64,000 bases of DNA from a virus. Lineage: Duplodnaviria; Caudoviricetes. A program made the translations under genes and the position numbers. Positions 1 to 64,000 of this stretch are shown in pieces. The notes under the pieces were generated by a model that worked only from the letters and a program-made list of their open reading frames with translations, was not told the DNA's origin and made no database searches. The DNA lies in the IMG/VR virus record IMGVR_UViG_3300037882_001196, positions 751 through 64,750 of that record. One strand, given 5' to 3'. How positions within the stretch are numbered: position 1 is the stretch's first letter; every line of letters begins with the position of its first letter.

Positions 1-432
1 TTGATTCTTGGCCACTATGAAACTCCGTGTGGTGGCTGCGACTCGATTGGGAGTGCTCCAAAGATATATGAACTCATGGTTGAGTGTTATACGCACTACA
101 TCGTCGGCGGAGTAAAGCCAATCATTCTCGCTGAAGGACTCCTTCTGAGCGAAGATGTGAAGTGGACGAAACAGATTCCAGCGTGGGACGACGTAGTGGT
201 GTACTACTTAACTACTCCCTCAGAGAGGTGTCTGGAGCAGGTTCAGAGTAGGAGAGAGTTGGTTGGTAATGATAAGCCCCTGAATCCAGACAATACGTTG
301 AAACGTGTTGGAGTTATCGAACGAAGTAGGATAAAATTGACAGACGAAGGAATCAAGTGTGTTCGATGTTCTTCTAATCAAGCAGCAAAACTTATAATCG
401 AGAGAGTGTTAAATGCCAACAAGAGTGACTGA
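1..432 (+). CDS. P-loop nucleotide kinase of DNA hypermodification clusters (5'-truncated)
   Basis: LGHYETPCGGCDSIG and AEGLL motifs resemble P-loop kinases found beside aGPT-Pplase genes. Walker A would lie upstream of the window. Confidence 0.6.
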   Translation: MILGHYETPCGGCDSIGSAPKIYELMVECYTHYIVGGVKPIILAEGLLLSEDVKWTKQIPAWDDVVVYYLTTPSERCLEQVQSRRELVGNDKPLNPDNTLKRVGVIERSRIKLTDEGIKCVRCSSNQAAKLIIERVLNANKSD

Positions 433-1510
433 TTGGAGGGAGTTGAAGAACCGGGAGGAACTGTTTTTCCGTTACTTCAAATGGCGTTCAACAGTACATG
501 ATCTTGATCATAGTCATTACTGTAAGATTTTAGCACAAGGAATGACTGACTCTCAAAAGTGTTGGTTTTCACTTCTGTTCGGTATGACTTATCGAACACC
601 ACAAGCCTACGCTTACTGGTACCACTTCAATGATTTTGAATTACTAAACATTGATGACGTAACAGAATGGAACAAAGACAACTGGAGCAGAACCTCTTAT
701 GGTACAGATGCTAGGTACAACAAAGGCCACTTCGCCTCACAAACAAAGTCAATTATTGAGTGGGTGGGGGAAGAAGGACTACTGAAAAAGATTCGCCGAC
801 TTACAAACTCACCAAACAGAAAGACAAACTTTGACAGACTTTTCAACGAGATAGGAAAGCTATTCAAGTATGGTCGAATGATGTCTTGGATAACTTGTCA
901 GTGCTTGTATGACACACTGAATCTACGAATTGACATTGACAACGTTTTGATATCCAACCCAATGTACGACACAAGCATGCAGTCAATTTGGAATGGATAT
1001 AACGTCATGAAAGGCCGACATGATAGACTTCTTGGTAAATATACAACAACAGATTACAGGATTACAGACACCGACCTAGTAGAAGTTTCATCAGACATAA
1101 TGCGGTATCGAGAGTTAGCCCACAAAATAACTGGAATACTCGTTGACGTGTTCAAGTGGGAAAGCATCTGGTGTCAGTTCAAGAGATTATTTAACACAAA
1201 AGATAGTAGAGAGTATCCAGGGCACGCCACAGGAGATGCTGTCTCACGTTATCTCTACTACAGAGAATACTGGCCAGAAGTAGATTGGTCAAAGTTTCGA
1301 GAGGCTTTGTTAAGCCAAGATAGCATAATCTGCGGCCAAACGTATGTTAACAATTATAACAAAGTGTTTGGTAATACAGGGTTGTTGTTAAATATGCATG
1401 AAATGTTTGGAGACATGCCAAATGCTTATGAGGTGTTAAATCTAAATCCAAACAAGAATCTTGTTAGAGAGTTGTTTATTGACCATGAACATGAGGTGCC
1501 AGAATTATGA
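413..1510 (+). CDS. aGPT-Pplase2 / amino acid:DNA transferase-like (HhH glycosylase fold)
   Basis: FGMTY, TDARYNKG, KYGRMMSW and ESIWCQFKR...YPGH motifs. Overlaps the kinase gene. Confidence 0.7.
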   Translation: MPTRVTDWRELKNREELFFRYFKWRSTVHDLDHSHYCKILAQGMTDSQKCWFSLLFGMTYRTPQAYAYWYHFNDFELLNIDDVTEWNKDNWSRTSYGTDARYNKGHFASQTKSIIEWVGEEGLLKKIRRLTNSPNRKTNFDRLFNEIGKLFKYGRMMSWITCQCLYDTLNLRIDIDNVLISNPMYDTSMQSIWNGYNVMKGRHDRLLGKYTTTDYRITDTDLVEVSSDIMRYRELAHKITGILVDVFKWESIWCQFKRLFNTKDSREYPGHATGDAVSRYLYYREYWPEVDWSKFREALLSQDSIICGQTYVNNYNKVFGNTGLLLNMHEMFGDMPNAYEVLNLNPNKNLVRELFIDHEHEVPEL

Positions 1511-2376
1511 ACTCGTTAGTTGGTATTGGTGTACCATCAAAAAACAGACCAGAGGCATTCATGAAATACACATTTAGAATACTTCAACATACCAAGGTTC
1601 CATGGTATGTGTTTGTTGAACCACAAGACCTTGAGAGATACAAGAAAACCCTGCCGTTGGAATATAGAGGAAACATCATTGAAATCGGCAGTAATGACAG
1701 AGGGTTCGGGTTTGTTCTAAACGAGATAGAAAGTTACCTGACAGAACGTGGACACACCTACACGTTCAAAATCGACGATGATTGTAAACACTGGTATGAC
1801 TCACCAAAAGTTAAACCGAAAGAAGACCAAGGTGTGATGCTTGATAAAATTGTAAACAGAGTAGGAGAAGCTCACAAGCTGTTTGGTGATACTCTTGGTG
1901 CAGTGAGTTTTGCGTCAAACTACTTTCATGGAGATTGGCGACCATGGACACATGTGTATAAGCAACATGAGACGATGTTCGTTGTAAGAAATGATAGTTG
2001 GTTTGTTCCATCAAAACTGAAAGGCTATCATGATGAGTTGGTTACCACAGCCAACCTTTTTCTAAAAGGTAAGGTATCATTAAGGTGTGGGGAGTTTTGT
2101 TGGGCAGCTGACCTATCGGTACTCGAAGGTGGGCTACAAGATTTTGATAGAGAAGAAGAGCAGAGCAGATATTTTGATGTGTTGGTTAAGGAATTTCCAG
2201 TAATTGCTTCGATGACTCAGAGACAGGAATACACCCAACCTTCTGGTAAGATATTCTCCGTTACAAACAAGAAATGCTTCAACAAGAGATTCTCACACAA
2301 GTTACCACTCAAACCATCGGCCCATGATAAGTTTTCAAAGGAGATTCTGAGATGTCTATTAAAGTTGGTATCGTAG
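1507..2376 (+). CDS. TAGT/GREB1-like GT-A glycosyltransferase (DNA base modifying family)
   Basis: IGVPSKNRP, VFVEPQD, KIDDD (DxD), and a late GG motif (LEGGLQ). Confidence 0.65.
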   Translation: MNSLVGIGVPSKNRPEAFMKYTFRILQHTKVPWYVFVEPQDLERYKKTLPLEYRGNIIEIGSNDRGFGFVLNEIESYLTERGHTYTFKIDDDCKHWYDSPKVKPKEDQGVMLDKIVNRVGEAHKLFGDTLGAVSFASNYFHGDWRPWTHVYKQHETMFVVRNDSWFVPSKLKGYHDELVTTANLFLKGKVSLRCGEFCWAADLSVLEGGLQDFDREEEQSRYFDVLVKEFPVIASMTQRQEYTQPSGKIFSVTNKKCFNKRFSHKLPLKPSAHDKFSKEILRCLLKLVS

Positions 2377-3470
2377 GTGTCGGCAACTGTGCTAAGTCAT
2401 TAGTAGAGGCTGTGGTGTACTTCAAGACAAACCCTGAAGACACAACTGGTTTAGCGTTTCCGAAGATCGGTGGTTACACCCCAGCCGATATTCAATTTTT
2501 GTGTGCGTTCGATGTAGACCAGCGTAAGGTTGGTTTAACACTTGGTGATGCAATCTACACTGGAACAAATTGCGCCAAAGACTTGATTGAACGTGATACA
2601 GTCAAGAAGGTATTAAACCGATGTCAATTTGTCTACGGGGGACCGATGTATGATGGTGTTGCTCCACACATGTTAACAACAGACAAAACTGATAGGAGTC
2701 GATTTTGTGTAAACAGCTATGACTTGAAAGACTCAGTAGCAGAACTTAAACTAGCAACGATGCGAGCTGTGCTTCATAGAGACAGACCAGATGTCATGCT
2801 TCTTTACCTTCCTGTTGGTAGCCAGAAAGCAACAGAAGCCTACGTGAATTTGTTTCTTGAACTGAAAATTCCGTTTGTTAACTGTATCCCGGTCTTCATC
2901 GTCTCTGATGAACAGTGGAAACAGAAGATCATCGACGCAGGTATTTGTGCTATTGGTGACGACATGCGCAGTCAGGTTGGGGCATCCGTTCTATCCCAAG
3001 TTCTCCAAGAGATGTTCATTTCGCGGGGGGCTGAGGTAGACTTTCACTGCCAACAGAATAGTGGAGGAAATACAGATTTTCTAAACATGACAGATAAGAC
3101 TCGACTGATATCAAAGAAGATCAGCAAGGAGAACGTCATAAATTCTGTGGTTGGGGGGCAAGACTGTTTCGTTCACGCAGGACCATCAGACTATGTTGAG
3201 TATCTCGGAGACAAGAAGGTTGCAACAATTCGGATAGAGGCAAGAGGTATTACAGGAGTGCCAATCGTACTAGACGCCAGACTTGAGGTTCAGGACTCCC
3301 CTAACAGCGCAGGCATCGTCATAGACGCAATACGCTACCTGAAGCGGGCAACTGAGTTAGGTATCGTAGGACCATTGTATGGGCCGTCTGCAGCGACACA
3401 GAAGACACCGCCGAAACAACTAAGCTATGCGGATGCTTACGCGGAGTGTAAGAAGTTGGCTGAGAGTTGA
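2352..3470 (+). CDS. ino1: myo-inositol-1-phosphate synthase
   Basis: GIVGVGNCA Rossmann motif, YLPVGS, FVNCIP, GDDMRSQVGA, GGNTDFLNM, SKKISK, DSPNSAG and KTPP motifs. Confidence 0.93.
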   Translation: MSIKVGIVGVGNCAKSLVEAVVYFKTNPEDTTGLAFPKIGGYTPADIQFLCAFDVDQRKVGLTLGDAIYTGTNCAKDLIERDTVKKVLNRCQFVYGGPMYDGVAPHMLTTDKTDRSRFCVNSYDLKDSVAELKLATMRAVLHRDRPDVMLLYLPVGSQKATEAYVNLFLELKIPFVNCIPVFIVSDEQWKQKIIDAGICAIGDDMRSQVGASVLSQVLQEMFISRGAEVDFHCQQNSGGNTDFLNMTDKTRLISKKISKENVINSVVGGQDCFVHAGPSDYVEYLGDKKVATIRIEARGITGVPIVLDARLEVQDSPNSAGIVIDAIRYLKRATELGIVGPLYGPSAATQKTPPKQLSYADAYAECKKLAES

Positions 3471-3474
3471 TGTG

Positions 3475-3507
3475 AAAAAACCCAGCTAGTAATTATCTAG
3501 CTGGGTT
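3475..3507 (-). terminator. Intrinsic terminator between convergent genes
   Basis: AACCCAGCTAG-N7-CTAGCTGGGTT stem with an A-run on the plus strand (U-tract on minus). Confidence 0.75.
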
Positions 3508-3527
3508 AAAGAAGTGGGCGGCAGAGA

Positions 3528-3860
3528 TTACTTCGCTTCATCGAATTTGACTTTGACGCCCTTTGTTCCAAGGTACCACTTGAACCCCTCTTCGGTCGCA
3601 ACCCGAATGATAAACTCTTGTTCCGTGATATCCCATTTCGGGTTAAGCTGGTGCTTGATCTGCTTTTCTTCGATTCCTGCAGCCTTGACAATCTGCTCAA
3701 ACCCGACTGCCTTCGTTGCCTTGTTGGCATCGAGTTTACGCAGAGCCTTAATCAAGGCTTGCTTTGCTGGAGTCCAGCGAATTTCCTTGGTCTTGTTATC
3801 CAAGGGTTGCTTCACCTCAGCTGCCGGCTTCGTGACTTTGGTTTCGTTCTTCTTGGCCAT
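3528..3860 (-). CDS. Small basic protein, probable winged-helix DNA-binding
   Basis: Start MAKKNETK is preceded by GAGTACC. Helix-helix-helix-wing pattern. Confidence 0.45.
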   Translation of the reverse strand: MAKKNETKVTKPAAEVKQPLDNKTKEIRWTPAKQALIKALRKLDANKATKAVGFEQIVKAAGIEEKQIKHQLNPKWDITEQEFIIRVATEEGFKWYLGTKGVKVKFDEAK

Positions 3861-3926
3861 GATTAGGTACTCTTGTCGGGTTACTTTCAGTCTCACTTGC
3901 TTACTCGTTTTCAACCCGACACTGAT

Positions 3927-4019
3927 ATAATAGCTGACTCTGCTCAAAAGTAAACTCCAGAAAGCAGAATTTTATGAGAAAGTTGAAAATTCCCTCAAAC
4001 CGTAAAACCAAGTTATAAT
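3927..4019. promoter_or_regulatory. Divergent promoter pair
   Basis: Plus strand TTCCCT-N18-TATAAT (3990-4019). Minus strand TTTACT-N16-TATTAT (3954-3927). Confidence 0.5.
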
Positions 4020-4056
4020 AGTAGCTCAACCCAGACCTATAGTAGAGGACCGAACG

Positions 4057-4671
4057 ATGAACGTGATTCTTGACCTAGACGAAGTGTTGGCGGACTTCGT
4101 AGGCGGTATGCTTCGTCTCCACGGAGTCACCCCAAGCCAACACCGCGAGCGGATGCAACCGGGAGAATGGGGAGTAGAGAAAGCATTACAAATTTCCGCA
4201 AACGAAATGTGGCAGTCAATTCATCAGAACCATGGATTTTGGTTTTCTCTCAATAAAACTCCTTGGATGACTAAGCTGCTGGATATTGTCAATGGGTTTG
4301 ACCCAAATTGGTTTGTCGTTTCTTCTCCGAGTCGATGCGTATCAAGCCATGTGGGTAAGTTCCATTGGCTCAAATACCATTTTGGAGATTCTTTTGACCG
4401 ATTCGCTTTAACTAATTACAAGCACCGATTCGCAAACCCAAGCACGGTGTTAATTGACGACCACGAACCGAACGTAGATAACTTCCGCAAGGCTGGAGGC
4501 TATGCGATTCTTTGGCCAGCCTACCATAACCGCGATTGGAAAATTGCAAACACAGGCCTAGCCTTACAGCACGTGATGACCGAACTAACTAAGGTTCAAT
4601 ACCAAATGGACTTTGAAAAGAACGGCGACAATAATCCAACACGTTTCGATCTAAAAAGGGAGGACATCTGA
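4057..4671 (+). CDS. HAD-family 5'(3')-deoxyribonucleotidase (NT5C-like)
   Basis: DLDEVLAD motif I, K..WL..HF and LIDD motif IV. Confidence 0.85.
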   Translation: MNVILDLDEVLADFVGGMLRLHGVTPSQHRERMQPGEWGVEKALQISANEMWQSIHQNHGFWFSLNKTPWMTKLLDIVNGFDPNWFVVSSPSRCVSSHVGKFHWLKYHFGDSFDRFALTNYKHRFANPSTVLIDDHEPNVDNFRKAGGYAILWPAYHNRDWKIANTGLALQHVMTELTKVQYQMDFEKNGDNNPTRFDLKREDI

Positions 4672-4853
4672 TGAACTGGAGAAACTATCGTTGGCCACAC
4701 ACACCAGAGAATGATCTACTTCCTTGGTGGTTGTTAATTTGGGGACTACTCTGGGTGGGACCGTTTTACCTATGTTGGCTTCTTGCGGCTATCTTCTACG
4801 GTATTGGCCGTCTCTCGATTGAAGACAGCGAAGCATTCTGGAATCAAAACTAA
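4671..4853 (+). CDS. Small membrane protein
   Basis: Trp-rich hydrophobic segment. Translationally coupled and has an AGGGAGGA RBS. Confidence 0.55.
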   Translation: MNWRNYRWPHTPENDLLPWWLLIWGLLWVGPFYLCWLLAAIFYGIGRLSIEDSEAFWNQN

Positions 4854-4862
4854 GGAGTAATA

Positions 4863-6200
4863 ATGCACATTACAACCCGCAACGTCAACACGGCGTTCCA
4901 AGAACTGGTAACCATCTTCAGAGATGGTTATAAGTTTTCTGGTAGATACAGAGACTTGGGCGGTAAGTGTACTATAGTTGAACGTCCGTCACGCAACGGC
5001 AACGTATTGATGATTGATGAACCCGTTACCGTGACGTACACCCATCCACGAGAACGGGTATTGTTCAACGAGGCACGAGATGTCAACCCCTTCTTCCATA
5101 TGTACGAAGCCTTGTGGATGCTCGCAGGTAGGAACGATGTTGAATCCGTCGCTTACTACGCTTCCAACATGAAGAACTATAGTGACAATGGTAAGACGCT
5201 GAATGGTGCCTACGGGTATCGGTGGCGACACGCTTGGAGTCAAGATGACTTGAGCCAACATGACCAAATCCAAATCATCATCGACCATCTGCGGGCTGAC
5301 CAAAATAGTCGGCGTGCCGTACTCCAGATGTGGAACGTGGAGGACGACTTGTTGAAGATTGGTGGTGGGTGTCCTACATGTAACGGACAGTGGACAGAAG
5401 AACAAGCTATCAAGTTAGACGAGAAATCCCCATCCCAAGGTGGGGTGTGTCCAAACTGTTCAGGAACCAACAAACCATTCATTGACTCAAAAATATTCAA
5501 AGACGTGTGCTGCAACCTGTCGGTGATGTTCTCGATTCGTGAAGAAGGGTTGACCATCGAGCGGTTCCTCAACTCCAAACACATTAAGTCGGATGGGAAC
5601 GTGGCGACGATGAGACCACCAACACCCAAGAGTTTTCTCGACATGACAGTAACCAACCGCTCAAACGATATGATTTGGGGGATGCTTGGGGCGAACTACG
5701 TTCACTTCACTATCCTCCAGGAATACATCGCGGGGTGTCTCGGAGTAGAAGTAGGACTATACCACCACTTCACGAATAACCTCCACGTGTATGAGAACAA
5801 CTGGAAACCGGATGAGTGGTTGAAAGAGCCGCAACAATTTGGTTTCCACAGTTCAAACGGCGACGATTGGGGCGGACAATATAGGGATTGGAAAACTATC
5901 CCACTCGTCAAAGACCAAGCAACGTTCGACCGTGAGGTTGAATTATTCGTTCGTCAGTTTGATGGATCAACAGAAGCATCAGTACCCGGTCGTAATAGTG
6001 CAAACAACTACATTGAACCATTTCTGAGATATGTAGCTCAACCAATGCTTATGGCGTTCCAAGCATACAAGAGGAGGGAACGGGATGTTGAAGCGATGTT
6101 AGTTGCTTTGGAGTGGTGTAAAGAAATTCAAGCCGACGATTGGCGGATCGCAGCAACGAACTGGATCAACCGACGTAAGGAGAAGAAGAAGAATGGATAG
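4863..6200 (+). CDS. Thymidylate synthase homolog, probable dUMP hydroxymethylase
   Basis: GAYGYRW, SRRAVLQMW, DVCCN (catalytic Cys), NRSNDMIWGMLGAN (Asn indicates dUMP specificity), NLHVY. Confidence 0.8.
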   Translation: MHITTRNVNTAFQELVTIFRDGYKFSGRYRDLGGKCTIVERPSRNGNVLMIDEPVTVTYTHPRERVLFNEARDVNPFFHMYEALWMLAGRNDVESVAYYASNMKNYSDNGKTLNGAYGYRWRHAWSQDDLSQHDQIQIIIDHLRADQNSRRAVLQMWNVEDDLLKIGGGCPTCNGQWTEEQAIKLDEKSPSQGGVCPNCSGTNKPFIDSKIFKDVCCNLSVMFSIREEGLTIERFLNSKHIKSDGNVATMRPPTPKSFLDMTVTNRSNDMIWGMLGANYVHFTILQEYIAGCLGVEVGLYHHFTNNLHVYENNWKPDEWLKEPQQFGFHSSNGDDWGGQYRDWKTIPLVKDQATFDREVELFVRQFDGSTEASVPGRNSANNYIEPFLRYVAQPMLMAFQAYKRRERDVEAMLVALEWCKEIQADDWRIAATNWINRRKEKKKNG

Positions 6201-6483
6201 AGGTATCGAAGTAATCTGCCCGCAAGGTTGGAGTTACGTCAAGCCTAACTTTGTTAAGATATTCATGAACGGAGTAGATGTAACCCAGTATGTCTACGAA
6301 CTATTGAAAGCAACCCATGAACCCTCTCGTGATCCTGAGTTGAATAAACTCGTTTGTGATAATTATAACGATGTCTTCATCCAAACCCAATATGGTGAAT
6401 CATTCACAGGCGAAGATTGGATAGGGTGGCTTGAAGAAATGTTTGCCCTTGAAATAACTTACAAAGATGGAGAAATCAATTGA
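6193..6483 (+). CDS. Hypothetical protein
   Basis: ATG overlaps the end of the upstream gene. Confidence 0.5.
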   Translation: MDRGIEVICPQGWSYVKPNFVKIFMNGVDVTQYVYELLKATHEPSRDPELNKLVCDNYNDVFIQTQYGESFTGEDWIGWLEEMFALEITYKDGEIN

Positions 6484-6860
6484 ATGCAAATGAAACCCAA
6501 GTGGGGGGAACCCACTACAAGACCGGCGGTGAAGAACATTGGGACCGTGTTGCCCGACTTGGCTTGAATTACTATGAGGGTAACATCACCAAGTACGTCG
6601 AACGGGCACGGAAAAAGAACGGTATCCAAGACCTCAAGAAGGCTGCCCATTATCTACAAAAGCTGATTGAGTTAGCAGAGATGGGAGTGGTTGTTGATTA
6701 CTCTCCGAGTCAACCCGGAAGCAAAGCAGAATTGATTGAGCAAACAGACAAGGTTGATATGGAACCCTGTTATGATTGTGGAGAGTTATATCCCCATGAG
6801 GATTTTGTACAGGGTTTGCTTTATTGTACAACTTGTAGAAAGAAAAGAGGAAAACTATGA
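6480..6860 (+). CDS. DUF3310 / SaV-like (T7 gp1.7-related) protein with C-terminal Zn finger
   Basis: QVGGTHY, GNITKYVER..KKNG..DLKKA..Y and CxxC..CxxC. Confidence 0.8.
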   Translation: MNANETQVGGTHYKTGGEEHWDRVARLGLNYYEGNITKYVERARKKNGIQDLKKAAHYLQKLIELAEMGVVVDYSPSQPGSKAELIEQTDKVDMEPCYDCGELYPHEDFVQGLLYCTTCRKKRGKL

Positions 6861-7438
6861 GCCAAGAACCAACAACTGATTTTCGCCACAACCTATTCGA
6901 CACGCCTCAAACATCCAGAGGAGTTAAAAGTATGACACCAAACGAATATCAACAACTGGCGGCACGGACGGAATGCAACCAATCCAATAGCTTGGCCAAC
7001 ATGAGCCATGGACTTGCTTGTAATGGAGAAGGACTTAGTAAAGTCAGACAACAAGACTTACTCTCAATCCGTCTCAATCACTCAATCATCGGCCTATCGG
7101 GGGAAGTGGGAGAACTCGCAAGCCTACTCCAGAAGTGGATTTATTACAACAAGCAATTCACTCCTGAAGAGTTGACGTTGAAGCTGAGTGAAGAGTACGG
7201 TGACGCTCTTTGGTATGTTGCGGAGGGGTTAAACGCTCTTGGTGTAAGTATGGAGGATGTGATGCAACGAAACATCGAGAAACTTAAGATACGGTATCCA
7301 GATAAGTATACGGATTGGCACGCAGCGCACGAGAACCGTAAATTGAAGGAAGAGGAATCAGCCCTACGAATCCACGAGCCAACGCCGATGGATTATGAAA
7401 TGGAGGATGCAGGAACCCCCTCTCCTGAAGGGAAGTAA
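6857..7438 (+). CDS. MazG-like nucleoside triphosphate pyrophosphohydrolase
   Basis: NEYQQLAART, GLSGEVGE, EEYGDALWY and NIEKLKIRYP. Confidence 0.88.
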   Translation: MSQEPTTDFRHNLFDTPQTSRGVKSMTPNEYQQLAARTECNQSNSLANMSHGLACNGEGLSKVRQQDLLSIRLNHSIIGLSGEVGELASLLQKWIYYNKQFTPEELTLKLSEEYGDALWYVAEGLNALGVSMEDVMQRNIEKLKIRYPDKYTDWHAAHENRKLKEEESALRIHEPTPMDYEMEDAGTPSPEGK

Positions 7439-7489
7439 TCAGCTATAATCGCCCAGTGTCTTTTAACTACCACAACTTGAGAAGGAATC

Positions 7490-9757
7490 ATGCCAACAAA
7501 GAACGATGTCCCCAAGACTCTCCAACCCTACGCTTTCCACGGACTCGATGTCTCAAACATTTCTTCGGATGAAGCAATTACGGATTGCCCGTTCTGTGGA
7601 CGTGAAAACAAATTCAGCATCAACGTCGAATCAGGACTCTGGCGATGTCTCGTGTGTAATGAAGGAAGCAATACGGGGAAGAGTTTCAATGGGGGTAACA
7701 TCTATACGTTCATTCGCAAGTTGTGGTCACTCTCCTATGATGCAACAACGGGTTATGACGAGTTGACCAAGTTCCGTAAGCTACTCCAACCAGACACTCT
7801 TATCCGTTGGCAGGTAGCACGCAGCACACTAGGCTACGGCAATTGGGTAGTACCAGCCTACGGAGCGGATGGCAAACTGAATCAACTCTATCGTTACATC
7901 AAGGACTCCTCTTCAGGAAAATTTCGCCTGATGGCCACGAGTCAATTAGGTCATGCTTTATTCGGGGTGAACCTACTCAACAAGAATTGCCGCACGGTCT
8001 ACATCTGCGAAGGACCGTGGGATGCAATGGTGCTTTGGGAAGTTCTCTGCTGTGCGAAACCAGACGGCGATAATTATGAACGAACCGCGAATGAAGCCAA
8101 CGCATTGATTAGTAATTCAAGTGTCATCGCCTCTCCCGGTTGTAATGTGTTCGACCAGAAGTGGCTTGAACTCCTTGCGGGGAAGAAAGTTGTTATCTGT
8201 TTCGACAACGATCATCCGAAGATTCATCCAGCAACTAAGAATGTGATCGAACCTGCTGCGTGGCTTGGTGCAAAGCGTCTAGCCTCTATGCTTGCTTCTT
8301 ACGAATCACCACCAAAAGAGATTCACTACTTAGCTTGGGGTGGAGCTGGAAAGAACCACGACAGTAACTTGGTTAGTGGTTATGACCTACGCGATTATTT
8401 CTCTGAGGAAGATACGCTTGATGGGCGTGTTAGAGTCTTAGGTAAGTTGATGGAGCGAATCCTACCGATACCTACGGACTGGATTGGTGGACGAACAGTT
8501 CAAGCCAAGGAGACAGGCGGCACCGATCTAGATTGTAAAGAGTGTTCCAATTGGAAAATACTTGAGACCTCTTGGCGTAAGGCAATGAAGTGGACAGACG
8601 GCTTGAGCAGTGCCTTAGCAGTTATGTTGGCCTCAATCACTTCTACAAAAGCAGCAGGTGATCAACTATGGATTAAGGTCATCGGTCCTGCTGCTTGCGG
8701 CAAGAGTACGCTCTGTGAAGCCTTGTCGGTAAATAAGCGTTTCGTCTTAGCCAAGTCAACGATTCGTGGATTCCATAGTGGCTATCAAACCGACCGCGAA
8801 GGCAAAGAAGACAACAGCCTCATGGTATCTATTCAAGACAAAACACTTGTCACGAAGGATGGCGATACTCTTCTTCAATCCCCAAACCTTGGTCAAATTC
8901 TCTCCGAAGCACGCGACGTATATGACGGCACTTCACGAACTCACTACCGCAACAAGATGGGTAAAGACTATAACAATTTCCGCATGACTTGGATTCTCTG
9001 TGGTACGTCTTCACTTCGTAGTATTGATGCCTCTGAATTAGGCGAACGGTTCCTTGATTGCGTTATCATGGAGCGCATCGACGATGATCAAGAAGATGAG
9101 ATTCTGATTCGTGTAGCGAATAAGGCCAAGCGTGTGCTTGCCATCGAAGCAGATGGTACGATGAAGAGCCAACACGATGTTGAGATGGTAAATGCTATGC
9201 AACTGACGGGTGGTTATATTGCATACCTTCGCAGCAACGCCAATGACCTCCTCTCCGCAGTAGAGATGGACGAAGAGACGACGAAACGTATCATCCATCT
9301 TGGTAAATTTGTTGCCTACATGCGTGCCCGACCAAGTACACGACAAAGCGAAAATGCTGAGCGTGAATTTGCAGCACGCTTAGTTAGTCAATTAGTTCGT
9401 CTCTCCAACTGTCTTGCGGTTGTCATGAATTACCAAACGGTGTCAAAAGAAGTCATGGTAAAAGTGACGAAGGTGGCTTTAGACACAGCACGTGGAAAGA
9501 CTTTAGAGATTGCCCGAATTTTGCACGAATCAGGTACAATACATGAGGAGTGTGGAGTGTTGATTGATTCTCTAACGATTATACTCGGAGAGAAGACAAG
9601 CGACATGAAAGACCTACTGAAGTTCCTAATCCGTATTGGTGCGGTCGAAAGCTACCGCAAGAAGAACGTCGGCGTTCAGACCAAGCCAATCTATCGTCTC
9701 ACGGAACGTCTTTACAACCTCTACAGTGAGGTAATGGAGTTAAACAACGATGGCTAA
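7490..9757 (+). CDS. Zn-finger TOPRIM primase fused to AAA+ (MCM-like) helicase
   Basis: CPFC..CLVC, ICEGPWD, DND and YDLRD, then GPAACGKST Walker A, ERF and RLVSQLVRL. Confidence 0.75.
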   Translation: MPTKNDVPKTLQPYAFHGLDVSNISSDEAITDCPFCGRENKFSINVESGLWRCLVCNEGSNTGKSFNGGNIYTFIRKLWSLSYDATTGYDELTKFRKLLQPDTLIRWQVARSTLGYGNWVVPAYGADGKLNQLYRYIKDSSSGKFRLMATSQLGHALFGVNLLNKNCRTVYICEGPWDAMVLWEVLCCAKPDGDNYERTANEANALISNSSVIASPGCNVFDQKWLELLAGKKVVICFDNDHPKIHPATKNVIEPAAWLGAKRLASMLASYESPPKEIHYLAWGGAGKNHDSNLVSGYDLRDYFSEEDTLDGRVRVLGKLMERILPIPTDWIGGRTVQAKETGGTDLDCKECSNWKILETSWRKAMKWTDGLSSALAVMLASITSTKAAGDQLWIKVIGPAACGKSTLCEALSVNKRFVLAKSTIRGFHSGYQTDREGKEDNSLMVSIQDKTLVTKDGDTLLQSPNLGQILSEARDVYDGTSRTHYRNKMGKDYNNFRMTWILCGTSSLRSIDASELGERFLDCVIMERIDDDQEDEILIRVANKAKRVLAIEADGTMKSQHDVEMVNAMQLTGGYIAYLRSNANDLLSAVEMDEETTKRIIHLGKFVAYMRARPSTRQSENAEREFAARLVSQLVRLSNCLAVVMNYQTVSKEVMVKVTKVALDTARGKTLEIARILHESGTIHEECGVLIDSLTIILGEKTSDMKDLLKFLIRIGAVESYRKKNVGVQTKPIYRLTERLYNLYSEVMELNNDG

Positions 9758-10817
9758 AAATAAAACACCAAGACTAATCAATAGGACACAAAGTCTTATT
9801 GATATGGCACATAATACCCCCATCAAACGGATTTATCCAGAACCTAAAGTTGCTTGGCATAATGAGGGTATCTATCCGTACTGTCTAGACCGTGAACAGT
9901 TGAGTATAGAACATCATAAGAAACTGTTGGCATTGTTTGCACCACTATTAGATAGTTTGATCTCAGAACACACAACCAATCTAGTTCGCCTTATGGTCAA
10001 CTATGGCAGAGAATATGATATGGATTCAGCTGAATTTCGCCTTGCTTCATTTTTGATCCGTTATGGATTCAACTATGGCTTCTTTGTGAACTGCGTTATT
10101 GTTTCAAGAATTATGAATCAGCTAAGCGTAACTCTTGACGCAATGTTAAACACACAAAGATCGACAGTTAATGATGAAACCAAGACAGCCTATGAAGATA
10201 GCTACGCCCACAACCTAGTAACAACTATTGAGAAGACAAATAGAGGCTATCGAGAACCGAAGTTGGTAATGGAGCCAGTTGATTTTACCACAAGAGACTT
10301 ACTTGAGAATCTTTGTTCAATTTTCCAAGGTGACAATGAACAAGTCTTCAACAAAGAAGTAATTGAGTTGGTTGGTAAGTTGGCTGACGCTTACATGGAT
10401 GCGGATAAAGAAACAGAGGGGATGTTTTGGAAGTTCTTCTACAACCACCCTTATATCTTTCCAAAGCCATTCTACAATCGCAAAGAGTATAAGACAGGAC
10501 AAATACTATCTCCTTTACTCCCGTGGTTCAAAGCAGCATGTCCCCCCAATTATCCAGTTGGTTGGACAGTGTTTTCCGAAAACAAAGAAACCCAAACAGT
10601 CAAGTTTAGTAAGGCAGTCAAGAGAGACGTTGATGAAGGAAGGGGCACAAGTATGCTGCCGGTGAAGTGGGGTATCCAATTCGCAAAAGACTATCCAGCC
10701 CAACTGACGTTCTTCTCTCCCTCAACGACAACGGGACAATACGCGATTGCATTTGAAGTATTTCAGAAACTCTCTTATGAAGAGCAAGTAGAATGCGTGA
10801 ACTGGAATCCACTATGA
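9750..10817 (+). CDS. Hypothetical protein
   Basis: 355-aa ORF coupled to the primase. No motif recognised. Confidence 0.6.
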   Translation: MAKNKTPRLINRTQSLIDMAHNTPIKRIYPEPKVAWHNEGIYPYCLDREQLSIEHHKKLLALFAPLLDSLISEHTTNLVRLMVNYGREYDMDSAEFRLASFLIRYGFNYGFFVNCVIVSRIMNQLSVTLDAMLNTQRSTVNDETKTAYEDSYAHNLVTTIEKTNRGYREPKLVMEPVDFTTRDLLENLCSIFQGDNEQVFNKEVIELVGKLADAYMDADKETEGMFWKFFYNHPYIFPKPFYNRKEYKTGQILSPLLPWFKAACPPNYPVGWTVFSENKETQTVKFSKAVKRDVDEGRGTSMLPVKWGIQFAKDYPAQLTFFSPSTTTGQYAIAFEVFQKLSYEEQVECVNWNPL

Positions 10818-10901
10818 GTCACGAACCGACCGACCGACCAGAGGGAATGAAAGCAGAGTGCTCAGCCCGAAAGCTGGTAGGGACGGAGGGTAGTTTAATC
10901 T

Positions 10902-10991
10902 AATCCTAGTAGCCTATCTAACCGTAAATAATGGAGACAGACGGTAGAAGGGTTACTAGGATTCTAAATCACGTTAGGAAGGCTACTAGGA
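10902..10991. repeat. CTAG-armed imperfect palindrome plus extra half-site
   Basis: AATCCTAGTAGCCT...AGGGTTACTAGGATT, then CGTTAGGAAGGCTACTAGGA. Confidence 0.65.
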
Positions 10992-11050
10992 AGCCTAAAG
11001 GACTAAACTCGGAACAATATACGAACCAAGCAAGTCAAACGGTTTGACCT

Positions 11051-11470
11051 GTGTGGATAACTCGGAGTAACCACGTGGGTAAGAAGAAACGCAACAAAAG
11101 AGAAGAAAGAGGTCAATCGAGAGTCAAGATCAAGGTCCATACAAGGAAGGTGGTGATAAGGACAGAGAGCACTCTTGAGATTGAAATAAAGAAGCCCCAA
11201 GTAGTCAGCAAGAATCCAAGAGGGGGTAGAAAAGATCACCAGACTCCAATAATCAAAGAACCAAAGACAAAACAAGAACACCAGCTGTATAAGGAACTTC
11301 AACGACCAACCTGCTATATGCCGGGCACGGAAGAAAAGATCACCCTCCTATCACTAAGAAGACTCTATGGACTTCCTCTCTATGTCGATGGTGATATCAA
11401 GTGGGGAGACGAAGGAACTGAAGCAATTGCCTTTACAGAGACAGCAAACGAAAACCTATTTAGAGATTGA
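11051..11470 (+). CDS. Hypothetical protein with PTxxxPGxxEK...R...GxPL motif (start uncertain)
   Basis: PTCYMPGTEEKITLLSLRRLYGLPLYVDGD, a motif I associate with planctomycete proteins. Confidence 0.55.
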   Translation: MWITRSNHVGKKKRNKREERGQSRVKIKVHTRKVVIRTESTLEIEIKKPQVVSKNPRGGRKDHQTPIIKEPKTKQEHQLYKELQRPTCYMPGTEEKITLLSLRRLYGLPLYVDGDIKWGDEGTEAIAFTETANENLFRD

Positions 11471-11471
11471 T

Positions 11472-11816
11472 ATGAATTGGAAATATGGTGCATCAGCCTG
11501 TCTTGATGTAAGATTTAGATTAGACAACCCATACTTTCAAGTTTATATCTGTTGGGTAGAACATCGAAAAATTTGGGGAGGAGTAATAAGGGGGCTTGGT
11601 TTAGAAGAGGGTATCGCTTTTCAGTATGCCTCAAAATCCTTGAAGGAGGTTAAGAACAAGACAGAAGAGGAGTTGTTTCTTTACATCAACGGAATCAAAC
11701 ACCCAACCACTTGTATATACATTGATCCGACAACTTTGTGTAGTGAGTCTTTTGATTACAGCAAACACGGGGACAAAACAATAACGTTTGGGTTTACTAA
11801 TTCAACAGGAGATTGA
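11472..11816 (+). CDS. Hypothetical protein
   Basis: Starts within GAGATTGATATG. Confidence 0.55.
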   Translation: MNWKYGASACLDVRFRLDNPYFQVYICWVEHRKIWGGVIRGLGLEEGIAFQYASKSLKEVKNKTEEELFLYINGIKHPTTCIYIDPTTLCSESFDYSKHGDKTITFGFTNSTGD

Positions 11817-11817
11817 T

Positions 11818-12192
11818 ATGTGGGAAAGAGTAAGCACGAACAAGGGTGGTTATTTCCGTAAGGTAGTGGGAAACTATCGAGCGATCATCGACAAGGTAGA
11901 GGGTGGTTGGCGTGGGAGAATAATGACTACGCTTGTTGTGAAAGAAGCACCAAATATGACAAGTCAGGCGACGATAAGCCTATTTGCTCGTTACCATACC
12001 TCTATTACCAATACCAAAACGTTACTTGAAGAGCAACTACAGGCGTGGGTGTCTGGGAAGAAACTTGAGGAGTACCTTGCTCCAAAAGTATTATTTGTTA
12101 TTGAACCCCAGACTCTTAAGAGTGAATTTAGAGCATGGATGGAAGTGGATGAGGTTGGTATGACTAAGATTTATAATAAATTGGGATTGTGA
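11818..12192 (+). CDS. Hypothetical protein, probable paralog of upstream gene
   Basis: Same GAGATTGATATG start context. Shares WxGxI, EExL and IxPxTLxSE. Confidence 0.55.
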   Translation: MWERVSTNKGGYFRKVVGNYRAIIDKVEGGWRGRIMTTLVVKEAPNMTSQATISLFARYHTSITNTKTLLEEQLQAWVSGKKLEEYLAPKVLFVIEPQTLKSEFRAWMEVDEVGMTKIYNKLGL

Positions 12193-12222
12193 TTTTCCCC
12201 CTAAAGGGCTAAGGAGGCTAAG

Positions 12223-12891
12223 GTGCCTAAACCAAAAAGTACAAAACGTCAAAATACAAAACCTCAAAATACAAAACCTCAAAATACAAAACCCAAGATT
12301 GAGGTTTCCAACAACCAGTTGAGTGAATATCAACATCAACAAAACAAGGATAAGGTTGCTGAATTATACAGAAGGGGTTTAACAAGGAGGTATGTTGCGA
12401 AACAGTTGAATGTTAGTGAATCACAAGTTGCTAAATACTGGAAGGAGATTGTTGCTGAATACAGAGAAGACAGGGAAGATGATATTGAGAGTGCTGTATT
12501 CAAGAAGCTGGAGGAATATGGTGAGATCAAACGTGAGGCTTGGGAGGCTTGGGAGAAGAGCAAAGACCCTATTGAGAAGGAGTTGTATGAGACAGTAACA
12601 AGCGATTTTGGGGTGAAGACGCTTGCGAGAAGATATAAGGAAGGGAGACTACCCCATAGTGCTTATCTTGAGATCATCATGTCGTGTATCAAGGAGGAAC
12701 GGGTATTGCTTGGTTTGAATCCAGTCAAGAACGTCACTGGTAGTATGGCGATTGGAGGAGTCTCGTTTGACTGGGACTTGTTTGTACAAGAAGTTAATCG
12801 TCCGAATCTAAGGAACGAAGCGGAAGAGCGTATCTATGAAGGACTACCAAGAGTGGTCATCAATCCAGAACCCATCGAGGACAAGAAATGA
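12223..12891 (+). CDS. Terminase small subunit candidate (HTH)
   Basis: HTH (VAKQLNVSESQV) and position upstream of TerL. N-terminal QNTKP x3 repeat. Confidence 0.6.
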   Translation: MPKPKSTKRQNTKPQNTKPQNTKPKIEVSNNQLSEYQHQQNKDKVAELYRRGLTRRYVAKQLNVSESQVAKYWKEIVAEYREDREDDIESAVFKKLEEYGEIKREAWEAWEKSKDPIEKELYETVTSDFGVKTLARRYKEGRLPHSAYLEIIMSCIKEERVLLGLNPVKNVTGSMAIGGVSFDWDLFVQEVNRPNLRNEAEERIYEGLPRVVINPEPIEDKK

Positions 12892-13070
12892 ACAAAGACC
12901 TATTAGATGATAACGTGATACCTTGGTTCTGTTCCGGGGTGTTTCTCCTTATTCTCTGTATCACCATCTACCAAATACTTGAAACTTATTGGTCACACAA
13001 GAGGAGAATGAAAGAGATAGAGAAAGAACCAAAGAGTACAAAAGACGACGATGAAGATGATGAAGACTAG
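12888..13070 (+). CDS. Small single-TM membrane protein
   Basis: Hydrophobic helix with a charged tail. Coupled start. Confidence 0.5.
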   Translation: MNKDLLDDNVIPWFCSGVFLLILCITIYQILETYWSHKRRMKEIEKEPKSTKDDDEDDED

Positions 13071-13135
13071 ACTCAGCGTTCCTTTCCCCTCTATATAGTA
13101 GGCGTCTACTAGTAGAGGGAAGAGGCTAACGCGAA

Positions 13136-14761
13136 ATGAGTACCAGAGATATAGGTTCACTTCTCCGGACGATCGGGACCGACCCAATCAAATTCGGTAA
13201 GGCTTGTTGGCCTCACGTCACGTTCTACAAACAACAAATTGACATCATCGAATCAGTGCTGAATAATACGGAGACTTACGTCAAAGCAGGTAACATGCTT
13301 GGTAAGGACTTCGTGACTGCATTCATTGTGATCTACGCTTTCCTCTCTCGTAATCCTTGTCGCATCGTTACTACATCGGTCGATAGTGCCCAGCTTGAGG
13401 GTGTTCTCTGGGGGGAAATACGAAACTTCATCCAGACATCACGTATCCCTCTTGATTCGGAGAAGGGTGGACCCTTGATCTGTAATCACATGCACCTTCG
13501 CAAGCAGATCAATGGGAACGAAGATGGACTATCTTACGTGATCGGTCGTGTAGCGAAGAAGGGGGAAGGGTTACTAGGTCACCACATCGCAGAACATGGG
13601 GATGGTATCCCTAGAACATTCGCCATTGGGGATGAAGCATCAGGCCTAGATGATGAGGTTCATACACGCTGTACAACGTGGGCACGCAGACTCTTGTTCA
13701 TCGGGAATCCCTATCCATGCGAGAACTTCTTCAAGAAGATGTCCAAGGAAGGAGACTTGAAAGACCCAACACGTGATGGGATGTATTATCGTAAGGTGTT
13801 CAAGATCAAGGGGGAGGATTCACCAAACGTTCGTAGAGCACAGGCGGAACGTGAGGCTGGATTATCTCCTTCAGGGAAGATCGTCGTGCCCGGTGTTCTC
13901 CCTTATCCTGACTACGTGTATCGTCGTGCTACATGGGATGTTATTCGTCAGTGTGTTTCTCTCGATGCGGAGTTTTGGGAAGGTGCTGAGATTCTCTTAT
14001 TCCCTCCTCAATGGCTTGATAAAGCAGAACGTCGTGCACTAGGGTTGATGGGACAGAAGCGTGTCTGTAGAGCGATAGGAATAGATACAGCAGAAGGGGG
14101 GGACAATACTGCTTTCGTAGCAATCGACGAATATGGCATCATTGAGATCGTCTCGGAGAAGACACCTGATACCGATTCGATCTGCGGTAAAGCAATCGCG
14201 TTTATTCTCAAGCACGCTTGTCCTCATCAAAACGTCGCCATTGATAGAGGCGGGGGTGGTAAACAACTCGCAGATCGCCTACGCAAACAAGGCTTTGACG
14301 TTCGTACAGTAGCGTTCGGTGGTTCGGTTACTCCTGCTCCGAAGTTTGGGATGAAGCCAGTATCAGAGCGTGTTGATGACCAAGAGGAACGTTACGCCTA
14401 CGTCAATTGTCGAGCACAGATGTATGGTGAGTTAAGCCTATTGCTAGACGTTGGTGGATTCGGTAGTCACGAAGTCTGGTATATGATTCAGAAGCGTTTT
14501 GGCATACCTCTCTCGGAACTTACTCAAGGCTTCAGCATTCCTGCGAGAGAACACCTACGACACCAAATGGCCCCAATCCCTAGGTGGTATGACGGGGAAG
14601 GGCGTCTACGCTTACCTAGCAAAAACAAGAAGAGCAAGGACAGCAAAGAGAAGACACTAACAGAGATGATTGGTCATTCGCCTGACGAACTCGATGCTTT
14701 AGTTCTTGCTGTTCATGCAATGCTTCATCGAAGCACAAAAGTAATCGCCACAAGTTCTTGA
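13136..14761 (+). CDS. terL: Terminase large subunit
   Basis: AGNMLGKD Walker A-like, GDEASG Walker B, IGNP, GIDTAEGGD nuclease motif and SPDELDAL. Confidence 0.92.
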   Translation: MSTRDIGSLLRTIGTDPIKFGKACWPHVTFYKQQIDIIESVLNNTETYVKAGNMLGKDFVTAFIVIYAFLSRNPCRIVTTSVDSAQLEGVLWGEIRNFIQTSRIPLDSEKGGPLICNHMHLRKQINGNEDGLSYVIGRVAKKGEGLLGHHIAEHGDGIPRTFAIGDEASGLDDEVHTRCTTWARRLLFIGNPYPCENFFKKMSKEGDLKDPTRDGMYYRKVFKIKGEDSPNVRRAQAEREAGLSPSGKIVVPGVLPYPDYVYRRATWDVIRQCVSLDAEFWEGAEILLFPPQWLDKAERRALGLMGQKRVCRAIGIDTAEGGDNTAFVAIDEYGIIEIVSEKTPDTDSICGKAIAFILKHACPHQNVAIDRGGGGKQLADRLRKQGFDVRTVAFGGSVTPAPKFGMKPVSERVDDQEERYAYVNCRAQMYGELSLLLDVGGFGSHEVWYMIQKRFGIPLSELTQGFSIPAREHLRHQMAPIPRWYDGEGRLRLPSKNKKSKDSKEKTLTEMIGHSPDELDALVLAVHAMLHRSTKVIATSS

Positions 14762-14782
14762 TAGATAATCCAACAAGGAGAG

Positions 14783-16627
14783 ATGATGCAAAACGGTATT
14801 AGCTTGGTTCCTGATAACTACGATGATGAGACAGGAGAAGCACCGATGAACTTCAACCCAATTCAGCAGATCGGTAACTTGATCTTCAACGAGATGATGA
14901 CCCGTTCCGATCTGTACCGCAGGCTATCAGGAGACGGGAGACGAAACCTCAATCGTGAATGCCACTATCCTGACGTGATTCGTCCGCAAGACTACCAGAA
15001 CCGATTCGACCGTAATGGTGTTGCGGCACGTGCGGTAAAGTTTGAGCCTCTTGAGTCTTGGAAAAGTCAACCAGAGATTTATGAGGATGAGGATGAGGAC
15101 AATGAGACACCATTTGAGACAGCTTGGAAGGAACTTGACAACAGTCTAGGAAACTCAGGACTTAAGAACTATCTCAAAGACCCTGATGGTAAGATGTCAC
15201 CCATCTGGCACTTCCTACGTAAGGTTGATATTCGTTCGCGCATTGGTTCGTATGGCGTCTTGCTCTATGGACTAAACGACAACGCTGATTACTCTCTCCC
15301 GGTCGATGGAGTAGAGGAACTAAACAGCGAACCTGTTGATATATACCCAGATCGTTACACGGGTACAGATAAGGACAAGAAACGAACGAAGATTACAAGC
15401 GGAGACAACATACCAGAGGACACGAAGCCAGTCAAGAACAGCTTCAAGCAACGAATCGAGTTTGTTGTTAACTCGATGCCCAAGACAGGAGATGGTGTTT
15501 ATGTTCTGAACGTCGATACAAAGAAACTCAAGTCTGGTAAGAAGCTGCTCTACCTTCGTGCCTTCTCCGAGACACAAGCTCAGATCGTTCGTTGGGAAAG
15601 TAACCCCACGTCACCACGATACGGAATGCCAGTGATGTATTTGATCACGATGAATGATCCATCAAAGGTTAACCAATACTCAGGCGTTGGTATGGATAAG
15701 AGCAGTATGTACGTTCACTGGACACGAGTGGAACATATTGCCGAGACGCTTGATTCGGACAACGAAGCACTAGCAGTCCCAGTACTCCAAGACATTTACA
15801 ATTACTGCCTCAACATCGAGAAGATCAATGGAGCATCAGGCGAAGGTTACTGGAAGGGTGCCTTTCATATTCTCGCTGCAGAGACAAACCCACAACTGGG
15901 GGGTGATGTAGAAGTTGATGAGGCAGCAGTGAAGAGAAGCCTTCAAAACGTTGAGGATGGTTTACAACGTAGTCTCTTGATGAAGGCGATGACGCTCAAG
16001 TCAGTTGCCCCCACGGTTACCGATCCGACTCCTCATATCGACAATAATGTCAAGTTGATCTGTATTACGAAGGGGTGGCCAAAACGAATCTTTGAGGGCA
16101 GCGAACGAGGGGAACTTGCTTCAAGCCAAGATGAACAAGCCCACTTGGAACGTATGGAGAATCGCCAAATGTACCATATTGCTCCAAACATCATCGCTCC
16201 TTTCGTGAATCGCTGTATTGCGTTCGGACTCCTACCTGAGCCAAAGGATGGGTACCAAATTGCTTGGGCACCTCTCCGTAAAGAAACACCTCAGATGCGT
16301 GCACAACGCTTCTTGACGAAAGTACAGGCCTACGGAGCAGCAATGGCTCAGGGGTTAACTCAGTGGTTCACGGAAAAAGACATCATGACGAAACTGGATG
16401 GAGACTTCACGAACAAAGAAGCAGACGCGATTATCGAAGCAGCTACCGAAGCTCAAGAGGAAGCGATGAACGAACAGCTTGCGCAAGAACAAGCACGTAT
16501 GCAACAGATGTCCGATGCAGAGTATGTCGATCAAGAGGACGTAGATGTAGGCCTTACACCAGACGACGTAGGACAGGCTCAACAACTATCTCCTCCAGAA
16601 GAAGAACCGGCGGGAGGGGTTAAGTAA
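14783..16627 (+). CDS. Portal protein (DUF1073-like)
   Basis: Follows TerL. SPRYGMP..Y, VHWTRVEH and PKRIFEGSERGELASSQD. Confidence 0.85.
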   Translation: MMQNGISLVPDNYDDETGEAPMNFNPIQQIGNLIFNEMMTRSDLYRRLSGDGRRNLNRECHYPDVIRPQDYQNRFDRNGVAARAVKFEPLESWKSQPEIYEDEDEDNETPFETAWKELDNSLGNSGLKNYLKDPDGKMSPIWHFLRKVDIRSRIGSYGVLLYGLNDNADYSLPVDGVEELNSEPVDIYPDRYTGTDKDKKRTKITSGDNIPEDTKPVKNSFKQRIEFVVNSMPKTGDGVYVLNVDTKKLKSGKKLLYLRAFSETQAQIVRWESNPTSPRYGMPVMYLITMNDPSKVNQYSGVGMDKSSMYVHWTRVEHIAETLDSDNEALAVPVLQDIYNYCLNIEKINGASGEGYWKGAFHILAAETNPQLGGDVEVDEAAVKRSLQNVEDGLQRSLLMKAMTLKSVAPTVTDPTPHIDNNVKLICITKGWPKRIFEGSERGELASSQDEQAHLERMENRQMYHIAPNIIAPFVNRCIAFGLLPEPKDGYQIAWAPLRKETPQMRAQRFLTKVQAYGAAMAQGLTQWFTEKDIMTKLDGDFTNKEADAIIEAATEAQEEAMNEQLAQEQARMQQMSDAEYVDQEDVDVGLTPDDVGQAQQLSPPEEEPAGGVK

Positions 16628-17643
16628 TGAAAACCAAACCTACGTTACGTCCAACGCTGATTGATCCAACGAGAACGACGTTGATGCGGAAGAACTTCTG
16701 TATGAAGATTCGCGTCATGTTCGCTCGTTTAGCGAAAGAGTTGGATGAGTTGATCGTGAAAGAAGATGTGTTTGGGTTAATCCAATCGACCGGGAAAGAC
16801 CCATTCACGAACAACACCCGTTGGAAGTTCAATACTAACCAACAGAAGATCAAAGCCTTTCAAGCGTGGTTGAAGACAGCGTTTGCAAAGCATTTGAAGA
16901 ACCGGACGATTGACCAATTATGGGAAGCATACATTCTTGATGGTTGGCGTAAAGGAGCAGGGAGGGCGTTCGATGACACCAAAGCAGGAGAGAAGAGTGC
17001 GCCAGCTTCATCGCCAGCTGAATCCCTTAAGCAACTGGGATTCTATCAAGGCACTCGTGCGGAGTTTCTTAATTCGTCGTTCAATGCGCCAGAGGCAGTA
17101 GACAAGGTAAAGCTGTTAGCTGGGCGAACCTTCGATGACCTTGAGGGGGTTACGGCAGCGATGAGTGTCAAGATGAGTCGGTTACTTACAGATGGGTTAG
17201 TTCAAGGTAAGGGGCCACGAGAGATAGCCAACTGGCTTCATAAGGAGATAGGGATTGGTTCGTATCGTGCCCAGACGATAGCAAGGACGGAGTTGATTCG
17301 TGCCCACGCTGAAGGACAGCTAATGGCGTTTCAGAAACTCGGAGTAGAACAGGTGGGGGCAGCAGTCGAGTGGAGTACTGCAGGCGATAATCGTGTCTGC
17401 CCTTTATGTAGACCTCTTCAGGGTATAGTATTACGAACGGAAGAGGCTACGGGGATGATACCACGACATCCGAATTGTCGTTGTAGTTGGATTCCAGCGA
17501 ACGTCGGCGAATCGGTTCCGAGTAAACTGAACACCACAAAACGAATCAACAAAGCGATTGGAAAGAGTACCAAACTTGGTGGTGACGATTTTGGTCCAGC
17601 CAAGCCTATAAGTAAGCAACGACCAAAAGGAATCTTCGGATGA
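16627..17643 (+). CDS. MuF / SPP1 gp7-like head morphogenesis protein
   Basis: DPTRT, RAQTIARTE, WSTAGDNRVCPLC and PRHPNCRC. Confidence 0.92.
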   Translation: MKTKPTLRPTLIDPTRTTLMRKNFCMKIRVMFARLAKELDELIVKEDVFGLIQSTGKDPFTNNTRWKFNTNQQKIKAFQAWLKTAFAKHLKNRTIDQLWEAYILDGWRKGAGRAFDDTKAGEKSAPASSPAESLKQLGFYQGTRAEFLNSSFNAPEAVDKVKLLAGRTFDDLEGVTAAMSVKMSRLLTDGLVQGKGPREIANWLHKEIGIGSYRAQTIARTELIRAHAEGQLMAFQKLGVEQVGAAVEWSTAGDNRVCPLCRPLQGIVLRTEEATGMIPRHPNCRCSWIPANVGESVPSKLNTTKRINKAIGKSTKLGGDDFGPAKPISKQRPKGIFG

Positions 17644-19622
17644 ATGAGATTGAACTGACTCCCGAAATGTTGGACTTCAGCAACTTCCTTACCAACATGA
17701 GCCCAAACCAACCCCGCGATAAGAACGGACGTTGGAGTAAGACCAAGGGTGGTGTTTTATTCACAAAGAACCCAAATAATCCAGCATCACCTTCTGCTTC
17801 GTTTGATCTTCATGACCCTGTTGGTTTATCTCAGTATCTTAGTCATAAAGCAAAGACTAAGATATCACCAATGAACATGAAGAAGCTCCAAATATTGAAT
17901 CCACATGGGATAAAGAATGGTGAGATAACGATACCGAAGAACAACAAAGACATGTTAGAGTTAGTGAAAACTCTGATGCCGAAAGGAACGAAGATCAAAG
18001 CCCAACATGTTACTGCGGCTGACTTGAATAAAGCACCAACACAACATCTAACTCCAACCTCCACGCCGACTCCTCAACCATCAGTTACTTCAAAGCCTTC
18101 TACCCAAGCAAAAGGGTTGCGACCTTTACCTGCTGTCTCTTCAACAGAGTTGACCTATACGAAGCACCTAGGGGGAAGCACTGGAGCAACGTTGGTTAAA
18201 GACCACACAGGGAAAGAGTTTGTCTTGAAGAAGGAGAATCCAGGTTTGCCTGACCCAAAGGGATTCATCAATAACGAGATTCACGCTGATGCTATGTATC
18301 GTGCCGCAGGTGCATCTGTACCACACTCAGGACCAGTGACCTATCCAGATGGTTCTGTTGGTAAGCGTGGACAATATCTCAATGGAAGTCAATCACTATC
18401 TGAGTGGTATCAAGGTAAGTCTCAGACCGAAATAGACGCGATGCATAAAGAGATTGGTAAGCATTTCGTCATGGATGCGTTGATGGCGAACCGCGACGTA
18501 GTGGGTCAATCATTCGACAACATCGTGATTCATCAGGGGAAGCCATTTCGTGTTGATAATGGCGGTTCGCTCGAATATCGTGCCCAAGGAGAAAAGAAGC
18601 AGATTGGGTGGAGTAGCGACGTTAAAGATATTGACTCGATGCGGAACTCCTCAAAGAACCCGAACGCTGCAAAGGTGTTTGGACACTTAACTGATCATGA
18701 CATACGCCTACAAATGTTCGACACGCTACTTCAGCGTAAAGATATTCTTGATGCTACTCCTGACCACTTGAAGAAAATAATGGGAGAACGTTTCGACAAC
18801 CTCAAGCAGCGGCACGATAATCTGTTGGCGAAAATCAACAACGCACCTACTCCATCTACCCAGATACCTCTATCATCAACTACATTCGCGGGACTCCCTT
18901 CAAGTGTAGGTACGTCTGCAACTGTTTCGACTCCGTTGAGTAGTACCTTTTCTACTCAACCACAGTCTCTGCCATTCGGTGGACAATATCAAATTGGTAA
19001 GCCGGGCAGTAAGAAACCAATATTCCAGATAGTTCCAGCAACCAGTCTTATAGAAACTGGTATACAAATAAAATTTGATAAGAAGATTACCGCCCCAACA
19101 ACTGCAATGACTCAATGGGCATCATCTCTATCTACAGGGGAAAGAAATTCAATCAAAGAATACACAGATAGTTCATACGGAGCATACAGAGTTGAGGTAG
19201 CTGCTGGGCCACCTTATAAGCAACATATAAGTGATTTTATAAGTGCTGTAGAAAAAGCACCAAAGATAGACGGACCAGCAACTGTATTTAGGGGAGTCAG
19301 AGATGGAGAATTCACAAAAGAGTTGATTGACCAAATTAAGCAAAGAGGTATTGGATCAATTATTACTGAATCTGCTCATCAATCCACAACAAGAAACCCA
19401 GATAAAGCATTTGTTGGTAGTAAGAATGGTGTATTATTTCAGATCACAAGCAAGACTGCCAGACATATAGAGAGTCTTAGTAGTTATAAATCTGAACAAG
19501 AACTGCTTACACTTCCTAACACTCAATATAGGGTGTTGAGGATCATAGAAGATGGTACATTTACTACACAAACGGGTATGAATATGAAACCAAAACTAAT
19601 TGTTCACATTGAGGAGATTTAA
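17640..19622 (+). CDS. Polyvalent effector: PI3/4-kinase/HipA-like kinase domain plus R-S-E ADP-ribosyltransferase
   Basis: NQPRDKNGRW leader. Kinase: GGSTGA, VLKK, NE, DALMANRD..G..DN, VDNG. ART: VFRG, STT, EQELL. Confidence 0.75.
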   Translation: MNEIELTPEMLDFSNFLTNMSPNQPRDKNGRWSKTKGGVLFTKNPNNPASPSASFDLHDPVGLSQYLSHKAKTKISPMNMKKLQILNPHGIKNGEITIPKNNKDMLELVKTLMPKGTKIKAQHVTAADLNKAPTQHLTPTSTPTPQPSVTSKPSTQAKGLRPLPAVSSTELTYTKHLGGSTGATLVKDHTGKEFVLKKENPGLPDPKGFINNEIHADAMYRAAGASVPHSGPVTYPDGSVGKRGQYLNGSQSLSEWYQGKSQTEIDAMHKEIGKHFVMDALMANRDVVGQSFDNIVIHQGKPFRVDNGGSLEYRAQGEKKQIGWSSDVKDIDSMRNSSKNPNAAKVFGHLTDHDIRLQMFDTLLQRKDILDATPDHLKKIMGERFDNLKQRHDNLLAKINNAPTPSTQIPLSSTTFAGLPSSVGTSATVSTPLSSTFSTQPQSLPFGGQYQIGKPGSKKPIFQIVPATSLIETGIQIKFDKKITAPTTAMTQWASSLSTGERNSIKEYTDSSYGAYRVEVAAGPPYKQHISDFISAVEKAPKIDGPATVFRGVRDGEFTKELIDQIKQRGIGSIITESAHQSTTRNPDKAFVGSKNGVLFQITSKTARHIESLSSYKSEQELLTLPNTQYRVLRIIEDGTFTTQTGMNMKPKLIVHIEEI

Positions 19623-19624
19623 TC

Positions 19625-19789
19625 ATGAATCCTGAGAAGAATACTGCAGAGGACGTGTTGAAATATATAACCTTTACCTCTGGTCCATTGATGGTTCCCG
19701 TCGATGAGTTTGGCCAACCAGTCTTCACCGAAGATGAAACAGAAGAAGACCTTGGTGAAGCAACCGGCGAAGAATTTGACCCAGAGTAA
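19625..19789 (+). CDS. 54-aa acidic protein (not in ORF track)
   Basis: GAGGAG RBS. Translates MNPEKNTAEDVLKY...EEFDPE. Confidence 0.55.
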   Translation: MNPEKNTAEDVLKYITFTSGPLMVPVDEFGQPVFTEDETEEDLGEATGEEFDPE

Positions 19790-19806
19790 ATCAAACAAGA
19801 GTACCA

Positions 19807-20049
19807 ATGCCGACCTACACTGAAACACAGAAGCGTATTCTACAAGTTCTCTCCGATGGGCTTAGACATAAGCGGCAGGAACTTGTAGATTGTCTCGATG
19901 ATCCTTTAGCGAACCCCAACACGATTAGTGTACACCTCACCTATCTACGTCGAAAACTCAACCCAATCGGAGAGGACGTGATATGTGTTAAATCAGCTAA
20001 AGGATACCACTACCAACACGTTCGCCTCTTGAGGAAACCAGATGAGTAA
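19807..20049 (+). CDS. OmpR C-terminal-like winged-helix regulator
   Basis: NTISVHLTYLRRKL...GYHY. Confidence 0.7.
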   Translation: MPTYTETQKRILQVLSDGLRHKRQELVDCLDDPLANPNTISVHLTYLRRKLNPIGEDVICVKSAKGYHYQHVRLLRKPDE

Positions 20050-20218
20050 GCACCATTGTACCTACTGTAATCGTCGTGTCTTTGTTGTCAAGAAGTCACC
20101 CCATATCTTCGCCCACTCCTGTCTTCTGGTCTTGACCTTTGGGCTATGGTTACCAATTTGGATTTGGAAGGTGATCCATAACACCTACCAGTGCTCAAGA
20201 TGTGGTACAACTGTTTAA
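20042..20218 (+). CDS. 58-aa LITAF-like Zn-ribbon membrane protein (not in ORF track)
   Basis: CTYC, then hydrophobic LTFGLWLPIWIW, then CSRC. Confidence 0.55.
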   Translation: MSKHHCTYCNRRVFVVKKSPHIFAHSCLLVLTFGLWLPIWIWKVIHNTYQCSRCGTTV

Positions 20219-20283
20219 GCAAATTCTAAACCACGTTAGATTGATCTTTCCGTAGACGCTGAAAACCTATTTGATAGGCGTCT

Positions 20284-21792
20284 ATGGAACTCACGTTTAC
20301 TACAAATTCGTTCCGTTCAGTCAAGATACGTGAAGCCACCCTCAATGGCCGCAAGTATCTTGTTGCTCCTCTTGCTTTGATTACTCCCGGTGTTTTAGCC
20401 GGCAGCAAGGGACGCCTGTTCTATCCCCCAGAAGAAACTCATCGCAACATCGAACAATGGAATGGTATGCCTTTAACGGTAAACCACCCAGTTGTCGATG
20501 GTATCAACGTCTCCGCACGTTCTGCCAAGGTCTTAGACCAATATGCAATCGGCACCGTTCTGAATTCCCGTATCACCCCCAGAGGAAAACTAGGGGCTGA
20601 GGGTTGGTTTGATATTGAACTAACTCAGAAGAAAGAACCACGAATCCTTGAAGCACTTCGCCGTGGTCAACCAATCGAGTTATCGACCGGACTGTTCACT
20701 GATAACTACCTTGCGGCGAACGGATCAAACCACAACGGTAAGTCTTACACCCACGTTGCAAAGAACTATCGTGCCGACCACGTAGCAATCTTGGTTGATC
20801 AACAAGGTGCTTGCTCGTTGCGAGATGGTTGTGGCGTATTGATTGATAATTGTAAGACTGGCGAGAACGCTGGCAAACCCGGACCATGCCCAACTGGGGG
20901 TACTGAACCTAATAAACATGGTGCTAATGTTGGTGCTGTTGGGTCAGAAGAAGAAGCTAAAGCATTTACAGATAAACATGGCGGCACTTTCAAAGAGCAA
21001 AAAAATGCCTACGGAAAAACTATTGGGTATGGTATCCACGCTCCTCATGATGCTGATGAAACCTTAAGGATTGAATTCACAAGAGCACTATTCAGACATA
21101 AACAATCTAAAGGTAAGCCAACAGCCAATTGGTCTGAAGCAGCCCGTATCGCTGCAATCCTTGCCCGTAGGACCGGACGTAGTGCGAAACGTTTAGTGAA
21201 GACTGCGATCAAAGGAAAGGTCAACAAGGTCAAGAGCGAAGTCCAACGAGTGCGTGACGCGATTGCGAAGAAGGGACAGAGCGTTGTAGACAAGGTCAAG
21301 GGTAAAGGACAAGAGCCACCCCCACTCCCGAAACGCGATAAGGCAAAAGCGACACCACCTCCTCTTCCTCAAAAGAAGGACAAGCCAAAACCCCCACCAT
21401 TACCACAGAAGAAGGACACGACACCCTACGAAGTTAAGGAAGCAGAGAAGCAGGGAAAACGTTCGGCAATACCCGAAGTCCAACGAGTTAAGAAAGCGAT
21501 CAAGGTAAAACGAGAGAAACCACAAGCCACCCATAAACCTCCTCAAGCCTCTACTCCAAAGCCTAGTGGTGATCGTGTTAAGGCTTTGAGAGAGCAGATT
21601 GCGATAGACAAAGAGCGAACGGCGAAAGCGAAGTCTGAATCAAGCCGAATCAAAAAGGAGATGAAGAACACAAGAACTCCTTCAAACCCAGAAGCCAAGA
21701 CCTTACGCCGAAAGATCGGTGCTCAAAAAGGTAAGAACACCAAAGCCCAGAAGAAGATTCGGAAATTACAAGCATCAATGAGAGAGGACTAA
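20284..21792 (+). CDS. Prohead protease (DUF2213-like) with basic/Pro-rich C-terminal extension
   Basis: PLTVNHP, ELSTG and DHVAIL..QQGACS...GCG. Confidence 0.8.
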   Translation: MELTFTTNSFRSVKIREATLNGRKYLVAPLALITPGVLAGSKGRLFYPPEETHRNIEQWNGMPLTVNHPVVDGINVSARSAKVLDQYAIGTVLNSRITPRGKLGAEGWFDIELTQKKEPRILEALRRGQPIELSTGLFTDNYLAANGSNHNGKSYTHVAKNYRADHVAILVDQQGACSLRDGCGVLIDNCKTGENAGKPGPCPTGGTEPNKHGANVGAVGSEEEAKAFTDKHGGTFKEQKNAYGKTIGYGIHAPHDADETLRIEFTRALFRHKQSKGKPTANWSEAARIAAILARRTGRSAKRLVKTAIKGKVNKVKSEVQRVRDAIAKKGQSVVDKVKGKGQEPPPLPKRDKAKATPPPLPQKKDKPKPPPLPQKKDTTPYEVKEAEKQGKRSAIPEVQRVKKAIKVKREKPQATHKPPQASTPKPSGDRVKALREQIAIDKERTAKAKSESSRIKKEMKNTRTPSNPEAKTLRRKIGAQKGKNTKAQKKIRKLQASMRED

Positions 21793-21794
21793 TC

Positions 21795-22919
21795 ATGCCG
21801 TTGTTCAATCCGGGGAACGTGAATCAAAGCAAGCCTTGGAAACCTCCAGTTACAAATTGTAAAGCAACTGGTAAACCGGGACCATGTAAGAAGACAGGAC
21901 AGGCTGTTGTTGCTTCAAAGAAAGCTGATGCATTAGAAAAACAATATGACACAGGCCCACTAAAAGCAGCTGGTGGTGTTAGCAAACAAACTGTTGCTGA
22001 TGCTCATTATGCAGCAATGGTAAAACACCAAAAAGCAGCAAAGTCAGCTGCTAATGAAGCAACAAGAGGGTTTCATGATCTAGAAACAACCAGACATCAA
22101 ACTAAACATAAACAATTTACAGCAAACTCAATAGGAGTAGAACCAATGACGAAGCGTGAACGAGCAACCTTGATTGACGAATTGGTAACCAACGGCTGCG
22201 GCTGTTGGACGGAAGAAGACCGCGATATTTTGCGTGCCTTTGAACCAGATCGTCTCCGCAACCTTGTGGCCAATGCGAAAGCAAGTGCCGCGAACGAAGC
22301 CTTGGTAGCAAATCTGCGAACCAAGATCGGACTTGAAGAAGGACAAGACTTCACCGAAGAAACGTTTGATTCTTTCATCGCAAACCTCAAGACCGATGAC
22401 GATGACGATGATGATGATGACGATGATGACGATACCGAAACGCCTGTTGGAAACTGTGCCGGAGATATGGAACCCGATGGGGATGAAAAAATGAAGAAGA
22501 AAAAGAAGGTGATGCCGACGATGAATGCTCAGATGACCAACGAACAATGGTTGGCTTCTGCTCCGCCTGAAGTAGTTGCTGCTTTCAATACAGCAATCAA
22601 GATCGACAAGCAAGCGAAGATCGCAGTAGTGAATCAACTCACGGCGAACACGGCTGCAGAGAAGAAGCAAGCAGTGGTCAATCTTCTGATGTCGAAGTCT
22701 CTTGAAGAACTCCAACTGTTGGCTGATGCGATGCCGGCACCCAAGGCGACTCTTGTCGGAAACTCTGGCCAAGGTAAGAATCGTCTCAGCGTCTCCTTCT
22801 TCGGCGGACAAGGGGAGAACGAACCAATCAACAACGCCTACAGTCAAAAGAACGACGATGACTTTGATCCAGAAGACATCCTGCCGATTCCAACGGTCAA
22901 TTGGGGTGAACAAAACTAA
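21795..22919 (+). CDS. Head scaffolding protein candidate
   Basis: Between protease and capsid genes. Helical, with a poly-Asp tract and many xxN motifs. Confidence 0.6.
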   Translation: MPLFNPGNVNQSKPWKPPVTNCKATGKPGPCKKTGQAVVASKKADALEKQYDTGPLKAAGGVSKQTVADAHYAAMVKHQKAAKSAANEATRGFHDLETTRHQTKHKQFTANSIGVEPMTKRERATLIDELVTNGCGCWTEEDRDILRAFEPDRLRNLVANAKASAANEALVANLRTKIGLEEGQDFTEETFDSFIANLKTDDDDDDDDDDDDDTETPVGNCAGDMEPDGDEKMKKKKKVMPTMNAQMTNEQWLASAPPEVVAAFNTAIKIDKQAKIAVVNQLTANTAAEKKQAVVNLLMSKSLEELQLLADAMPAPKATLVGNSGQGKNRLSVSFFGGQGENEPINNAYSQKNDDDFDPEDILPIPTVNWGEQN

Positions 22920-22968
22920 GTAAAACAGCATCGCTCTTAACTCAAAAGCAAACATCAGGAGATTGATC

Positions 22969-23445
22969 ATGCCAAAAGGCAGTGGAATTATTGTTACCTC
23001 AAATCCCCAAGGAAAACAACTTGAAGGGTTTGTGAGTGGAACGCCCAAACCGGGCACGATGATGCAGATTCAAGTTGGTACTGCACTCGTTGGTGGTCGG
23101 TTCACGTGGGAAGCCTACGCACCGGGGGCGGACGGCGAACAACGTCTTGTTGCTATCCTTCTCCCGAACGATGAAGAAGGACAATTGGCAACAACTGCAT
23201 TTGTGTCAGGTACTCGATGTAAACTTTATGTACCGTGCGCAGGTGAAGAGATGAACATCTTGTTCGGCGATACGGCTGGTACGGGTGATGACATCGCCGT
23301 TGGTGATATGCTCATTGCTGATACAGGCACAGGGAAGTTTATCAAGACAACTGGTTCGCCGGAATCGGAACCGTTCCAAGCCTTGGAGGCACTCAGCGAT
23401 CCAACGGCTGACCAATTGTTGTGGGTGCAAGCAACCGGACAATAA
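22969..23445 (+). CDS. Capsid decoration/cement protein
   Basis: Immediately before the MCP. PG, IAVGDML and ALEA pattern. Confidence 0.65.
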   Translation: MPKGSGIIVTSNPQGKQLEGFVSGTPKPGTMMQIQVGTALVGGRFTWEAYAPGADGEQRLVAILLPNDEEGQLATTAFVSGTRCKLYVPCAGEEMNILFGDTAGTGDDIAVGDMLIADTGTGKFIKTTGSPESEPFQALEALSDPTADQLLWVQATGQ

Positions 23446-23514
23446 CAACCTCTTCCCCTGACCTCTGTTGGTTCGGGGAGTCACTTACGTTACTTCCTTC
23501 AGGAGAAGATTCGG

Positions 23515-24708
23515 ATGAATATGTTTCAAGATTTTATCATCAATGGAGCAGGTCACGGCGAAGTTGGTGAAGCATTACAAGGTGTGCGGTTTGATCCAGG
23601 TATGCTGCGTCCCTACGTTCACAAAGGCCAACGCTGCGTAACGGTCAACACCGGACGTTCAAAGATCAACACAACGACCGGACGTGTTGAACCGATTTAC
23701 GAACAAGTTCGTATCGGAGACTTGATGGGCCAAGGTATCTTCTCTCCTGTGTTCAACGCTACGTCGTTGCGCAAGGAAGAATGGATTCAACTTGACCAAG
23801 TGGTTATTCGTGCTGCTCGCCAACGTTTGCGTGCTTGGAGTGACCTTGCTTCTGCCAATACCTTTGGTGGATTCAACGGTATGACCAAGATGATTCTCGA
23901 ACACGAAACGATGAGTGATCCGGGGGAAGCCATCGTTGATATGGATGGCTTGACGGATGGCCGCACGGATGCTCCGAAGTTCCAACTGGAAGGGTTGCCT
24001 CTCCCAATTACCCACAGTGACTTTTACTTCAGCCAACGTCGTCTGGGTATCTCTCGCAACAGTGGTACTCCTCTCGATACCACAATGGCTGAAGCTGCAG
24101 GGCGTCGTGTCGCGGAGATGATTGAGAAAACGTTGATTGGGGTTGAAACAGGCGTCACCTACGGAGGTAACTCCACCCAAGTTGGTGGGTATGGGCGAAC
24201 GTCGTCTGTCTATGGTTACTTGAACTTCCCCCAACGTCTGACGAAAGTCAACCTGACCGTTCCAACCGGAAGCAATCCAGATCGGACAGTTGCCGACGTT
24301 CTGGCAATGCGAGATCAATTGTATGGAGCCAATTTCTATGGTCCATATATGATCTACCATTCGACAGACTGGGATCAATACCTTGACAACGATTACGCCT
24401 TTGCTTCTGGTACGGGCGTAACTGCCCCAAACAAGACGCTGCGCAATCGTCTCCGTGAGATTGAAGGTATTCAAGATGTTCGCCGTCTGGACTACTTGAC
24501 CGCTGCGAACAGTCATGCCTTTACGATGATCATGGTCCAAATGACTCAAGACGTTTGTCGTGCGGTCGATGGCCTTGGTATCACGACAGTTCAGTGGGAG
24601 TCAAACGGCGGCATGAAGGTGAACTTCAAAGTGATGTGTATTCAGGTGCCGCAGCTTCGTGCTGACTTCAATGGCAACTGCGGCATCCTTCACGCTCGCA
24701 CCGCGTAA
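23515..24708 (+). CDS. Major capsid protein (HK97 fold, encapsulin/Linocin-like)
   Basis: LRKEEWIQLDQVVI, PLPITHSDF, PLDTTMAEAAGRRVAE and GPY. Confidence 0.85.
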   Translation: MNMFQDFIINGAGHGEVGEALQGVRFDPGMLRPYVHKGQRCVTVNTGRSKINTTTGRVEPIYEQVRIGDLMGQGIFSPVFNATSLRKEEWIQLDQVVIRAARQRLRAWSDLASANTFGGFNGMTKMILEHETMSDPGEAIVDMDGLTDGRTDAPKFQLEGLPLPITHSDFYFSQRRLGISRNSGTPLDTTMAEAAGRRVAEMIEKTLIGVETGVTYGGNSTQVGGYGRTSSVYGYLNFPQRLTKVNLTVPTGSNPDRTVADVLAMRDQLYGANFYGPYMIYHSTDWDQYLDNDYAFASGTGVTAPNKTLRNRLREIEGIQDVRRLDYLTAANSHAFTMIMVQMTQDVCRAVDGLGITTVQWESNGGMKVNFKVMCIQVPQLRADFNGNCGILHARTA

Positions 24709-24766
24709 GCAACAAAACCAATCGCCCATATTCTTGTTTTCTTCAATCCAAAAGGAGTACCAACTC

Positions 24767-25165
24767 ATGGCGAATCTCACTCGTTTCAAATTGAACTACA
24801 GCAACCACGGCGACACCGATCCACACACAAAGCAGAATACGGTTTACGTCGCTGGAGATGTTTTCGATTCTCCGCACGACCTTCTGAAAGAAAATACTCT
24901 CGCTGCCAAACCCAAGTTTGAGTTGGCTGGACCAAAAGCGAAGTTGAAATATGTCGGCGCACCAGGATACGTTAAGACAGAAGCAACGAAGTCTGTTGAG
25001 GAATCTTCGCCTGCTTCAAACCCTAGCTTAGGGGGTACTTTCTCGGCAATGACTGTTGAGGAGTTGAAACGATTCGCCGCAGATGAGGAGATTGACCTTG
25101 GTAAAGCAAAGACCAAAGAGCAAATCCTTGAGGTCATCCAACAAGCTACTTCTGCGAAGGAGTAA
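24767..25165 (+). CDS. Protein with C-terminal HeH/Rho-N-like domain
   Basis: TVEELKRFA...IDL..AKTKEQILEVI. Typical position after the MCP. Confidence 0.65.
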   Translation: MANLTRFKLNYSNHGDTDPHTKQNTVYVAGDVFDSPHDLLKENTLAAKPKFELAGPKAKLKYVGAPGYVKTEATKSVEESSPASNPSLGGTFSAMTVEELKRFAADEEIDLGKAKTKEQILEVIQQATSAKE

Positions 25166-25168
25166 GCA

Positions 25169-25372
25169 ATGGATTACAAGGGACCAGGGGAATACAGAAA
25201 AGAATCTACAGCCTTCTTTTCTAACCCGTTGACTGAGATTGTGTGGCTGTTAGCGATGGTGTTGTTTATTGCTCTGTGCGCATACGCAGGTATGACCAAC
25301 GATACCTACAGCAGAAGAGTACCAAATGCAAACGATGCTTCTGCTACTAAGCCTGACGCTAGTAGCCGATGA
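25169..25372 (+). CDS. Small membrane protein
   Basis: One TM segment and an AAGGAG RBS. Confidence 0.5.
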   Translation: MDYKGPGEYRKESTAFFSNPLTEIVWLLAMVLFIALCAYAGMTNDTYSRRVPNANDASATKPDASSR

Positions 25373-26018
25373 ACTACCTGTAGTCTCTCTTCCAAGTGAG
25401 GCAAAAGTTAAACTTGGAAGACTCCTTGTCTTGTCCGCAAAGACCAACGGGAAAGTTATCAAGTGGGTTAAGTCTTCAGATGATGTTGATCTGATTCCTC
25501 TGACCGATGATGGGAAAAAGGTCATATTCTGCTCAATGACACCGGGAACCCATCGCATAGTTGCATACACAGCACTTGGAGATAATCCTAGTGAACCTGT
25601 AACCATAACAATAACGGTAGGAGACACTGGACCCAATCCGCCTCCCGGTCCTAATCCGCCACCACCTATTCCTGATAACCCACTGACTGCGAAACTACAA
25701 AAGGAGTACAACAAAGACCCAAGCCAACCAGCTGATAAGACAAAATGGAAAACTCAGATAATTGCTTTGTTTGAGGCGATGGCAAGCCACGTCAAGAACA
25801 AGAACACTCCTACGGTCGGAGACTTGATGGTTGACTATGAAGCAGCAAGAAACTCACTACTGCCAAAGGATGTACTCAAAGACCTTCGCCTAGCGATTGG
25901 GCAAGAGATATTCACCATCGTGGGAGAAGATACAGAACGAACCATCACCGCAGAATTGCGTATTCAAATTCAGGAAGGATTCTTAGCAATTGCCAACGCC
26001 CTGAAGGGAGTCGAGTAA
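25326..26018 (+). CDS. Exported protein: signal peptide, beta domain, Pro-rich linker, helical domain
   Basis: MQTMLLLLSLTLVA and GPNPPPGPNPPPP. Confidence 0.6.
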   Translation: MQTMLLLLSLTLVADELPVVSLPSEAKVKLGRLLVLSAKTNGKVIKWVKSSDDVDLIPLTDDGKKVIFCSMTPGTHRIVAYTALGDNPSEPVTITITVGDTGPNPPPGPNPPPPIPDNPLTAKLQKEYNKDPSQPADKTKWKTQIIALFEAMASHVKNKNTPTVGDLMVDYEAARNSLLPKDVLKDLRLAIGQEIFTIVGEDTERTITAELRIQIQEGFLAIANALKGVE

Positions 26019-26019
26019 G

Positions 26020-26178
26020 GTGGCACGCTGTATCCTACTTGGGATTCTTGTTACTTGTGTTTTATCAGCAATAATCACAGGTATCTCAGGATTCACTAAT
26101 AACTCAAACCACTTGTTAGCTTGTGTAGTTTTTTGTTTCTTGTCTGCTGGGTTGTTAAACTGGGTCAAGGAGAAATAA
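26020..26178 (+). CDS. 52-aa two-TM protein, holin-like candidate (not in ORF track)
   Basis: GTG start. MARCILLGILVTCVLSAIITG...LLACVVFCFLSAGLLNWVKEK fills the gap exactly. Confidence 0.45.
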   Translation: MARCILLGILVTCVLSAIITGISGFTNNSNHLLACVVFCFLSAGLLNWVKEK

Positions 26179-26180
26179 TC

Positions 26181-27425
26181 ATGGCCGAAGAGAATGAAAA
26201 CACTCAACCCGAACCAACCCCTCCTGAAACTCCCCAACCTCCTTCAGGAAATACTTGGTGGGATTGGGTCAAAGTCTTACTACCGACTAATGTCAAGAAG
26301 ATAGCTTTTGCTACAGGCCTTACTGTAATTCTGTCTGTGGTAAATTGCTTTCGAGTAGACAATGGCCAAGAACCTTTACCAATCCCAGACATTCCACTAC
26401 CATTGTGGCCTGATGGTATCGTCTCTCCCGGTGTTGATGGTAGAAACGACGCACTACAAACGCTCAGAACCTTTCAGGGGTTTGCTGAGTTTAGCGAAAC
26501 AGAAGCAAATCAACTAATTGTAGGAGCGGATGAGGATGTACCACTCTGGAAGTTCTACCTCACAGCTAACGGAATACCAATACAAGATCGTGACCAACTC
26601 GACATTGGTAGTTGTGTATCATTTGGATATGCGGGCGCATGCGAATTACGCATTGCTGTCCAGTATGTTACAAAAAAGGGAGGACCGATCAGTAAAGTTC
26701 CCAACTTGGTACAAGAAGTTATTTACGGTTCATCCAGAGTTGATGTTAACGGTGGAAGGTGTCCTATCCCATTTGGACCGGACGGCAGGAATGATGGTAG
26801 CTGTGGTGCTTGGGCCGTCAAAGCGTTATCATCAATTGGTCTGCTTGAAAGAAAGACCTACCCCAATGTTGATCTAACAACCTACTCTGTAGCACTCTGT
26901 AAGAAGTGGGGTGATTCTGGAGTACCAGCAGACATCAAAACTGAAGCAAAGAAGAATCTTTGTACTTACGCTCTTGTAAAGAACTGCGAAGAATTGTTGA
27001 AGTCTCTTCAGATCGGTTGCCCAGTAGCTGTTTGTTCTTCTATCGGGTTTGGTAATGTACCGTGTACAAGAGATGGAGATGGCAGACTCAGAGCAGTGAA
27101 CCGTTGGGGACACTGTATGTACATCGCTGGTTATCGAGCAGACATCAAATCCTTCCTCATCATCAACAGTTGGGGTAAGCGTTGGGTTAATGGGCCAAAA
27201 GGAAAGTATGAAGACATTCCTGATGGTTCGTTTTGGGCCGATTGGGCAACCGTCGAACGGATGTTGAACAACGGCAACGATCCAGACTCCTACGCGATTA
27301 GCGGGGTGAATGGATTTAAGAGAACAAAACTCAAAGCAGAAGACTGGGCAGTTGTTGCTCCACTTATAAAGCCCAAACAACCATTCCTTAGAGGAGTTGA
27401 TCATGCATTCGTTTTGGCTTGGTAG
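26181..27425 (+). CDS. Papain-like (C1) cysteine peptidase with N-terminal membrane segment
   Basis: DQLDIGSCVSFG (Gln, Cys), GHCM (His) and INSWG (Asn). Confidence 0.85.
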   Translation: MAEENENTQPEPTPPETPQPPSGNTWWDWVKVLLPTNVKKIAFATGLTVILSVVNCFRVDNGQEPLPIPDIPLPLWPDGIVSPGVDGRNDALQTLRTFQGFAEFSETEANQLIVGADEDVPLWKFYLTANGIPIQDRDQLDIGSCVSFGYAGACELRIAVQYVTKKGGPISKVPNLVQEVIYGSSRVDVNGGRCPIPFGPDGRNDGSCGAWAVKALSSIGLLERKTYPNVDLTTYSVALCKKWGDSGVPADIKTEAKKNLCTYALVKNCEELLKSLQIGCPVAVCSSIGFGNVPCTRDGDGRLRAVNRWGHCMYIAGYRADIKSFLIINSWGKRWVNGPKGKYEDIPDGSFWADWATVERMLNNGNDPDSYAISGVNGFKRTKLKAEDWAVVAPLIKPKQPFLRGVDHAFVLAW

Positions 27426-27963
27426 TTTGACAATTGGGTTAATCCTAACTTGTTTCTTGAGTAATGGTATTGCTCAAGAAGACTTAGAAAAAGCAAAAGC
27501 AGCATTAGCTTTGTCTCAGTCTCAACGAGAAAGAGAGAAAGGAATCAGCCAGATAAAAACCAGCCCAATCAAAAAAGATGTAGGCATTCACGAAGGTAGA
27601 TATTATGAAAATCTTGAATTGGCTAAGAGAGTTGCCAAGGCGTTGAAAAGACCACTCGTTGTGTGGGTTGGAGTTAAGCCGATAGACGTATCGGGAGAAC
27701 CAATATTCAAAGCCATAGAAGATGAGACAATCAATGTCTACCTAGATTCATACAACAATAGCAACACACCTAGAATAGTTGTGAAGGACCCAACGAACGA
27801 TAAAGAGTTTGGTATCTTGAAAACAACCTTTGATCGTTCAACTCCAATAGGAATACGCTACAGAATGGGACTCCCTATTCCAGATGATGTTTTTTACCTC
27901 TACATCAAAGAAACTCAAGCATCAAGTAAGAAACAGCAGATAGTAACTCTCTGCAGCACTTGA
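27403..27963 (+). CDS. Exported protein, possible thioredoxin-like fold without CxxC
   Basis: Signal peptide and AKRVAKALKRPLVVWVG. Confidence 0.45.
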   Translation: MHSFWLGSLTIGLILTCFLSNGIAQEDLEKAKAALALSQSQREREKGISQIKTSPIKKDVGIHEGRYYENLELAKRVAKALKRPLVVWVGVKPIDVSGEPIFKAIEDETINVYLDSYNNSNTPRIVVKDPTNDKEFGILKTTFDRSTPIGIRYRMGLPIPDDVFYLYIKETQASSKKQQIVTLCST

Positions 27964-27999
27964 GATTAAGACAACACCTCCAGTTAGGAGTTAGTCATC

Positions 28000-28470
28000 G
28001 TGGTTTATCTCCTGTTGTTTATTTCTATTGAATATGCTGTGTGGGTACAAGAAAATAGTACCTACCAACATACAACCAGAGAGGTAATTGTTGCTGATGT
28101 TAAAATGTTTGCTGTTAGAGATAGTAGAGAAGCCTACTACTTATTACAGCAAGCAATTAAATCTCGTGAGGTTGCTCGCGACGAAGTAAAAACATACAAC
28201 AGTAGACAAAAATACAATCAATGGGAGATGGAGACGCAGTGGAGAATAGATTGTTGGTGGTGTTTGTATAACGCCTTAACCAAACCTGTAAACAAAAATA
28301 AAACAATTGAGGTTTGTGGGGACGTAACAACAATCACCTATATTTGGGGTTGGTCAAATTATGACCGAATCCTAGCTCTTGAACAACTGAAAAGTTTAAT
28401 CGGTGATGAGGCATTCTACGCTGGGAAGATGCCAAACCCGATGCCTACTTACCATTACAATCCCAGATAG
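28000..28470 (+). CDS. Hypothetical protein
   Basis: AGGAG RBS and hydrophobic N-terminus. Confidence 0.55.
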   Translation: MVYLLLFISIEYAVWVQENSTYQHTTREVIVADVKMFAVRDSREAYYLLQQAIKSREVARDEVKTYNSRQKYNQWEMETQWRIDCWWCLYNALTKPVNKNKTIEVCGDVTTITYIWGWSNYDRILALEQLKSLIGDEAFYAGKMPNPMPTYHYNPR

Positions 28471-28480
28471 GAGAGTACCA

Positions 28481-28816
28481 ATGTTGAAACGTCCGTTGTG
28501 GGAATATCTAGCTGCGTTTGCAGTCGGATCAGTTGTGGTTTTGATAGCCATTTGGGCTTTTGAATCAAGAGAAAGAAATGGCCCACGCAACATCATTGTG
28601 GAGGAGAAGAATGGAATCAAAATCTACTCCGCTGCTGGCGACACCTACACCGTAAGCACGATCAAGTTTGTTGACAAAGATGGTAACTCAGTCATCACGA
28701 TCAATGCTGGTCCGCCACCGACAATTGATATTGTTGATGAGAAGGGACGTACCAAAAGTATCGACCTACGGAAGCTGGCGTCACGAGCAAGTTTCTTTGG
28801 AGACTCTAATGAGTAA
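28481..28816 (+). CDS. Membrane-anchored hypothetical protein
   Basis: TM helix. Start follows GAGTACC. Confidence 0.55.
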   Translation: MLKRPLWEYLAAFAVGSVVVLIAIWAFESRERNGPRNIIVEEKNGIKIYSAAGDTYTVSTIKFVDKDGNSVITINAGPPPTIDIVDEKGRTKSIDLRKLASRASFFGDSNE

Positions 28817-29420
28817 ACATCCGGGTGGGCCGCACGCAATCGTTCGTATTGGAGAAGTAGAACGGACGATGCTTGTTCACCCCGCAGATTCGTCCCTGTT
28901 TGATCTTCTACTCCTCCTCCAGAGAGATGCTGGGGCGACAACCCTAACTCAGATATTGTTTGAGTTGATTCAAACGTATCGCACATACCAGTCAATGTTA
29001 TTAGAAGCCCAAGACAAGGAGCACCAAGCGATGGTTTTCAAAGTATTTCAAACCAAGTTGATCGGATTCTTCGATAAAGTTATCAGCCACACGACGATGA
29101 TGCCAAACGTCAACAAGGTGGCGGTGGCAGCGAAAGACTTTGTGAAGAACAAGGCTGCTGAATTTCAACCCCAACTTGAGGAATTATTTGCTCAGGAGAA
29201 GTTTGATCAAGCAGTTGATGTGCTTGTACTTCTCCTGAAGGGGAATCTCAACCACGTCATCATCCCTGCTGGTGGATTCTGGGCACGTCTCTTTGGTCGT
29301 GTTCTTCCGGTTGATCCTGTGGTTGATCTTCTTGGAAGTTGGTTGAAGAACAATCGCGTGCTCTTCAAAGATGCCGCAGGTGATGGGAACCCGATGTCCG
29401 CGATAGGGGAAGAAAGCTAA
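28809..29420 (+). CDS. Hypothetical protein (alternative start 29031)
   Basis: Open frame with an internal AAGGAG-ATG. Confidence 0.5.
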   Translation: MSKHPGGPHAIVRIGEVERTMLVHPADSSLFDLLLLLQRDAGATTLTQILFELIQTYRTYQSMLLEAQDKEHQAMVFKVFQTKLIGFFDKVISHTTMMPNVNKVAVAAKDFVKNKAAEFQPQLEELFAQEKFDQAVDVLVLLLKGNLNHVIIPAGGFWARLFGRVLPVDPVVDLLGSWLKNNRVLFKDAAGDGNPMSAIGEES

Positions 29421-29848
29421 TGGCACAGAGAACAACCACTACGCTAGTCCAAGCCTTGTTGGAAACAAACGGAGAAGACTACCGTAGCGGTGTTAGTCTT
29501 CAACCGTTTGTTGATTCTGCTACGGTGTTGGTAGATCGTGTCGCAACGAAGGCAACGGCAAAAGGCTATACCCTTCTTGCGACCGAACTTGAGTTGATTG
29601 AACGTTGGTTATCCGCCCATGCCTACGCGATGGTTGATCAGACTCTTGCTAGTAAGTCAACCAACGGTCGGTCTGGTAGATTCCAAGGCCAGACCGGGAT
29701 GCGTCTTGAGGCCACCAAGTATGGTCAAATGGCGTTGATGCTTGATACATCAGGAGCGTTGGAAGCGATCAACAAAAGACAAGTAGCCGGAATTACATGG
29801 CTGGGGGTTACCGAAAACGAAGCCCTGGACTACGAAGATCGTCAGTAA
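29420..29848 (+). CDS. Head-tail adaptor
   Basis: IERWLSAH and L.ATKYGQMA..LD pattern. Confidence 0.75.
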   Translation: MAQRTTTTLVQALLETNGEDYRSGVSLQPFVDSATVLVDRVATKATAKGYTLLATELELIERWLSAHAYAMVDQTLASKSTNGRSGRFQGQTGMRLEATKYGQMALMLDTSGALEAINKRQVAGITWLGVTENEALDYEDRQ

Positions 29849-29852
29849 CTAA

Positions 29853-29939
29853 CCTAGAAGCCTCTTTAACGAAGGAACTAAGTTAAGGTAGGTAAATATC
29901 CATCTAACCGAAGAAGATTCGTTAGAGAGGCTTCTAGGA
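29853..29939. repeat. CTAG-armed palindrome
   Basis: CCTAGAAGCCTCTTTAACGAA...TTCGTTAGAGAGGCTTCTAGG. Confidence 0.7.
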
Positions 29940-29949
29940 AGGAAGAATT

Positions 29950-30324
29950 ATGAGCGTAGAACGTCGGACGATGGGACAGAAAGCGGTCTTGTGGACGAAG
30001 GCAGGAACCTTCGATAACTACGGGAATCCGGTTTTCAGTGAACCAGAAGAGATTGACTGTAATTGGAAGCGTTCCCGACGTTTGGCGAGTGGACAACAAA
30101 GAGGGACGGATACAGTCGATGCAACGATGGATATCAAACAGCTCATCGAACCGGGAGCACAGGTTTATCTAGGGACACTTGAGACTTGGTACGGTAGCGG
30201 TTCGGGGGGGAATAATGATCTTGTGATGATTGTTGTCTCTTGCGACGAATGCGCTGACGTTCGCAATCGGGTTACGGGATACACCTGTGCTCTACAGTAT
30301 GCAAAAGATCAAAGCCCAAGTTAG
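29950..30324 (+). CDS. Head closure (stopper) protein
   Basis: Q.AVLW, DNYGNP..SEPEEI, and synteny. Confidence 0.7.
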   Translation: MSVERRTMGQKAVLWTKAGTFDNYGNPVFSEPEEIDCNWKRSRRLASGQQRGTDTVDATMDIKQLIEPGAQVYLGTLETWYGSGSGGNNDLVMIVVSCDECADVRNRVTGYTCALQYAKDQSPS

Positions 30325-30336
30325 GGGGGTTAAACA

Positions 30337-30744
30337 ATGCAAATAGATGGTCTCACAAAGGTGATAGCAAAACTGAAACTTGCTTCTCTTCAATATGGTA
30401 CAACAAAAGTTTCAGTTGTTGTTGGTTATACTGCTGCTCATGCTCTTCCTGTACATGAGAATCGGGCAATGGTATTAAAAGGACAACCCCGTAGAGCACC
30501 AAGCAAAGGACTCTACTGGGACCCATTAGGTAAAGCCCGTCCGGGGTTTTTGCTAGATGTTAGTCGTGAGCAACACCGCGAAATAGCTAGAGTGGTTGAG
30601 CAAGCACTCAAACAAGGACTACCATTAGATAAGGCATTACTATTAGGTGGACTTCTCCTCCAGAGAGAATCGCAAGAAGCGGTTCCGGTTGATACTGGAA
30701 CTTTGAAGGCGAGTGCTTTTACTCGAATTGAATCCACTAGTTGA
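30337..30744 (+). CDS. HK97 gp10-like tail component
   Basis: VGYTAAHA..VHE and VPVDTGTLKAS. Confidence 0.8.
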   Translation: MQIDGLTKVIAKLKLASLQYGTTKVSVVVGYTAAHALPVHENRAMVLKGQPRRAPSKGLYWDPLGKARPGFLLDVSREQHREIARVVEQALKQGLPLDKALLLGGLLLQRESQEAVPVDTGTLKASAFTRIESTS

Positions 30745-30807
30745 GATTAGAGGCAGGGGAATACCCAGGTTGTTGGTACTCTACTGATGTAAACCCCTGT
30801 CTCTATT

Positions 30808-33393
30808 TTGGAGAAGAACTTGAAAATCTTAGATACGCCGATCAATTATGATCCTGGGACTGCTGTCACTTTTACGACGACTGCTGCTCAAGCAATGACC
30901 GCACTTTCTACGACAAATTTGCGAAAGACCTTCACGGTCCCAGCCGCAGGTGCGGTGAGAGTACGGTTGGAATTTACTCTACATGGTACTACGACTTTTC
31001 CGCAATTGTTAATGGGTATTTTGGAAAGCACAACGGTTATTGCCCGCGTCCCTCCAAAGTACAACGTCGCCAACGTCGCAGCAACGTCTCTTGTTCGTGG
31101 AGAGGTTGAATTTACAATTGGCGGCCTGACTCCCGGTGCTTCACTCACTTGGGATGTGGCAATGAGCGTGGAAACGGCTGTTGCGTCGTCAGGTATCAAA
31201 TGTGGTGGCCCAAATGACACAACAGCGAATAATGCGTTTGGAGCATTCATCTATGAACTGTGGGACGTTGACCCATATCCTACCAATTTCAAGTCAACGA
31301 GCATTGACGGCAACGGGCGCGTAGACGCAATCAAGATTGCGGGCACGACGCAAACCGCACGCGATATTGGAGCCAGCGTTCTCGTCTCGGCTGGCACAGG
31401 TGCAGGTCAACTGGACTTTACAAGTGGACGCCTAAACGTGAACACCACTCACGCTGATGGGACCGCGTGGAATTCAGGTGCATTAACCGGGGCTACGATT
31501 GGTTCGGGTTACATCAGTGCAATTACAAGCGGACTAGCTACATCGAGCGAAGTGCTGCCGATGGCAATGGAGGTGTCATCTATATTCACCGACACTGGAA
31601 CTAGCATTCCAGCAACGTTGGCTATAATTGCTGGCTACCTTGATACCGAAATCACAGACATCAAGGGAGTCACAGACAAACTCGACACCGCGTTAGAACT
31701 TGATGGCTCTGTGTATCGCTTCACGACCAACGCACTCGAACAAGCCCCTTCCGGCGGTGGTGGTGGGACGGACTGGACTACTGATGAGAAAACAGCTATC
31801 CGCTCAATTCTCGGCATCCCTGCAAGCGGCACAGCACCCGACGATCCGACAACCGGCATCCTAGACACGATCCGTGACGCTGTTGGTGTGGTCGATGGCG
31901 TCGTCGATGCGATCATCGTGGATACGGCTGAAATTGGAGCAGCAGGTGCAGGATTAACCGCCTTGGCCCCTGCCTCAACTGCCTTATCAACAGCAGTATG
32001 GACTTCAACAATTGCTGGACGGATAGATGCGGCCATTACTACACGGCAAGAAACCTTCACTATTCCAACAAACTTTGCCAGTCTGAATATTGACGGAAGT
32101 GGCCACATCATCTTACAAAATAATTCTCTTACAACAAACAAGCTGGGAACATTTGCCCTAGCCAAAACAACAAACATAACAGGATTCAACGATGTGTCCG
32201 CTGCTCAAGTAAACACCGAAGCTGATACGGCCCTAAGTGATGTCGGAGCAACTCTAACCCGCTATGGGTATCTGGACAAGTTAAACATAACGGGTAATGT
32301 CGCTTCGTCGGCGGAAGTTACCGCAATTCAAAACAACACTCGGATCGTATTCATTGTCCCTGAGCAGGTGATTCGGCCAACTACTGGAACAACGACGGTT
32401 TATGTGCGGGTATATTTATACGACAGTACTGGAAACATGGAAGCCCCAGATAGTGCCCCGACGATTGAAGTACGAAATGCAGCAGGAACCGATCTAACCT
32501 CAAGACTTGTGTCTGCTACAGGAACACTTGAATCAACTGGTGTTTACCGTTGGGCCTATACAAGTAGTTCAACAGACAGCCTGGAACAGATTCTTTGGTC
32601 ACTTACCATCGTTGAGGGGGGAGTAACACGGGCTAACGGTCGTGCGTCGTGGGTAACAGACACTTATGTTACTGACTTCACTACTTCTGATCGCACTGCT
32701 CTAAACAGTATTGTTACAACCCTATCTTCACCAGTTGACTCCAATGTTGTGGAGTGGGGTGGAAACCCAAGTGCTATTCAAAATGATCCAACCAATGATA
32801 CACCCCTAGTTTCGGTTACCTACTTTTACTCAATCCCAGCTGGAACATCAACTCCAATATATTTGGATAATGGTAGTTCAACTTTTCCATTAGTCGGAAC
32901 AGCGAGGTTGCAAGATATTAATGATAACACCATAGGGATTCGCTCCGATGTTGGTGGAACAACTTGGTGGATTAATGACCTTCGCGGCATTAGGGGAACA
33001 GAGATTCCTTACACTGAGGGGAGTCAAGAAAGGATGGCAAATGCCTTCTCTACACAGTACAACGTAGCAACTCCAGTATTTACGTCGGCAAGCGTAAACC
33101 AAACAGGTGATACGTTCTCCCGTATTGGAAACAACGGATCATCCCTTACTCAAGTAGGTTTAGCTGATGGAGCAATTACAGACGCCAAGATTACATTTCC
33201 CCCAGAAACGGCTGGACGCCCAACAACCTTCTTGGCAGCAATGAGAAGAGTGTGGGAGTGGGCCACAAATAAGCGTACAAGAAATAGAACTACGGGAATA
33301 GTGTCTTTACAAAACGCTGCTGACACCTCTACCCTTGAAACCCAAACTCAATCAACAGTAGATGTGGTTGATACCCAAACTCAAGGGAGTTGA
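30808..33393 (+). CDS. Long Thr/Ala/Gly-rich fibre-like structural protein (start may be TTG 30820)
   Basis: 861-aa modular low-complexity ORF within the neck genes. Confidence 0.55.
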   Translation: MEKNLKILDTPINYDPGTAVTFTTTAAQAMTALSTTNLRKTFTVPAAGAVRVRLEFTLHGTTTFPQLLMGILESTTVIARVPPKYNVANVAATSLVRGEVEFTIGGLTPGASLTWDVAMSVETAVASSGIKCGGPNDTTANNAFGAFIYELWDVDPYPTNFKSTSIDGNGRVDAIKIAGTTQTARDIGASVLVSAGTGAGQLDFTSGRLNVNTTHADGTAWNSGALTGATIGSGYISAITSGLATSSEVLPMAMEVSSIFTDTGTSIPATLAIIAGYLDTEITDIKGVTDKLDTALELDGSVYRFTTNALEQAPSGGGGGTDWTTDEKTAIRSILGIPASGTAPDDPTTGILDTIRDAVGVVDGVVDAIIVDTAEIGAAGAGLTALAPASTALSTAVWTSTIAGRIDAAITTRQETFTIPTNFASLNIDGSGHIILQNNSLTTNKLGTFALAKTTNITGFNDVSAAQVNTEADTALSDVGATLTRYGYLDKLNITGNVASSAEVTAIQNNTRIVFIVPEQVIRPTTGTTTVYVRVYLYDSTGNMEAPDSAPTIEVRNAAGTDLTSRLVSATGTLESTGVYRWAYTSSSTDSLEQILWSLTIVEGGVTRANGRASWVTDTYVTDFTTSDRTALNSIVTTLSSPVDSNVVEWGGNPSAIQNDPTNDTPLVSVTYFYSIPAGTSTPIYLDNGSSTFPLVGTARLQDINDNTIGIRSDVGGTTWWINDLRGIRGTEIPYTEGSQERMANAFSTQYNVATPVFTSASVNQTGDTFSRIGNNGSSLTQVGLADGAITDAKITFPPETAGRPTTFLAAMRRVWEWATNKRTRNRTTGIVSLQNAADTSTLETQTQSTVDVVDTQTQGS

Positions 33394-33395
33394 TT

Positions 33396-33938
33396 ATGGC
33401 AGTTGATCCAGCATTCTTTGGGTTTATCTCATTTAATTTTCCAGCAGCAACAGGAACTAGCTTACCAACAGGTGATTTTGTGGGAACCGATTTAGACCAT
33501 TCTCCAGCTGATATTATCCGATCTCTGTTGTCCAACATTAGTGGTATTGGCTCTCTTCCATCTGCTGAAATTGATTGGCCTATTAGTTGTTCTCTTGAAC
33601 TACCAAACCCGGACAACACAATAACTGTGTTTGATACCCAAGGAACCGACGACGGGTATCATCAAACAAATGGGGAAGTTCAAGGAATGAACGGCATCCA
33701 AATAAGAATTAGGGGAACTGATCATCAAACAGGGTGGAGAAAATCGAATCAAGTATACAACACTCTGAGCAAAGGGGTTTACCAAGTCTATGTAGTAATA
33801 GATGAGATTTACTACTTAGTTCATTCTGTAACTATCACAAGTGATATATTACCATTAGGAGAGGAGGCACCTAAATCACGGAGACAGATATTTACGATAA
33901 ACGCAGTAGCTAGTATTTTACGAATTGTTTCAAACTAA
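33396..33938 (+). CDS. Tail terminator protein
   Basis: PDNTITVFDT.G, IQIRIRG, and position before the tail tube gene. Confidence 0.7.
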   Translation: MAVDPAFFGFISFNFPAATGTSLPTGDFVGTDLDHSPADIIRSLLSNISGIGSLPSAEIDWPISCSLELPNPDNTITVFDTQGTDDGYHQTNGEVQGMNGIQIRIRGTDHQTGWRKSNQVYNTLSKGVYQVYVVIDEIYYLVHSVTITSDILPLGEEAPKSRRQIFTINAVASILRIVSN

Positions 33939-33950
33939 GGGGACTGAAAA

Positions 33951-34427
33951 ATGGCGGCACCAACCGTAACGGCAAGATCAACTCCAGCAGGTATTCCTCT
34001 AACTGAGGGATACCAAATACTGTTTGCATTTGAACGTGATCCTGATATCAGTATTTGGGAAAAAACAGTCAAACTCCCAAGTATTGATATGGGTGACCCT
34101 ATTGACATCTCATCTCAGCATAGTGTTGAGTGGATACCGATGGTGTCTGCGGCATTGGCAACACTAGGCGAAATTACAATCAGCGGTTCGTTTGATCCGA
34201 ACGCCTACAACCAACTGATTGCGATGAAAGGAATCAACCAATCGTGTACTCTTCATCTACCAGACGGTAGTACAATTGCGTTCTGGGGCTACCTCAAGAA
34301 AGTTGAAGGGCCGGAGGGTAAGAAGAAAGAACAACCAGACTTGAGTATCACCGTTCAACCTTCAAACTACGATCCAGAAAACCATGTGGTTGCTGGTCCA
34401 GTAATTACTTCGGTGTCTGGAACCTAA
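33951..34427 (+). CDS. Major tail tube protein
   Basis: P..D.GDPID, FDP and PDGSTIAFWGYL. Confidence 0.75.
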   Translation: MAAPTVTARSTPAGIPLTEGYQILFAFERDPDISIWEKTVKLPSIDMGDPIDISSQHSVEWIPMVSAALATLGEITISGSFDPNAYNQLIAMKGINQSCTLHLPDGSTIAFWGYLKKVEGPEGKKKEQPDLSITVQPSNYDPENHVVAGPVITSVSGT

Positions 34428-34469
34428 CAACAAAACTTTCGCCCATATTTATCAACCAAAGAGAGTACC

Positions 34470-34928
34470 ATGAAAGAGATTCCTGACGTATTGGACTTCA
34501 ACGAGTTGGAAACGATTGAGGTTCCAGTCAAATACAAGAAGAAAGAATATGTGCTTGTAGAGGCTTCAGGTGAAGCAGTAGTTAAATACCGCAACAAGAT
34601 GTCAAAGTGTGCCAAATTATCCTCTGGAGGAAAGGTTGCGGAGGTGACCGACCTTGCCAGTGTTGAGCCATACCTTGTCTCGCTGTGTCTTTTTGAAATC
34701 GACGGTGATAAGCGTAAACCCGTCAGCGTTCAAACAGTTGAGAAGTTTGAAAACCGTGTCATGAAGAAACTCTATGAAACGGCCAAGCGTATTTCAAACA
34801 TTGATGAAGATGAGGAAACGAAAGAAAACCTTGAGACCAAAAAGAAGGAGATTGAAGAAAGACTGGAAGAGTTAGCCAACAAGGATGAAGAAACAAAAAA
34901 CGCCTCAAGCGATACTCGGGCTGGTTAA
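34470..34928 (+). CDS. Tail assembly chaperone G
   Basis: Between tube and tape measure. Ends with slippery site A AAA AAC. Confidence 0.75.
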   Translation: MKEIPDVLDFNELETIEVPVKYKKKEYVLVEASGEAVVKYRNKMSKCAKLSSGGKVAEVTDLASVEPYLVSLCLFEIDGDKRKPVSVQTVEKFENRVMKKLYETAKRISNIDEDEETKENLETKKKEIEERLEELANKDEETKNASSDTRAG

Positions 34929-35275
34929 TCCTAGCAGAGCGGCAAGGTAAGTCTCTCGCAGATTGTATGAGAGAGACTACCTATCGTGAGTATCGCTTGT
35001 GGATGGAGTGGTTTGCAGATGAGGGTAATCGACCATCACGGACAGATTACTACTTGATGCAAGTGGCTGCGAGGGTGATTCTAGCCAACGCAAAAGAAGG
35101 GGCTACTCTTTCTTATGACGATCTGAAAATCAACTTTGAGCCACCAAAAGAATCCAATATAAAAGAACAGCCAGCAGTTCAAGACCCAGTAGCGTTCTCG
35201 AAAGCATTGATCAGGGGATTCCAAACAGCGTTCGGCGGTAAAGTTACCGTCGTTGAGAAACCAAAAGCAGAGTAG
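34895..35275 (+). CDS. Tail assembly chaperone GT extension via -1 frameshift
   Basis: The -1 frame is open from AAAAAAC (34895-34901): RLKRYSGWLILAERQGKSLADCMRETTYREYRLW. Confidence 0.75.
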   Translation, partial: KKRLKRYSGWLILAERQGKSLADCMRETTYREYRLWMEWFADEGNRPSRTDYYLMQVAARVILANAKEGATLSYDDLKINFEPPKESNIKEQPAVQDPVAFSKALIRGFQTAFGGKVTVVEKPKAE

Positions 35276-35288
35276 GGGGTAATCCATA

Positions 35289-37718
35289 ATGGCGAACGGA
35301 GTAGAACTTGGTAGAATGTTTGTTCGCCTTATGGGTGACGGAACTAGCTTCAAGAAAATGATGCAGGACGCGGAAACATCTACTGGAAATGCATCAGGTG
35401 AATTCAAACGACAGACGACAACAATGGGGAAACTATCTCAAGAAGTTGGTGGCTACACAAATATGGTGAAAGGATTCGCCGTATCGCTCTTAGCAATGGC
35501 AGGACTTGGCGGTATCTTCCACAGTCTCAAGTCTGGTATCTCTCTCGCATCCCAAGCAGAAGAGAACGAAGTAGCATTTGGTACAATGCTCAAATCAGCA
35601 GAAGCAGGCAAGGAGATGGTAAAGCAAATTCAAGACCTTGCTGCCAAGACTCCAATGAGTACTGCAGGACTTCAGCAATCAGCCAAAACTCTCCTCCAAT
35701 TTGGTGTCGAAGGGAAAAATGTTATACCGATCATGAAGATGTTGGGAGACGTTACGGGTGGTAATGAGGAGAAGCTGGGTTATATGACTCTTGCGTTCGG
35801 TCAAATGGCATCGACCGGACGGCTAATGGGTCAAGACCTAAATCAGATGATCAACGCAGGCTTTAATCCTCTTCAGGAAATGGCCCGCACATCTGGTCGA
35901 TCAATGGAATACTGGAAAGGAGAAATGGAGAGGGGGCGTATTAGTATTCATCAAGTAGTTGGTGCTCTTCAAAGTGCTACAAAGGCTGGTGGTAGCTTCG
36001 ATGGGTTGATGGAGAAACAGAGCAAGACGGTCAGCGGTCTATTCTCCACCATGCAAGATGATATCAACGCTTCTCTCCGAGAGATTGGAAAAGACTTGAT
36101 TGAGAATCTGAATCTCAAGTTCTTCATCGAAGAAGTGAGCAAAGCTGCGCAGATGTTTACTACTTGGTTCAAGAGTATTAACCCCCAAACCAAAGCGATG
36201 ACTGTTGCGGTTATGGGGGTGGTTGCTGCTTTTGGGTTACTTGCAGTTGCTATCGCGTTCGCTGGTAAAATACTTAATCTTGCATTCGGCGGTATGCCCC
36301 TGATTGCCGGTTTGATTATAACTGGTATTGCTGCTCTTGCTGGTTATGTCTCTTACCTTGTTGTTCGAGTCAAAGGTTTAGCAAACGCTTGGGACTGGGT
36401 TAAGACAACTGCAAGCGACGCATGGGATTGGGTTAAGCGTAAAGCTCAGGCCTTTTGGAATTGGCTCAAGCCATCCTACAACGTTGCGAAAGAATATGCC
36501 GTTGCTGCCTGGGAATGGATATCAAGAAAAGCGATTGCTGGCTGGGAATGGATGATGAAGACAGGGCAGATGTTCTTTGATTGGATGAAACAAGCATGGT
36601 CGGACTTTGTATCTTGGGCTACTCCGATCTGGAATGCGTTTGTCTCTCTGGTTCTCCTTAGTTGGCACCACATAAAACGTATTGCCTTAATCGTTTGGGA
36701 GGCAATTGTCAAAGCTGCCACTTGGCTTTGGGATCAAATCGTTTACGTGTTTGATTCAATCTGGGACACAATCTCAACCGTATTCAGTATGATCGTCGGT
36801 GATTCCGAGATAAGCTGGAACAAGATTCGTGACTACATTCTTGAAGCATTCATTGCTGCTGAGTTTGCTATTGAGAACTTCAGCACCCTAATGGAATACT
36901 TCGACACAGGAGCAATTTATCATATTGAACGCTTCAAAAACAGCTTCCTGTTCATTTTCACCGACGTAATACCAGCAGCAATTGGTTGGTTACGAACGGA
37001 GTGGAAAAACATTTTCATGGATATGTTTACTTTTACTGGTGCCATCTTCATGGATATGGCAAAGAACATTGGATCAATGGCAAAGAATATCAAGAAGCTA
37101 ATAACCGGCGAACTGACGATGAAGGATATTTGGTCCAACTTTGATATCACCAAGAGTATAGAAACCAAAACAACCAAGTTTCAGATGCCCAAACGAGAGA
37201 TTGGTTATGTTGAAAATCTCCTCAAGGAAGAATTTAACCGTCAGGGTGCTGCACTAGGTATCTCCTACGAAGAGTTCAAGAAACAGAAGATGGAAGAATA
37301 CAAACGGGCTGGTGGCGCGGTCGAACCAGATTCGGTTGTCCCAGAAGATCAAGTTGCGGCAATCAATAATGCAGCTAAAGATACTGGTGTTGAGCTTGGT
37401 AAAGCAATAACGAAGGGAGCCAAATCAGAACTACAGAAGTTTGATGCGGTGTTGGCTACTTCGGCAGAAGCGATTAGCCGCATTGCTGAGTTCCAAGAAA
37501 AGATGAACTCTGTTCGTAACCCCCAAGACAACCTCAACCTCACCGGCAATACCCCCACCACAGGACCAACAAGATTCGATGCAGTTAACAATCTCTCCGC
37601 TGATGCAGCAACGAGAAAAGATAATAGCACCACACTCCTCAAAGAGATTCGAGATGAGTTGAAAGTCCAGACCAGAGAAGGGGGAGTGAAACTTGAGGCT
37701 GCTAACCTAGAAGGATAA
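35289..37718 (+). CDS. Tape measure protein
   Basis: AAKTP, GQMASTGRLMGQDLNQ tape domain and 11-residue Trp repeats. Confidence 0.92.
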   Translation: MANGVELGRMFVRLMGDGTSFKKMMQDAETSTGNASGEFKRQTTTMGKLSQEVGGYTNMVKGFAVSLLAMAGLGGIFHSLKSGISLASQAEENEVAFGTMLKSAEAGKEMVKQIQDLAAKTPMSTAGLQQSAKTLLQFGVEGKNVIPIMKMLGDVTGGNEEKLGYMTLAFGQMASTGRLMGQDLNQMINAGFNPLQEMARTSGRSMEYWKGEMERGRISIHQVVGALQSATKAGGSFDGLMEKQSKTVSGLFSTMQDDINASLREIGKDLIENLNLKFFIEEVSKAAQMFTTWFKSINPQTKAMTVAVMGVVAAFGLLAVAIAFAGKILNLAFGGMPLIAGLIITGIAALAGYVSYLVVRVKGLANAWDWVKTTASDAWDWVKRKAQAFWNWLKPSYNVAKEYAVAAWEWISRKAIAGWEWMMKTGQMFFDWMKQAWSDFVSWATPIWNAFVSLVLLSWHHIKRIALIVWEAIVKAATWLWDQIVYVFDSIWDTISTVFSMIVGDSEISWNKIRDYILEAFIAAEFAIENFSTLMEYFDTGAIYHIERFKNSFLFIFTDVIPAAIGWLRTEWKNIFMDMFTFTGAIFMDMAKNIGSMAKNIKKLITGELTMKDIWSNFDITKSIETKTTKFQMPKREIGYVENLLKEEFNRQGAALGISYEEFKKQKMEEYKRAGGAVEPDSVVPEDQVAAINNAAKDTGVELGKAITKGAKSELQKFDAVLATSAEAISRIAEFQEKMNSVRNPQDNLNLTGNTPTTGPTRFDAVNNLSADAATRKDNSTTLLKEIRDELKVQTREGGVKLEAANLEG

Positions 37719-37722
37719 TAAG

Positions 37723-38688
37723 ATGGCCGTAAGAATCGTTGAAGGACCATACATATGGGAAGGTAAGCGGGATTCGGAAGGACACCGCGAATGGAGAGTA
37801 GTCCATAAAGTAGGTTGCGACCTACTCGATGGGCCTGTTTCTGCTCTTCTATGTCCGGGGTTGCCTACTCCCGGTAGTGTGTGGGCCTTTGGTAATGATC
37901 TTGACGCGTGGGCTACCTGTAAACTAGATGCTGAGATCAAACAGTTTGGTGGTAAACCCTCTACTTGGTTTGAAGTCACCCAAATTTTCAGTACAAAGCC
38001 GGATACAAAACGTTGCAAAGATCAGCAGATTGAAGACCCACTAATGCAGCCTCCAAAGGTTAGTGGTGGGACAGCTAAATTCTCTGAGGAAGCCACCCAC
38101 GACCGCTATGGTAATCCAATTTTCAACTCTGCATTCGAGCAGATACGTGGACCGCAAGTAGAGTTTGATAAGAACAAGCATACAGTCAACATTGAGATGA
38201 ACGTACCGTCTCTCTTGTTGGACTACGTTAGTTCTTTCGTTGACGGAGTTAATGACACGACGTTATGGGGTAATGCAGCCCGTACTGTCAAGCTATCAGA
38301 CTTCCAGTGGGAGAAGAAATACTACGGCACCTGCTACGTTTACTACACTTGGAAGTTTACCTTTGAGATTGATTATCGTGGTTGGGATAGAACTCTGCTC
38401 GATGAAGGAACAAAAGTCATTCGGGGTGACTGGGACCGCGATCCAAACTCGGATAGATATACAGACTGGGTTATGGCGACCGGTGCCGACACTTCAAACC
38501 CTTCTGACTTCATCCGATTCAAGGATTGGAACGGCGAAAACTGCCGCGTAATTCTTAATGGCGACGGATTCCCGATTGATACCGGCATTGGTACGGGAAC
38601 CCTCTTGCCTACAGAAGCAGGAACGATTAGCGTTGAGAAATATGAAGATAAAAACTTTCTTCTGCTTGGTATACCAACAACCCTATAA
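37723..38688 (+). CDS. Tail tip / distal tail protein
   Basis: Directly after the TMP. Beta-rich with NSAFE motif. Confidence 0.55.
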   Translation: MAVRIVEGPYIWEGKRDSEGHREWRVVHKVGCDLLDGPVSALLCPGLPTPGSVWAFGNDLDAWATCKLDAEIKQFGGKPSTWFEVTQIFSTKPDTKRCKDQQIEDPLMQPPKVSGGTAKFSEEATHDRYGNPIFNSAFEQIRGPQVEFDKNKHTVNIEMNVPSLLLDYVSSFVDGVNDTTLWGNAARTVKLSDFQWEKKYYGTCYVYYTWKFTFEIDYRGWDRTLLDEGTKVIRGDWDRDPNSDRYTDWVMATGADTSNPSDFIRFKDWNGENCRVILNGDGFPIDTGIGTGTLLPTEAGTISVEKYEDKNFLLLGIPTTL

Positions 38689-38697
38689 GGAGTAATC

Positions 38698-39111
38698 GTG
38701 GCAAACGAAGCAACAGTAACCGCAGGCCTACAGATAGCCAAGGGGAATCTCTCCTACGTCTCACGTCCGAACCAGTTTCGTGCAGATGTAGACGGAATAG
38801 GCGGACCAACACCGGGACAGATCAACGTACCAGTAACCGGAATCGACGTTGACTTGTCTGTTTTATCTACTCCTGGTTTGTGTCGAATTATTAACCTTGA
38901 TTCAACCAACTATGTGTTCGGCGGAATCTACGATGGTGCTTCCTTCTTTCCTCTATTTGAGGTACTGCCGGGAGAGTGTTATGTCTTTCGACTTTATAGA
39001 CACCTAGGGGATGAGTTTGTTGGAACCGGAACCCCTGCCGACGTCAACACGCTGAGGATCATGGCCGACACCGCTGAGTGTAAGGTAAGTGTTGAAGCCT
39101 TTGAGAAGTAA
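38698..39111 (+). CDS. Probable tail protein
   Basis: Synteny and beta-rich composition. Confidence 0.5.
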   Translation: MANEATVTAGLQIAKGNLSYVSRPNQFRADVDGIGGPTPGQINVPVTGIDVDLSVLSTPGLCRIINLDSTNYVFGGIYDGASFFPLFEVLPGECYVFRLYRHLGDEFVGTGTPADVNTLRIMADTAECKVSVEAFEK

Positions 39112-39135
39112 ATAACCATAAACGAGAGTACCAAA

Positions 39136-39582
39136 ATGTCAAAGAATCGCGTCAATGTAACCTCAACTGTCACGTACCAAAGCCCAGACCTACCAACGAT
39201 AAGCGTTGATACACGCTTCTCCGAGTTGATTCATTCAGATAACCAGCCTCTCTATCGGATCATCAAAGTACCAACAAACGGACAGTGGATTGATCTTGAA
39301 AATGGGTGGATCGAAACCTGTTCAAGACTCTGGTTGAGTAATGAAGAGAGAGTGCCACCAGAACGTATTCCAACCGAAGAAGAACGCCAAGCAGTAGCTG
39401 GTCGGATTCTCACCATTGGCATCAATACCGACGCTGGAGTGATTCCATTCGCTACGTTGAAACCGGGGCAAGGATTCTCCATCAGTCCAACCGACTTCAA
39501 GAATCTCAAACTGAAAGCTGACCCTACTCCTCTTCAGGAAGTTAAACACATTAAAGTCAACCTCCTTCTAATCTCGGAGTAA
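39136..39582 (+). CDS. Probable tail protein
   Basis: Synteny. Similar size and pattern to the upstream gene. Confidence 0.5.
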   Translation: MSKNRVNVTSTVTYQSPDLPTISVDTRFSELIHSDNQPLYRIIKVPTNGQWIDLENGWIETCSRLWLSNEERVPPERIPTEEERQAVAGRILTIGINTDAGVIPFATLKPGQGFSISPTDFKNLKLKADPTPLQEVKHIKVNLLLISE

Positions 39583-39585
39583 GTA

Positions 39586-40470
39586 ATGCCTCAATTTTTT
39601 CTCTCTGAATCTGATGTTGAAATGCTGAAAAGATTTAGAGATTACCTGCACTCAACCCGTAGAAATGGTAGAGCAGGAGACTCCCCACCAGATGATTTTC
39701 AGAGTACCGACGTTTATATCGCAAAAGTACCAACTGGTGGTATTGCTGGTATTTATGAGCCAGTTGGTACTGGTTCCAATTCTGAGCCTAGTTATGCCGT
39801 ATGTCAAGTTTACTCAATTTACTACAACTCTACTTCAGGTAACGACGAGTTGTTGGCTGTAACAGGGTTGACACCAAGAGTATACAATATTGGCGAAGAA
39901 GCTATCGCAGCAGATTCTTGGGTTGTTATAGCAAAGACAAAGTTTGGGCAATGGGTAACTGATGGCACTACAGTAGGCGGAGGCAGCCTTGAATATGCTA
40001 TGTGGTATTTAGATGCTGACCTACCAATTGTATTTGGCACAACCAGAACATTACAAAACTGGACAAAAACAAATCCAACTACTTCAGCCACCTATCCAAC
40101 ATTTCCATCAGCAGGAATTTGGCAATACACTTACACAGTTACAGGAGAAGTAATAGGCACTACTGGGCCGGCAATTCTTCAATGTGAGCTTCTAGCGACT
40201 GGTGCTGCTTCAATAATTGGACTTACTATACCAAAATCAGTTGTATGCTCTGGATTGGTAGCTGTTGGAGGAAATTATCCTGCAGCCGGAACTGGAGTTA
40301 TATCAGTCATAGTGGATATTCCAAACCCAGCCTTAGACGGAATAGCAACAAATTGGGAAGTAAATGGAGCGTTGGCTGTAGCAACTCCAGTGTTTTTCAA
40401 TGGGACTATTTACACTGGAATTTGGAACGCAAATTCATGTACGATGGTTACTATGCACAAAATTGCTTGA
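39586..40470 (+). CDS. Probable tail fibre / receptor-binding protein
   Basis: Last tail gene with a beta-rich C-terminal half. Confidence 0.45.
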   Translation: MPQFFLSESDVEMLKRFRDYLHSTRRNGRAGDSPPDDFQSTDVYIAKVPTGGIAGIYEPVGTGSNSEPSYAVCQVYSIYYNSTSGNDELLAVTGLTPRVYNIGEEAIAADSWVVIAKTKFGQWVTDGTTVGGGSLEYAMWYLDADLPIVFGTTRTLQNWTKTNPTTSATYPTFPSAGIWQYTYTVTGEVIGTTGPAILQCELLATGAASIIGLTIPKSVVCSGLVAVGGNYPAAGTGVISVIVDIPNPALDGIATNWEVNGALAVATPVFFNGTIYTGIWNANSCTMVTMHKIA

Positions 40471-40482
40471 GGAGATGTCAAA

Positions 40483-41205
40483 ATGAAATGGTCAGTTGGA
40501 ATAACAACCGTACCAAGTAGACGGAAAGACCTATTTCCAAAGACTCTTGCCTCAATCCAAAAAGCAGGATTTAAGGTTGATCGTCTATTCGTCGATGGAG
40601 AAGCAGACCCAAGTAGTTGGATTAAAGAATTCAACCTACCAATCTCCTCACGATACCCTTTAATCAATACAGCTGCCAACTGGATACTTTCTCTGGGGGA
40701 AATGTACCTACGTGACCCTAATGCAGATCGGTACGCGGTGTTTCAAGATGACTTTGTTACGTGTCTTGGATTGCGAGAGTATTTGGAGTGGGTGGGGTAT
40801 CCGAAAGAAGGTGGGTATCTGAACCTGTACACGTTTCCGAGTAACCAAGCACTCGTGCCGAGAGATAAGATTGGCTTCTTCGAGAGTAACCAGAAAGGGA
40901 GGGGTGCCGTCGCTTTGATCTTCGACAACCCTACGGTGGTTGCTCTTCTAACCCACCCCTATATGGTTGCGAGACCAAAAGATATTCACCGTGCGCATCG
41001 GTCGATTGACGGGGGTATCTCCGTAACAATGAACTTGCTCGGAAAAAAGGAATGGGTATCGAATCCGAGTTTAACGTACCACACTGGTGCTATCTCTTCA
41101 ATGGGAAACGCTCGCCACAAGCAAACACTTTCGTTTCGCGGAGAGAGTTGGGATACTCGCGAACTAATTGGCAAAGTTAAGACGTTTTCCGAGATGGGTA
41201 GTTAG
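40483..41205 (+). CDS. GT-A fold glycosyltransferase
   Basis: VGITTVPSR, VFQDD, IDG and PSL..H.G..SS. Confidence 0.6.
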   Translation: MKWSVGITTVPSRRKDLFPKTLASIQKAGFKVDRLFVDGEADPSSWIKEFNLPISSRYPLINTAANWILSLGEMYLRDPNADRYAVFQDDFVTCLGLREYLEWVGYPKEGGYLNLYTFPSNQALVPRDKIGFFESNQKGRGAVALIFDNPTVVALLTHPYMVARPKDIHRAHRSIDGGISVTMNLLGKKEWVSNPSLTYHTGAISSMGNARHKQTLSFRGESWDTRELIGKVKTFSEMGS

Positions 41206-41253
41206 AAGCGTAGGCAGAGCAGAGATATGACTTCTTTGAGTTGTATTTCTACT

Positions 41254-41703
41254 CTACTTACTTCCGTGAATTTCTAATATGCCTTTAGCAAAAGCTAACA
41301 TTTGATCAATTGTAGCGTTCTGTTTCATTCGATTAGCTAAGTCAGAAATTATTTGGATATTTCCCGGTATGTATCCTTTAGTTGAATCAATCCTATCAAT
41401 ACTAGCAGTATCAAATGTTCTGATTTTCTTGCCTGGATTTTCTCTATAAACTAGTTTCAATTTTAAGTAACAACAAAATTCTGGGGTTGGTATATCTTGA
41501 ATACATATACTGTGTTCAACTCCTCTAGTAGCAGCATTCATTCTTGAAGAGGTTAAAAGAGGTATTCTTTTGTCTTTAGTGAAGTGTTTTGAACAGATGA
41601 ATCTATGACACCGTTTACAAAACTTATATCTGGCCCCAGTTTTGTAGTAGTAAAAATCTGTATCATATTTTATTTGCTTACATCTTTTACATAAAATCCT
41701 CAT
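41254..41703 (-). CDS. HNH-type homing endonuclease-like protein
   Basis: CKRC...CKRC Zn finger and SIDRIDSTKGYIPGNIQIIS..ANRMK. Confidence 0.8.
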   Translation of the reverse strand: MRILCKRCKQIKYDTDFYYYKTGARYKFCKRCHRFICSKHFTKDKRIPLLTSSRMNAATRGVEHSICIQDIPTPEFCCYLKLKLVYRENPGKKIRTFDTASIDRIDSTKGYIPGNIQIISDLANRMKQNATIDQMLAFAKGILEIHGSK

Positions 41704-41717
41704 CTGTATTTTCCCTC

Positions 41718-41757
41718 TACTCTACTTACTTATAAGTAATTATAAGTAAGTAGAGTA
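41718..41757. repeat. Perfect 18-bp inverted repeat
   Basis: TACTCTACTTACTTATAA-GTAA-TTATAAGTAAGTAGAGTA. Confidence 0.95.
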
Positions 41758-41927
41758 ACCCGTACACGCTAGTATAATATCTTAAAGACTTAATAGGGAG
41801 TGTAAGTAGGGTAACCCGGAAACTTTTTCGGAACCCAATGTAATGATCCTGCTTCCGAAGTTGCCCCCTAATCCGCAGTAATCGGGTACTATCTTTGTTG
41901 GTTAAACAAACACTAACGGAGATAGCT

Positions 41928-42230
41928 ATGAAGCCCAAGAAGAAATTAAAGAGACCTTTCTGGATTCGCAAGATGCGCGAACATCTCTTGGAATCTTACG
42001 GAACACGATCACAAGAACTCATCAATCAATGTCCCGGCAATCTTGACTTAACTCTTCCTAGAGGTTGGGATGTTGATTATATATCTATTTTAAGAACATG
42101 TCCCTATGATTCAGCAATAGAGACACCGTGTGCAGCTTGTGTAAAGCGACAGCGTCTTGTCTATATTTATGAAAAACATCTCAAATCTATAGAACGCAGA
42201 TACCATCAATCATTTAAGGAGCACCAATAA
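41928..42230 (+). CDS. Hypothetical protein
   Basis: GGAG RBS before MKPKKK. Contains Cys motifs. Confidence 0.5.
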   Translation: MKPKKKLKRPFWIRKMREHLLESYGTRSQELINQCPGNLDLTLPRGWDVDYISILRTCPYDSAIETPCAACVKRQRLVYIYEKHLKSIERRYHQSFKEHQ

Positions 42231-42478
42231 TGGAATCCAGAAATTTTCGTATCGCACCTATGCTTTCTTTGCTTGCTGGAGTCGTTTTCCCGTCAAGTAT
42301 GAAACCTAGATCATCACGACAACCCATCACACTACAAATAACAACCAAGCTACGTCCCACTTCCACGTCTGTCCGCACGTGCCAATTGATCCAACCCAGA
42401 GTCACTTCAGCTTCCTAGTACCTAAAACCGAAGCAACCACACCCTACAAACACTACGATTTTACAAAGGCCACTCCCG

Positions 42479-42694
42479 ATGTTGGGTGATAAAGTAGAAG
42501 CAGCCCTATCATCAATCGGAATCACCAAGGAGAGAGTCGAGCGGTGGCTTGGTGGACCGTGTGGGTGCGACGAACGCCAACAAAAGTTAAACCAACTCGG
42601 CATCTGGGCCCACCGCCTATTTTCCCACCGGACACTTTCCCCCAGAGAAGAGTTGGACGGTATAATAGAAGACGAGTTGAATAAACAAGACTGA
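42479..42694 (+). CDS. Small protein with LGDxVE...CGCxxRQxxLN motif
   Basis: Recurrent small phage-protein motif. Confidence 0.55.
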   Translation: MLGDKVEAALSSIGITKERVERWLGGPCGCDERQQKLNQLGIWAHRLFSHRTLSPREELDGIIEDELNKQD

Positions 42695-42798
42695 TTACTA
42701 TTTCGGGGGATAATTAGGAGTCAGATATTTGTGTTTAACTTATTTGAGAGATATAGGTTGGTGGCCCCTCACAGGCACTCACTTATGTCTCTCATTTT

Positions 42799-42872
<74 letters not shown>

Positions 42873-42874
42873 TG

Positions 42875-43031
42875 TCTCAAAAGTTGACGACAGAATAGAT
42901 AAGCAGCGAGTAGCCAATAAGCTAGAACCCTATTCAGATTGAAAGCAGGGAGTGCAGTAGTTGGTGATGTCTGGTGGTGTCCTTTCCGTAAGGTGGAAAG
43001 CGGCAGCTGGGACCATAGTTGACTTTTGAGA
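42875..43031 (+). ncRNA. Unknown structured RNA between the two tRNAs
   Basis: 14-bp closing stem (two G-U pairs) plus internal helices. Confidence 0.55.
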
Positions 43032-43033
43032 AC

Positions 43034-43106
43034 CGATCTGTAGCTCAACGGTTAGAGCAGGACACTCATAATGTCTTGGTTCCCGGTTCAAATCCGGGCA
43101 GATCGA
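43034..43106 (+). tRNA. tRNA with CAT anticodon, most like Ile2 (lysidine type); elongator Met not excluded
   Basis: CGATCTG/CAGATCG acceptor, GGACA-CTCATAA-TGTCT and GGTTCAAATCC. Confidence 0.88.
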
Positions 43107-43136
43107 CTTCCTTTTCCTTAATTTGGAGTATCAAAG

Positions 43137-44189
43137 ATGAATGTTGGATCAATCGTGTGGTCAACCGATCAAGGCTTAGGCAATCTCGCAAAAGATTTCT
43201 ACGATCATGGAATCTTCAACAAGGTTGCTGTAGTTCAGCATACAAGCCGACATAATCACAATGAGGCTTGGTATCCAGAACACTTGAAATTATTTGGCAG
43301 ACCGTTCATTCGTATGGAGGGATTCGCCGAATGGCTTCGTAGTCTCAAGTGTCTTCTACTTTTTGAAACTCCCTTCGACTGGGAAGTGATCCAGTTTGCT
43401 AAAGCCCACGGCATCAAATGTATTCTAATGACGATGTACGAATGGACTCCAAAGACTCTACCGCATGAACCCGATTGGTTCCTCTGTCCATCTCTTCTTG
43501 ATCTTGATTATTTCAAGCATACCAAGAAAGCATCTCATATTCCAGTTCCTGTACCAGATCAGATTCCCTATCAACTGCGGACAGAGGCCAAACGGTTCCT
43601 CCATAACGGCGGTAATCTCGGAGTCAACGGAGGACGGGGGACGCCGGAACTTCTCCAAGCACTACGCTATATCAACAAAGAGATTCAGTTCACGATTCGC
43701 TCCCAAGACCGACAAGAACTTGGCAAGTATCTCCGCCAATCACCGTGGGTTGAACGCCTGCCAAACGTCAAGATTGAGATTGGGACGAAACCCTATCTTG
43801 AATTGTGGAACGGATATGACGTATTGGTTGCTCCTGAGAAATATAATGGACTCTCGCTGCCACTACAAGAAGCAAAAGCAGCAGGGATGTTTGTTCTTAC
43901 GACCGACCGTTATCCAACAAATACTTGGTTATGGGGGAAGGACGACAGAGATGGCTTGGGCCGCTATATTGCCCCAACAGGAGAACAAAGAGGAAGCGTT
44001 GGTGGACCATACAACGAAATTAACATTAGCACTCTTGATCCTTCTGAGATAGCACGAGCGATTAACGACACTTACACAACGTCAATCCAACAGTTTTCCG
44101 AACAAGCTGTGGTGTGGCGTAAGGAGATGAGTTGGGAGACGCTGGGACCAAAATATGAACAACTAATTGAGGAGGTTTGCAATGGGTAG
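43137..44189 (+). CDS. GT-B (GT4-like) glycosyltransferase
   Basis: DVLVAPEKYNGLSLPLQEAKAAGM. Confidence 0.8.
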   Translation: MNVGSIVWSTDQGLGNLAKDFYDHGIFNKVAVVQHTSRHNHNEAWYPEHLKLFGRPFIRMEGFAEWLRSLKCLLLFETPFDWEVIQFAKAHGIKCILMTMYEWTPKTLPHEPDWFLCPSLLDLDYFKHTKKASHIPVPVPDQIPYQLRTEAKRFLHNGGNLGVNGGRGTPELLQALRYINKEIQFTIRSQDRQELGKYLRQSPWVERLPNVKIEIGTKPYLELWNGYDVLVAPEKYNGLSLPLQEAKAAGMFVLTTDRYPTNTWLWGKDDRDGLGRYIAPTGEQRGSVGGPYNEINISTLDPSEIARAINDTYTTSIQQFSEQAVVWRKEMSWETLGPKYEQLIEEVCNG

Positions 44190-44442
44190 GATTAGAGACA
44201 ATTTAGGTTGGCTGCTTCTGGGATTAGTCTTGACCCCATTTGGTGTAGTATGTCTATACATTGCTGAGACCCAAATAATAGACCTCTATGAAGAAGCATA
44301 CAAAGAGGGATACCACGCGGCTTCATCAAAATTACCAGTAGAAGCCTGCCCTTACTCAGCATTCACGGTTGAAGAAAGTCATCAACGTAAAGGCTGGATT
44401 CGTGGCTGGAGTAGCTGTAGGGTTTTGATGGAGAAAAAATGA
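44182..44442 (+). CDS. Small membrane protein
   Basis: TM helix followed by a GY..A...CPY...W..GW motif. Confidence 0.5.
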   Translation: MGRIRDNLGWLLLGLVLTPFGVVCLYIAETQIIDLYEEAYKEGYHAASSKLPVEACPYSAFTVEESHQRKGWIRGWSSCRVLMEKK

Positions 44443-44627
44443 TAAACCGATGTCCTGCTTGCGGTAAGAACGTCAATGAGTTAGTTCGGGTTGATCTTGA
44501 CGTCGGCGATAAGCGAACAGCAGTTTGTATTTCGTGTTATGACAAATTACAACCCGATATGTGGATCAATAAAGAAGTCTGGGATTCAATCGACCCAGTC
44601 ACTCCATATGAGGACTTGCTGAGATGA
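44439..44627 (+). CDS. Small Zn-finger protein
   Basis: CPAC...CISC. Confidence 0.5.
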   Translation: MINRCPACGKNVNELVRVDLDVGDKRTAVCISCYDKLQPDMWINKEVWDSIDPVTPYEDLLR

Positions 44628-45583
44628 GGATTCTCTATGTAGCGAAACATAACAGCGGAGATAATGACGATGAAGGAGCGATTGCGTTTGCTTTGAAGAA
44701 ACTTGGCCACGAAGTTATCTGCGTCCACGAACAACAGAAACAACGCAATATCTCGTTTAGAAACATCTCCCAACTTGATAAGCTAAAGGCTGACTTCTGT
44801 TTATTTCACAAGTGGCCGAATGTTGATGAGATTCGTAACCTCAAAACACCGAAGTGCTTCTGGTATTTTGACTTGGTAACGTCGGACGATCCACCATTAG
44901 TAGAGCGGTCGAAAACAAGAGTCCAATGGTTCAACTCAGTTATCCAGAACGTTGAATCTGCCTTCTGTACAGATGGTGACTGGGTATTAAGCCAACAAGC
45001 AACGAAGTACGCGGGCAAGTATTTCTGGCTGATGCAAGGAGCGGATGAACGGGTTACGGGACCGGGACAACAAGACCCAAACGTGAAACAACCTCCACTC
45101 CTCTTCACAGGAATGATAAATCATGGTAGTAAGCGAGTTACCCAAATCACCAAGCTCAAGGAGCGATGGGGAGAGCAGCTGTCAATCATTGGAGAGGGGG
45201 GACCACGAAACCGCATTCACGGTAGAGTATTGGCCAACGCTATTGCAAATACCAAAATCTGTATTGCCCCAATCGGTCCGAGCACTGACAAGTATTGGTC
45301 AAATCGTGTCTTCCAGTTTCTTGGATTCGGGGCGTTCTTGATTCATCCAAGATGCTCAGAACTCGATAACTTCTACACACCGGGATTGGATTATCTTTAC
45401 TACACGGATGATGGGGGAGATTATCCGATTGAGGAAGTCATCCAACAATTCATCGTCGATGGGGCCAGAGAAGACCGGGAGAAGATAGCAGACAGGGGGC
45501 ATCGAACAACGGTTGCCTCCAACCTCTATCGGCACCGCTGTGAAGTATTAGTGAACCACATGAGGGGTATTTTGAAATGCTGA
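44624..45583 (+). CDS. GT-B glycosyltransferase (CgeB-like)
   Basis: YWSNRVFQFLGFGAFLI and REKIA..G......YRHR. Confidence 0.8.
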   Translation: MRILYVAKHNSGDNDDEGAIAFALKKLGHEVICVHEQQKQRNISFRNISQLDKLKADFCLFHKWPNVDEIRNLKTPKCFWYFDLVTSDDPPLVERSKTRVQWFNSVIQNVESAFCTDGDWVLSQQATKYAGKYFWLMQGADERVTGPGQQDPNVKQPPLLFTGMINHGSKRVTQITKLKERWGEQLSIIGEGGPRNRIHGRVLANAIANTKICIAPIGPSTDKYWSNRVFQFLGFGAFLIHPRCSELDNFYTPGLDYLYYTDDGGDYPIEEVIQQFIVDGAREDREKIADRGHRTTVASNLYRHRCEVLVNHMRGILKC

Positions 45584-46302
45584 ATCTTCGCTACGCAAAA
45601 CACTTTGAACATTCTGTCTTCTCACAAAACGGAGAGGATGGGGTGCTCCAAGTTTTACTCCAAGCCTGTGCCAACGTAGACTATAAATGTCTTGAAATTG
45701 GAGTAGGGACGGTTGGAGATAAAATTGAATGTAATACTGCAGCCCTGCTTGCTCTTGGATGGGATGGGTTACTAATCGACGCAAACAAAGAAGCAGTGAG
45801 CAGAGATTCTGAATTTCACCGTTTCTTTATGTCAAAGAAGCTACACCCAAAAACGATTATCAGCGAGTTGAAAGAAACTCTGATTCAGAAAGACCTGTTG
45901 TTCCCGGACGTGTTCAGTCTTGACATCGATGGCTATGATTACTGGATGTTGAGAGAACTCTTGACAAATCAGAACCAAATGAATTTTCTACCTTCAATCA
46001 TCATTGTTGAGTACAACCCAGAAATTTATCCAACAAAGTCTCTAACGGTTCCTCTGACGGACGAAGATTTTGTGTGGGACGGCTCAGATTACTACGGAGC
46101 GTCGGCGGGAGCATTTGTTGAGTTAGCCCATAAAATAGGTTACAAACTAATCTGCGACACAAACCATGTAAATCTTTTCTTCTTGTGGGACGCAGATGTA
46201 CCTAGAAGTTTGGTTGAACCAGACCTAACAACGTTGGGTGGACGGTTGGGCCGCACCTATCGTAGAACCAACAAACAATTCGTAACTCCGCCGAAACTCT
46301 GA
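45577..46302 (+). CDS. FkbM-like methyltransferase-fold protein
   Basis: SQNGEDG, LEIGVG, SLDIDGYDYW, EYN and YGAS. Confidence 0.75.
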   Translation: MLNLRYAKHFEHSVFSQNGEDGVLQVLLQACANVDYKCLEIGVGTVGDKIECNTAALLALGWDGLLIDANKEAVSRDSEFHRFFMSKKLHPKTIISELKETLIQKDLLFPDVFSLDIDGYDYWMLRELLTNQNQMNFLPSIIIVEYNPEIYPTKSLTVPLTDEDFVWDGSDYYGASAGAFVELAHKIGYKLICDTNHVNLFFLWDADVPRSLVEPDLTTLGGRLGRTYRRTNKQFVTPPKL

Positions 46303-46312
46303 GGAACCATTA

Positions 46313-46825
46313 ATGCTTTTTCCAATCTTTGATCCTGCTTTTTGGCGTGAACGATATGAAAAAAATCCAGATGAGATTCACCGCACCGTCTATCACTGCT
46401 CAGAAGGCCACTTTCAAGCCATCGCCCAAGCCCACAAGAATATACTTAGCAGATTGGTCCAAAAGGGTGACACGATACTTGACGTGGGGTGCGGCTACGG
46501 TCGGCTACTTGATCTTCTCCCAGAGAAACCGTCCATGTATGTGGGTTTTGATTTATCTCCCGAATTGATTGAGGAGGCAAAGAAACGCTATCCGCTGTTT
46601 GCTAATTCTTTCTTGTGCTATGATATTCGAGAGGTTGGAGAAAACTCAATCACGTCCTTCACGTGGGCAGTATTGATCTCAATTAAACAGATGGTGATTG
46701 GTAACGCAGGACAGGAGGCTTGGGAAAATTTGCAAACCCATATTCTGAAGTTCTGTGACCAAATTCTGATTCTTGAGTACACAACCGACGAAAACGAATA
46801 TGAGATAATCAGGAGACAAACATGA
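46313..46825 (+). CDS. Class I SAM-dependent methyltransferase
   Basis: ILDVGCGYG and GFDLS. Confidence 0.85.
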   Translation: MLFPIFDPAFWRERYEKNPDEIHRTVYHCSEGHFQAIAQAHKNILSRLVQKGDTILDVGCGYGRLLDLLPEKPSMYVGFDLSPELIEEAKKRYPLFANSFLCYDIREVGENSITSFTWAVLISIKQMVIGNAGQEAWENLQTHILKFCDQILILEYTTDENEYEIIRRQT

Positions 46826-47265
46826 TAGAGAGGATAGAGGCTTGGCCAACAGAGGATGGATCTGAAGGATTACTAGCAATAATCATTCGCAACAATGAGT
46901 TTTCAACAGCGGAGATAGGTGTAACAGGTTTAGTTGGAGCAAATGAGCCTCTCCAATCTATGGTTGTTGCTTATCCAAAAGATCATCAGATACAAGCCCA
47001 CCGACATCCACCTCAACAACGAATCATAAATCAGAGCCAAGAAGTATTGGTTGTGATGTGTGGTTCATGTATCGTTGATATCTATTCGAGCGTAGGAGAT
47101 TTAGCAAGAAGCTGTGTGTTGAATACGGGGGACGTATTGATCATACTCTCTGGTGGTCATGGCTTCCGTATGCTTGAAGATACAACGCTGTTTGAGGTGA
47201 AACAAGGTCCGTACTACGGTAAACAAAACGATAAGGTGTATTATGAAAACAATCCAACCATTTGA
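46822..47265 (+). CDS. Cupin (sugar isomerase / WbuC-like)
   Basis: HRH...QEVL...GGHGF...EVKQGPY. Confidence 0.8.
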   Translation: MIERIEAWPTEDGSEGLLAIIIRNNEFSTAEIGVTGLVGANEPLQSMVVAYPKDHQIQAHRHPPQQRIINQSQEVLVVMCGSCIVDIYSSVGDLARSCVLNTGDVLIILSGGHGFRMLEDTTLFEVKQGPYYGKQNDKVYYENNPTI

Positions 47266-48292
47266 GCAACTTGAGAAAGACCTACAACAATACTATGGTG
47301 GATCAAAAGCAGATCGCACAAAAGTAGTTGTCTGTACTAACGGAACTTCAGCCCTACACCTTGCTTTAGAGGTTTTGAATTTTCCAGCAGGTAGAAAAAT
47401 TTGGGTTCCAAATTTTACAATGATTGCGGTTGCCCGCGCAGTAACTCTTGCGGGACATACCCCAGAATTTATTGATGTTGATCCTGAAACAATGAACATA
47501 GATGTTGATCTCATTGAGTCAATGTTGAAACAAGGCAGTAGGCCATTAGCAATAATCGCGGTCAATACATATGGTAGGGTATTTAATCAACGTCTGATTG
47601 AGTTGGCGAAGCAGTATGGTTTTTGGATTATTGAAGATGCAGCAGAAGCAAATAATTTGAAGCCAACAGGATTGATTGGTTTTGATTTTTCCAAAATAAT
47701 TACTGCAACAAGTTTTTACCAAAATAAGATTATTCATGGTGAAGAAGGCGGAGCGGTGATAACTACCAACCCGTATCTCTATCTACACTTGAAGCAGTTA
47801 CGTTGTTTAGGCTTTGGAGAAATAAAGGATTATATGCATTCACCAAGAGGCCACAACTATCGCTTGAGTAACGCAAATGCAAGCCTCATCGGGCAATCTC
47901 TCCAAAATGTAATTTTGGAAACACAAGCCAGAGATGACTCATTTGATCTATTAAATGAGACCTGTCCGCCAAATCTCCATAACCAAGACAGCAGACTTGC
48001 AAACTGGGTGTATGACTTCCGAGTAAGAGGATTGGGCCGCAAGAAGCTACTACAGTTAGTTCAACAAATCAATGAGTTAGGAGTTGGCTTAGTTGCCCGT
48101 CCGTCGTTCTATCCCTTGAGCAGACAACCGGAATATAGTTCTTACCCAAGTCACAGAGGTGAGGTAGCTGACAAACTATCAGAAGAGGTGTTATATGTCG
48201 AGCATATTCATAAATTACTTGAAGAATTGGGCGAAGTGAAATGCGAGGAAGCAGTTGCTAAGTTGTGGAAGACGGTTGGTTATTACCTTTAA
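47243..48292 (+). CDS. DegT/DnrJ/EryC1/StrS PLP sugar aminotransferase
   Basis: NGTSALHLAL, IEDAAEA, SFYQNKIIHGEEGG (PLP Lys) and NYRL. Confidence 0.9.
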   Translation: MKTIQPFEQLEKDLQQYYGGSKADRTKVVVCTNGTSALHLALEVLNFPAGRKIWVPNFTMIAVARAVTLAGHTPEFIDVDPETMNIDVDLIESMLKQGSRPLAIIAVNTYGRVFNQRLIELAKQYGFWIIEDAAEANNLKPTGLIGFDFSKIITATSFYQNKIIHGEEGGAVITTNPYLYLHLKQLRCLGFGEIKDYMHSPRGHNYRLSNANASLIGQSLQNVILETQARDDSFDLLNETCPPNLHNQDSRLANWVYDFRVRGLGRKKLLQLVQQINELGVGLVARPSFYPLSRQPEYSSYPSHRGEVADKLSEEVLYVEHIHKLLEELGEVKCEEAVAKLWKTVGYYL

Positions 48293-48705
48293 CCAAAAGC
48301 ATAACCAAGTTGCTCAAACTCAGAAAAGTGCTCTGCCAAATAATCTCCAACAACATTTGGCGGAGTAGCAAACTCCAAGTTGAGAGCGTCGGTCAAATCT
48401 CCGTCAATATAATCCCATAAGACTGGATTACTGAAGAATGAAAAATGCAACTTAACTGTCAACACGTAGTTTGACTGGTTGAGATGATATTTGAATCCTC
48501 TTCTAAGTGTTTGTTGAAAAATAGACTTAACACCTCTGTGTGATTTTTGGGCACACACCTCAACGTAATAACCGCACCAAGACAAGGCAGTTTCTTCATT
48601 TCGATATTTTTCTTTCGGTCGATTCTCTACCCACTCCGCAACTGCTTCGATGATTCGCTCTGCTTTGATCAGAGATGGGGTGACTAACCAGGTGTGCTTA
48701 GACAT
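48289..48705 (-). CDS. Hypothetical protein
   Basis: AAGGAG RBS. Coupled to the upstream minus-strand gene. Confidence 0.55.
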   Translation of the reverse strand: MSKHTWLVTPSLIKAERIIEAVAEWVENRPKEKYRNEETALSWCGYYVEVCAQKSHRGVKSIFQQTLRRGFKYHLNQSNYVLTVKLHFSFFSNPVLWDYIDGDLTDALNLEFATPPNVVGDYLAEHFSEFEQLGYAFG

Positions 48706-49036
48706 TTTGTATTTTCTCCTTTTGCTTCTTTGTTTCTTGTCGGCGTTCGCGTTGTCGCTCTATCGCACGCTGGAGTCCAATCCGAGAACAGTCCAACGAA
48801 CAATACTTGTGGTAGGAGGCGATAGGACGAAACTCCTTACCGCAAATTCCACAAGGCTTGGGTTGCTTCTTGGATTCGGCAGTAGCTTTGCGACGGGCTG
48901 CTAGTTCTTGTAGCTGCTCCTTCATACGCTTCTTTGCGCACGTCTCGGAGCAATAAAGCCTCTTCCCATTGGCTTCAAACTCTTTATTACATGAAGACAA
49001 GCCACACCGCCTCATCTTACGTTCGTTTAGTTTCAT
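48698..49036 (-). CDS. Protein with two CxxC...YCSxxC Zn modules
   Basis: Repeated treble-clef-like motif. Confidence 0.6.
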   Translation of the reverse strand: MKLNERKMRRCGLSSCNKEFEANGKRLYCSETCAKKRMKEQLQELAARRKATAESKKQPKPCGICGKEFRPIASYHKYCSLDCSRIGLQRAIERQRERRQETKKQKEKIQNV

Positions 49037-49057
49037 AGTATACTTTCTTATAGTTAC

Positions 49058-49222
49058 TCTAGTAACCTCCCTAACGGCAAACCTTGAGAGACTACTAGAT
49101 ACCGATTCGGTTAGGTTATAGGCTTTCTATGACGCTCTAGGAGGCTTCCTAACGGTCGATCTAAGGTTAGGGTGGAGTAAGTTACCTAGAACCTAGATCG
49201 ACCGTTAAAGAGGCTACTAGGA
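49058..49222. repeat. Two CTAG-armed palindromes
   Basis: TCTAGTAACCTC...GAGACTACTAGA, and a perfect core TAACGGTCGATCTA/TAGATCGACCGTTA. Confidence 0.7.
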
Positions 49223-49531
49223 TTACTTCGTAGCGGTGGCCTGAGCCGCAGCGAACGCCTTACGCTCCTTTTGGCCTTTTTCGGTCAGGAGCCAATAGTA
49301 TTGTAGGTAGACTGTCTTCAATCCTGTCATCCGACTTTTCATCAACGAACGAACTCCGTCTGCTACGGGAGCCACATCAATGAATTGACACAAACCGTAA
49401 CTGTCGTGCATCTCTCCATTAAAAGACGCACGAAGAAAATAATCATCACCAGTATATACAGATTTAATAACCAAAGCCTTACTGAGAATTTCCCACACTT
49501 CGGACTCAGTTAATACGTTAGCCATTATCAA
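49223..49531 (-). CDS. Hypothetical protein
   Basis: GAGGA RBS just downstream of the hammerhead. Confidence 0.55.
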   Translation of the reverse strand: MIMANVLTESEVWEILSKALVIKSVYTGDDYFLRASFNGEMHDSYGLCQFIDVAPVADGVRSLMKSRMTGLKTVYLQYYWLLTEKGQKERKAFAAAQATATK

Positions 49532-49539
49532 TTCCTCTT

Positions 49540-49596
49540 GGTCTCATCAGTACCAGCACCTTACTGGTAGACGCTCGTGGGCGGAGCGTTTCGACC
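49540..49596 (-). ncRNA. Type II hammerhead ribozyme 1
   Basis: Minus strand GGTC-GAAAC-GCTC(CGCCCAC)GAGC-GTC^TACCAG(TAAGGTG)CTGGTA-CTGATGA-GACC. Confidence 0.9.
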
Positions 49597-51191
49597 TAGC
49601 TCACGAAAACCAGCTTCTTGATCGCACGAGTGATTGCGACGTATAGAAGGTTGTATTCCTGCTCGATAGCCCACGGAGTCTTTGCCATCGGATGGGGGCA
49701 CTCGGCACCTTTCGGACGGAGAAGGTAAACCGTATCAGCTTCCAACCCTTTGCTCTTGTGGATGCTGCTGAGCCGGATACCCTTGATGTCCTTGTCGTCG
49801 GTGAAGACCGTGTCGATTTTGGCGATGACTTGAGCAACGGTATCAGCCCCTTCCGTGAAGGCAAGAATACAATCAACCTTATCATCAATCGCCATCAGAC
49901 GCGATTCGCTCGGAGTCTTCTTGGTCGTTTCTTTTTCACGTTCCTTCTCCGCCCAAGTGGATAACTTCTCCGTGAGCGTTGGGATGTCGGTGACGTTGAA
50001 CTTGTTGATCAAGGAAGTCAAACCCCGACCGACATCACGACCTAGAATCACAGCCTTCTTCCCACGCTTGATAAAGCTGAAGCACTGGGAGACTAGGGGG
50101 GCATTCGTCCGGCACACGATCATGTCCCCGTCGCGGACGGTAGGACCGTAAGACTTTTCCCACGTCACTTCGGGAACGCCTAGCGGTGTTGCTTTCGCTG
50201 GGTAGGCCATACGCAGAATCTCCCCTTCTCCGTTTGACTCGTGGGCTTCAAAGTCAGACACCAGCTTTTTGGCTTCCGTCACGACAGCCTTGCCGCAGCG
50301 ACGGGTAACTGTGAGTGGTAGCGTAACACAATCCTCAAGTTCTTTTCCAATCCGGTCCATCGACTCACAATCAGCACCCGCGAACCCGTAGATGGCTTGC
50401 TTTGGATCACCGCAGAGGATAAGACGGCGACCAGCTTTCTTCGCCAACGCTTGTTGACAGCGGTTCAGGTCTTGGGCTTCGTCAACCAACAGCAGATCGT
50501 AGCGGAACATCGGGAGATTAAGCACGACCGGGAGCCAAACCATATCGGTGAAGTCAATTGAACCCGTGCGAGCAACGTCCTTACACGCAGCGACGATTCG
50601 TGGAACCAAGCTGAAAATCTCATCCCGCGAATCGTTGGTCTCAATATTGTAGATGTAACAAAGTTCTTGGAGGCTTCCAGCGTCCGTCTCCGAGAGGGTA
50701 GCACGAACCAGATCAACGAGTTGCTTCGTGGCGTTGATCGTTACTGGCTTGTTGCGGCGAAGGTCACGAATATCAGCGTGAAGTTCTTGCTCAATCAACC
50801 GTTCAACACGGTACTGGTCGATGCCACCCTTACCACGAAGGTACGGGAACGCTGCGGTACAGGCCTTGAGACCCATCGAGTGCATCGTCATCGCTTCACA
50901 GCCTACGGGAACTCGCTGCTTCAACTCCTCCGCGATGCCCTTGTTGAAGGCCACGAAGCAGATCGTTTTCGCATCTGCCGAGAGTTTGAGTTGTTCCCAA
51001 ATCGCTGCTTGTTGGGTACTCGGAGTGATTTTCGTCGGTATCCCTTTGAGGTGCTTAAGCCCCTCTACCAACGTCGTGGTCTTACCCGTTCCCGCACGAG
51101 CGATAACCATGAGGTGGGACGGAACGTTGCTAGGCGTCGTGGTAGCAGCTTTGATCTTCGCTGCGAACGGGCTGGTTTTCTTCGTTGACAT
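49596..51191 (-). CDS. UvrD/Rep-like SF1 helicase
   Basis: ARAGTGKTT, VDEAQD, GDPKQAIYGF, TRRC, SKGLE and YVAITRA. Confidence 0.92.
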   Translation of the reverse strand: MSTKKTSPFAAKIKAATTTPSNVPSHLMVIARAGTGKTTTLVEGLKHLKGIPTKITPSTQQAAIWEQLKLSADAKTICFVAFNKGIAEELKQRVPVGCEAMTMHSMGLKACTAAFPYLRGKGGIDQYRVERLIEQELHADIRDLRRNKPVTINATKQLVDLVRATLSETDAGSLQELCYIYNIETNDSRDEIFSLVPRIVAACKDVARTGSIDFTDMVWLPVVLNLPMFRYDLLLVDEAQDLNRCQQALAKKAGRRLILCGDPKQAIYGFAGADCESMDRIGKELEDCVTLPLTVTRRCGKAVVTEAKKLVSDFEAHESNGEGEILRMAYPAKATPLGVPEVTWEKSYGPTVRDGDMIVCRTNAPLVSQCFSFIKRGKKAVILGRDVGRGLTSLINKFNVTDIPTLTEKLSTWAEKEREKETTKKTPSESRLMAIDDKVDCILAFTEGADTVAQVIAKIDTVFTDDKDIKGIRLSSIHKSKGLEADTVYLLRPKGAECPHPMAKTPWAIEQEYNLLYVAITRAIKKLVFVS

Positions 51192-51263
51192 CTTCGGTAC
51201 TCCTAAATTCTTGAGAGGCGAACAGTCCCGTCAGTCACGGGTGGGACGTGGGCGGATGGTCGA

Positions 51264-51476
51264 TTAAAAATCAACTGCCTTACACCTTCCGCCGCATTTT
51301 TTGCAGCGGAGAAACCTGTTTCCCGCCTGCAAACCACGCCCATAGGCGGTGATCACCCATTCGTGCTGGCAATCGGGGTTCCCTGAGAACCCCCAATATC
51401 GTTTGATTATCAAACAGGCGATCATCAGACCGCCAAACAAAATCACCGGCGAAAACGCTATCACAAAATCTTGCAT
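51264..51476 (-). CDS. Small membrane protein with Zn ribbon
   Basis: TM helix and CQHEW...CKKCG. Confidence 0.5.
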   Translation of the reverse strand: MQDFVIAFSPVILFGGLMIACLIIKRYWGFSGNPDCQHEWVITAYGRGLQAGNRFLRCKKCGGRCKAVDF

Positions 51477-51587
51477 GTCCAATTCTCTGTTACGGGCGAC
51501 TACTGGAATATCTACAACACGAAACCGCGTGCCGGAGTCGAAGTGGTCACAACCTTGATCATTAACAACTCCAAGTAAGTCAGGCGA

Positions 51588-51638
51588 TACGATCATTATA
51601 ACCTGATTCGGTTAAAAGGAAAGCTAGGATTCAGAAAT
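51588..51638 (-). promoter_or_regulatory. Early promoter, copy 1 of a duplicated 50-bp element
   Basis: Minus strand TTTCTGAATCCTAGCTTTCCTTTT-N-TATAATGATCGTA, near-identical to 54982-55032. Confidence 0.7.
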
Positions 51639-51653
51639 AAGTGAAAGTTTTCC

Positions 51654-51691
51654 AAAAAATAAACCCCCAAGGTATTACCCAAGGGGGTTAG
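51654..51691 (-). terminator. Intrinsic terminator
   Basis: AACCCCC...GGGGGTT stem followed by TATTTTTT on the minus strand. Confidence 0.7.
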
Positions 51692-51706
51692 TTTTACTTC
51701 GTTAGA

Positions 51707-53440
51707 CTAGCAGCCACCCTGTAGTTTGGGTTGAGTTTCTTTTGTTCCTCCTTTCTTTCCGGTTGGCTTCGTGCTGGAGGGCTTCGTAGCAGCGGGGGTT
51801 GGAGGAACCGGAACCTTCGCTGCGGCAGGCTTGCTGACGTCCTCTAGCGTCTCGCCACCGTTGCCATCGTCGAATACTTTGACGATACCGTTTGGGCACT
51901 TCGGACGCAACAAGGCGAGAGTCACCGGCAGATCAGCGTTCGGAAACTCAAGCACTCGCATCCCATCGGGGCGTTTTTTCGGTCCCTTGAGACTCATGAC
52001 TTGAGCAAGAATCTCTGCATCATCTTCATAAGCCCTCCACATGTCGGCGTTCTTCGATGCGAGCAGGAGGAACTTACCACCGGATTTCTCCTTGACTCCT
52101 TTCCAATAGTCGATCAGCATGTTGACAGGAGTGTTGGCTTCCTTTTTTCCTTGCTGCTTTGCCTCACGTTCCGCCTTGGCGTTCGCGGCTATTTCTTCAG
52201 GAGTCAAATCTGGTTCATCATCGTCGTCGGAACCTAAATCAGCTCCAGTGATGTCGATACCACCGAAGTCTGCTTTGTCGAGTAGCTTGAGACCACCATC
52301 TTGCTTGGATTTATACTCCAGCTTGAGAGCCGCTTCATCCATCGGAGTTTCCGCCAACCAGCAGGCCCACGCTTTAGAAAACAAGCACAACTTCTCTTGG
52401 AGTGAACCCGTCTTGCCTGTGTCTGGATCAGCCAACGCTGCGATGTCCTTTTTGAGCCACTTGAAGTCATCCTTGATTTTCGTCGAATCCATCGAAAACT
52501 CAACCCAGAAGGACTTCGCCTTGTCGAGATTATCGAAGTTGACTCCTGATTCGTTCGGGGTGGTTAATTCCCGATAAGTTTCTCCGATAGTATTCGATGC
52601 CGCCATGAGATACATGATCGCAGAAGCATAACCAAGAGTGATTGACCGTCCAATCGCTTCCTTGTCACCGTCCTCTTGCCAGACGTGCTTTACACAATCG
52701 AGAACCTTCTTGTGGTTTTCGAGATAAGCAAGACACTCAGCATGAGTGCGTCGGGGGGAGAATGCGTCTAAGCCTGCGCCCGTTCGGTCCCACAAGAGAC
52801 GAATGGCGTGTTCGGTGATCTTCGCCAGCTGGCGACGTTGTCCGCCTGTGAGGTCTTTGCCCTTGAAGAAATCCGTTCGGTAAATCACATCGCTCAGCGT
52901 TCGTGGTTTACATGTGTCCATCGTATTGACTACGTTATCAGTCTCCTCAATCCCGTAGACGATGATTTTGTCGATGGTACACTCACTGGGCCAAAGCGTT
53001 TCCCAGTGCTCTTTATCATCTCCTTTGGTCAGTTCGTGTTCTGCGAGGATCAACGAGAGAAGCGTATGTTGACCGTTCAACACCAGCCCTGTGCGACCGA
53101 CGATGATTGGTTCACCGTTAATACGCCAACGTTTGTTGAGAATCTCTTGGCGAAGATTCTGGATGTTTTGTAGATAGAGCGGACGGTTGGTGACGTTGTT
53201 GATCAGGCGGACACGCTTTGAGATGAACGGTTCCAGTTCATCCACGAAGGTGCCTTTCTTGAACGTCTCTCCTTCGACTTCTTCGGTCCAGCCAAGGATA
53301 CTCTTGGCCAGCTCAACGGTGATCGGGTTTTTCTCATCATGAACCTCAGCCCGAATCTCAGGGTAGATAACCTCACGACCTTCGCCTTGGACCTTGGCTT
53401 GGTCCTTCTTCGTTGCGGGTTTGGTTGGCTTCTTCGGCAT
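51707..53440 (-). CDS. ParB-like N-terminal domain fused to MutS-I-like domain
   Basis: NRPL, NGEPII and LNGQHTL, then YWKGVKEK...LLL...WRAYEDDAEILAQVM. Confidence 0.6.
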   Translation of the reverse strand: MPKKPTKPATKKDQAKVQGEGREVIYPEIRAEVHDEKNPITVELAKSILGWTEEVEGETFKKGTFVDELEPFISKRVRLINNVTNRPLYLQNIQNLRQEILNKRWRINGEPIIVGRTGLVLNGQHTLLSLILAEHELTKGDDKEHWETLWPSECTIDKIIVYGIEETDNVVNTMDTCKPRTLSDVIYRTDFFKGKDLTGGQRRQLAKITEHAIRLLWDRTGAGLDAFSPRRTHAECLAYLENHKKVLDCVKHVWQEDGDKEAIGRSITLGYASAIMYLMAASNTIGETYRELTTPNESGVNFDNLDKAKSFWVEFSMDSTKIKDDFKWLKKDIAALADPDTGKTGSLQEKLCLFSKAWACWLAETPMDEAALKLEYKSKQDGGLKLLDKADFGGIDITGADLGSDDDDEPDLTPEEIAANAKAEREAKQQGKKEANTPVNMLIDYWKGVKEKSGGKFLLLASKNADMWRAYEDDAEILAQVMSLKGPKKRPDGMRVLEFPNADLPVTLALLRPKCPNGIVKVFDDGNGGETLEDVSKPAAAKVPVPPTPAATKPSSTKPTGKKGGTKETQPKLQGGC

Positions 53441-53540
53441 GATACAAGACTCCAAAAATAGTGGTACTGAATACTTCGCAGACCGTAGGTGGCTGCTCCC
53501 ATTCCCCACCGGGGCACGAGTGGGGTGAAGGAGGAGTCAA

Positions 53541-53756
53541 TCAATCTAGTCTACGACTCGGAAACAACTCTTCAACACGCCAATTCAAAATTACAATCAA
53601 GCATTCTTCTTTTGAAGCTGACTCAATATTGAATCCCGGCAAGTAGGTTTTCATTAACTCTTTGAGAGTGGCTTCATCACGTTTGACCACATCTTTGATA
53701 AAAACCATGATCCGTTCTTTTGCGGATTTAATTTCAGCTTTTGTCATCGCCATCAT
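53541..53756 (-). CDS. Hypothetical early protein
   Basis: Coupled small ORF with RBS. Confidence 0.5.
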   Translation of the reverse strand: MMAMTKAEIKSAKERIMVFIKDVVKRDEATLKELMKTYLPGFNIESASKEECLIVILNWRVEELFPSRRLD

Positions 53757-53938
53757 AATTCTCCACGCTTAAAATCTCTGATAATTCTCTTTGCAACCAA
53801 TACTGGATCGGTTCCAGCATCGTACCAATCTCTATATTGTTGGTCGGGCAGATCGTCTGAAACTAAGCCGATACGTTTGGTCAGCTCAGCATCTACTTGC
53901 TTCATCCATTCATCGAATGAGAGTTTAGCTTTGGCCAT
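53753..53938 (-). CDS. Hypothetical early protein
   Basis: FDEWM..VD...DDLPD..YRDWYDAG..P, a recurrent small phage-protein pattern. Confidence 0.6.
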   Translation of the reverse strand: MAKAKLSFDEWMKQVDAELTKRIGLVSDDLPDQQYRDWYDAGTDPVLVAKRIIRDFKRGEL

Positions 53939-54119
53939 GATTCACCGATGATTGACGTGCTTGTCGTTCAATCCGTTCAATCTTCGCCACCTTCAGGCGG
54001 AGATTCGTTCGCTCAATCACCGAACGCTCGATGATCTGATTGAGTTCATCAATGCGCTCCAACGCCTCTTGTTTGATTGTTGGAAACTGGGTTGAGACAG
54101 CGAGTTCAGATTGGTGCAT
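53925..54119 (-). CDS. Small coiled-coil protein
   Basis: Overlapping, coupled ORF. Confidence 0.45.
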   Translation of the reverse strand: MHQSELAVSTQFPTIKQEALERIDELNQIIERSVIERTNLRLKVAKIERIERQARQSSVNHGQS

Positions 54120-54418
54120 CTTTTGATCCTATAATCGTGAGGACAATATTTGCCTGACACCGAACAACGACCGTTTCGCCGTTCGCAAGTGTCAAGGGAA
54201 CGTGGATTTTTGGGTTATGAAACCACCCAAGGCCACCACTACCAAATTCCTTGGGTTGCAACAACACTAGGTTGCCGTCGATTCTGATTGCGACGCTTGA
54301 CACGTCCGAAGTTCCGACCGTTGCGGCGAAAAACTCAGAACGGGTTACCGGGCATGGTTCCTTCGGTGCCTTCTGGTCCGGTTCCAGTGCCTTCGGTTTG
54401 ATCCTCTTCTTTGCCACG
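54106..54418 (-). CDS. Hypothetical beta-rich protein (start uncertain)
   Basis: GGAGG-preceded GTG. KEFGSGGLGWF motif. Confidence 0.5.
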
Positions 54419-54631
54419 TTGACGCTCCTCCAGCCAGCGATTTTGCCAGCTTCCAAAGTCTTTCATCATCCGGCTGATACAGCCCTCACACAGATCGAAT
54501 TTGGGCGTGATCATCGTCTTAGTCTTGCCTTCGATTTTGCCGGGCATCATGACCTTGTTGAAGTCAAGGGTAACTCGGAACGCAGGTTCATCGACCTTAC
54601 GACACCCGTCGCACACCATCAGCATTGCCAT
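54335..54631 (-). CDS. Zn-finger protein
   Basis: CDGC...DLCEGC and GGAGGG RBS. Confidence 0.55.
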   Translation of the reverse strand: MAMLMVCDGCRKVDEPAFRVTLDFNKVMMPGKIEGKTKTMITPKFDLCEGCISRMMKDFGSWQNRWLEERQRGKEEDQTEGTGTGPEGTEGTMPGNPF

Positions 54632-54656
54632 ACAAACCCCTCCAGTTGGTTTAGTC

Positions 54657-54718
54657 TGCCATCATCAGGGACAGGGGGACCAACCCTATCCGACGTTCGT
54701 GGGCGGAACGTTTCGGCA
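54657..54718 (-). ncRNA. Type II hammerhead ribozyme 2
   Basis: Minus strand TGCC-GAAAC-GTTC(CGCCCAC)GAAC-GTC^GGATAGGG(TTGGTCC)CCCTGTCC-CTGATGA-T-GGCA. Confidence 0.88.
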
Positions 54719-54940
54719 TTAGTAGAGGACCGGGAACGCTTCTGGGATGTAGCTCTCAGGCAGCTGCAGGAGGAGGTTGTTGTATTCACAGGCGTACATA
54801 TCAAAATACTTGCGGTATTTGGTGTGAAATTCACACACCTCAGCCGCAGTTAATCGTGACCAATCTACAGAGTCTAATTCCGCCTTTGTGTTGTAGGCTT
54901 GGCGGACGCATTCTTCAACTTTTTCAATCACGGAAGACAT
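54719..54940 (-). CDS. Hypothetical early protein
   Basis: First gene after the 54990 promoter. AAGGA RBS. Confidence 0.55.
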   Translation of the reverse strand: MSSVIEKVEECVRQAYNTKAELDSVDWSRLTAAEVCEFHTKYRKYFDMYACEYNNLLLQLPESYIPEAFPVLY

Positions 54941-54981
54941 CTCATATCCTTCTTGAGTTTCTGGGGCGATTTCTGGGGCGG

Positions 54982-55074
54982 TACGATCATTATACCTGAT
55001 AGTCGAGAAAAGGAAAGCTAGGATTCAGAAATTTTCCGAAATAATTTTCCCCGACTATTATAAACCGTTATACT
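54982..55074. promoter_or_regulatory. Divergent promoter pair
   Basis: Minus strand TTTCCT-N16-TATAAT. Plus strand TTTCCC-N17-TATACT (55046-55074). Confidence 0.65.
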
Positions 55075-55107
55075 TATGGGGATGCCCAAGCGAGAGGAGA
55101 GAAGCGA

Positions 55108-55335
55108 ATGGTAACGAAATTTCGACACAACAACGGCACCCAAGTAACCCGCTACCCTTGGGCGAAGTGGTTTGAGAAAGCGAAGTTCACTCTGGAGAAG
55201 AGTCGGGACTTTGATTGCTCAACCCATGGCATGGCTGCGATGGTACGGAATCGGGCAACCCTAGTACGCAAGAGGGTTAGCCTGCGCATCGTTGAAGACA
55301 CGATCCACGTAACGGTAAGGGGAGACATTAAGTGA
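55108..55335 (+). CDS. Small basic protein
   Basis: GAGGAG RBS and RYPW motif. Confidence 0.55.
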   Translation: MVTKFRHNNGTQVTRYPWAKWFEKAKFTLEKSRDFDCSTHGMAAMVRNRATLVRKRVSLRIVEDTIHVTVRGDIK

Positions 55336-55844
55336 TCCAAGACCCAATTTTCTGGATTGGTATTGATCCCGGTCGAACGGGAGGAATCACAATCTTAAGC
55401 AGTGACGGCGACAAACCAAGTATCCACCCAATGCCTGAAACGGAAAAAGACATTTGGGAGATGTTGAAGAAGTTTGAGCACAGCCCGTACTACAAAACCC
55501 AAGCAGTCATCGAGAAAGTAGGAGGCTACATAGGGGGAGGGGAAGGAGAAAAGGGAGGAGGAGCGGCAAACGGCAACTCGATGTTCAAGTTTGGTTGTTC
55601 TTACGGCGGACTCCGCATGGCATTGATCGGTTGCGGTATCCCGTTCTTGGAAGTTCCACCGCAGACTTGGCAGAAGCACTACGGGTTGATTCGGACACGA
55701 ACGGAGAAGAAGAACCAATTCAAGTCACGGATGCGAGCAAAGGCCCAACAACTACTCCCTTCAGGAAAAATTACGGTGGCCGTCGCTGACTCAGTTCTGC
55801 TGGCGTTATATTGTCGTGACCGATTTTCCCTACCTGCTTCTTGA
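55332..55844 (+). CDS. RuvC-like Holliday junction resolvase
   Basis: IGIDPG, IEKV, FKFG..YG, PQTWQK and ADSVLLA. Confidence 0.85.
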   Translation: MIQDPIFWIGIDPGRTGGITILSSDGDKPSIHPMPETEKDIWEMLKKFEHSPYYKTQAVIEKVGGYIGGGEGEKGGGAANGNSMFKFGCSYGGLRMALIGCGIPFLEVPPQTWQKHYGLIRTRTEKKNQFKSRMRAKAQQLLPSGKITVAVADSVLLALYCRDRFSLPAS

Positions 55845-55895
55845 TCGGTTATAGTTTTCGTTCGTCTACTAAACACCTAGTCAACTGGAGGGACT

Positions 55896-56366
55896 ATGCA
55901 AACCTTTTTACCAAGCCCAGACTTCAACCAATCCGCAGACCAACTTGATTCGGTTCGCCGATGGAAGCAAGTTGTTGAAGCACGACAACTCATCGCAATT
56001 CTCAAGCGTGATACGAAGCGTTGGAAAAATCCGAATGCTTGGTTAAATCACCCTGCGGTACTGATGTGGCAGGGTTACTTAAACGCCCTCAAGTATTATC
56101 ACAACTGCTTCATCCAATCGGTAGTCCGCCACAAAACTCATGACTTGAGTAAATGCTGGTATCTATATCCGATTGATGGCAATACTCCGCAAGATCAACT
56201 TAACATCAAGATGCCGTGGTGGCTTCATAATAAATCCTTTCACGCTTCTCACCGCAGTAATCTACTCCGCAAAGATGAGAAGTTCTACCGGCAATGGGGT
56301 TGGACGGAACCTCTTGACCTTGAATATGTGTGGCCGTCGAAAGTTGTTTCGTGTCTGTTTGAATAA
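55896..56366 (+). CDS. Pyrimidine-dimer DNA glycosylase / T4 endonuclease V-like
   Basis: MQTFLP, LD..R..KQ.VE..Q, HPAVLMW and HASHRSNLLRKD. Confidence 0.85.
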   Translation: MQTFLPSPDFNQSADQLDSVRRWKQVVEARQLIAILKRDTKRWKNPNAWLNHPAVLMWQGYLNALKYYHNCFIQSVVRHKTHDLSKCWYLYPIDGNTPQDQLNIKMPWWLHNKSFHASHRSNLLRKDEKFYRQWGWTEPLDLEYVWPSKVVSCLFE

Positions 56367-56375
56367 GGAGCCAAC

Positions 56376-56957
56376 ATGAGATTCAGGATTCATGAAGAGA
56401 ATTGGCGGCATTGTACTGATTGCCGTCTCGGAGAACTACGCACGAAGCTAGTGTTGGCGAGAGGAACGGTGCCGTGCGATGTGCTCTTTGTTGGAGAAGC
56501 ACCGGGAGAATCCGAGAACGTAACTGGGCAACCGTTCACTGGACCTGCTGGTAGGCTGCTTGACCGAATTGTTGAAGAGACAATCGGTAACTCAAAATTC
56601 ACTTACGCTTTCACCAATGTGATTGCTTGTATTCCGTATGACGAGAACGGAATCAAGATCAGCGTACCGGATTTTGAGTGTATTGAAGCGTGTACGCCAA
56701 GACTCATTGAGTTCATTGACGAAGTTGCGAAGCCAAAAACCATCGTCGCAGTAGGAACGGTAGCAAAAGAGAACCTTGAGAGAGGTTACCAGCATTCAAT
56801 CAAGTTCAAGACCAATGCGAAGGTGGTGGATATTATTCACCCTGCTGCTATTCTGCGGAAGAACATCACGCTCCAAGGAATGGAAGTTCAGCGTTGTAAG
56901 ATTCGATTGAATGAAGTTGTTGAAGAATTAGAACTACTTGAAACACTAGGAGGTTAA
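56376..56957 (+). CDS. Uracil-DNA glycosylase family 4
   Basis: CTDC, VGEAPGESE, PFTGPAGRLL, TN..AC and HPAAILR. Confidence 0.9.
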   Translation: MRFRIHEENWRHCTDCRLGELRTKLVLARGTVPCDVLFVGEAPGESENVTGQPFTGPAGRLLDRIVEETIGNSKFTYAFTNVIACIPYDENGIKISVPDFECIEACTPRLIEFIDEVAKPKTIVAVGTVAKENLERGYQHSIKFKTNAKVVDIIHPAAILRKNITLQGMEVQRCKIRLNEVVEELELLETLGG

Positions 56958-56958
56958 G

Positions 56959-57147
56959 ATGCTTGTACTTTCCATGAAGGAAGATGACGCTGTTGAGATT
57001 CAAGTTGGTGGGGTAACTATTGCCAAGGTTATTCTCAACAAGATCAAAGGACAAAAGCAAGTCAGCATAGGCTTTGAGGCAGCTAAGTCTGTTGCATTCA
57101 TCCGTACCGATGCCAAAGTTAGAGAACCAAAAGCAGGAGAAAGTTGA
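56959..57147 (+). CDS. CsrA/RsmA-like RNA-binding protein
   Basis: MLVLS...V.IGFEA..V..IR.D pattern, 62 aa. Confidence 0.7.
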   Translation: MLVLSMKEDDAVEIQVGGVTIAKVILNKIKGQKQVSIGFEAAKSVAFIRTDAKVREPKAGES

Positions 57148-57353
57148 TGAATTCTATTCAGTTAATCACAGTCGAAGTAACTCCAAGTATGTTAATTGAT
57201 TTAGCTAAGAAGTTACAAACTCGTTGGGATAAAGCCGAAATTGGTGAAGAATTACCTAGAGTAGTTCTTGATGTAAGCCAACAAATAAGAATTGAGTTGG
57301 TTATTGATCAAGAAGCAATGCATACAAAAAATCAAAAATCAGAGAGGGTATAA
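57144..57353 (+). CDS. Hypothetical protein
   Basis: Coupled ORF. Confidence 0.5.
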   Translation: MMNSIQLITVEVTPSMLIDLAKKLQTRWDKAEIGEELPRVVLDVSQQIRIELVIDQEAMHTKNQKSERV

Positions 57354-58456
57354 TGTCACTTAAAGACAAAATCAAGGCAACTCAGAATAAGGGACCACTG
57401 TGGAAAGGACCAGAGGTAGATGGGATTACTCAATCTATGCTTGGTCGATTCTTGGTGTGCAAAGAGCGTTTCCGAGTTCAATACATTGAAGGGTTGGTGC
57501 CGACAGAAGACCGATTCAACCACCGTCTCGAATATGGCCAGATGTGGCATGTTTGCGAGGAAGCAGTAGCGAACAAAGATGATTGGAAGGAGAAGCTCAC
57601 GGAGTACACGAACCGACTCAAGTTCCAGTACCTTATGCAACAAGCAGAGGTAGTGAAGTGGAAGAACGTTTGTGAGAAGCAATTTGAGGTCTATCTTGAC
57701 TATTGGAAAGACAAGAAGACTGAAGCAACTCCATTACTCACGGAGTATACTTTTGCTCACCGCTATCAACTGCCTAGTGGGCGGCTGATTCTCCTGAGAG
57801 GGAAGATGGACGGAGTCTTTAAGCAAACCCATACGGTTGGTCCGCCAACGGTTTGGTTGAAGGAGAACAAGACCAAGAGCGAAATAAACGAGATGGATAT
57901 CCAGCGTCAGCTTGGATTTGATCTACAGACGATGATGTATCTACTCGTGCTTCACGGCGAACAGAAGAGTATGCAAGACACAACAATCAAGACTAGAACC
58001 TCTTCTGTCAAGAACGGAATCAGAACCTTTTGGCCGATTCAAGGGGTTATGTACAATGTCATCCGCCGACCACTCTCAGGAGGTTCGGGAAGTATCCGCC
58101 AACATAAGCCAACCAAAAGTAATCCAGCAGGAGAATCGGAAGCGGATTACTATGAACGCTTGAAAGGAGTTATTCAAGAAGCACCAGAAACATTCTTTGC
58201 TCGTTGGGAATCGAGCGTAAGCCTACCAATGATGCTGCAGTTCAAACAGAGGTTTTTTATTCCATTGCTGGAGTACGTTGCTTATTGGTATGATGAAATA
58301 GTGAAAGGGCAACTACCACTAGGTCACTGGCAACATCCGTTTGGTATCTATAATCCGATGGATGAAGGAGGGTATTCCGACGTTGATGATTACCTACTGA
58401 CGGGGAATCGGGCTGGATTGAAACGCCAAGAATCACTATTTGGAGAACTGACTTGA
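57353..58456 (+). CDS. PD-(D/E)XK exonuclease (RecB/Cas4-like)
   Basis: G..WH...E, RGKMDG, ENKT and Q...Y. Confidence 0.8.
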   Translation: MSLKDKIKATQNKGPLWKGPEVDGITQSMLGRFLVCKERFRVQYIEGLVPTEDRFNHRLEYGQMWHVCEEAVANKDDWKEKLTEYTNRLKFQYLMQQAEVVKWKNVCEKQFEVYLDYWKDKKTEATPLLTEYTFAHRYQLPSGRLILLRGKMDGVFKQTHTVGPPTVWLKENKTKSEINEMDIQRQLGFDLQTMMYLLVLHGEQKSMQDTTIKTRTSSVKNGIRTFWPIQGVMYNVIRRPLSGGSGSIRQHKPTKSNPAGESEADYYERLKGVIQEAPETFFARWESSVSLPMMLQFKQRFFIPLLEYVAYWYDEIVKGQLPLGHWQHPFGIYNPMDEGGYSDVDDYLLTGNRAGLKRQESLFGELT

Positions 58457-58713
58457 AAGGAGTAGAGCAAACTTGTCCTGAGTGTAACAAGGTATTTGCT
58501 CCAAAGACAAAACACGAAATGATCTTCTGTACAGCGTTGTGTAGGACAAGACATCGCAATCGGAAGATCAAGAACAAGTTCAAAGAGTTGTTTGGAGTAG
58601 GTGATTCAACCTACTACAAACAAAGAAGGAGGAGACTACGTGCTGAACAAGCCAAACAGGAAAGACTCGCAAGAGAGTGGAAAGAAAACCTTGACCGACA
58701 GCGACGAATTTGA
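58453..58713 (+). CDS. Small Zn-finger protein
   Basis: CPEC...FCTALC. Confidence 0.5.
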   Translation: MKGVEQTCPECNKVFAPKTKHEMIFCTALCRTRHRNRKIKNKFKELFGVGDSTYYKQRRRRLRAEQAKQERLAREWKENLDRQRRI

Positions 58714-58757
58714 TACACCACTATTTATACCAACCAAAGAGGAAGAGGTAAACCAAG

Positions 58758-59627
58758 ATGCCACCGAAACCAACGAAACTGAAACCACAACCATCCAAGA
58801 CTACAACCCAGATCAAGACAGGTAGTATTCTGTCTCGCATCCGACCGCTATATGAGATTGACGATAGTGGTTTGAAGATGGCCATCTACGGTCAGAGCGG
58901 TTCGGGAAAGACAACCCTGTGGGCGACGTTTCCCAAACCGATTCTGGTGTTAATCTGCTCTGGGATTACCGAAGCAGGAGAACTACGGTCAGTCAACACA
59001 GAGGAATATCGAGACGTTATTCACCCACTTTACCTTCACGACACGGATGACATTCGTAAGGTAGTTGATGAATTGAATCAAGACAATCCGTATGCAACAG
59101 TTGTAGCAGACCACGCTACGGGTATCCAAGACTTCACTTTGAAGGAGATTCTTGGTCTCAGTTCAATCCCTTCGCAGAAAGGTTGGGGTATTGCCACCCA
59201 GCAACAATGGGGACAATGTACACTCCAAACCAAAGAGTTATTGCGAGGACTTCTTGGGTTGAAGAGTAACGTGGTGATCGTTGCTCAAGAGCGTTCCTTT
59301 GGAGATGATAACAACAGCGACACAATCAAACCAGTAATCGGAGCAGCCCTAACACCGGGAGCAGCGAGTTGGTTAAACAGCACCGTGGATTATATTGGGC
59401 AAATGTTCAAGCGACAAAAGTCAGAAGAAGTGTCAACGAAGATCGGCGACAAAGTCATGAAGACTCGGAAGATGGTTACTGGGGTTGACTACTGCCTACG
59501 GACTGCTCCTGATTCAGTCTACACCACGAAGTTCCGAGTGCCACGCAGCTTCTCCGTTCCAGATGTTATTGTTGATCCGACGTATGAGAAGATCATCGAA
59601 GTAATCAGCGGAACCTACGAAGGGTAA
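58758..59627 (+). CDS. AAA_24 / Sak4-like recombination ATPase
   Basis: IYGQSGSGKTT, VVAD and IVAQE. Confidence 0.85.
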   Translation: MPPKPTKLKPQPSKTTTQIKTGSILSRIRPLYEIDDSGLKMAIYGQSGSGKTTLWATFPKPILVLICSGITEAGELRSVNTEEYRDVIHPLYLHDTDDIRKVVDELNQDNPYATVVADHATGIQDFTLKEILGLSSIPSQKGWGIATQQQWGQCTLQTKELLRGLLGLKSNVVIVAQERSFGDDNNSDTIKPVIGAALTPGAASWLNSTVDYIGQMFKRQKSEEVSTKIGDKVMKTRKMVTGVDYCLRTAPDSVYTTKFRVPRSFSVPDVIVDPTYEKIIEVISGTYEG

Positions 59628-59781
59628 ACGCTTTACGCCTCTATTTCCCTTTCCTTTCGGAATCGGTTATAGTTTTCTTTCTGGCTGGGTGAGAGTGGAA
59701 AGCATCTTGCGAGTGGTGCTGACCAAACCGTCTCTCACCCAGTCTTTTTCTTACAAGTATCTCGCAAGGGGAATTACGGTT

Positions 59782-60957
59782 ATGCCTCCAGTAAAACAAA
59801 ACACGAGCGGTGGGTTGTTCAAGAAGTTGGGCACTGCGTTGGCCAAAGCCCACGAAGCCCACAAAGACGAAGAAGTCAAATACTCAAACATGGGTGATCT
59901 TCCACCCGGAATCAATAACGGGATTGCTCAGTTAGTTGAGTGTAAGTTCAGCCAATATGAGAAAGGAGACCAAGCAGGTGAATACTTCTTCTACGCTGCG
60001 GGCGTGGTAGTCTCCCCCACAGAGCACAAGGGACTTCGGATTACAGGACTACGAACGTCGATCATGGAACCGTTGTGCGACACGCCAACCCGTTCCCGCA
60101 AAACGGTCGATGAGCACGTGGGTTGGATTTACAACGAGTTGCGGAAACTCGGATGCGATACCTCAAGCCTGACTCCAGACAATCTGGAAGAAGTTGCGGC
60201 AATGCTGAAGGAAGCAAAACCGTTCTTTCAATTCCGAACTTGGGCTGGACAACCCTCTGCCGAGTATCCTGACCCACGAACAAATCACACTTGGAACGGG
60301 GTTTGTGAATTTACTCCGAGTGAAGATGGCACAACGTCAGGAGTCCAAGACAACGGAGACGACAACGAACCAGCACCCGAATCGAAGCCAACCAAGACGA
60401 CGGCAGCACCGAAAGCCACTCCAACGACTGCTGCTTCAAAGACGACGGCGACAACGACAAAGACCGCTACGAAGCCGACAGCCCCAGTCAAGAAGGAACC
60501 TGAGCCGGAACCGGGACCAGAGTTCAATGAGTTTCAAGACCTTGACTCGCTGGGAGAAGCTGCCCAAGAGAACGGCGAAGATGGAGCCATTGACCGATTG
60601 ACCGAAATGGCGTTGGCTGCGGGGATGACTCAAGAAGACATCGATGGAGCAGAAAGCTGGCTGGCTGTGGTTCAGTTCATCAAGGAGAATCCAACAACAC
60701 CAGAAGATTCAACAGAGGGAGAAGAGGAACCAGAGCCAGAACCAGAAGGACCGAAGGTTGATGACGTCTACAAATATCAACCAAATGACCCAAAAACGAA
60801 GAAGCCAGCAATCAACCCGAAAACCAAGAAACCTCTCATCGTCGAATGTACGGTGACAAGGGTTGCTGAGAGGAAGCAGACGGTTGATCTACTGAATCTG
60901 GACGATGGTAAGACAGTCTACAAAGCAGTTGCGTGGACAGCCCTTATCCGCGACTAG
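59782..60957 (+). CDS. Probable single-stranded DNA-binding protein with Thr/Pro/acidic extension
   Basis: LPPG..(OB-like) N-terminus after the Sak4-like gene, and an acidic tail. Confidence 0.5.
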   Translation: MPPVKQNTSGGLFKKLGTALAKAHEAHKDEEVKYSNMGDLPPGINNGIAQLVECKFSQYEKGDQAGEYFFYAAGVVVSPTEHKGLRITGLRTSIMEPLCDTPTRSRKTVDEHVGWIYNELRKLGCDTSSLTPDNLEEVAAMLKEAKPFFQFRTWAGQPSAEYPDPRTNHTWNGVCEFTPSEDGTTSGVQDNGDDNEPAPESKPTKTTAAPKATPTTAASKTTATTTKTATKPTAPVKKEPEPEPGPEFNEFQDLDSLGEAAQENGEDGAIDRLTEMALAAGMTQEDIDGAESWLAVVQFIKENPTTPEDSTEGEEEPEPEPEGPKVDDVYKYQPNDPKTKKPAINPKTKKPLIVECTVTRVAERKQTVDLLNLDDGKTVYKAVAWTALIRD

Positions 60958-60959
60958 GA

Positions 60960-61390
60960 AACACTACGTGCCTGAAAAGGTGAGTCAGCGTAGTCAGGTG
61001 GTTGGTACCCACACTCCAACTTAGATTGAGTCACTCATCCTCTTGATGGGACTTAACACCAAACAAGCTGAGGCAAGCAGTATGCCAAGAGCACCGCCCG
61101 GATAGCCTATAATTCATCACCGATGAATCCAGTTGAGCGGAGATAAGTTCAACTCCAGTTGTCTAGGTCACTGGGTAAACTAACGTAAAGTACCGTAAGG
61201 CACACATAATGCTAGGTTGGGGCTAACCGCCTGTGAGTAAAGTCCAACTATTAACATGCTCCTGTTCAATACTCCAGTTGAACACAAAGCAGATTGCGGG
61301 GTGTAAAATGTAACCTTCATTTTTCTACGGAGAGGACCAGAGGGGGAGTTATCCGCATCAGGGATTTACGTACCTTTACTCCCCCTCACT
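60960..61390 (+). ncRNA. Long hairpin-rich non-coding tract
   Basis: No ORF of 60 aa or more. About ten consecutive stems. Confidence 0.5.
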
Positions 61391-61392
61391 TA

Positions 61393-61464
61393 CCTCCAAT
61401 CGTCTAAAGGAAAGACACCTGATACCCACTCAGGAAATAGGCTGTTCGATTCAGCTACGGGGGC
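61393..61464 (+). other. tRNA-like element (degenerate, nominal anticodon CCC)
   Basis: GTCT/AGAC D stem, CCTGA-TACCCAC-TCAGG, GGCTG-TTCGATT-CAGCT. Acceptor stem has 5 of 7 pairs. Confidence 0.6.
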
Positions 61465-61494
61465 TTGATCTAAATATGTCGGAAACTCGCAAAC

Positions 61495-63738
61495 ATGAAT
61501 ATCTCTTTTGATACAGAAACAACAGGCGTAGACCGTTTCCACGGTGCTAAGCCTTTTTTCTTTACCACTTGCAACGAAGCAGGAGAGGTTGAATACATCG
61601 AGTGGGATGTTGATCCTATTACTCGACAACCAATCGTAATTATAGATGATGTGGAGTGGATTACTGATTTGTTGTCTACTTCAGGTTGCGACTCAATCAT
61701 TTTTCATAATGCGAAATTTGACGTTGCGATGTTGGCGACGATTCGCAAAGAGTTTGGTAATTGGGATTGGGACCGTACTCACGACACACTTCTGATGGCC
61801 CACTTACTTTACAGCAACCGACCGAAGAACCTAACCGACCTTGGTATTCAGATCGTAGGGAAAGATATTGAGCCTCTTGAAATTGAATTGAAGAAAGCCT
61901 GCGACGAAGCACGCCGAATCGCACGGAGTAAGTACAAAGATTGGATGATCGCAAAAGCAGACCTACCTTGTATGCCCTCTGCGGGGGAGAAGGTTTGGAA
62001 GTATGATACTTGGCTTCCACGACGTATTGCCCAAGAAGAAAGCTATTCAGCCGACCATCCGTGGTGGACGGTACTCTCGGATTATGCCAACGCTGACTCG
62101 ATGATGACGGTGGCGTTATTCAAAGCCTGTATCCAACTTATCCGCGAACGGGGGTTAGAGAAGTTATACAACACACGACGCCAGATGCTTCCCACGATCT
62201 ATGAAATGGAACAGAATGGTATCACGATGAGTCGTGACCGCTATGAAGAACTACTCACAGAATACACAGAAGAGAAGGAGAAGGCATCGAACGTTTGTGT
62301 CAACATTGCAGCAGATATTGGCTACGAATTGAACCTACCAAAGAGTGGTAACAACAAGTCACTCTTAAATTTCTGCTTTGGAGAATCGACGGGAACCTGC
62401 GAAGTCTGTGGAGAATCCCAGAAGATTCCAGACAAGGAGAAAGCCAAGAAGCTGAAGGAACAAGGACGCACTTGTAACTTCTGTAAGCAGGCCGGTAAAA
62501 CGAGTCCAATACGTTTTGACATCATCGAAGGACTCAACCTACCAATCGTCGGACTAACAGACAGCGGCAACCCGTCACTCGACAAGAACGTGCTGGAGAA
62601 CTACCTATTAACTCTCCCCCAGAGAAGTAAGCAGCGAACCTTCGTTGATAAATTAGCAGCACTTCGGAAACGTAGCACTGCCATATCCTATATGGAAAGC
62701 TATACACGATTCTGGTTGCCTGCTTTTGAAGATGTTGGAGAGGATTTATTCCAACACTGGATGCGTCTCCATCCGTCGCTGAATCCCACAGGTACAGATA
62801 CATTGCGTTGTTCGAGCAGTAACCCGAACGAACAGAACATCAGCAAGAAGGAAGGATTCAACCTGCGATATTTATGTGGACCTCTGCCCGGACGGGAGTG
62901 GTGGAGTTGTGATGCGAGAGGGATTGAAGATCGTCTTCCTGCTTATGAAAGTCAACAAGATGAACTCATAACAATTTTTGAGAAACCAGATGAGCCACCC
63001 TATTATGGAAGCAACCATCTCCTTCGGTTCCATACGGTATATCCTGATATCTGGGAGCAGACCTATTCAGTACTCAAAGTTCAATTTGGAGATTCTGAAG
63101 CCTACAAAAAAGTGGGCCCAACTTGTAAAAAGCAGTACGCATCGACTTATTACCAATGGGTCAAGAACGGCGGTTTTGCCGTACAGTATGGTGCCATTGA
63201 CAGAGCGGACGGTAAGGGAACCGCAGACCTAGCTTTCCATCGACCAGGATGCCATGCTTTACTCAAGGAACGCTTCTCAAAGTTAGAAGCACTCAATCAG
63301 AAGCAGATTCGCCATGCGGAGAAGTTTGGCTACGTCGAAACGATTCCTGACAGAGACGTAGACCCAAAGCGTGGGTATCCGCTGTTGTGTACTCGCACGG
63401 AATGGGGTAAGATTCTACCAACCGTGCCTCTCAACTATCACATCCAAGGAACGGCGATGTGGTGGATGATGATGGCGATGATTCGCGTCCATCGGCTAAT
63501 GAAGGAGTGGAGACAAAAAGGGTTTGACGCAAGACTCGTGATGCAGATTCACGACGAACTTGTGTTTGATTTTCCGAAGTCAAAAGAAGACCCACAAGCC
63601 AACCCAAAGAAGTCAAACCTGTGGCGGATTCGAGCCATTCAAAAGGAAATGGAAAAAGGGGGACTTGGTTTAGGTATACCAACCCCGACAAGCTGCGAGT
63701 ATCATCCAGACAACTGGAGTACTGGCATCTCATTTTGA
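61495..63738 (+). CDS. polA: DNA polymerase family A with 3'-5' exonuclease
   Basis: DTETTG, HNAKFD, TGTDTLRCSSSNPNEQNI, K...F...YG and QIHDEL. Confidence 0.92.
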   Translation: MNISFDTETTGVDRFHGAKPFFFTTCNEAGEVEYIEWDVDPITRQPIVIIDDVEWITDLLSTSGCDSIIFHNAKFDVAMLATIRKEFGNWDWDRTHDTLLMAHLLYSNRPKNLTDLGIQIVGKDIEPLEIELKKACDEARRIARSKYKDWMIAKADLPCMPSAGEKVWKYDTWLPRRIAQEESYSADHPWWTVLSDYANADSMMTVALFKACIQLIRERGLEKLYNTRRQMLPTIYEMEQNGITMSRDRYEELLTEYTEEKEKASNVCVNIAADIGYELNLPKSGNNKSLLNFCFGESTGTCEVCGESQKIPDKEKAKKLKEQGRTCNFCKQAGKTSPIRFDIIEGLNLPIVGLTDSGNPSLDKNVLENYLLTLPQRSKQRTFVDKLAALRKRSTAISYMESYTRFWLPAFEDVGEDLFQHWMRLHPSLNPTGTDTLRCSSSNPNEQNISKKEGFNLRYLCGPLPGREWWSCDARGIEDRLPAYESQQDELITIFEKPDEPPYYGSNHLLRFHTVYPDIWEQTYSVLKVQFGDSEAYKKVGPTCKKQYASTYYQWVKNGGFAVQYGAIDRADGKGTADLAFHRPGCHALLKERFSKLEALNQKQIRHAEKFGYVETIPDRDVDPKRGYPLLCTRTEWGKILPTVPLNYHIQGTAMWWMMMAMIRVHRLMKEWRQKGFDARLVMQIHDELVFDFPKSKEDPQANPKKSNLWRIRAIQKEMEKGGLGLGIPTPTSCEYHPDNWSTGISF

Positions 63739-63778
63739 TTCATCAGTAGAGTACCAATCTACAAGTAACGGAGTAGGA

Positions 63779-64000
63779 ATGTTAGACTTGCCAAAACTAT
63801 CTGCACGAGCAGAAGCAGTAACCCGCCGCACGTATAACCGACCGCTAGACGACGATGGGACTCAGTTTGAGACTTGGGAACAAACGATTGAACGTGCTCA
63901 ATACAAACATCACGAGAACCTTTGGGGTGACTCGGGACCGAACGCTGTTCCAGACTTGAAAGAGTTGGCTGAGTTTAAGCAGCTTGGGTTAGAGCGGAAA
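63779..64000 (+). CDS. nrdJ: Class II ribonucleotide reductase (3'-truncated)
   Basis: MLDLPKLSARAEAVTRRTYNRPL...FETWEQTIER, the RTYxR...ETW N-terminus. Confidence 0.75.
   Translation, partial: MLDLPKLSARAEAVTRRTYNRPLDDDGTQFETWEQTIERAQYKHHENLWGDSGPNAVPDLKELAEFKQLGLERK

What the first reader, a model, noticed from the sequence alone, without database searches (positions are those of the whole stretch)
1..7438. Candidate inositol-based thymidine hypermodification pathway
Seen: four overlapping genes (P-loop kinase, aGPT-Pplase2/AADT-like transferase, TAGT-like glycosyltransferase, myo-inositol-1-phosphate synthase) form one operon, next to a HAD phosphatase, an Asn-type thymidylate synthase homolog, DUF3310 and MazG. 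Established: in M6/ViI-type phages 5-hmdU in DNA is pyrophosphorylated and an AADT displaces the pyrophosphate with Gly, Ser or a similar nucleophile, O-linked in the Ser case. Inference: no amino-acid tailoring enzymes (decarboxylase, radical SAM) are visible. An inositol synthase occupies that slot, so the donor may be myo-inositol or its phosphate, giving an inositolyl-thymidine. I know of no such base.
Basis: partly seen in the sequence, partly recalled or inferred. Interest (0 to 1): 0.9.

Follow-up and report, generated by a model that had tools for sequence, protein, structure and literature searches.

The report
Phage thymine-modification operon with inositol synthase
This uncultured phage puts a gene for making inositol phosphate in one operon with the enzymes known to decorate thymine in phage DNA, and many other phages have the same pairing, which suggests a sugar-alcohol-bearing DNA base that has not yet been shown chemically.

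Summary
Window 1-3470 holds four overlapping + strand genes. They are a P-loop kinase (38% identical to PaMx11 gp49, a verified 5-hmdU DNA kinase), an AADT (PF18724, 73 bits), a TAGT-type GT-A glycosyltransferase and a full-length inositol-3-phosphate synthase (MIPS). An NT5C-like HAD, an Asn-type thymidylate-synthase homolog, DUF3310 and MazG follow.

There are two corrections. The kinase starts 156 nt before the window. A conserved minus-strand gene (3528-3860) splits the region into two units.

Of 63 IMG/VR loci with this AADT clade, 59 carry MIPS, at a median 213 nt downstream. Of 80 MIPS-centred viral loci, 72 carry an AADT or an HMUDK_hel-like gene. Caulobacter phage Cr30 has the same trio.

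Most relatives also have a small HAD phosphatase after MIPS, which this window lacks. The MIPS+HAD pair also sits in hydroxymethylcytosine and 7-deazaguanine clusters.

My best reading (0.5) is that a phage-made inositol-derived cyclitol is added to kinase-activated 5-hmdU by the AADT and then possibly glycosylated. No chemistry exists, and my literature searches found no description. This scan has noted the same class before on other DNA (27 findings, at least 25 genomes).

The parts
1..432 (+). P-loop kinase, predicted 5-hmdU DNA kinase. Only the last 143 codons are in the window; the 195-aa gene starts 156 nt upstream.
   Evidence: The full ORF is L001:595-1182 with a GTSGSGKT motif. tblastn gives 38% identity over 94% to PaMx11 gp49 (YP_009196302) and 25% to PhiW-14 gp37. 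Both are listed as 5-hmdU DNA kinases in Table 1 of PMC8989533. No Pfam family reaches its cut-off. It hits phrog_800, which is labelled 'terminase small subunit'.
413..1510 (+). AADT (aGPT-Pplase2, PF18724), the predicted transferase that replaces the phosphate on 5-PmdU in DNA with a nucleophile.
   Evidence: Pfam E 3.3e-20, 73.2 bits. phrog_3271 E 1.3e-55. E250 and C254 are invariant in 9 clade members and align to E243 and C247 of PaMx11 gp46 (low probability; residue roles from PMC11472151).
1507..2376 (+). TAGT-type GT-A glycosyltransferase with a DDD motif.
   Evidence: PF20691 at 32.6 bits, cut-off 27.5. R14 and D90-D92 are invariant in 85 homologs. The AF2 model has pLDDT 94.6. The top Foldseek hits are TarS, RmlT and TarP. 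The same motifs and the same top PDB homolog are described for phage DNA GT-A enzymes in bioRxiv 2023.12.21.572611.
2352..3470 (+). myo-Inositol-3-phosphate (1L-Ins-1-P) synthase, MIPS.
   Evidence: PF01658 E 2.6e-25. Full-length match to M. tuberculosis Ino1 (1gr0), E 3.2e-74. TIGR03450 E 3.2e-84 but below its equivalog cut-off. 52-56% identical to named bacterial inositol-3-phosphate synthases. It keeps all 116 columns that are invariant in a 21-sequence alignment including three named cellular enzymes.
3528..3860 (-). Small Lys-rich protein of unknown function on the opposite strand, conserved at this position in related contigs.
   Evidence: Homologous minus-strand ORFs lie after MIPS in L079 and L042. 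No PHROG hit.
4057..4671 (+). NT5C-like HAD phosphatase. It is either a deoxynucleotidase or a stand-in inositol-phosphate phosphatase.
   Evidence: PF06941 E 5.3e-8. phrog_2643 5'-3' deoxyribonucleotidase E 5.9e-15. Homologs sit inside the AADT/MIPS clusters of L019, L028 and L029, which lack the small HAD. It shows no detectable relation to the small HAD.
4863..6200 (+). Thymidylate-synthase homolog, predicted dUMP hydroxymethylase, with a Cys-rich insertion.
   Evidence: PF00303 E 1.4e-20. 36% identical to PaMx11 gp51, and similar to phage genes annotated as deoxyuridylate hydroxymethyltransferase. Cys217 is invariant, and Asn stands where the hmC enzyme has Asp.
6480..6860 (+). DUF3310 protein.
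   Evidence: PF11753 E 4.6e-10. It also hits PHROGs labelled nucleotide kinase.
6857..7438 (+). MazG-like nucleotide pyrophosphohydrolase.
   Evidence: PF03819 E 7.2e-8. phrog_229 E 1.8e-34.

Best explanation
This is a thymidine hypermodification pathway of the kinase/AADT type. I propose that its donor is an inositol-derived cyclitol made by the phage itself.

Steps supported only by homology to characterised enzymes:
1. The TS homolog makes 5-hm-dUMP from dUMP.
2. MazG, and perhaps the NT5C-like HAD, bias the nucleotide pool, and the phage's family A polymerase puts 5-hmdU into DNA.
3. The P-loop kinase phosphorylates the hydroxymethyl group in DNA, giving 5-PmdU.
4. Cys254 of the AADT attacks C6, phosphate leaves, and an exocyclic methylene forms.

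Steps that are inferred:
5. MIPS turns host glucose-6-phosphate into inositol-3-phosphate.
6. A phosphatase frees myo-inositol. In this phage that would be the NT5C-like HAD or a host inositol monophosphatase. In most relatives it is a dedicated small HAD.
7. A ring hydroxyl adds to the methylene. This gives an ether-linked 5-(inosityl-oxymethyl)-dU, by analogy with the O-linked serine of ViI.
8. The GT-A enzyme then adds a sugar from an NDP-sugar, either to the cyclitol or to leftover 5-hmdU.

Whether the donor is free inositol, its phosphate or a glycosylated form is not resolved.
For: The gene families and their overlaps are established.

Similarity to characterised enzymes:
- The kinase is 38% identical to the verified 5-HMUDK PaMx11 gp49.
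- The TS homolog is 36% identical to PaMx11 gp51 and is Asn-type with the catalytic Cys.
- The AADT keeps the Glu...Cys pair.

Linkage of MIPS to DNA-modification genes:
- 59 of 63 loci of this AADT clade have MIPS, median gap 213 nt, which is 39 of 42 groups at 95% nt identity.
- 72 of the best 80 of 378 MIPS-bearing viral stretches carry an AADT (9) or an HMUDK_hel-like gene (63). Seven of the other 8 are cut off within 1.4 kb after MIPS.
- The trio AADT-GT-MIPS is also present in Cr30 gp123-gp121.
- The 5-hmU source differs between loci (TET/JBP in 49 of 63, a TS homolog in 2 of 63), as does the tailoring gene (TAGT-like 5, GT4 12, FkbM 22), while AADT-MIPS stays constant.
- On a FastTree of MIPS, starred branches force at least 3 changes of the AADT label.

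A phosphatase accompanies MIPS:
- A small HAD with DxDGV...TGR...K...FEDD motifs in 54 of 63 loci.
- A DSP-type phosphatase in L009 instead.
- The NT5C-like HAD in L019, L028 and L029.

MIPS looks functional. Four invariant lysines, K255, K259, K289 and K351, have spacing close to the A. fulgidus K274/K278/K306/K367 named in PMC11348189. This is my mapping by spacing only.

The characterised AADT phages have no MIPS. The 19 phage records with MIPS are Stenotrophomonas phages, Cr30 and RP13, and the PaMx11 cluster holds none.

The glycine contacts W146 and K150 of PaMx11 gp46 correspond to M156 and I160 here.
Against: - No nucleoside chemistry exists for any member, and no AADT is known to take a polyol.
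- The window lacks the small HAD that 54 of 63 relatives have. Its NT5C-like HAD sits beside the TS homolog, as in L079, which has both HADs, so it may be only a nucleotidase.
- L094 and L145 carry this AADT clade, the small HAD, a kinase and FkbM but no MIPS, although 10 kb downstream is available.
- The MIPS+HAD pair also lies in hmC-type clusters and in the deazaguanine cluster of Stenotrophomonas phage Moby, which has no AADT. The pair therefore does not depend on an AADT.
- The GT family is known to glycosylate 5-hydroxymethyl-pyrimidines in DNA directly.
- The alignment to the solved AADT has an hhalign probability of only 4.7%, and profile and sequence searches of the PDB did not find that structure.
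- The tree is FastTree only, and the window's MIPS sits on a long branch.
Confidence: 0.5

Rival explanations
1. Two ordinary modifications and an unrelated MIPS. The AADT adds a common host metabolite such as an amino acid or polyamine, as in M6, ViI or PhiW-14. The GT-A enzyme glucosylates 5-hmdU directly, as in base J. The inositol made by MIPS serves something other than being the DNA adduct.
For: All characterised AADTs use amino acids or putrescine. The GT family glycosylates 5-hydroxymethyl-pyrimidines in DNA. L094 and L145 have this AADT clade without MIPS. The MIPS+HAD pair exists without an AADT in other clusters.
Against: MIPS lies within a median 213 nt of this AADT clade in 59 of 63 loci and is absent from the characterised AADT phages. 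Most loci (46 of 63) have no GT at all. The glycine contacts of the solved AADT are not kept (weak).
Confidence: 0.2
2. GT-first route. The glycosyltransferase puts a sugar on inositol-3-phosphate, as MshA does in mycothiol synthesis (recalled). The glycosyl-inositol, or an amino sugar on it, is then the nucleophile that the AADT installs.
For: A GT lies directly between or beside AADT and MIPS in this window, L079, Cr30 and L032 (TAGT-like), and in L007, L008, L028 and L029 (Glyco_transf_4 + Glycos_transf_1).
Against: Only 17 of 63 loci have any GT, and 22 have an FkbM methyltransferase instead, so the GT looks like an optional tailoring step. The window's GT is a GT-A enzyme of the DNA-directed TAGT type, not a GT-B enzyme.
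Confidence: 0.1
3. The MIPS homolog makes a different cyclitol phosphate, as the MIPS-like five-membered cyclitol phosphate synthase (PDB 6k96) does, and that cyclitol is the donor.
For: The second-best PDB match is 6k96, E 9.8e-41. The window's MIPS sits on a long branch.
Against: It is much closer to true Ino1: 1gr0 E 3.2e-74, and 52-56% identity to named bacterial inositol-3-phosphate synthases. It keeps every invariant column shared with them. Named cellular enzymes nest among the viral ones on the tree.
Confidence: 0.07
4. MIPS is an auxiliary metabolic gene for host takeover (osmolyte, lipid or cofactor supply) with no connection to DNA, and merely sits in the early, nucleotide-metabolism region.
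For: Annotations in cultured phages treat it simply as ino1. No experiment links it to DNA.
Against: It overlaps the GT gene by 25 nt in one translationally coupled run with kinase and AADT. Across 80 MIPS-centred viral loci, every locus that is not truncated has DNA-base-modification genes beside it. It has changed context several times yet is always in such clusters.
Confidence: 0.07

Closest known systems
Pseudomonas phage PaMx11 thymidine hypermodification cluster (gp46 AADT/PUGT, gp47 FAD lyase, gp48 acetyltransferase, gp49 5-hmdU DNA kinase, gp51 TS homolog)
   Same: The P-loop kinase is 38% identical to gp49 and the TS homolog 36% identical to gp51. An AADT of the same Pfam family has the same Glu...Cys pair. 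All genes lie in one region beside nucleotide-pool enzymes.
   Different: There is no FAD lyase or acetyltransferase; a GT-A glycosyltransferase and MIPS stand in their place. The AADT is too diverged for phmmer or a 9-sequence profile to reach the solved structure. The glycine-contacting Trp146 and Lys150 correspond to Met and Ile.
Salmonella phage ViI 5-NeOmdU pathway (5-HMUDK gp67 and gp243, serine:DNA transferase gp247, PLP decarboxylase gp226)
   Same: It uses the kinase plus AADT logic. It also sets the precedent that an AADT can use a hydroxyl group as the nucleophile, giving an ether link (passages of PMC8989533).
   Different: Its donor is a host amino acid, so no donor-synthesis genes are needed. 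It has no MIPS and no GT in the pathway as described.
Caulobacter phage Cr30 gp121-gp123 (annotated inositol-1-phosphate synthase, hypothetical, hypothetical)
   Same: The trio has the same order: AADT (44% identical), a TAGT-like gene (weak, E 8.5e-4) and MIPS (45% identical). A P-loop kinase is annotated as 'terminase small subunit' (gp114), and the small HAD is gp118.
   Different: Cr30 is a 156-kb T4-like phage. Its 5-hmU source is a TET/JBP-type protein (gp129, clustering with the PF12851 protein of L007), not a TS homolog. It has the small HAD that the window lacks. Nothing on its DNA chemistry turned up in my searches.
Phage GT-A DNA glycosyltransferases and trypanosome base J glucosyltransferase (bioRxiv 2023.12.21.572611)
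   Same: The GT has the R...DDD motifs, a GT-A fold, and TarP/TarS as closest solved structures.
   Different: Those enzymes were studied beside a C5-methyltransferase and TET on 5hmC. Here the GT sits between an AADT and MIPS, and the record has no TET/JBP. Its acceptor is unknown.
Ino1-MshA steps of mycothiol synthesis (recalled, not from a call)
   Same: An inositol-3-phosphate synthase is paired with a glycosyltransferase. The best NCBIfam model for the MIPS is mycothiol_INO1.
   Different: The score is far below the equivalog cut-off (283 against 638 bits). The window's GT is GT-A, not the GT-B/GT4 type. No other mycothiol genes were seen.

Membership tests
AADT / aGPT-Pplase2 (PF18724) | Match to the family profile above the curated cut-off | tested here: met
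   73.2 bits against a cut-off of 26.2, E 3.3e-20, covering profile positions 2-227 of 232.
AADT / aGPT-Pplase2 (PF18724) | Active-site Glu and Cys (E243 and C247 of PaMx11 gp46; mutation of Cys or Glu abolishes activity in M6 gp51 and ViI gp247) | tested here: met
   E250 and C254 (ESIWC) are invariant in 9 clade members and align to ETILC of gp46 (hhalign probability 4.7%). Residue roles come from passages of PMC11472151 and PMC8989533.
AADT / aGPT-Pplase2 (PF18724) | Partnered with a 5-hmdU DNA kinase and a source of 5-hmdU | tested here: met
   The kinase gene overlaps the AADT gene by 20 nt. An Asn-type TS homolog lies at 4863-6200.
AADT / aGPT-Pplase2 (PF18724) | Amino-acid (or polyamine) donor, with donor-contact residues as in the solved glycine enzyme (Trp146, Lys150, Asp24) | tested here: not met
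   FGPW...K of gp46 corresponds to YGRM...I here, and GRM is invariant in the clade. Asp24 could not be aligned. The alignment is weak, so this lowers the claim rather than excluding an amino-acid donor.
AADT / aGPT-Pplase2 (PF18724) | Transfer activity on 5-PmdU DNA | not testable with these tools
   This needs an enzyme assay.
myo-Inositol-1-phosphate synthase (PF01658 / Ino1) | Family profile above cut-off and full-length similarity to a solved Ino1 | tested here: met
   PF01658 at 89.1 bits against 27. 1gr0 E 3.2e-74 over residues 3-364.
myo-Inositol-1-phosphate synthase (PF01658 / Ino1) | NCBIfam equivalog cut-off (TIGR03450 mycothiol_INO1) | tested here: not met
   283 bits against a cut-off of 638. 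This model targets one lineage's enzyme. No other NCBIfam model matched.
myo-Inositol-1-phosphate synthase (PF01658 / Ino1) | N-terminal NAD-binding glycine motif and the catalytic lysine network | tested here: inconclusive
   VGVGNCAKS aligns to VGVGNCASS of 1gr0. K255, K259, K289 and K351 are invariant in 21 sequences with spacing 4/30/62, against 4/28/61 for the A. fulgidus lysines named in PMC11348189. No direct alignment to that enzyme was made.
TAGT / phage GT-A DNA glycosyltransferase (PF20691) | Family profile above cut-off | tested here: met
   32.6 bits against 27.5.
TAGT / phage GT-A DNA glycosyltransferase (PF20691) | R...DDD...EDY/F active-site motifs and a GT-A fold | tested here: met
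   R14 and D90-D92 are invariant and D177 nearly invariant in 85 sequences. The third motif reads HDE in the window. AF2 pLDDT 94.6. Top hits are TarS, RmlT and TarP, TM 0.45-0.54. The motif definition comes from passages of bioRxiv 2023.12.21.572611.
TAGT / phage GT-A DNA glycosyltransferase (PF20691) | Association with a TET/JBP dioxygenase | tested here: not met
   No PF12851 match in the 64,750-nt record, which is 91% complete. The 5-hmU source here is a TS homolog.
5-hmdU DNA kinase (P-loop 5-HMUDK) | Walker A motif and similarity to experimentally verified members | tested here: met
   GTSGSGKT. 38% identity over 94% to PaMx11 gp49, E 5e-19, and 25% to PhiW-14 gp37, E 8e-5.
5-hmdU DNA kinase (P-loop 5-HMUDK) | Match to a curated kinase profile | tested here: not met
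   No Pfam or NCBIfam family reaches its cut-off. There is no HMUDK_hel domain in this 195-aa protein.
dUMP hydroxymethylase (thymidylate synthase superfamily) | TS fold, catalytic Cys, and Asn (uracil) rather than Asp (cytosine) in the base-recognition loop | tested here: met
   PF00303. Cys217 is invariant, and Asn is aligned to the Asp of a gp42-like enzyme and of MilA.
dUMP hydroxymethylase (thymidylate synthase superfamily) | Hydroxymethylation rather than methylation | not testable with these tools
   This is inferred from 33-36% identity to TS homologs of phages with 5-hmdU-derived bases and from their annotations.

The most novel reading that the evidence does not exclude
Phages make an ether-linked cyclitol DNA base, 5-(myo-inosityl-oxymethyl)-2'-deoxyuridine, which in this phage is further glycosylated. 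The MIPS + phosphatase pair would be a portable donor-supply cassette that has been plugged repeatedly into three different DNA-modification chemistries: thymine through kinase/AADT, hydroxymethylcytosine, and 7-deazaguanine. This would add polyols as a new chemical class of natural DNA adducts.
Probability: 0.45. Interest if true: 0.9.

Novelty: new variant of a known kind. Interest (0 to 1): 0.8.

Why it matters
The known thymidine hypermodifications carry amino acids, polyamines or groups derived from them, all taken from host pools. A cyclitol donor that the phage synthesises itself would be a new chemical class of natural DNA base.

It would also widen the substrate range of the AADT enzymes, which matters for enzymatic DNA labelling. 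It would predict new resistance patterns to restriction enzymes and other nucleases.

It is directly testable, because two cultured phages carry the genes: Cr30 of Caulobacter crescentus and RP13 of Ralstonia. The expected nucleoside has the same mass as glucosyl-5-hmdU, so past mass-only surveys could have misread it.

Tried and rejected
- A single-sequence AF2 fold of the GT failed (pLDDT 39) and used one of two jobs. The second job, with an 85-row alignment, succeeded.
- Sequence and profile searches of the PDB with the AADT, the GT profile and the small HAD profile found nothing useful.
- hhalign of the AADT clade against the HMUDK_hel-like 'cluster 3' proteins gave only a 14-column match over the E...CQ motif at probability 1.1%. 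I do not claim homology from it.
- hhalign of the small HAD against the window's NT5C-like HAD showed no relation.
- The promoter and terminator scans were at chance level: 13 against 11.7 and 9 against 6.1.
- megablast of the region against phage records found nothing.
- I first read the majority 'type B' MIPS loci as thymine systems because of the weak HMUDK_hel match. After earlier scan notes suggested hmC, one search showed that their TS-like gene is a T4 gp42-type dCMP hydroxymethylase (E 2.9e-81), and I changed that reading.
- I considered that MIPS might cyclise a glucose already attached to DNA. I rejected this on mechanism: ring closure needs the free C1 aldehyde (steps quoted in PMC11348189).
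- I considered the DegT aminotransferase at 47243-48292 as a route to an inosamine donor. I did not follow it, because it lies 40 kb away in a separate GT/methyltransferase cluster and no inositol dehydrogenase was seen.

Literature searches for 'not in print':
- One search found 2 papers, and in both 'inositol' occurs only in names of structural homologs.
- Searches found 0 papers.
- One search found 2 papers that, by title and abstract start, concern other topics; I did not open them.
- One search found 2 papers, seen as listing only.
- One search found 14 papers; I saw the listing of 12, and nothing in those titles or abstract starts concerned Cr30 DNA chemistry.
- 'inositol' has 0 occurrences in PMC13229309.

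Neighbourhood tables such as Dataset S10 of PMC13229309, or Table S4 and Fig. S10 of the GT preprint, may list MIPS among co-occurring domains without my having seen them.

Full report
**What is there.** The window is bases 751-64750 of a 64,750-nt IMG/VR virus record, estimated 91% complete. At its left end four + strand genes overlap one another by 20, 4 and 25 nt.

The first gene is cut by the window edge. In the full record it encodes a 195-aa P-loop protein with a GTSGSGKT motif. No curated kinase profile reaches its cut-off. However, tblastn finds PaMx11 gp49 at 38% identity over 94% and PhiW-14 gp37 at 25%. Table 1 of PMC8989533, which I read as passages, lists both as 5-hmdU DNA kinases.

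The second gene is an AADT (PF18724, 73.2 bits). The third is a TAGT-type glycosyltransferase (PF20691, 32.6 bits against 27.5). The fourth is a myo-inositol-phosphate synthase, MIPS (PF01658).

After a minus-strand gene come six more + strand ORFs:
- an NT5C-like HAD (4057-4671);
- a 60-aa ORF;
- a 445-aa thymidylate-synthase homolog (4863-6200);
- a 126-aa ORF;
- DUF3310;
- MazG.

**Corrections to the anatomy.** The + ORF 3514-3930 has no homolog. The minus-strand ORF over the same DNA (3528-3860 from its ATG, 110 aa, Lys-rich N-terminus) has homologs at the same place in two related contigs, L079 and L042. The region is therefore two + strand units separated by a convergent small gene, not one 7.4-kb operon. 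The promoter and terminator pattern scans were at chance level.

**Are the enzymes what they seem?**

*MIPS.* It matches M. tuberculosis Ino1 (1gr0) end to end at E 3.2e-74. The next hit is the MIPS-like five-membered cyclitol phosphate synthase 6k96 at 9.8e-41. It is 52-56% identical to bacterial proteins named inositol-3-phosphate synthase. It keeps all 116 invariant columns of a 21-row alignment that includes three of them. Four invariant lysines (K255, K259, K289, K351) have nearly the same spacing as the catalytic lysines of the archaeal enzyme named in PMC11348189 (passages). That mapping is mine, made by spacing only. It is below the NCBIfam equivalog cut-off for the mycothiol-type Ino1.

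*TS homolog.* It has the invariant Cys217. It has Asn where a T4-gp42-like dCMP hydroxymethylase and MilA have Asp. Its nearest cultured relatives are TS homologs of PaMx11, M6-like and Bordetella phages, several of them annotated as deoxyuridylate hydroxymethyltransferase.

*AADT.* E250 and C254 are invariant within its clade. An hhalign alignment to PaMx11 gp46 is weak (probability 4.7%) but anchored on motifs. It puts E250 and C254 on Glu243 and Cys247, the metal-binding and nucleophilic residues of the solved enzyme. In the same alignment the two residues that hold glycine in that structure, Trp146 and Lys150, correspond to Met156 and Ile160, and GRM is invariant in the clade.

*GT.* Folded with 85 homologs, it gives a confident GT-A model (pLDDT 94.6). 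The closest solved structures are the teichoic-acid glycosyltransferases TarS, RmlT and TarP. R14 and D90-D92 are invariant. A preprint on phage DNA glycosyltransferases describes the same R...DDD...EDY/F motifs, TarP as top PDB homolog, and kinship to the base J glucosyltransferase (passages).

**The linkage test, centred on MIPS.** Scanning IMG/VR with a MIPS alignment gave 378 stretches, of which the best 80 were kept. With HMMs built from my alignments, 9 of the 80 carry this AADT clade. Another 63 carry a protein with a weak HMUDK_hel match ('cluster 3'), together with a conserved 350-aa protein of no Pfam family ('cluster 2'). The remaining 8 carry neither.

Of those 8, seven contigs end within 1.4 kb after MIPS. 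The eighth, L023, has a methyltransferase, the small HAD and a QueC-like gene. After grouping at 95% MIPS identity the counts are 8 AADT, 26 cluster-3 and 1 neither, of 35 groups.

**The linkage test, centred on the AADT.** Scanning with the AADT clade alignment gave 63 loci. Of these, 59 have MIPS, with a median of 213 nt from the end of the AADT match to the start of MIPS. That is 39 of 42 groups at 95% nucleotide identity. The four without MIPS are:
- L138, which is cut at the end of the AADT;
- L144, whose AADT is only 29% identical;
- L094 and L145, which have the small HAD, a kinase and FkbM but no MIPS within 10 kb.

Among cultured phages, MIPS is found in only 19 of 50,697 records: 16 Stenotrophomonas, 2 copies of Cr30, and RP13. 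Cr30 has AADT (gp123, 44% identical), a weak TAGT-like gene (gp122) and MIPS (gp121) in a row. RP13 has an AADT-like ORF118 and a strong HMUDK_hel ORF120 a few kb upstream of MIPS. The PaMx11 cluster has no MIPS.

**What varies and what stays.** Counts among the 63 AADT loci:

| Feature | Loci of 63 |
|---|---|
| TET/JBP gene (5-hmU source) | 49 |
| TS homolog (5-hmU source) | 2, both relatives of this window |
| FkbM-type methyltransferase | 22 |
| GT4-type GT | 12 |
| TAGT-like GT | 5 |
| P-loop kinase | 48 |
| Small HAD (about 130 aa) | 54 |

The small HAD has DxDGV, TGR(S), K and FEDD motifs. L009 has a dual-specificity phosphatase at that spot instead. L019, L028 and L029 have the NT5C-like HAD.

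The constant core is therefore AADT + MIPS + a phosphatase + a kinase, with interchangeable tailoring enzymes. This window is a minority form. It has a TS-type source, a PaMx11-type kinase and a TAGT GT. It has no small HAD anywhere in the record, although its nearest relatives L079 and L042 have one between MIPS and the minus-strand gene.

**Other contexts of the MIPS+HAD pair.** In the 63 cluster-3 loci the neighbouring TS-like gene is a T4 gp42-type dCMP hydroxymethylase (E 2.9e-81). These are therefore hydroxymethylcytosine phages. One PHROG profile spans cluster 2 and cluster 3 as a single 795-position family.

In Stenotrophomonas phage Moby the pair sits between FolE and QueC/DpdA/QueE. 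Its 'hypothetical' gp040 is the small HAD (E 1.6e-41), and no AADT or HMUDK_hel is found in the genome.

I built a FastTree of 61 MIPS sequences, dereplicated at 90%. Five named cellular enzymes nest among the viral ones. The context labels are clustered, but starred branches force at least 3 changes for the AADT label. The window's MIPS is on a long branch beside L009's. This tree is quick and unrooted, so I use it only to say two things: the viral enzymes are close kin of cellular Ino1, and the gene has changed context more than once.

**Mechanism.** The simplest account that uses every conserved part is as follows. Characterised AADTs take abundant host metabolites and need no supply genes. 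A clade that is almost always followed by MIPS and a phosphatase most likely uses what those two enzymes make, which is myo-inositol. I recall, without a call to support it, that many bacteria do not synthesise inositol.

The ViI enzyme shows that a hydroxyl can be the nucleophile. The predicted product is 5-(inosityl-oxymethyl)-dU. It would then be methylated (FkbM loci), glycosylated (GT loci, including this window) or left bare.

Everything before the donor step rests on homology to characterised enzymes. The donor step itself is inference from gene linkage.

**Points against the mechanism.** These are listed in full in the Against line. The main ones are:
- there is no chemistry;
- the small HAD is missing here;
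- L094 and L145 lack MIPS;
- the MIPS+HAD pair occurs without an AADT elsewhere;
- the GT family can glycosylate 5-hm-pyrimidines directly.

**Novelty.** My full-text searches found no paper linking inositol synthesis to DNA modification. The searches are listed in Tried and rejected.

This scan has noted the same class repeatedly on other DNA: 27 findings in at least 25 genomes, with look-alikes of this MIPS in 62 windows. Those notes are unchecked AI notes. One of them led me to test, and then accept, the hmC reading of the majority loci.

I file this as a new variant of a known kind. The kinase/AADT chemistry is known, while the donor class and its dedicated supply cassette are not.

Noticed in passing
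window 3528-3860 (-): A small Lys-rich protein ending in ...KFD is encoded on the opposite strand between MIPS and the HAD. Homologs lie at the same place in L079 and L042. It has no PHROG hit. It may be a DNA-binding protein tied to the modification cluster.
   Followed up: partly
window 4863-6200, residues about 167-213 of the TS homolog: A Cys-rich insertion (CPTC...CPNC, like a zinc ribbon) interrupts the thymidylate-synthase fold. L042 has a different Cys-containing insertion at the same site, while L079, L009 and PaMx11 gp51 have none or shorter ones.
   Followed up: no
window 40483-48292: A second sugar cluster lies after the tail genes: two GT-B-type glycosyltransferases, a methyltransferase and a DegT/StrS-family aminotransferase. 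It could serve virion or DNA-adduct glycan synthesis. I found no link to the inositol genes.
   Followed up: partly
window 56376-56957 and 61495-63738: A stand-alone UDG-superfamily protein and a family A DNA polymerase. Two papers in the listing describe A-family polymerases fused to UDG in phages with T-modified genomes (listing only). Here the two are separate genes.
   Followed up: no
L004/L147 (Stenotrophomonas phage Moby, record 28981-31462): ino1 and a small HAD (gp040, annotated hypothetical) are inserted between FolE and QueC/DpdA/QueE, and the genome has no AADT or HMUDK_hel. This suggests an inositol link to 7-deazaguanine DNA modification as well.
   Followed up: partly
L005-L084 (majority 'type B' loci), e.g. 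L006 11173-13825: In hmC-type T4-like contigs, MIPS and the small HAD are flanked by a 350-aa protein with GDSH and GNIDxRHH motifs (no Pfam family) and a 400-aa protein with a weak HMUDK_hel match and an E...CCQ motif. One PHROG profile covers both as a single 795-position family.
   Followed up: partly
L029 6750-7583: One AADT/MIPS locus also encodes a cytidylyltransferase-like + cupin protein (PF01467 + PF07883) between the AADT and the GT4. This hints at a nucleotide-activated intermediate in that lineage.
   Followed up: no
L002 (Cr30 gp114, gp129) and PaMx11 gp49: In public records the P-loop 5-hmdU DNA kinase homologs are annotated 'terminase small subunit'. Cr30 gp129, annotated 'SNF2 DNA repair protein', clusters with a TET/JBP (PF12851) protein.
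   Followed up: partly

What the first reader, a model, noticed from the sequence alone, without database searches (positions are those of the whole stretch)
60960..61390. ~430-nt hairpin-dense non-coding tract before the polymerase
This is the largest ORF-free gap in a compact genome. Successive stems include CTACG/CGTAG, CCT-GAAA-AGG, TGAGTC..CATC/GATG..GACTTA, ATTCATC/GATGAAT, GTTGAGC/GTTCAAC, CCAGT/ACTGG, CC-GTAA-GG, GTTGGGGCT/AGTCCAAC, TGTTCAA/TTGAACA, AAAATG/CATTTT and GAGGGGGAGT/ACTCCCCCTC. ACTCCAGTTG occurs twice. Large tRNA-associated phage RNAs (GOLLD, ROOL) are precedents, but I cannot match this to them.
Basis: partly seen in the sequence, partly recalled or inferred. Interest (0 to 1): 0.7.

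Follow-up and report, generated by a model that had tools for sequence, protein, structure and literature searches.

The report
Orphan spacer ending in tRNA-like element
The gap before this phage's DNA polymerase gene is truly non-coding, but its only recognisable part is a degenerate tRNA-shaped element at its end, and nothing shows the rest to be a conserved large RNA.

Summary
The ORF-free tract is real and longer than reported. It runs 60958-61494 (537 nt) and is the largest gap in the window. Every frame has 8-16 stops of all three kinds.

All 11 listed stems exist, but hairpin density is only modestly raised. There are 6 perfect stems of 6 bp or more, against 2.4 in shuffles; 9 of 138 same-size genome windows have as many. 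The + strand folds at z about -3 and the - strand at -0.09. However, 3 of 20 and 3 of 59 control windows fold as well.

Rfam gives nothing in the tract, so it does not match GOLLD or ROOL. No DNA or protein homologue was found anywhere.

Relaxed ARAGORN finds it, and so does my own tRNA model (22.5 bits, E 4e-4).

In relatives, the same slot between the 422-aa gene and polA holds tRNAs or tRNA-like elements in 13 of 40 loci. In 44 relatives the non-coding stretch just before polA is never longer than 279 nt.

Verdict: a lineage-specific untranslated spacer plus a tRNA-derived module, probably a processing site. A novel large RNA is not excluded but is unsupported.

The parts
59689..60957 (+). 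Upstream flanking gene: 422-aa protein with an acidic, low-complexity middle. It has no Pfam or PHROG family. Homologues sit after the AAA_24 gene in relatives.
60958..61494 (+). The whole ORF-free intergenic gap (537 nt).
60963..60994 (+). Hairpin directly after the stop codon: ACUACGU/GCGUAGU with an inner GCCU-GAAA-AGGU. Pair probabilities are 0.94-0.97. No T-run follows it.
60996..61232 (+). Predicted domain 1. It is closed by a 10 + 11 bp long-range helix (60996-61005/61223-61232 and 61014-61024/61212-61222) that contains five G-U pairs. It encloses four to five hairpins. z = -3.08.
61126..61283 (+). Three copies of (A/C)TCCAGTTG, at 61126, 61152 and 61271. Each lies in or next to the quasi-palindromic hairpins AGTTGAGC/GTTCAACT and TGTTCAA/TTGAACA.
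61340..61387 (+). Perfect 10-bp hairpin GAGGGGGAGT/ACTCCCCCTC with a 28-nt loop. Pair probability is 0.99. No T-run follows it.
61393..61464 (+). tRNA-like cloverleaf.
- Canonical features: 4-bp D stem with GG in its loop, 5-bp anticodon stem, 5-nt variable loop, 5-bp T stem with the canonical loop TTCGATT.
- Departures: the anticodon loop is UACCCAC (A at position 33, 'CCC'), and the acceptor stem has only 5 of 7 pairs.
   Evidence: not called by default ARAGORN or Rfam
61258..61265 (+). Alternative distal partner (GCUCCUGU) of the acceptor 3' strand 61457-61464. The helix is 8 bp with two G-U pairs and has pair probability 0.84. A match of this quality is expected by chance in roughly 15-40% of cases (my own estimate).
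61465..61494 (+). 30-nt stretch between the tRNA-like element and the polA ATG. It has no Shine-Dalgarno-like motif.
61495..63738 (+). Downstream flanking gene: family A DNA polymerase with an N-terminal 3'-5' exonuclease-like region.

Best explanation
The tract is the untranslated content of a variable 'tRNA slot'. This slot lies between the 422-aa gene and polA in the replication module of this group of tailed phages.

Its only recognisable element is a tRNA-derived cloverleaf at 61393-61464, 30 nt before the polA start. It can no longer be an ordinary decoding tRNA: it has A33, two mismatches at the base of the acceptor stem, and C1.

The 435 nt in front of it are a lineage-specific non-coding spacer with ordinary-to-moderate local hairpin content. 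They are not a member of any described RNA family.

Inferred mechanism. The whole gap is transcribed with the rightward replication genes, since no + strand promoter-like or terminator-like site was found. The tRNA-like module is then recognised by host tRNA-end-processing enzymes (RNase P at 61392/61393 and a 3' endonuclease near 61464). This cuts the polA message free from the upstream message and leaves it a short leader without a Shine-Dalgarno motif.

What is shown: non-coding status, tRNA-likeness, conserved slot, and absence of homologues. What is inferred: co-transcription and cleavage.
For: tRNA-likeness of 61393-61464:
- Relaxed ARAGORN calls exactly three elements in the 64-kb window: the two real tRNAs and 61393-61464. 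Twenty shuffles of the window gave 2 calls in all.
- A covariance model built from 8 genuine tRNAs of this phage group ranks 61393-61465 third in the window, at 22.5 bits and E 4e-4. The next hit scores 10.4 bits.

The slot in relatives:
- The gene order AAA_24, 422-aa homologue, slot, polA is conserved.
- The same model run on 40 relatives (313 kb, both strands) gives 15 hits at E <= 1 in 11 loci. All are on the + strand and all lie upstream of polA.
- Relaxed ARAGORN and a T-arm pattern add L043 and L045, making 13 of 40 loci.
- T-arm hairpins with a TTCRANY loop: 22 of 22 are on the + strand upstream of polA, and none is elsewhere in the window stretch plus L011-L090.
- In the window, L042, L043 and L045 the T arm lies 39-62 nt before the polA start.
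- L029, L042 and L043 keep a perfect or near-perfect 7-bp acceptor stem and T arm around a middle that is not tRNA-like. This suggests selection on the part that processing enzymes read.

The spacer:
- 44 relatives have -11 to 279 nt before polA.
- No homologue or decayed ORF was detected.
- There is no promoter-like or terminator-like site on the + strand of the gap.
- polA lacks a Shine-Dalgarno-like motif, which 34 of 48 large ORFs have.

Supporting context:
- The same genome carries two Hammerhead_II ribozymes within its leftward gene block, so transcript cutting by RNA elements is in use here (passages of PMC3088659).
Against: - There are no expression or cleavage data of any kind.
- Rfam's tRNA model gives no match at E <= 10 even on a 121-nt stretch, and default ARAGORN does not call the element.
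- The acceptor stem, the main determinant for RNase P, is the weakest part of the cloverleaf at 5 of 7 pairs.
- No CCA follows the element.
- The element could equally be a decaying tRNA gene without function.
- The + strand-specific folding (z about -3 against -0.09 on the - strand, and about -1.4 as DNA) and the high pair probabilities of two long-range helices fit a purposeful RNA fold better than a passive spacer.
- Twenty-seven of the 40 relatives show no tRNA-like element in the slot.
Confidence: 0.4

Rival explanations
1. Neutral relic. The slot once held a working tRNA gene, and perhaps small ORFs, as in relatives. The tRNA has begun to decay and the rest is drifting non-coding DNA with no function beyond separating two genes.
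For: - The cloverleaf fails default tRNA detectors and carries defects at positions that matter for decoding.
- The window's working tRNA-Arg(TCT) and tRNA-Met(CAT) lie elsewhere, at 42798-43107. L020 has the same two isotypes in the slot.
- No homologue of the spacer exists among 80 related loci or in 50,697 phage records.
- Hairpin counts and z-scores lie within the genome's own upper 5-15%.
Against: - No trace of decayed ORFs was found: tblastn of 4372 stop-free segments from relatives hit only the end of the 422-aa gene.
- Compact phage genomes rarely keep 0.5 kb of junk. The next largest gap is 279 nt.
- All helices of the cloverleaf other than the acceptor stem are intact, and the T and D loops are canonical.
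- Folding is strand-specific.
Confidence: 0.3
2. A new large structured non-coding RNA of about 430-530 nt. It would have two closed domains (60996-61232 and 61233-61490). The second domain would embed tRNA-like arms and be closed by a distal acceptor-like helix. It would be analogous to, but unrelated to, the tRNA-linked phage RNAs GOLLD and ROOL.
For: - + strand z is -2.7 to -3.3, with 0-2 shuffles reaching it, while the - strand gives -0.09 and ssDNA about -1.4.
- Long-range helices have pair probabilities of 0.84-0.96.
- A tRNA-like element is adjacent. GOLLD and ROOL are reported often near tRNA islands of phages (passages of 10.1101/2024.12.08.627333).
- It is the largest non-coding gap of the genome.
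Against: - No Rfam match.
- No homologue was found, so no covariation test was possible.
- Control windows reach the same z: 3 of 20 and 3 of 59. Domain boundaries were also chosen after folding, which flatters z.
- 150-nt windows are unremarkable.
- Spacers of relatives show z from +0.2 to -5.3 without being related to this one.
Confidence: 0.13
3. A DNA-level element: a replication origin, or operator sites for a DNA-binding protein. This reading is built on the three TCCAGTTG copies and the palindromes beside the polymerase gene.
For: - The tract lies inside the replication module.
- The motif occurs 3 times within 155 nt, embedded in quasi-palindromes.
- Perfect inverted repeats are somewhat enriched.
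Against: - There is no AT-rich stretch; GC is 0.445-0.515 across the gap, close to that of the flanking genes.
- Cumulative GC skew shows no switch at 61 kb.
- Motif spacing is irregular, at 26 and 119 nt.
- Window-wide enrichment of the motif is weak: 11 matches against 5.4 expected, and 2 of 100 shuffles reach this.
- As ssDNA, both strands fold at only z about -1.4.
Confidence: 0.08
4. A working but unusual decoding tRNA-Gly(CCC), with the upstream 435 nt as its promoter and leader region.
For: - The cloverleaf geometry is complete, with a canonical T loop, G18-G19 and a 5-nt variable loop.
- The slot carries genuine tRNAs in L013, L020, L023, L026 and L031.
Against: - Position 33 is A where U is nearly universal (my own knowledge).
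- A6-C67 and A7-A66 are mismatches, and the first pair is C1-G72.
- The element is below Rfam and default ARAGORN thresholds.
- No sigma-70-like promoter was found in the gap.
Confidence: 0.05

Closest known systems
GOLLD and ROOL, the large ornate phage and prophage RNAs
   Same: Phage-encoded and non-coding, hundreds of nucleotides long, and lying next to tRNA-type sequence. Both classes are reported as often near tRNA islands, and tRNAs are sometimes found in the GOLLD linker (passages of 10.1101/2024.12.08.627333).
   Different: - No match to any Rfam 15 model, at gathering score or at E <= 10.
- Many GOLLD members exceed 800 nt (same paper), while this tract is 435-537 nt.
- Those families are defined by covariation across many homologues. 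This tract has no homologue in hand.
Phage tRNA genes and degenerate (pseudo-)tRNAs in phage tRNA clusters
   Same: - 61393-61464 has a full cloverleaf with a canonical T loop and D-loop GG.
- It occupies the slot where relatives carry tRNA-Met, Arg, Leu and a CTA-anticodon tRNA.
   Different: - A33, only 5 of 7 acceptor pairs, and C1.
- Scores 22.5 bits on my model, against 84-88 bits for the window's real tRNAs.
- Below Rfam and default ARAGORN thresholds.
tRNA-like processing signals: mitochondrial 'tRNA punctuation', RNase P cleavage of tRNA-like structures, mascRNA (recalled from my own knowledge; not read here)
   Same: A tRNA-shaped module sits between two same-strand genes, with the downstream gene starting 30 nt after it. 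Relatives keep the acceptor stem and T arm while the middle varies.
   Different: No cleavage or transcript-end data exist for this phage. The acceptor stem here is imperfect.
Translational operators of phage T4 replication genes 43 and 32 (recalled from my own knowledge; not read here)
   Same: Structured untranslated RNA lies immediately upstream of a phage DNA polymerase gene that lacks a strong ribosome-binding motif. The predicted fold pairs 61481-61490 with 61233-61245.
   Different: As I recall, those operators are short hairpins or pseudoknots defined by protein binding. Here there are 537 nt, no binding data and no conservation.
Hammerhead ribozymes flanking gene blocks in phage and prophage genomes (PMC3088659, passages read)
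   Same: The same genome has two Hammerhead_II matches within its leftward operon. This is a precedent for RNA-element-driven transcript cutting in this phage.
   Different: The tract itself has no ribozyme match at E <= 10.

Membership tests
GOLLD RNA | Match to the family covariance model (conserved 3' region) | tested here: not met
   No Rfam 15 match in the gap at gathering score, or at E <= 10 on 60700-61700.
GOLLD RNA | Size (many members exceed 800 nt) and location near phage tRNAs | tested here: inconclusive
   The tract is 435-537 nt. A tRNA-like element is adjacent. The size statement comes from passages of 10.1101/2024.12.08.627333.
ROOL RNA | Match to the family covariance model | tested here: not met
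   No Rfam match.
Canonical tRNA | Score at or above the Rfam tRNA gathering threshold, or a default ARAGORN call | tested here: not met
   The element is found only with relaxed ARAGORN.
Canonical tRNA | Cloverleaf with a 7-bp acceptor stem, D arm, anticodon arm, and T arm with a T-loop | tested here: inconclusive
   The D, anticodon and T arms and the loop lengths are canonical. The acceptor stem has 5 of 7 pairs. My own tRNA model gives 22.5 bits, E 4e-4.
Canonical tRNA | U33 and a purine at position 37 in a 7-nt anticodon loop | tested here: not met
   The loop is UACCCAC, so position 33 is A; position 37 is A.
tmRNA | tRNA-like domain plus a tag reading frame, found by ARAGORN or Rfam | tested here: not met
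   ARAGORN -m finds none, even at relaxed settings. Rfam finds none.
Self-cleaving ribozymes (hammerhead, HDV-like/theta, twister and others in Rfam) | Match to a family model within the tract | tested here: not met
   The hammerheads of this genome lie elsewhere, on the minus strand.
Intrinsic terminator or sigma-70 promoter | Consensus-type site on the + strand of the gap | tested here: not met
   no + strand site inside 60958-61494. The host and its promoter type are unknown.
tRNA-like RNA-processing signal | Cleavage by RNase P or RNase Z at the ends of the element | not testable with these tools
   No RNA data: no sequencing run was listed.

The most novel reading that the evidence does not exclude
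A group of uncultured tailed phages keeps tRNA-shaped modules in a fixed slot upstream of their DNA polymerase gene. These modules have an intact acceptor stem and T arm but a replaced or expanded middle. They act as built-in punctuation marks for host tRNA-processing enzymes. The window's 537-nt tract is the largest version: a two-domain RNA whose second domain is a tRNA-like fold closed by a distal acceptor helix (61258-61265/61457-64), possibly also controlling translation of the SD-less polA message.
Probability: 0.12. Interest if true: 0.6.

Novelty: new member of a known kind. Interest (0 to 1): 0.3.

Why it matters
As filed, as a candidate GOLLD/ROOL-like giant RNA, the tract does not hold up, so it should not be counted as a new large RNA class on present evidence.

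What remains useful is a reproducible observation. The position between the 422-aa gene and polA is a tRNA hot-spot in this phage group. Several occupants, including the window's, look like tRNA mimics rather than decoding tRNAs.

If these mimics are cut by RNase P or RNase Z, they would be a bacterial-virus counterpart of mitochondrial tRNA punctuation. They would also explain how polA gets its own message.

Tried and rejected
Searches for homologues of the tract, all empty:
- blastn against 50,697 phage records.
- BLAST in four related viral records.
- Word-7 blastn against all fetched loci; best E 0.36.
- Three exact-pattern scans of viral contigs. Two gave 0 hits. One gave 102 stretches; blastn of the gap against them returned only one 23-nt match (E 0.031), so I take them as unrelated.

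Closer relatives sought by protein:
- polA in viral contigs, metagenome contigs and genome contigs; the best polA identity found was 52%.
- The 422-aa protein in viral contigs; none found.

Other attempts:
- Sequencing runs: none was listed and no RNA holder was listed.
- Earlier findings of this scan: nothing relevant.

Ideas tested and dropped:
- Decayed gene: tblastn with the ORFs of relatives and of the window itself gave noise only, apart from the end of the 422-aa gene.
- Alternative genetic code: rejected.
- Further tRNA-like pieces in the first 435 nt: none, by relaxed ARAGORN or by my tRNA model.
- An insertion flanked by the TGGTACCCAC/TGATACCCAC direct repeat: rejected by reading the sequence. 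No tRNA 5' half lies before the first copy, and the cloverleaf is already complete.
- Origin of replication: no support from composition or skew.
- Alignment of the window's gap with those of L004 and L002 showed no convincing homology.
- Rfam on L054:1780-2300, to name its split tRNA-like gene, gave only T-arm-level matches.

Not attempted: a single-sequence covariance model of the predicted domains. The relatives in hand have no gap long enough to hold them.

Full report
**Context**

The window is nearly all of a 64,750-bp viral record estimated 91% complete. It is a tailed phage with terminase, portal, tape measure, primase/helicase and helicase genes.

Around the finding, the rightward genes are:
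- a PD-(D/E)XK nuclease (57353-58456);
- an AAA_24 protein (58758-59627);
- a 422-aa protein with no family (59689-60957);
- a family A DNA polymerase (61495-63738).

**The observation**

The gap between the last two genes is 60958-61494, 537 nt.
- It is the largest gap between greedily chosen ORFs of 60 aa or more; the next is 279 nt.
- All six frames carry 8-16 stops, and all three stop types occur in each, so no stop-codon reassignment opens it.
- None of its + strand mini-ORFs has a Shine-Dalgarno-like motif.
Nine are used in the minimum-free-energy fold. The other two are displaced by long-range helices.
- ACTCCAGTTG occurs twice, with a third 9/10 copy.

**Is it more than chance?**

Hairpin counts in 60958-61392 (perfect stems, loops of 3-30 nt):

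| Stem length | Observed | Shuffle mean | Shuffles reaching it | Genome windows reaching it |
|---|---|---|---|---|
| 5 bp or more | 12 | 9.36 | 70 of 300 | 49 of 138 |
| 6 bp or more | 6 | 2.39 | 7 of 300 | 9 of 138 |
| 7 bp or more | 3 | 0.61 | 4 of 300 | 9 of 138 |

Folding:
- The - strand gives -0.09.
- As ssDNA, both strands give about -1.4. The excess stability therefore rests on G-U pairs of the + strand.

Points against reading much into this:
- 3 of 20 arbitrary 537-nt windows of the same genome reach z <= -3.17.
- 3 of 59 arbitrary 239-nt windows reach z <= -3.0.
- 150-nt windows inside the gap are no better than the flanking coding sequence.
- My domain boundaries were chosen after folding, which flatters z.
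- Intergenic spacers at the same position in relatives range from z +0.2 to -5.3.

The thermodynamic signal is therefore suggestive, not distinctive.

**Known families**

Rfam 15 finds only four elements in the window at gathering score: two tRNAs (42.8-43.1 kb) and two Hammerhead_II matches on the minus strand. Nothing in the gap reaches E <= 10. GOLLD, ROOL, tmRNA, ribozymes and riboswitches are thus not matched.

- Default ARAGORN and Rfam do not call it.
- Relaxed ARAGORN calls it tRNA-Gly(CCC)-like. Its D, anticodon and T arms and its T loop (TTCGATT) are canonical. It has A at position 33 and two mismatches at the base of the acceptor stem.
- At the same relaxed setting the whole window gives only this element and the two real tRNAs. 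Twenty shuffles of the window gave two calls in all.
- As an independent check, I built a covariance model from eight genuine tRNAs of this phage group. With filters off, it ranks 61393-61465 third in the window, at 22.5 bits and E 4e-4. The next hit scores 10.4 bits.

**Relatives**

No close relative is available; the best polA identity is 52%. The gene order AAA_24, 422-aa homologue, slot, polA is conserved.

Length of the non-coding stretch before polA:
- In 44 relatives it is -11 to 279 nt.
- In many of them the slot also holds one or two small ORFs.

tRNAs and tRNA-like elements in the slot:
- Genuine tRNAs are found in L013, L020 (three), L023, L026 and L031.
- My model finds 15 hits at E <= 1 in 11 of 40 non-redundant loci. 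All are on the + strand and all lie upstream of polA.
- Relaxed ARAGORN and a T-arm pattern add L043 and L045.
- All 22 T-arm hairpins with a TTCRANY loop found in the window stretch plus L011-L090 lie on the + strand upstream of polA.
- In the window, L042, L043 and L045 the T arm sits 39-62 nt before the polA start.
- L029, L042 and L043 keep a perfect or near-perfect 7-bp acceptor stem and T arm around a middle that is not tRNA-like.

The slot is therefore a tRNA hot-spot, and several occupants look like mimics rather than decoding tRNAs.

**The 435 nt in front of the cloverleaf**

- No nucleotide homologue was found.
- There is no trace of a decayed ORF.
- No further tRNA-like piece was found.
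- No + strand promoter-like or terminator-like site was found.
- There is no compositional or skew anomaly.

The fold predicts two closed domains with pair probabilities of 0.84-0.96 for the closing helices. In the second domain, GCUCCUGU (61258-61265) pairs with the acceptor 3' strand, and 61233-61245 pairs with the last bases before the polA ATG. By my estimate, a distal acceptor match of that quality is expected by chance in roughly 15-40% of cases. polA has no Shine-Dalgarno-like motif, whereas 34 of 48 large ORFs do.

**Reading**

Most likely (0.4), this is the untranslated content of the variable tRNA slot: a lineage-specific spacer co-transcribed with the replication genes, ending in a tRNA-derived module. 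That module serves as a cutting site for host tRNA-processing enzymes and gives polA its own short leader. Co-transcription and cleavage are inferred, not shown.

The rivals are:
- a neutral relic (0.3);
- a new large structured RNA (0.13);
- a DNA-level origin or operator (0.08);
- an odd but working tRNA-Gly (0.05).

The large-RNA reading keeps some weight because of the strand-specific stability and the unusual size of the gap. It lacks any comparative support.

**Literature seen**

- GOLLD and ROOL are described as encoded in phages and prophages, often near tRNA islands. Many GOLLD members exceed 800 nt (passages of 10.1101/2024.12.08.627333).
- Hammerheads often flank genes or short gene blocks in prophages, suggesting transcript processing (passages of PMC3088659).
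- Theta ribozymes are HDV-like and lie next to phage tRNAs (search listing and start of the abstract of PMC10879173).
- Statements about T4 translational operators, mitochondrial tRNA punctuation, mascRNA and the near-universality of U33 are recalled, not read here.

**Verdict**

What is there is a new member of a known kind: a phage tRNA-like element in an intergenic spacer. Interest is low to moderate.

Noticed in passing
window 54650-54718 (-) and 49536-49596 (-): Two Hammerhead_II matches at or above the Rfam gathering score of 37 bits (47.3 and 38.4 bits). One lies about 194 nt upstream of the first leftward ORF (54106-54456). The other lies exactly between the helicase gene (49596-51191) and the next leftward ORF (49223-49531). 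This fits the published pattern of hammerheads flanking gene blocks in phages.
   Followed up: partly
window 61465-61497: The polA start (ATG at 61495) has no Shine-Dalgarno-like motif within 20 nt. 34 of 48 ORFs of 150 aa or more do have one.
   Followed up: partly
window 61004-61011 and L043:2811-2818 (= L004): GTACCCAC starts 47 nt after the stop of the 422-aa gene homologue in both phages, although the gaps otherwise do not align. TACCCAC is also the 'anticodon' loop of the window's tRNA-like element (61423-61429). It was not seen at that offset in the other relatives.
   Followed up: partly
L054:2005-2232: This looks like a tRNA-Cys(GCA) gene. It has a perfect 7-bp acceptor stem, a D arm, the anticodon loop CUGCAAA and a T arm, but is interrupted by about 155 nt after the anticodon loop. 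Rfam gave no intron or other family match.
   Followed up: partly
L029:1727-1836, L042:1894-2023, L043:2882-2962, L016:~2614-2712: tRNA-like elements of 81-130 nt. Each has an acceptor stem (7 bp, perfect or near-perfect, in L029, L042 and L043) and a canonical T arm, but an expanded or non-tRNA middle. All lie between the 422-aa gene homologue and polA.
   Followed up: partly
L031, L032 and L052: 1337-1408: A tRNA with anticodon CTA, which would read the amber stop codon, scoring 62 bits on the Rfam tRNA model. It lies in the same slot and is followed by two degenerate tRNA-like elements at 1674-1837.
   Followed up: no
window 42798-42873 and 43034-43107: The window's genuine tRNA-Arg(TCT) and tRNA-Met(CAT) lie about 18 kb away from the polA slot. 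L020 carries the same two isotypes, plus tRNA-Leu, inside the slot.
   Followed up: no
window 41718-41757 and 49150-49207: The longest perfect hairpins of the window: 18 bp with a 4-nt loop at 41718-41757, next to the end of the leftward ORF 41254-41703, and 14 bp with a 30-nt loop at 49150-49207.
   Followed up: no
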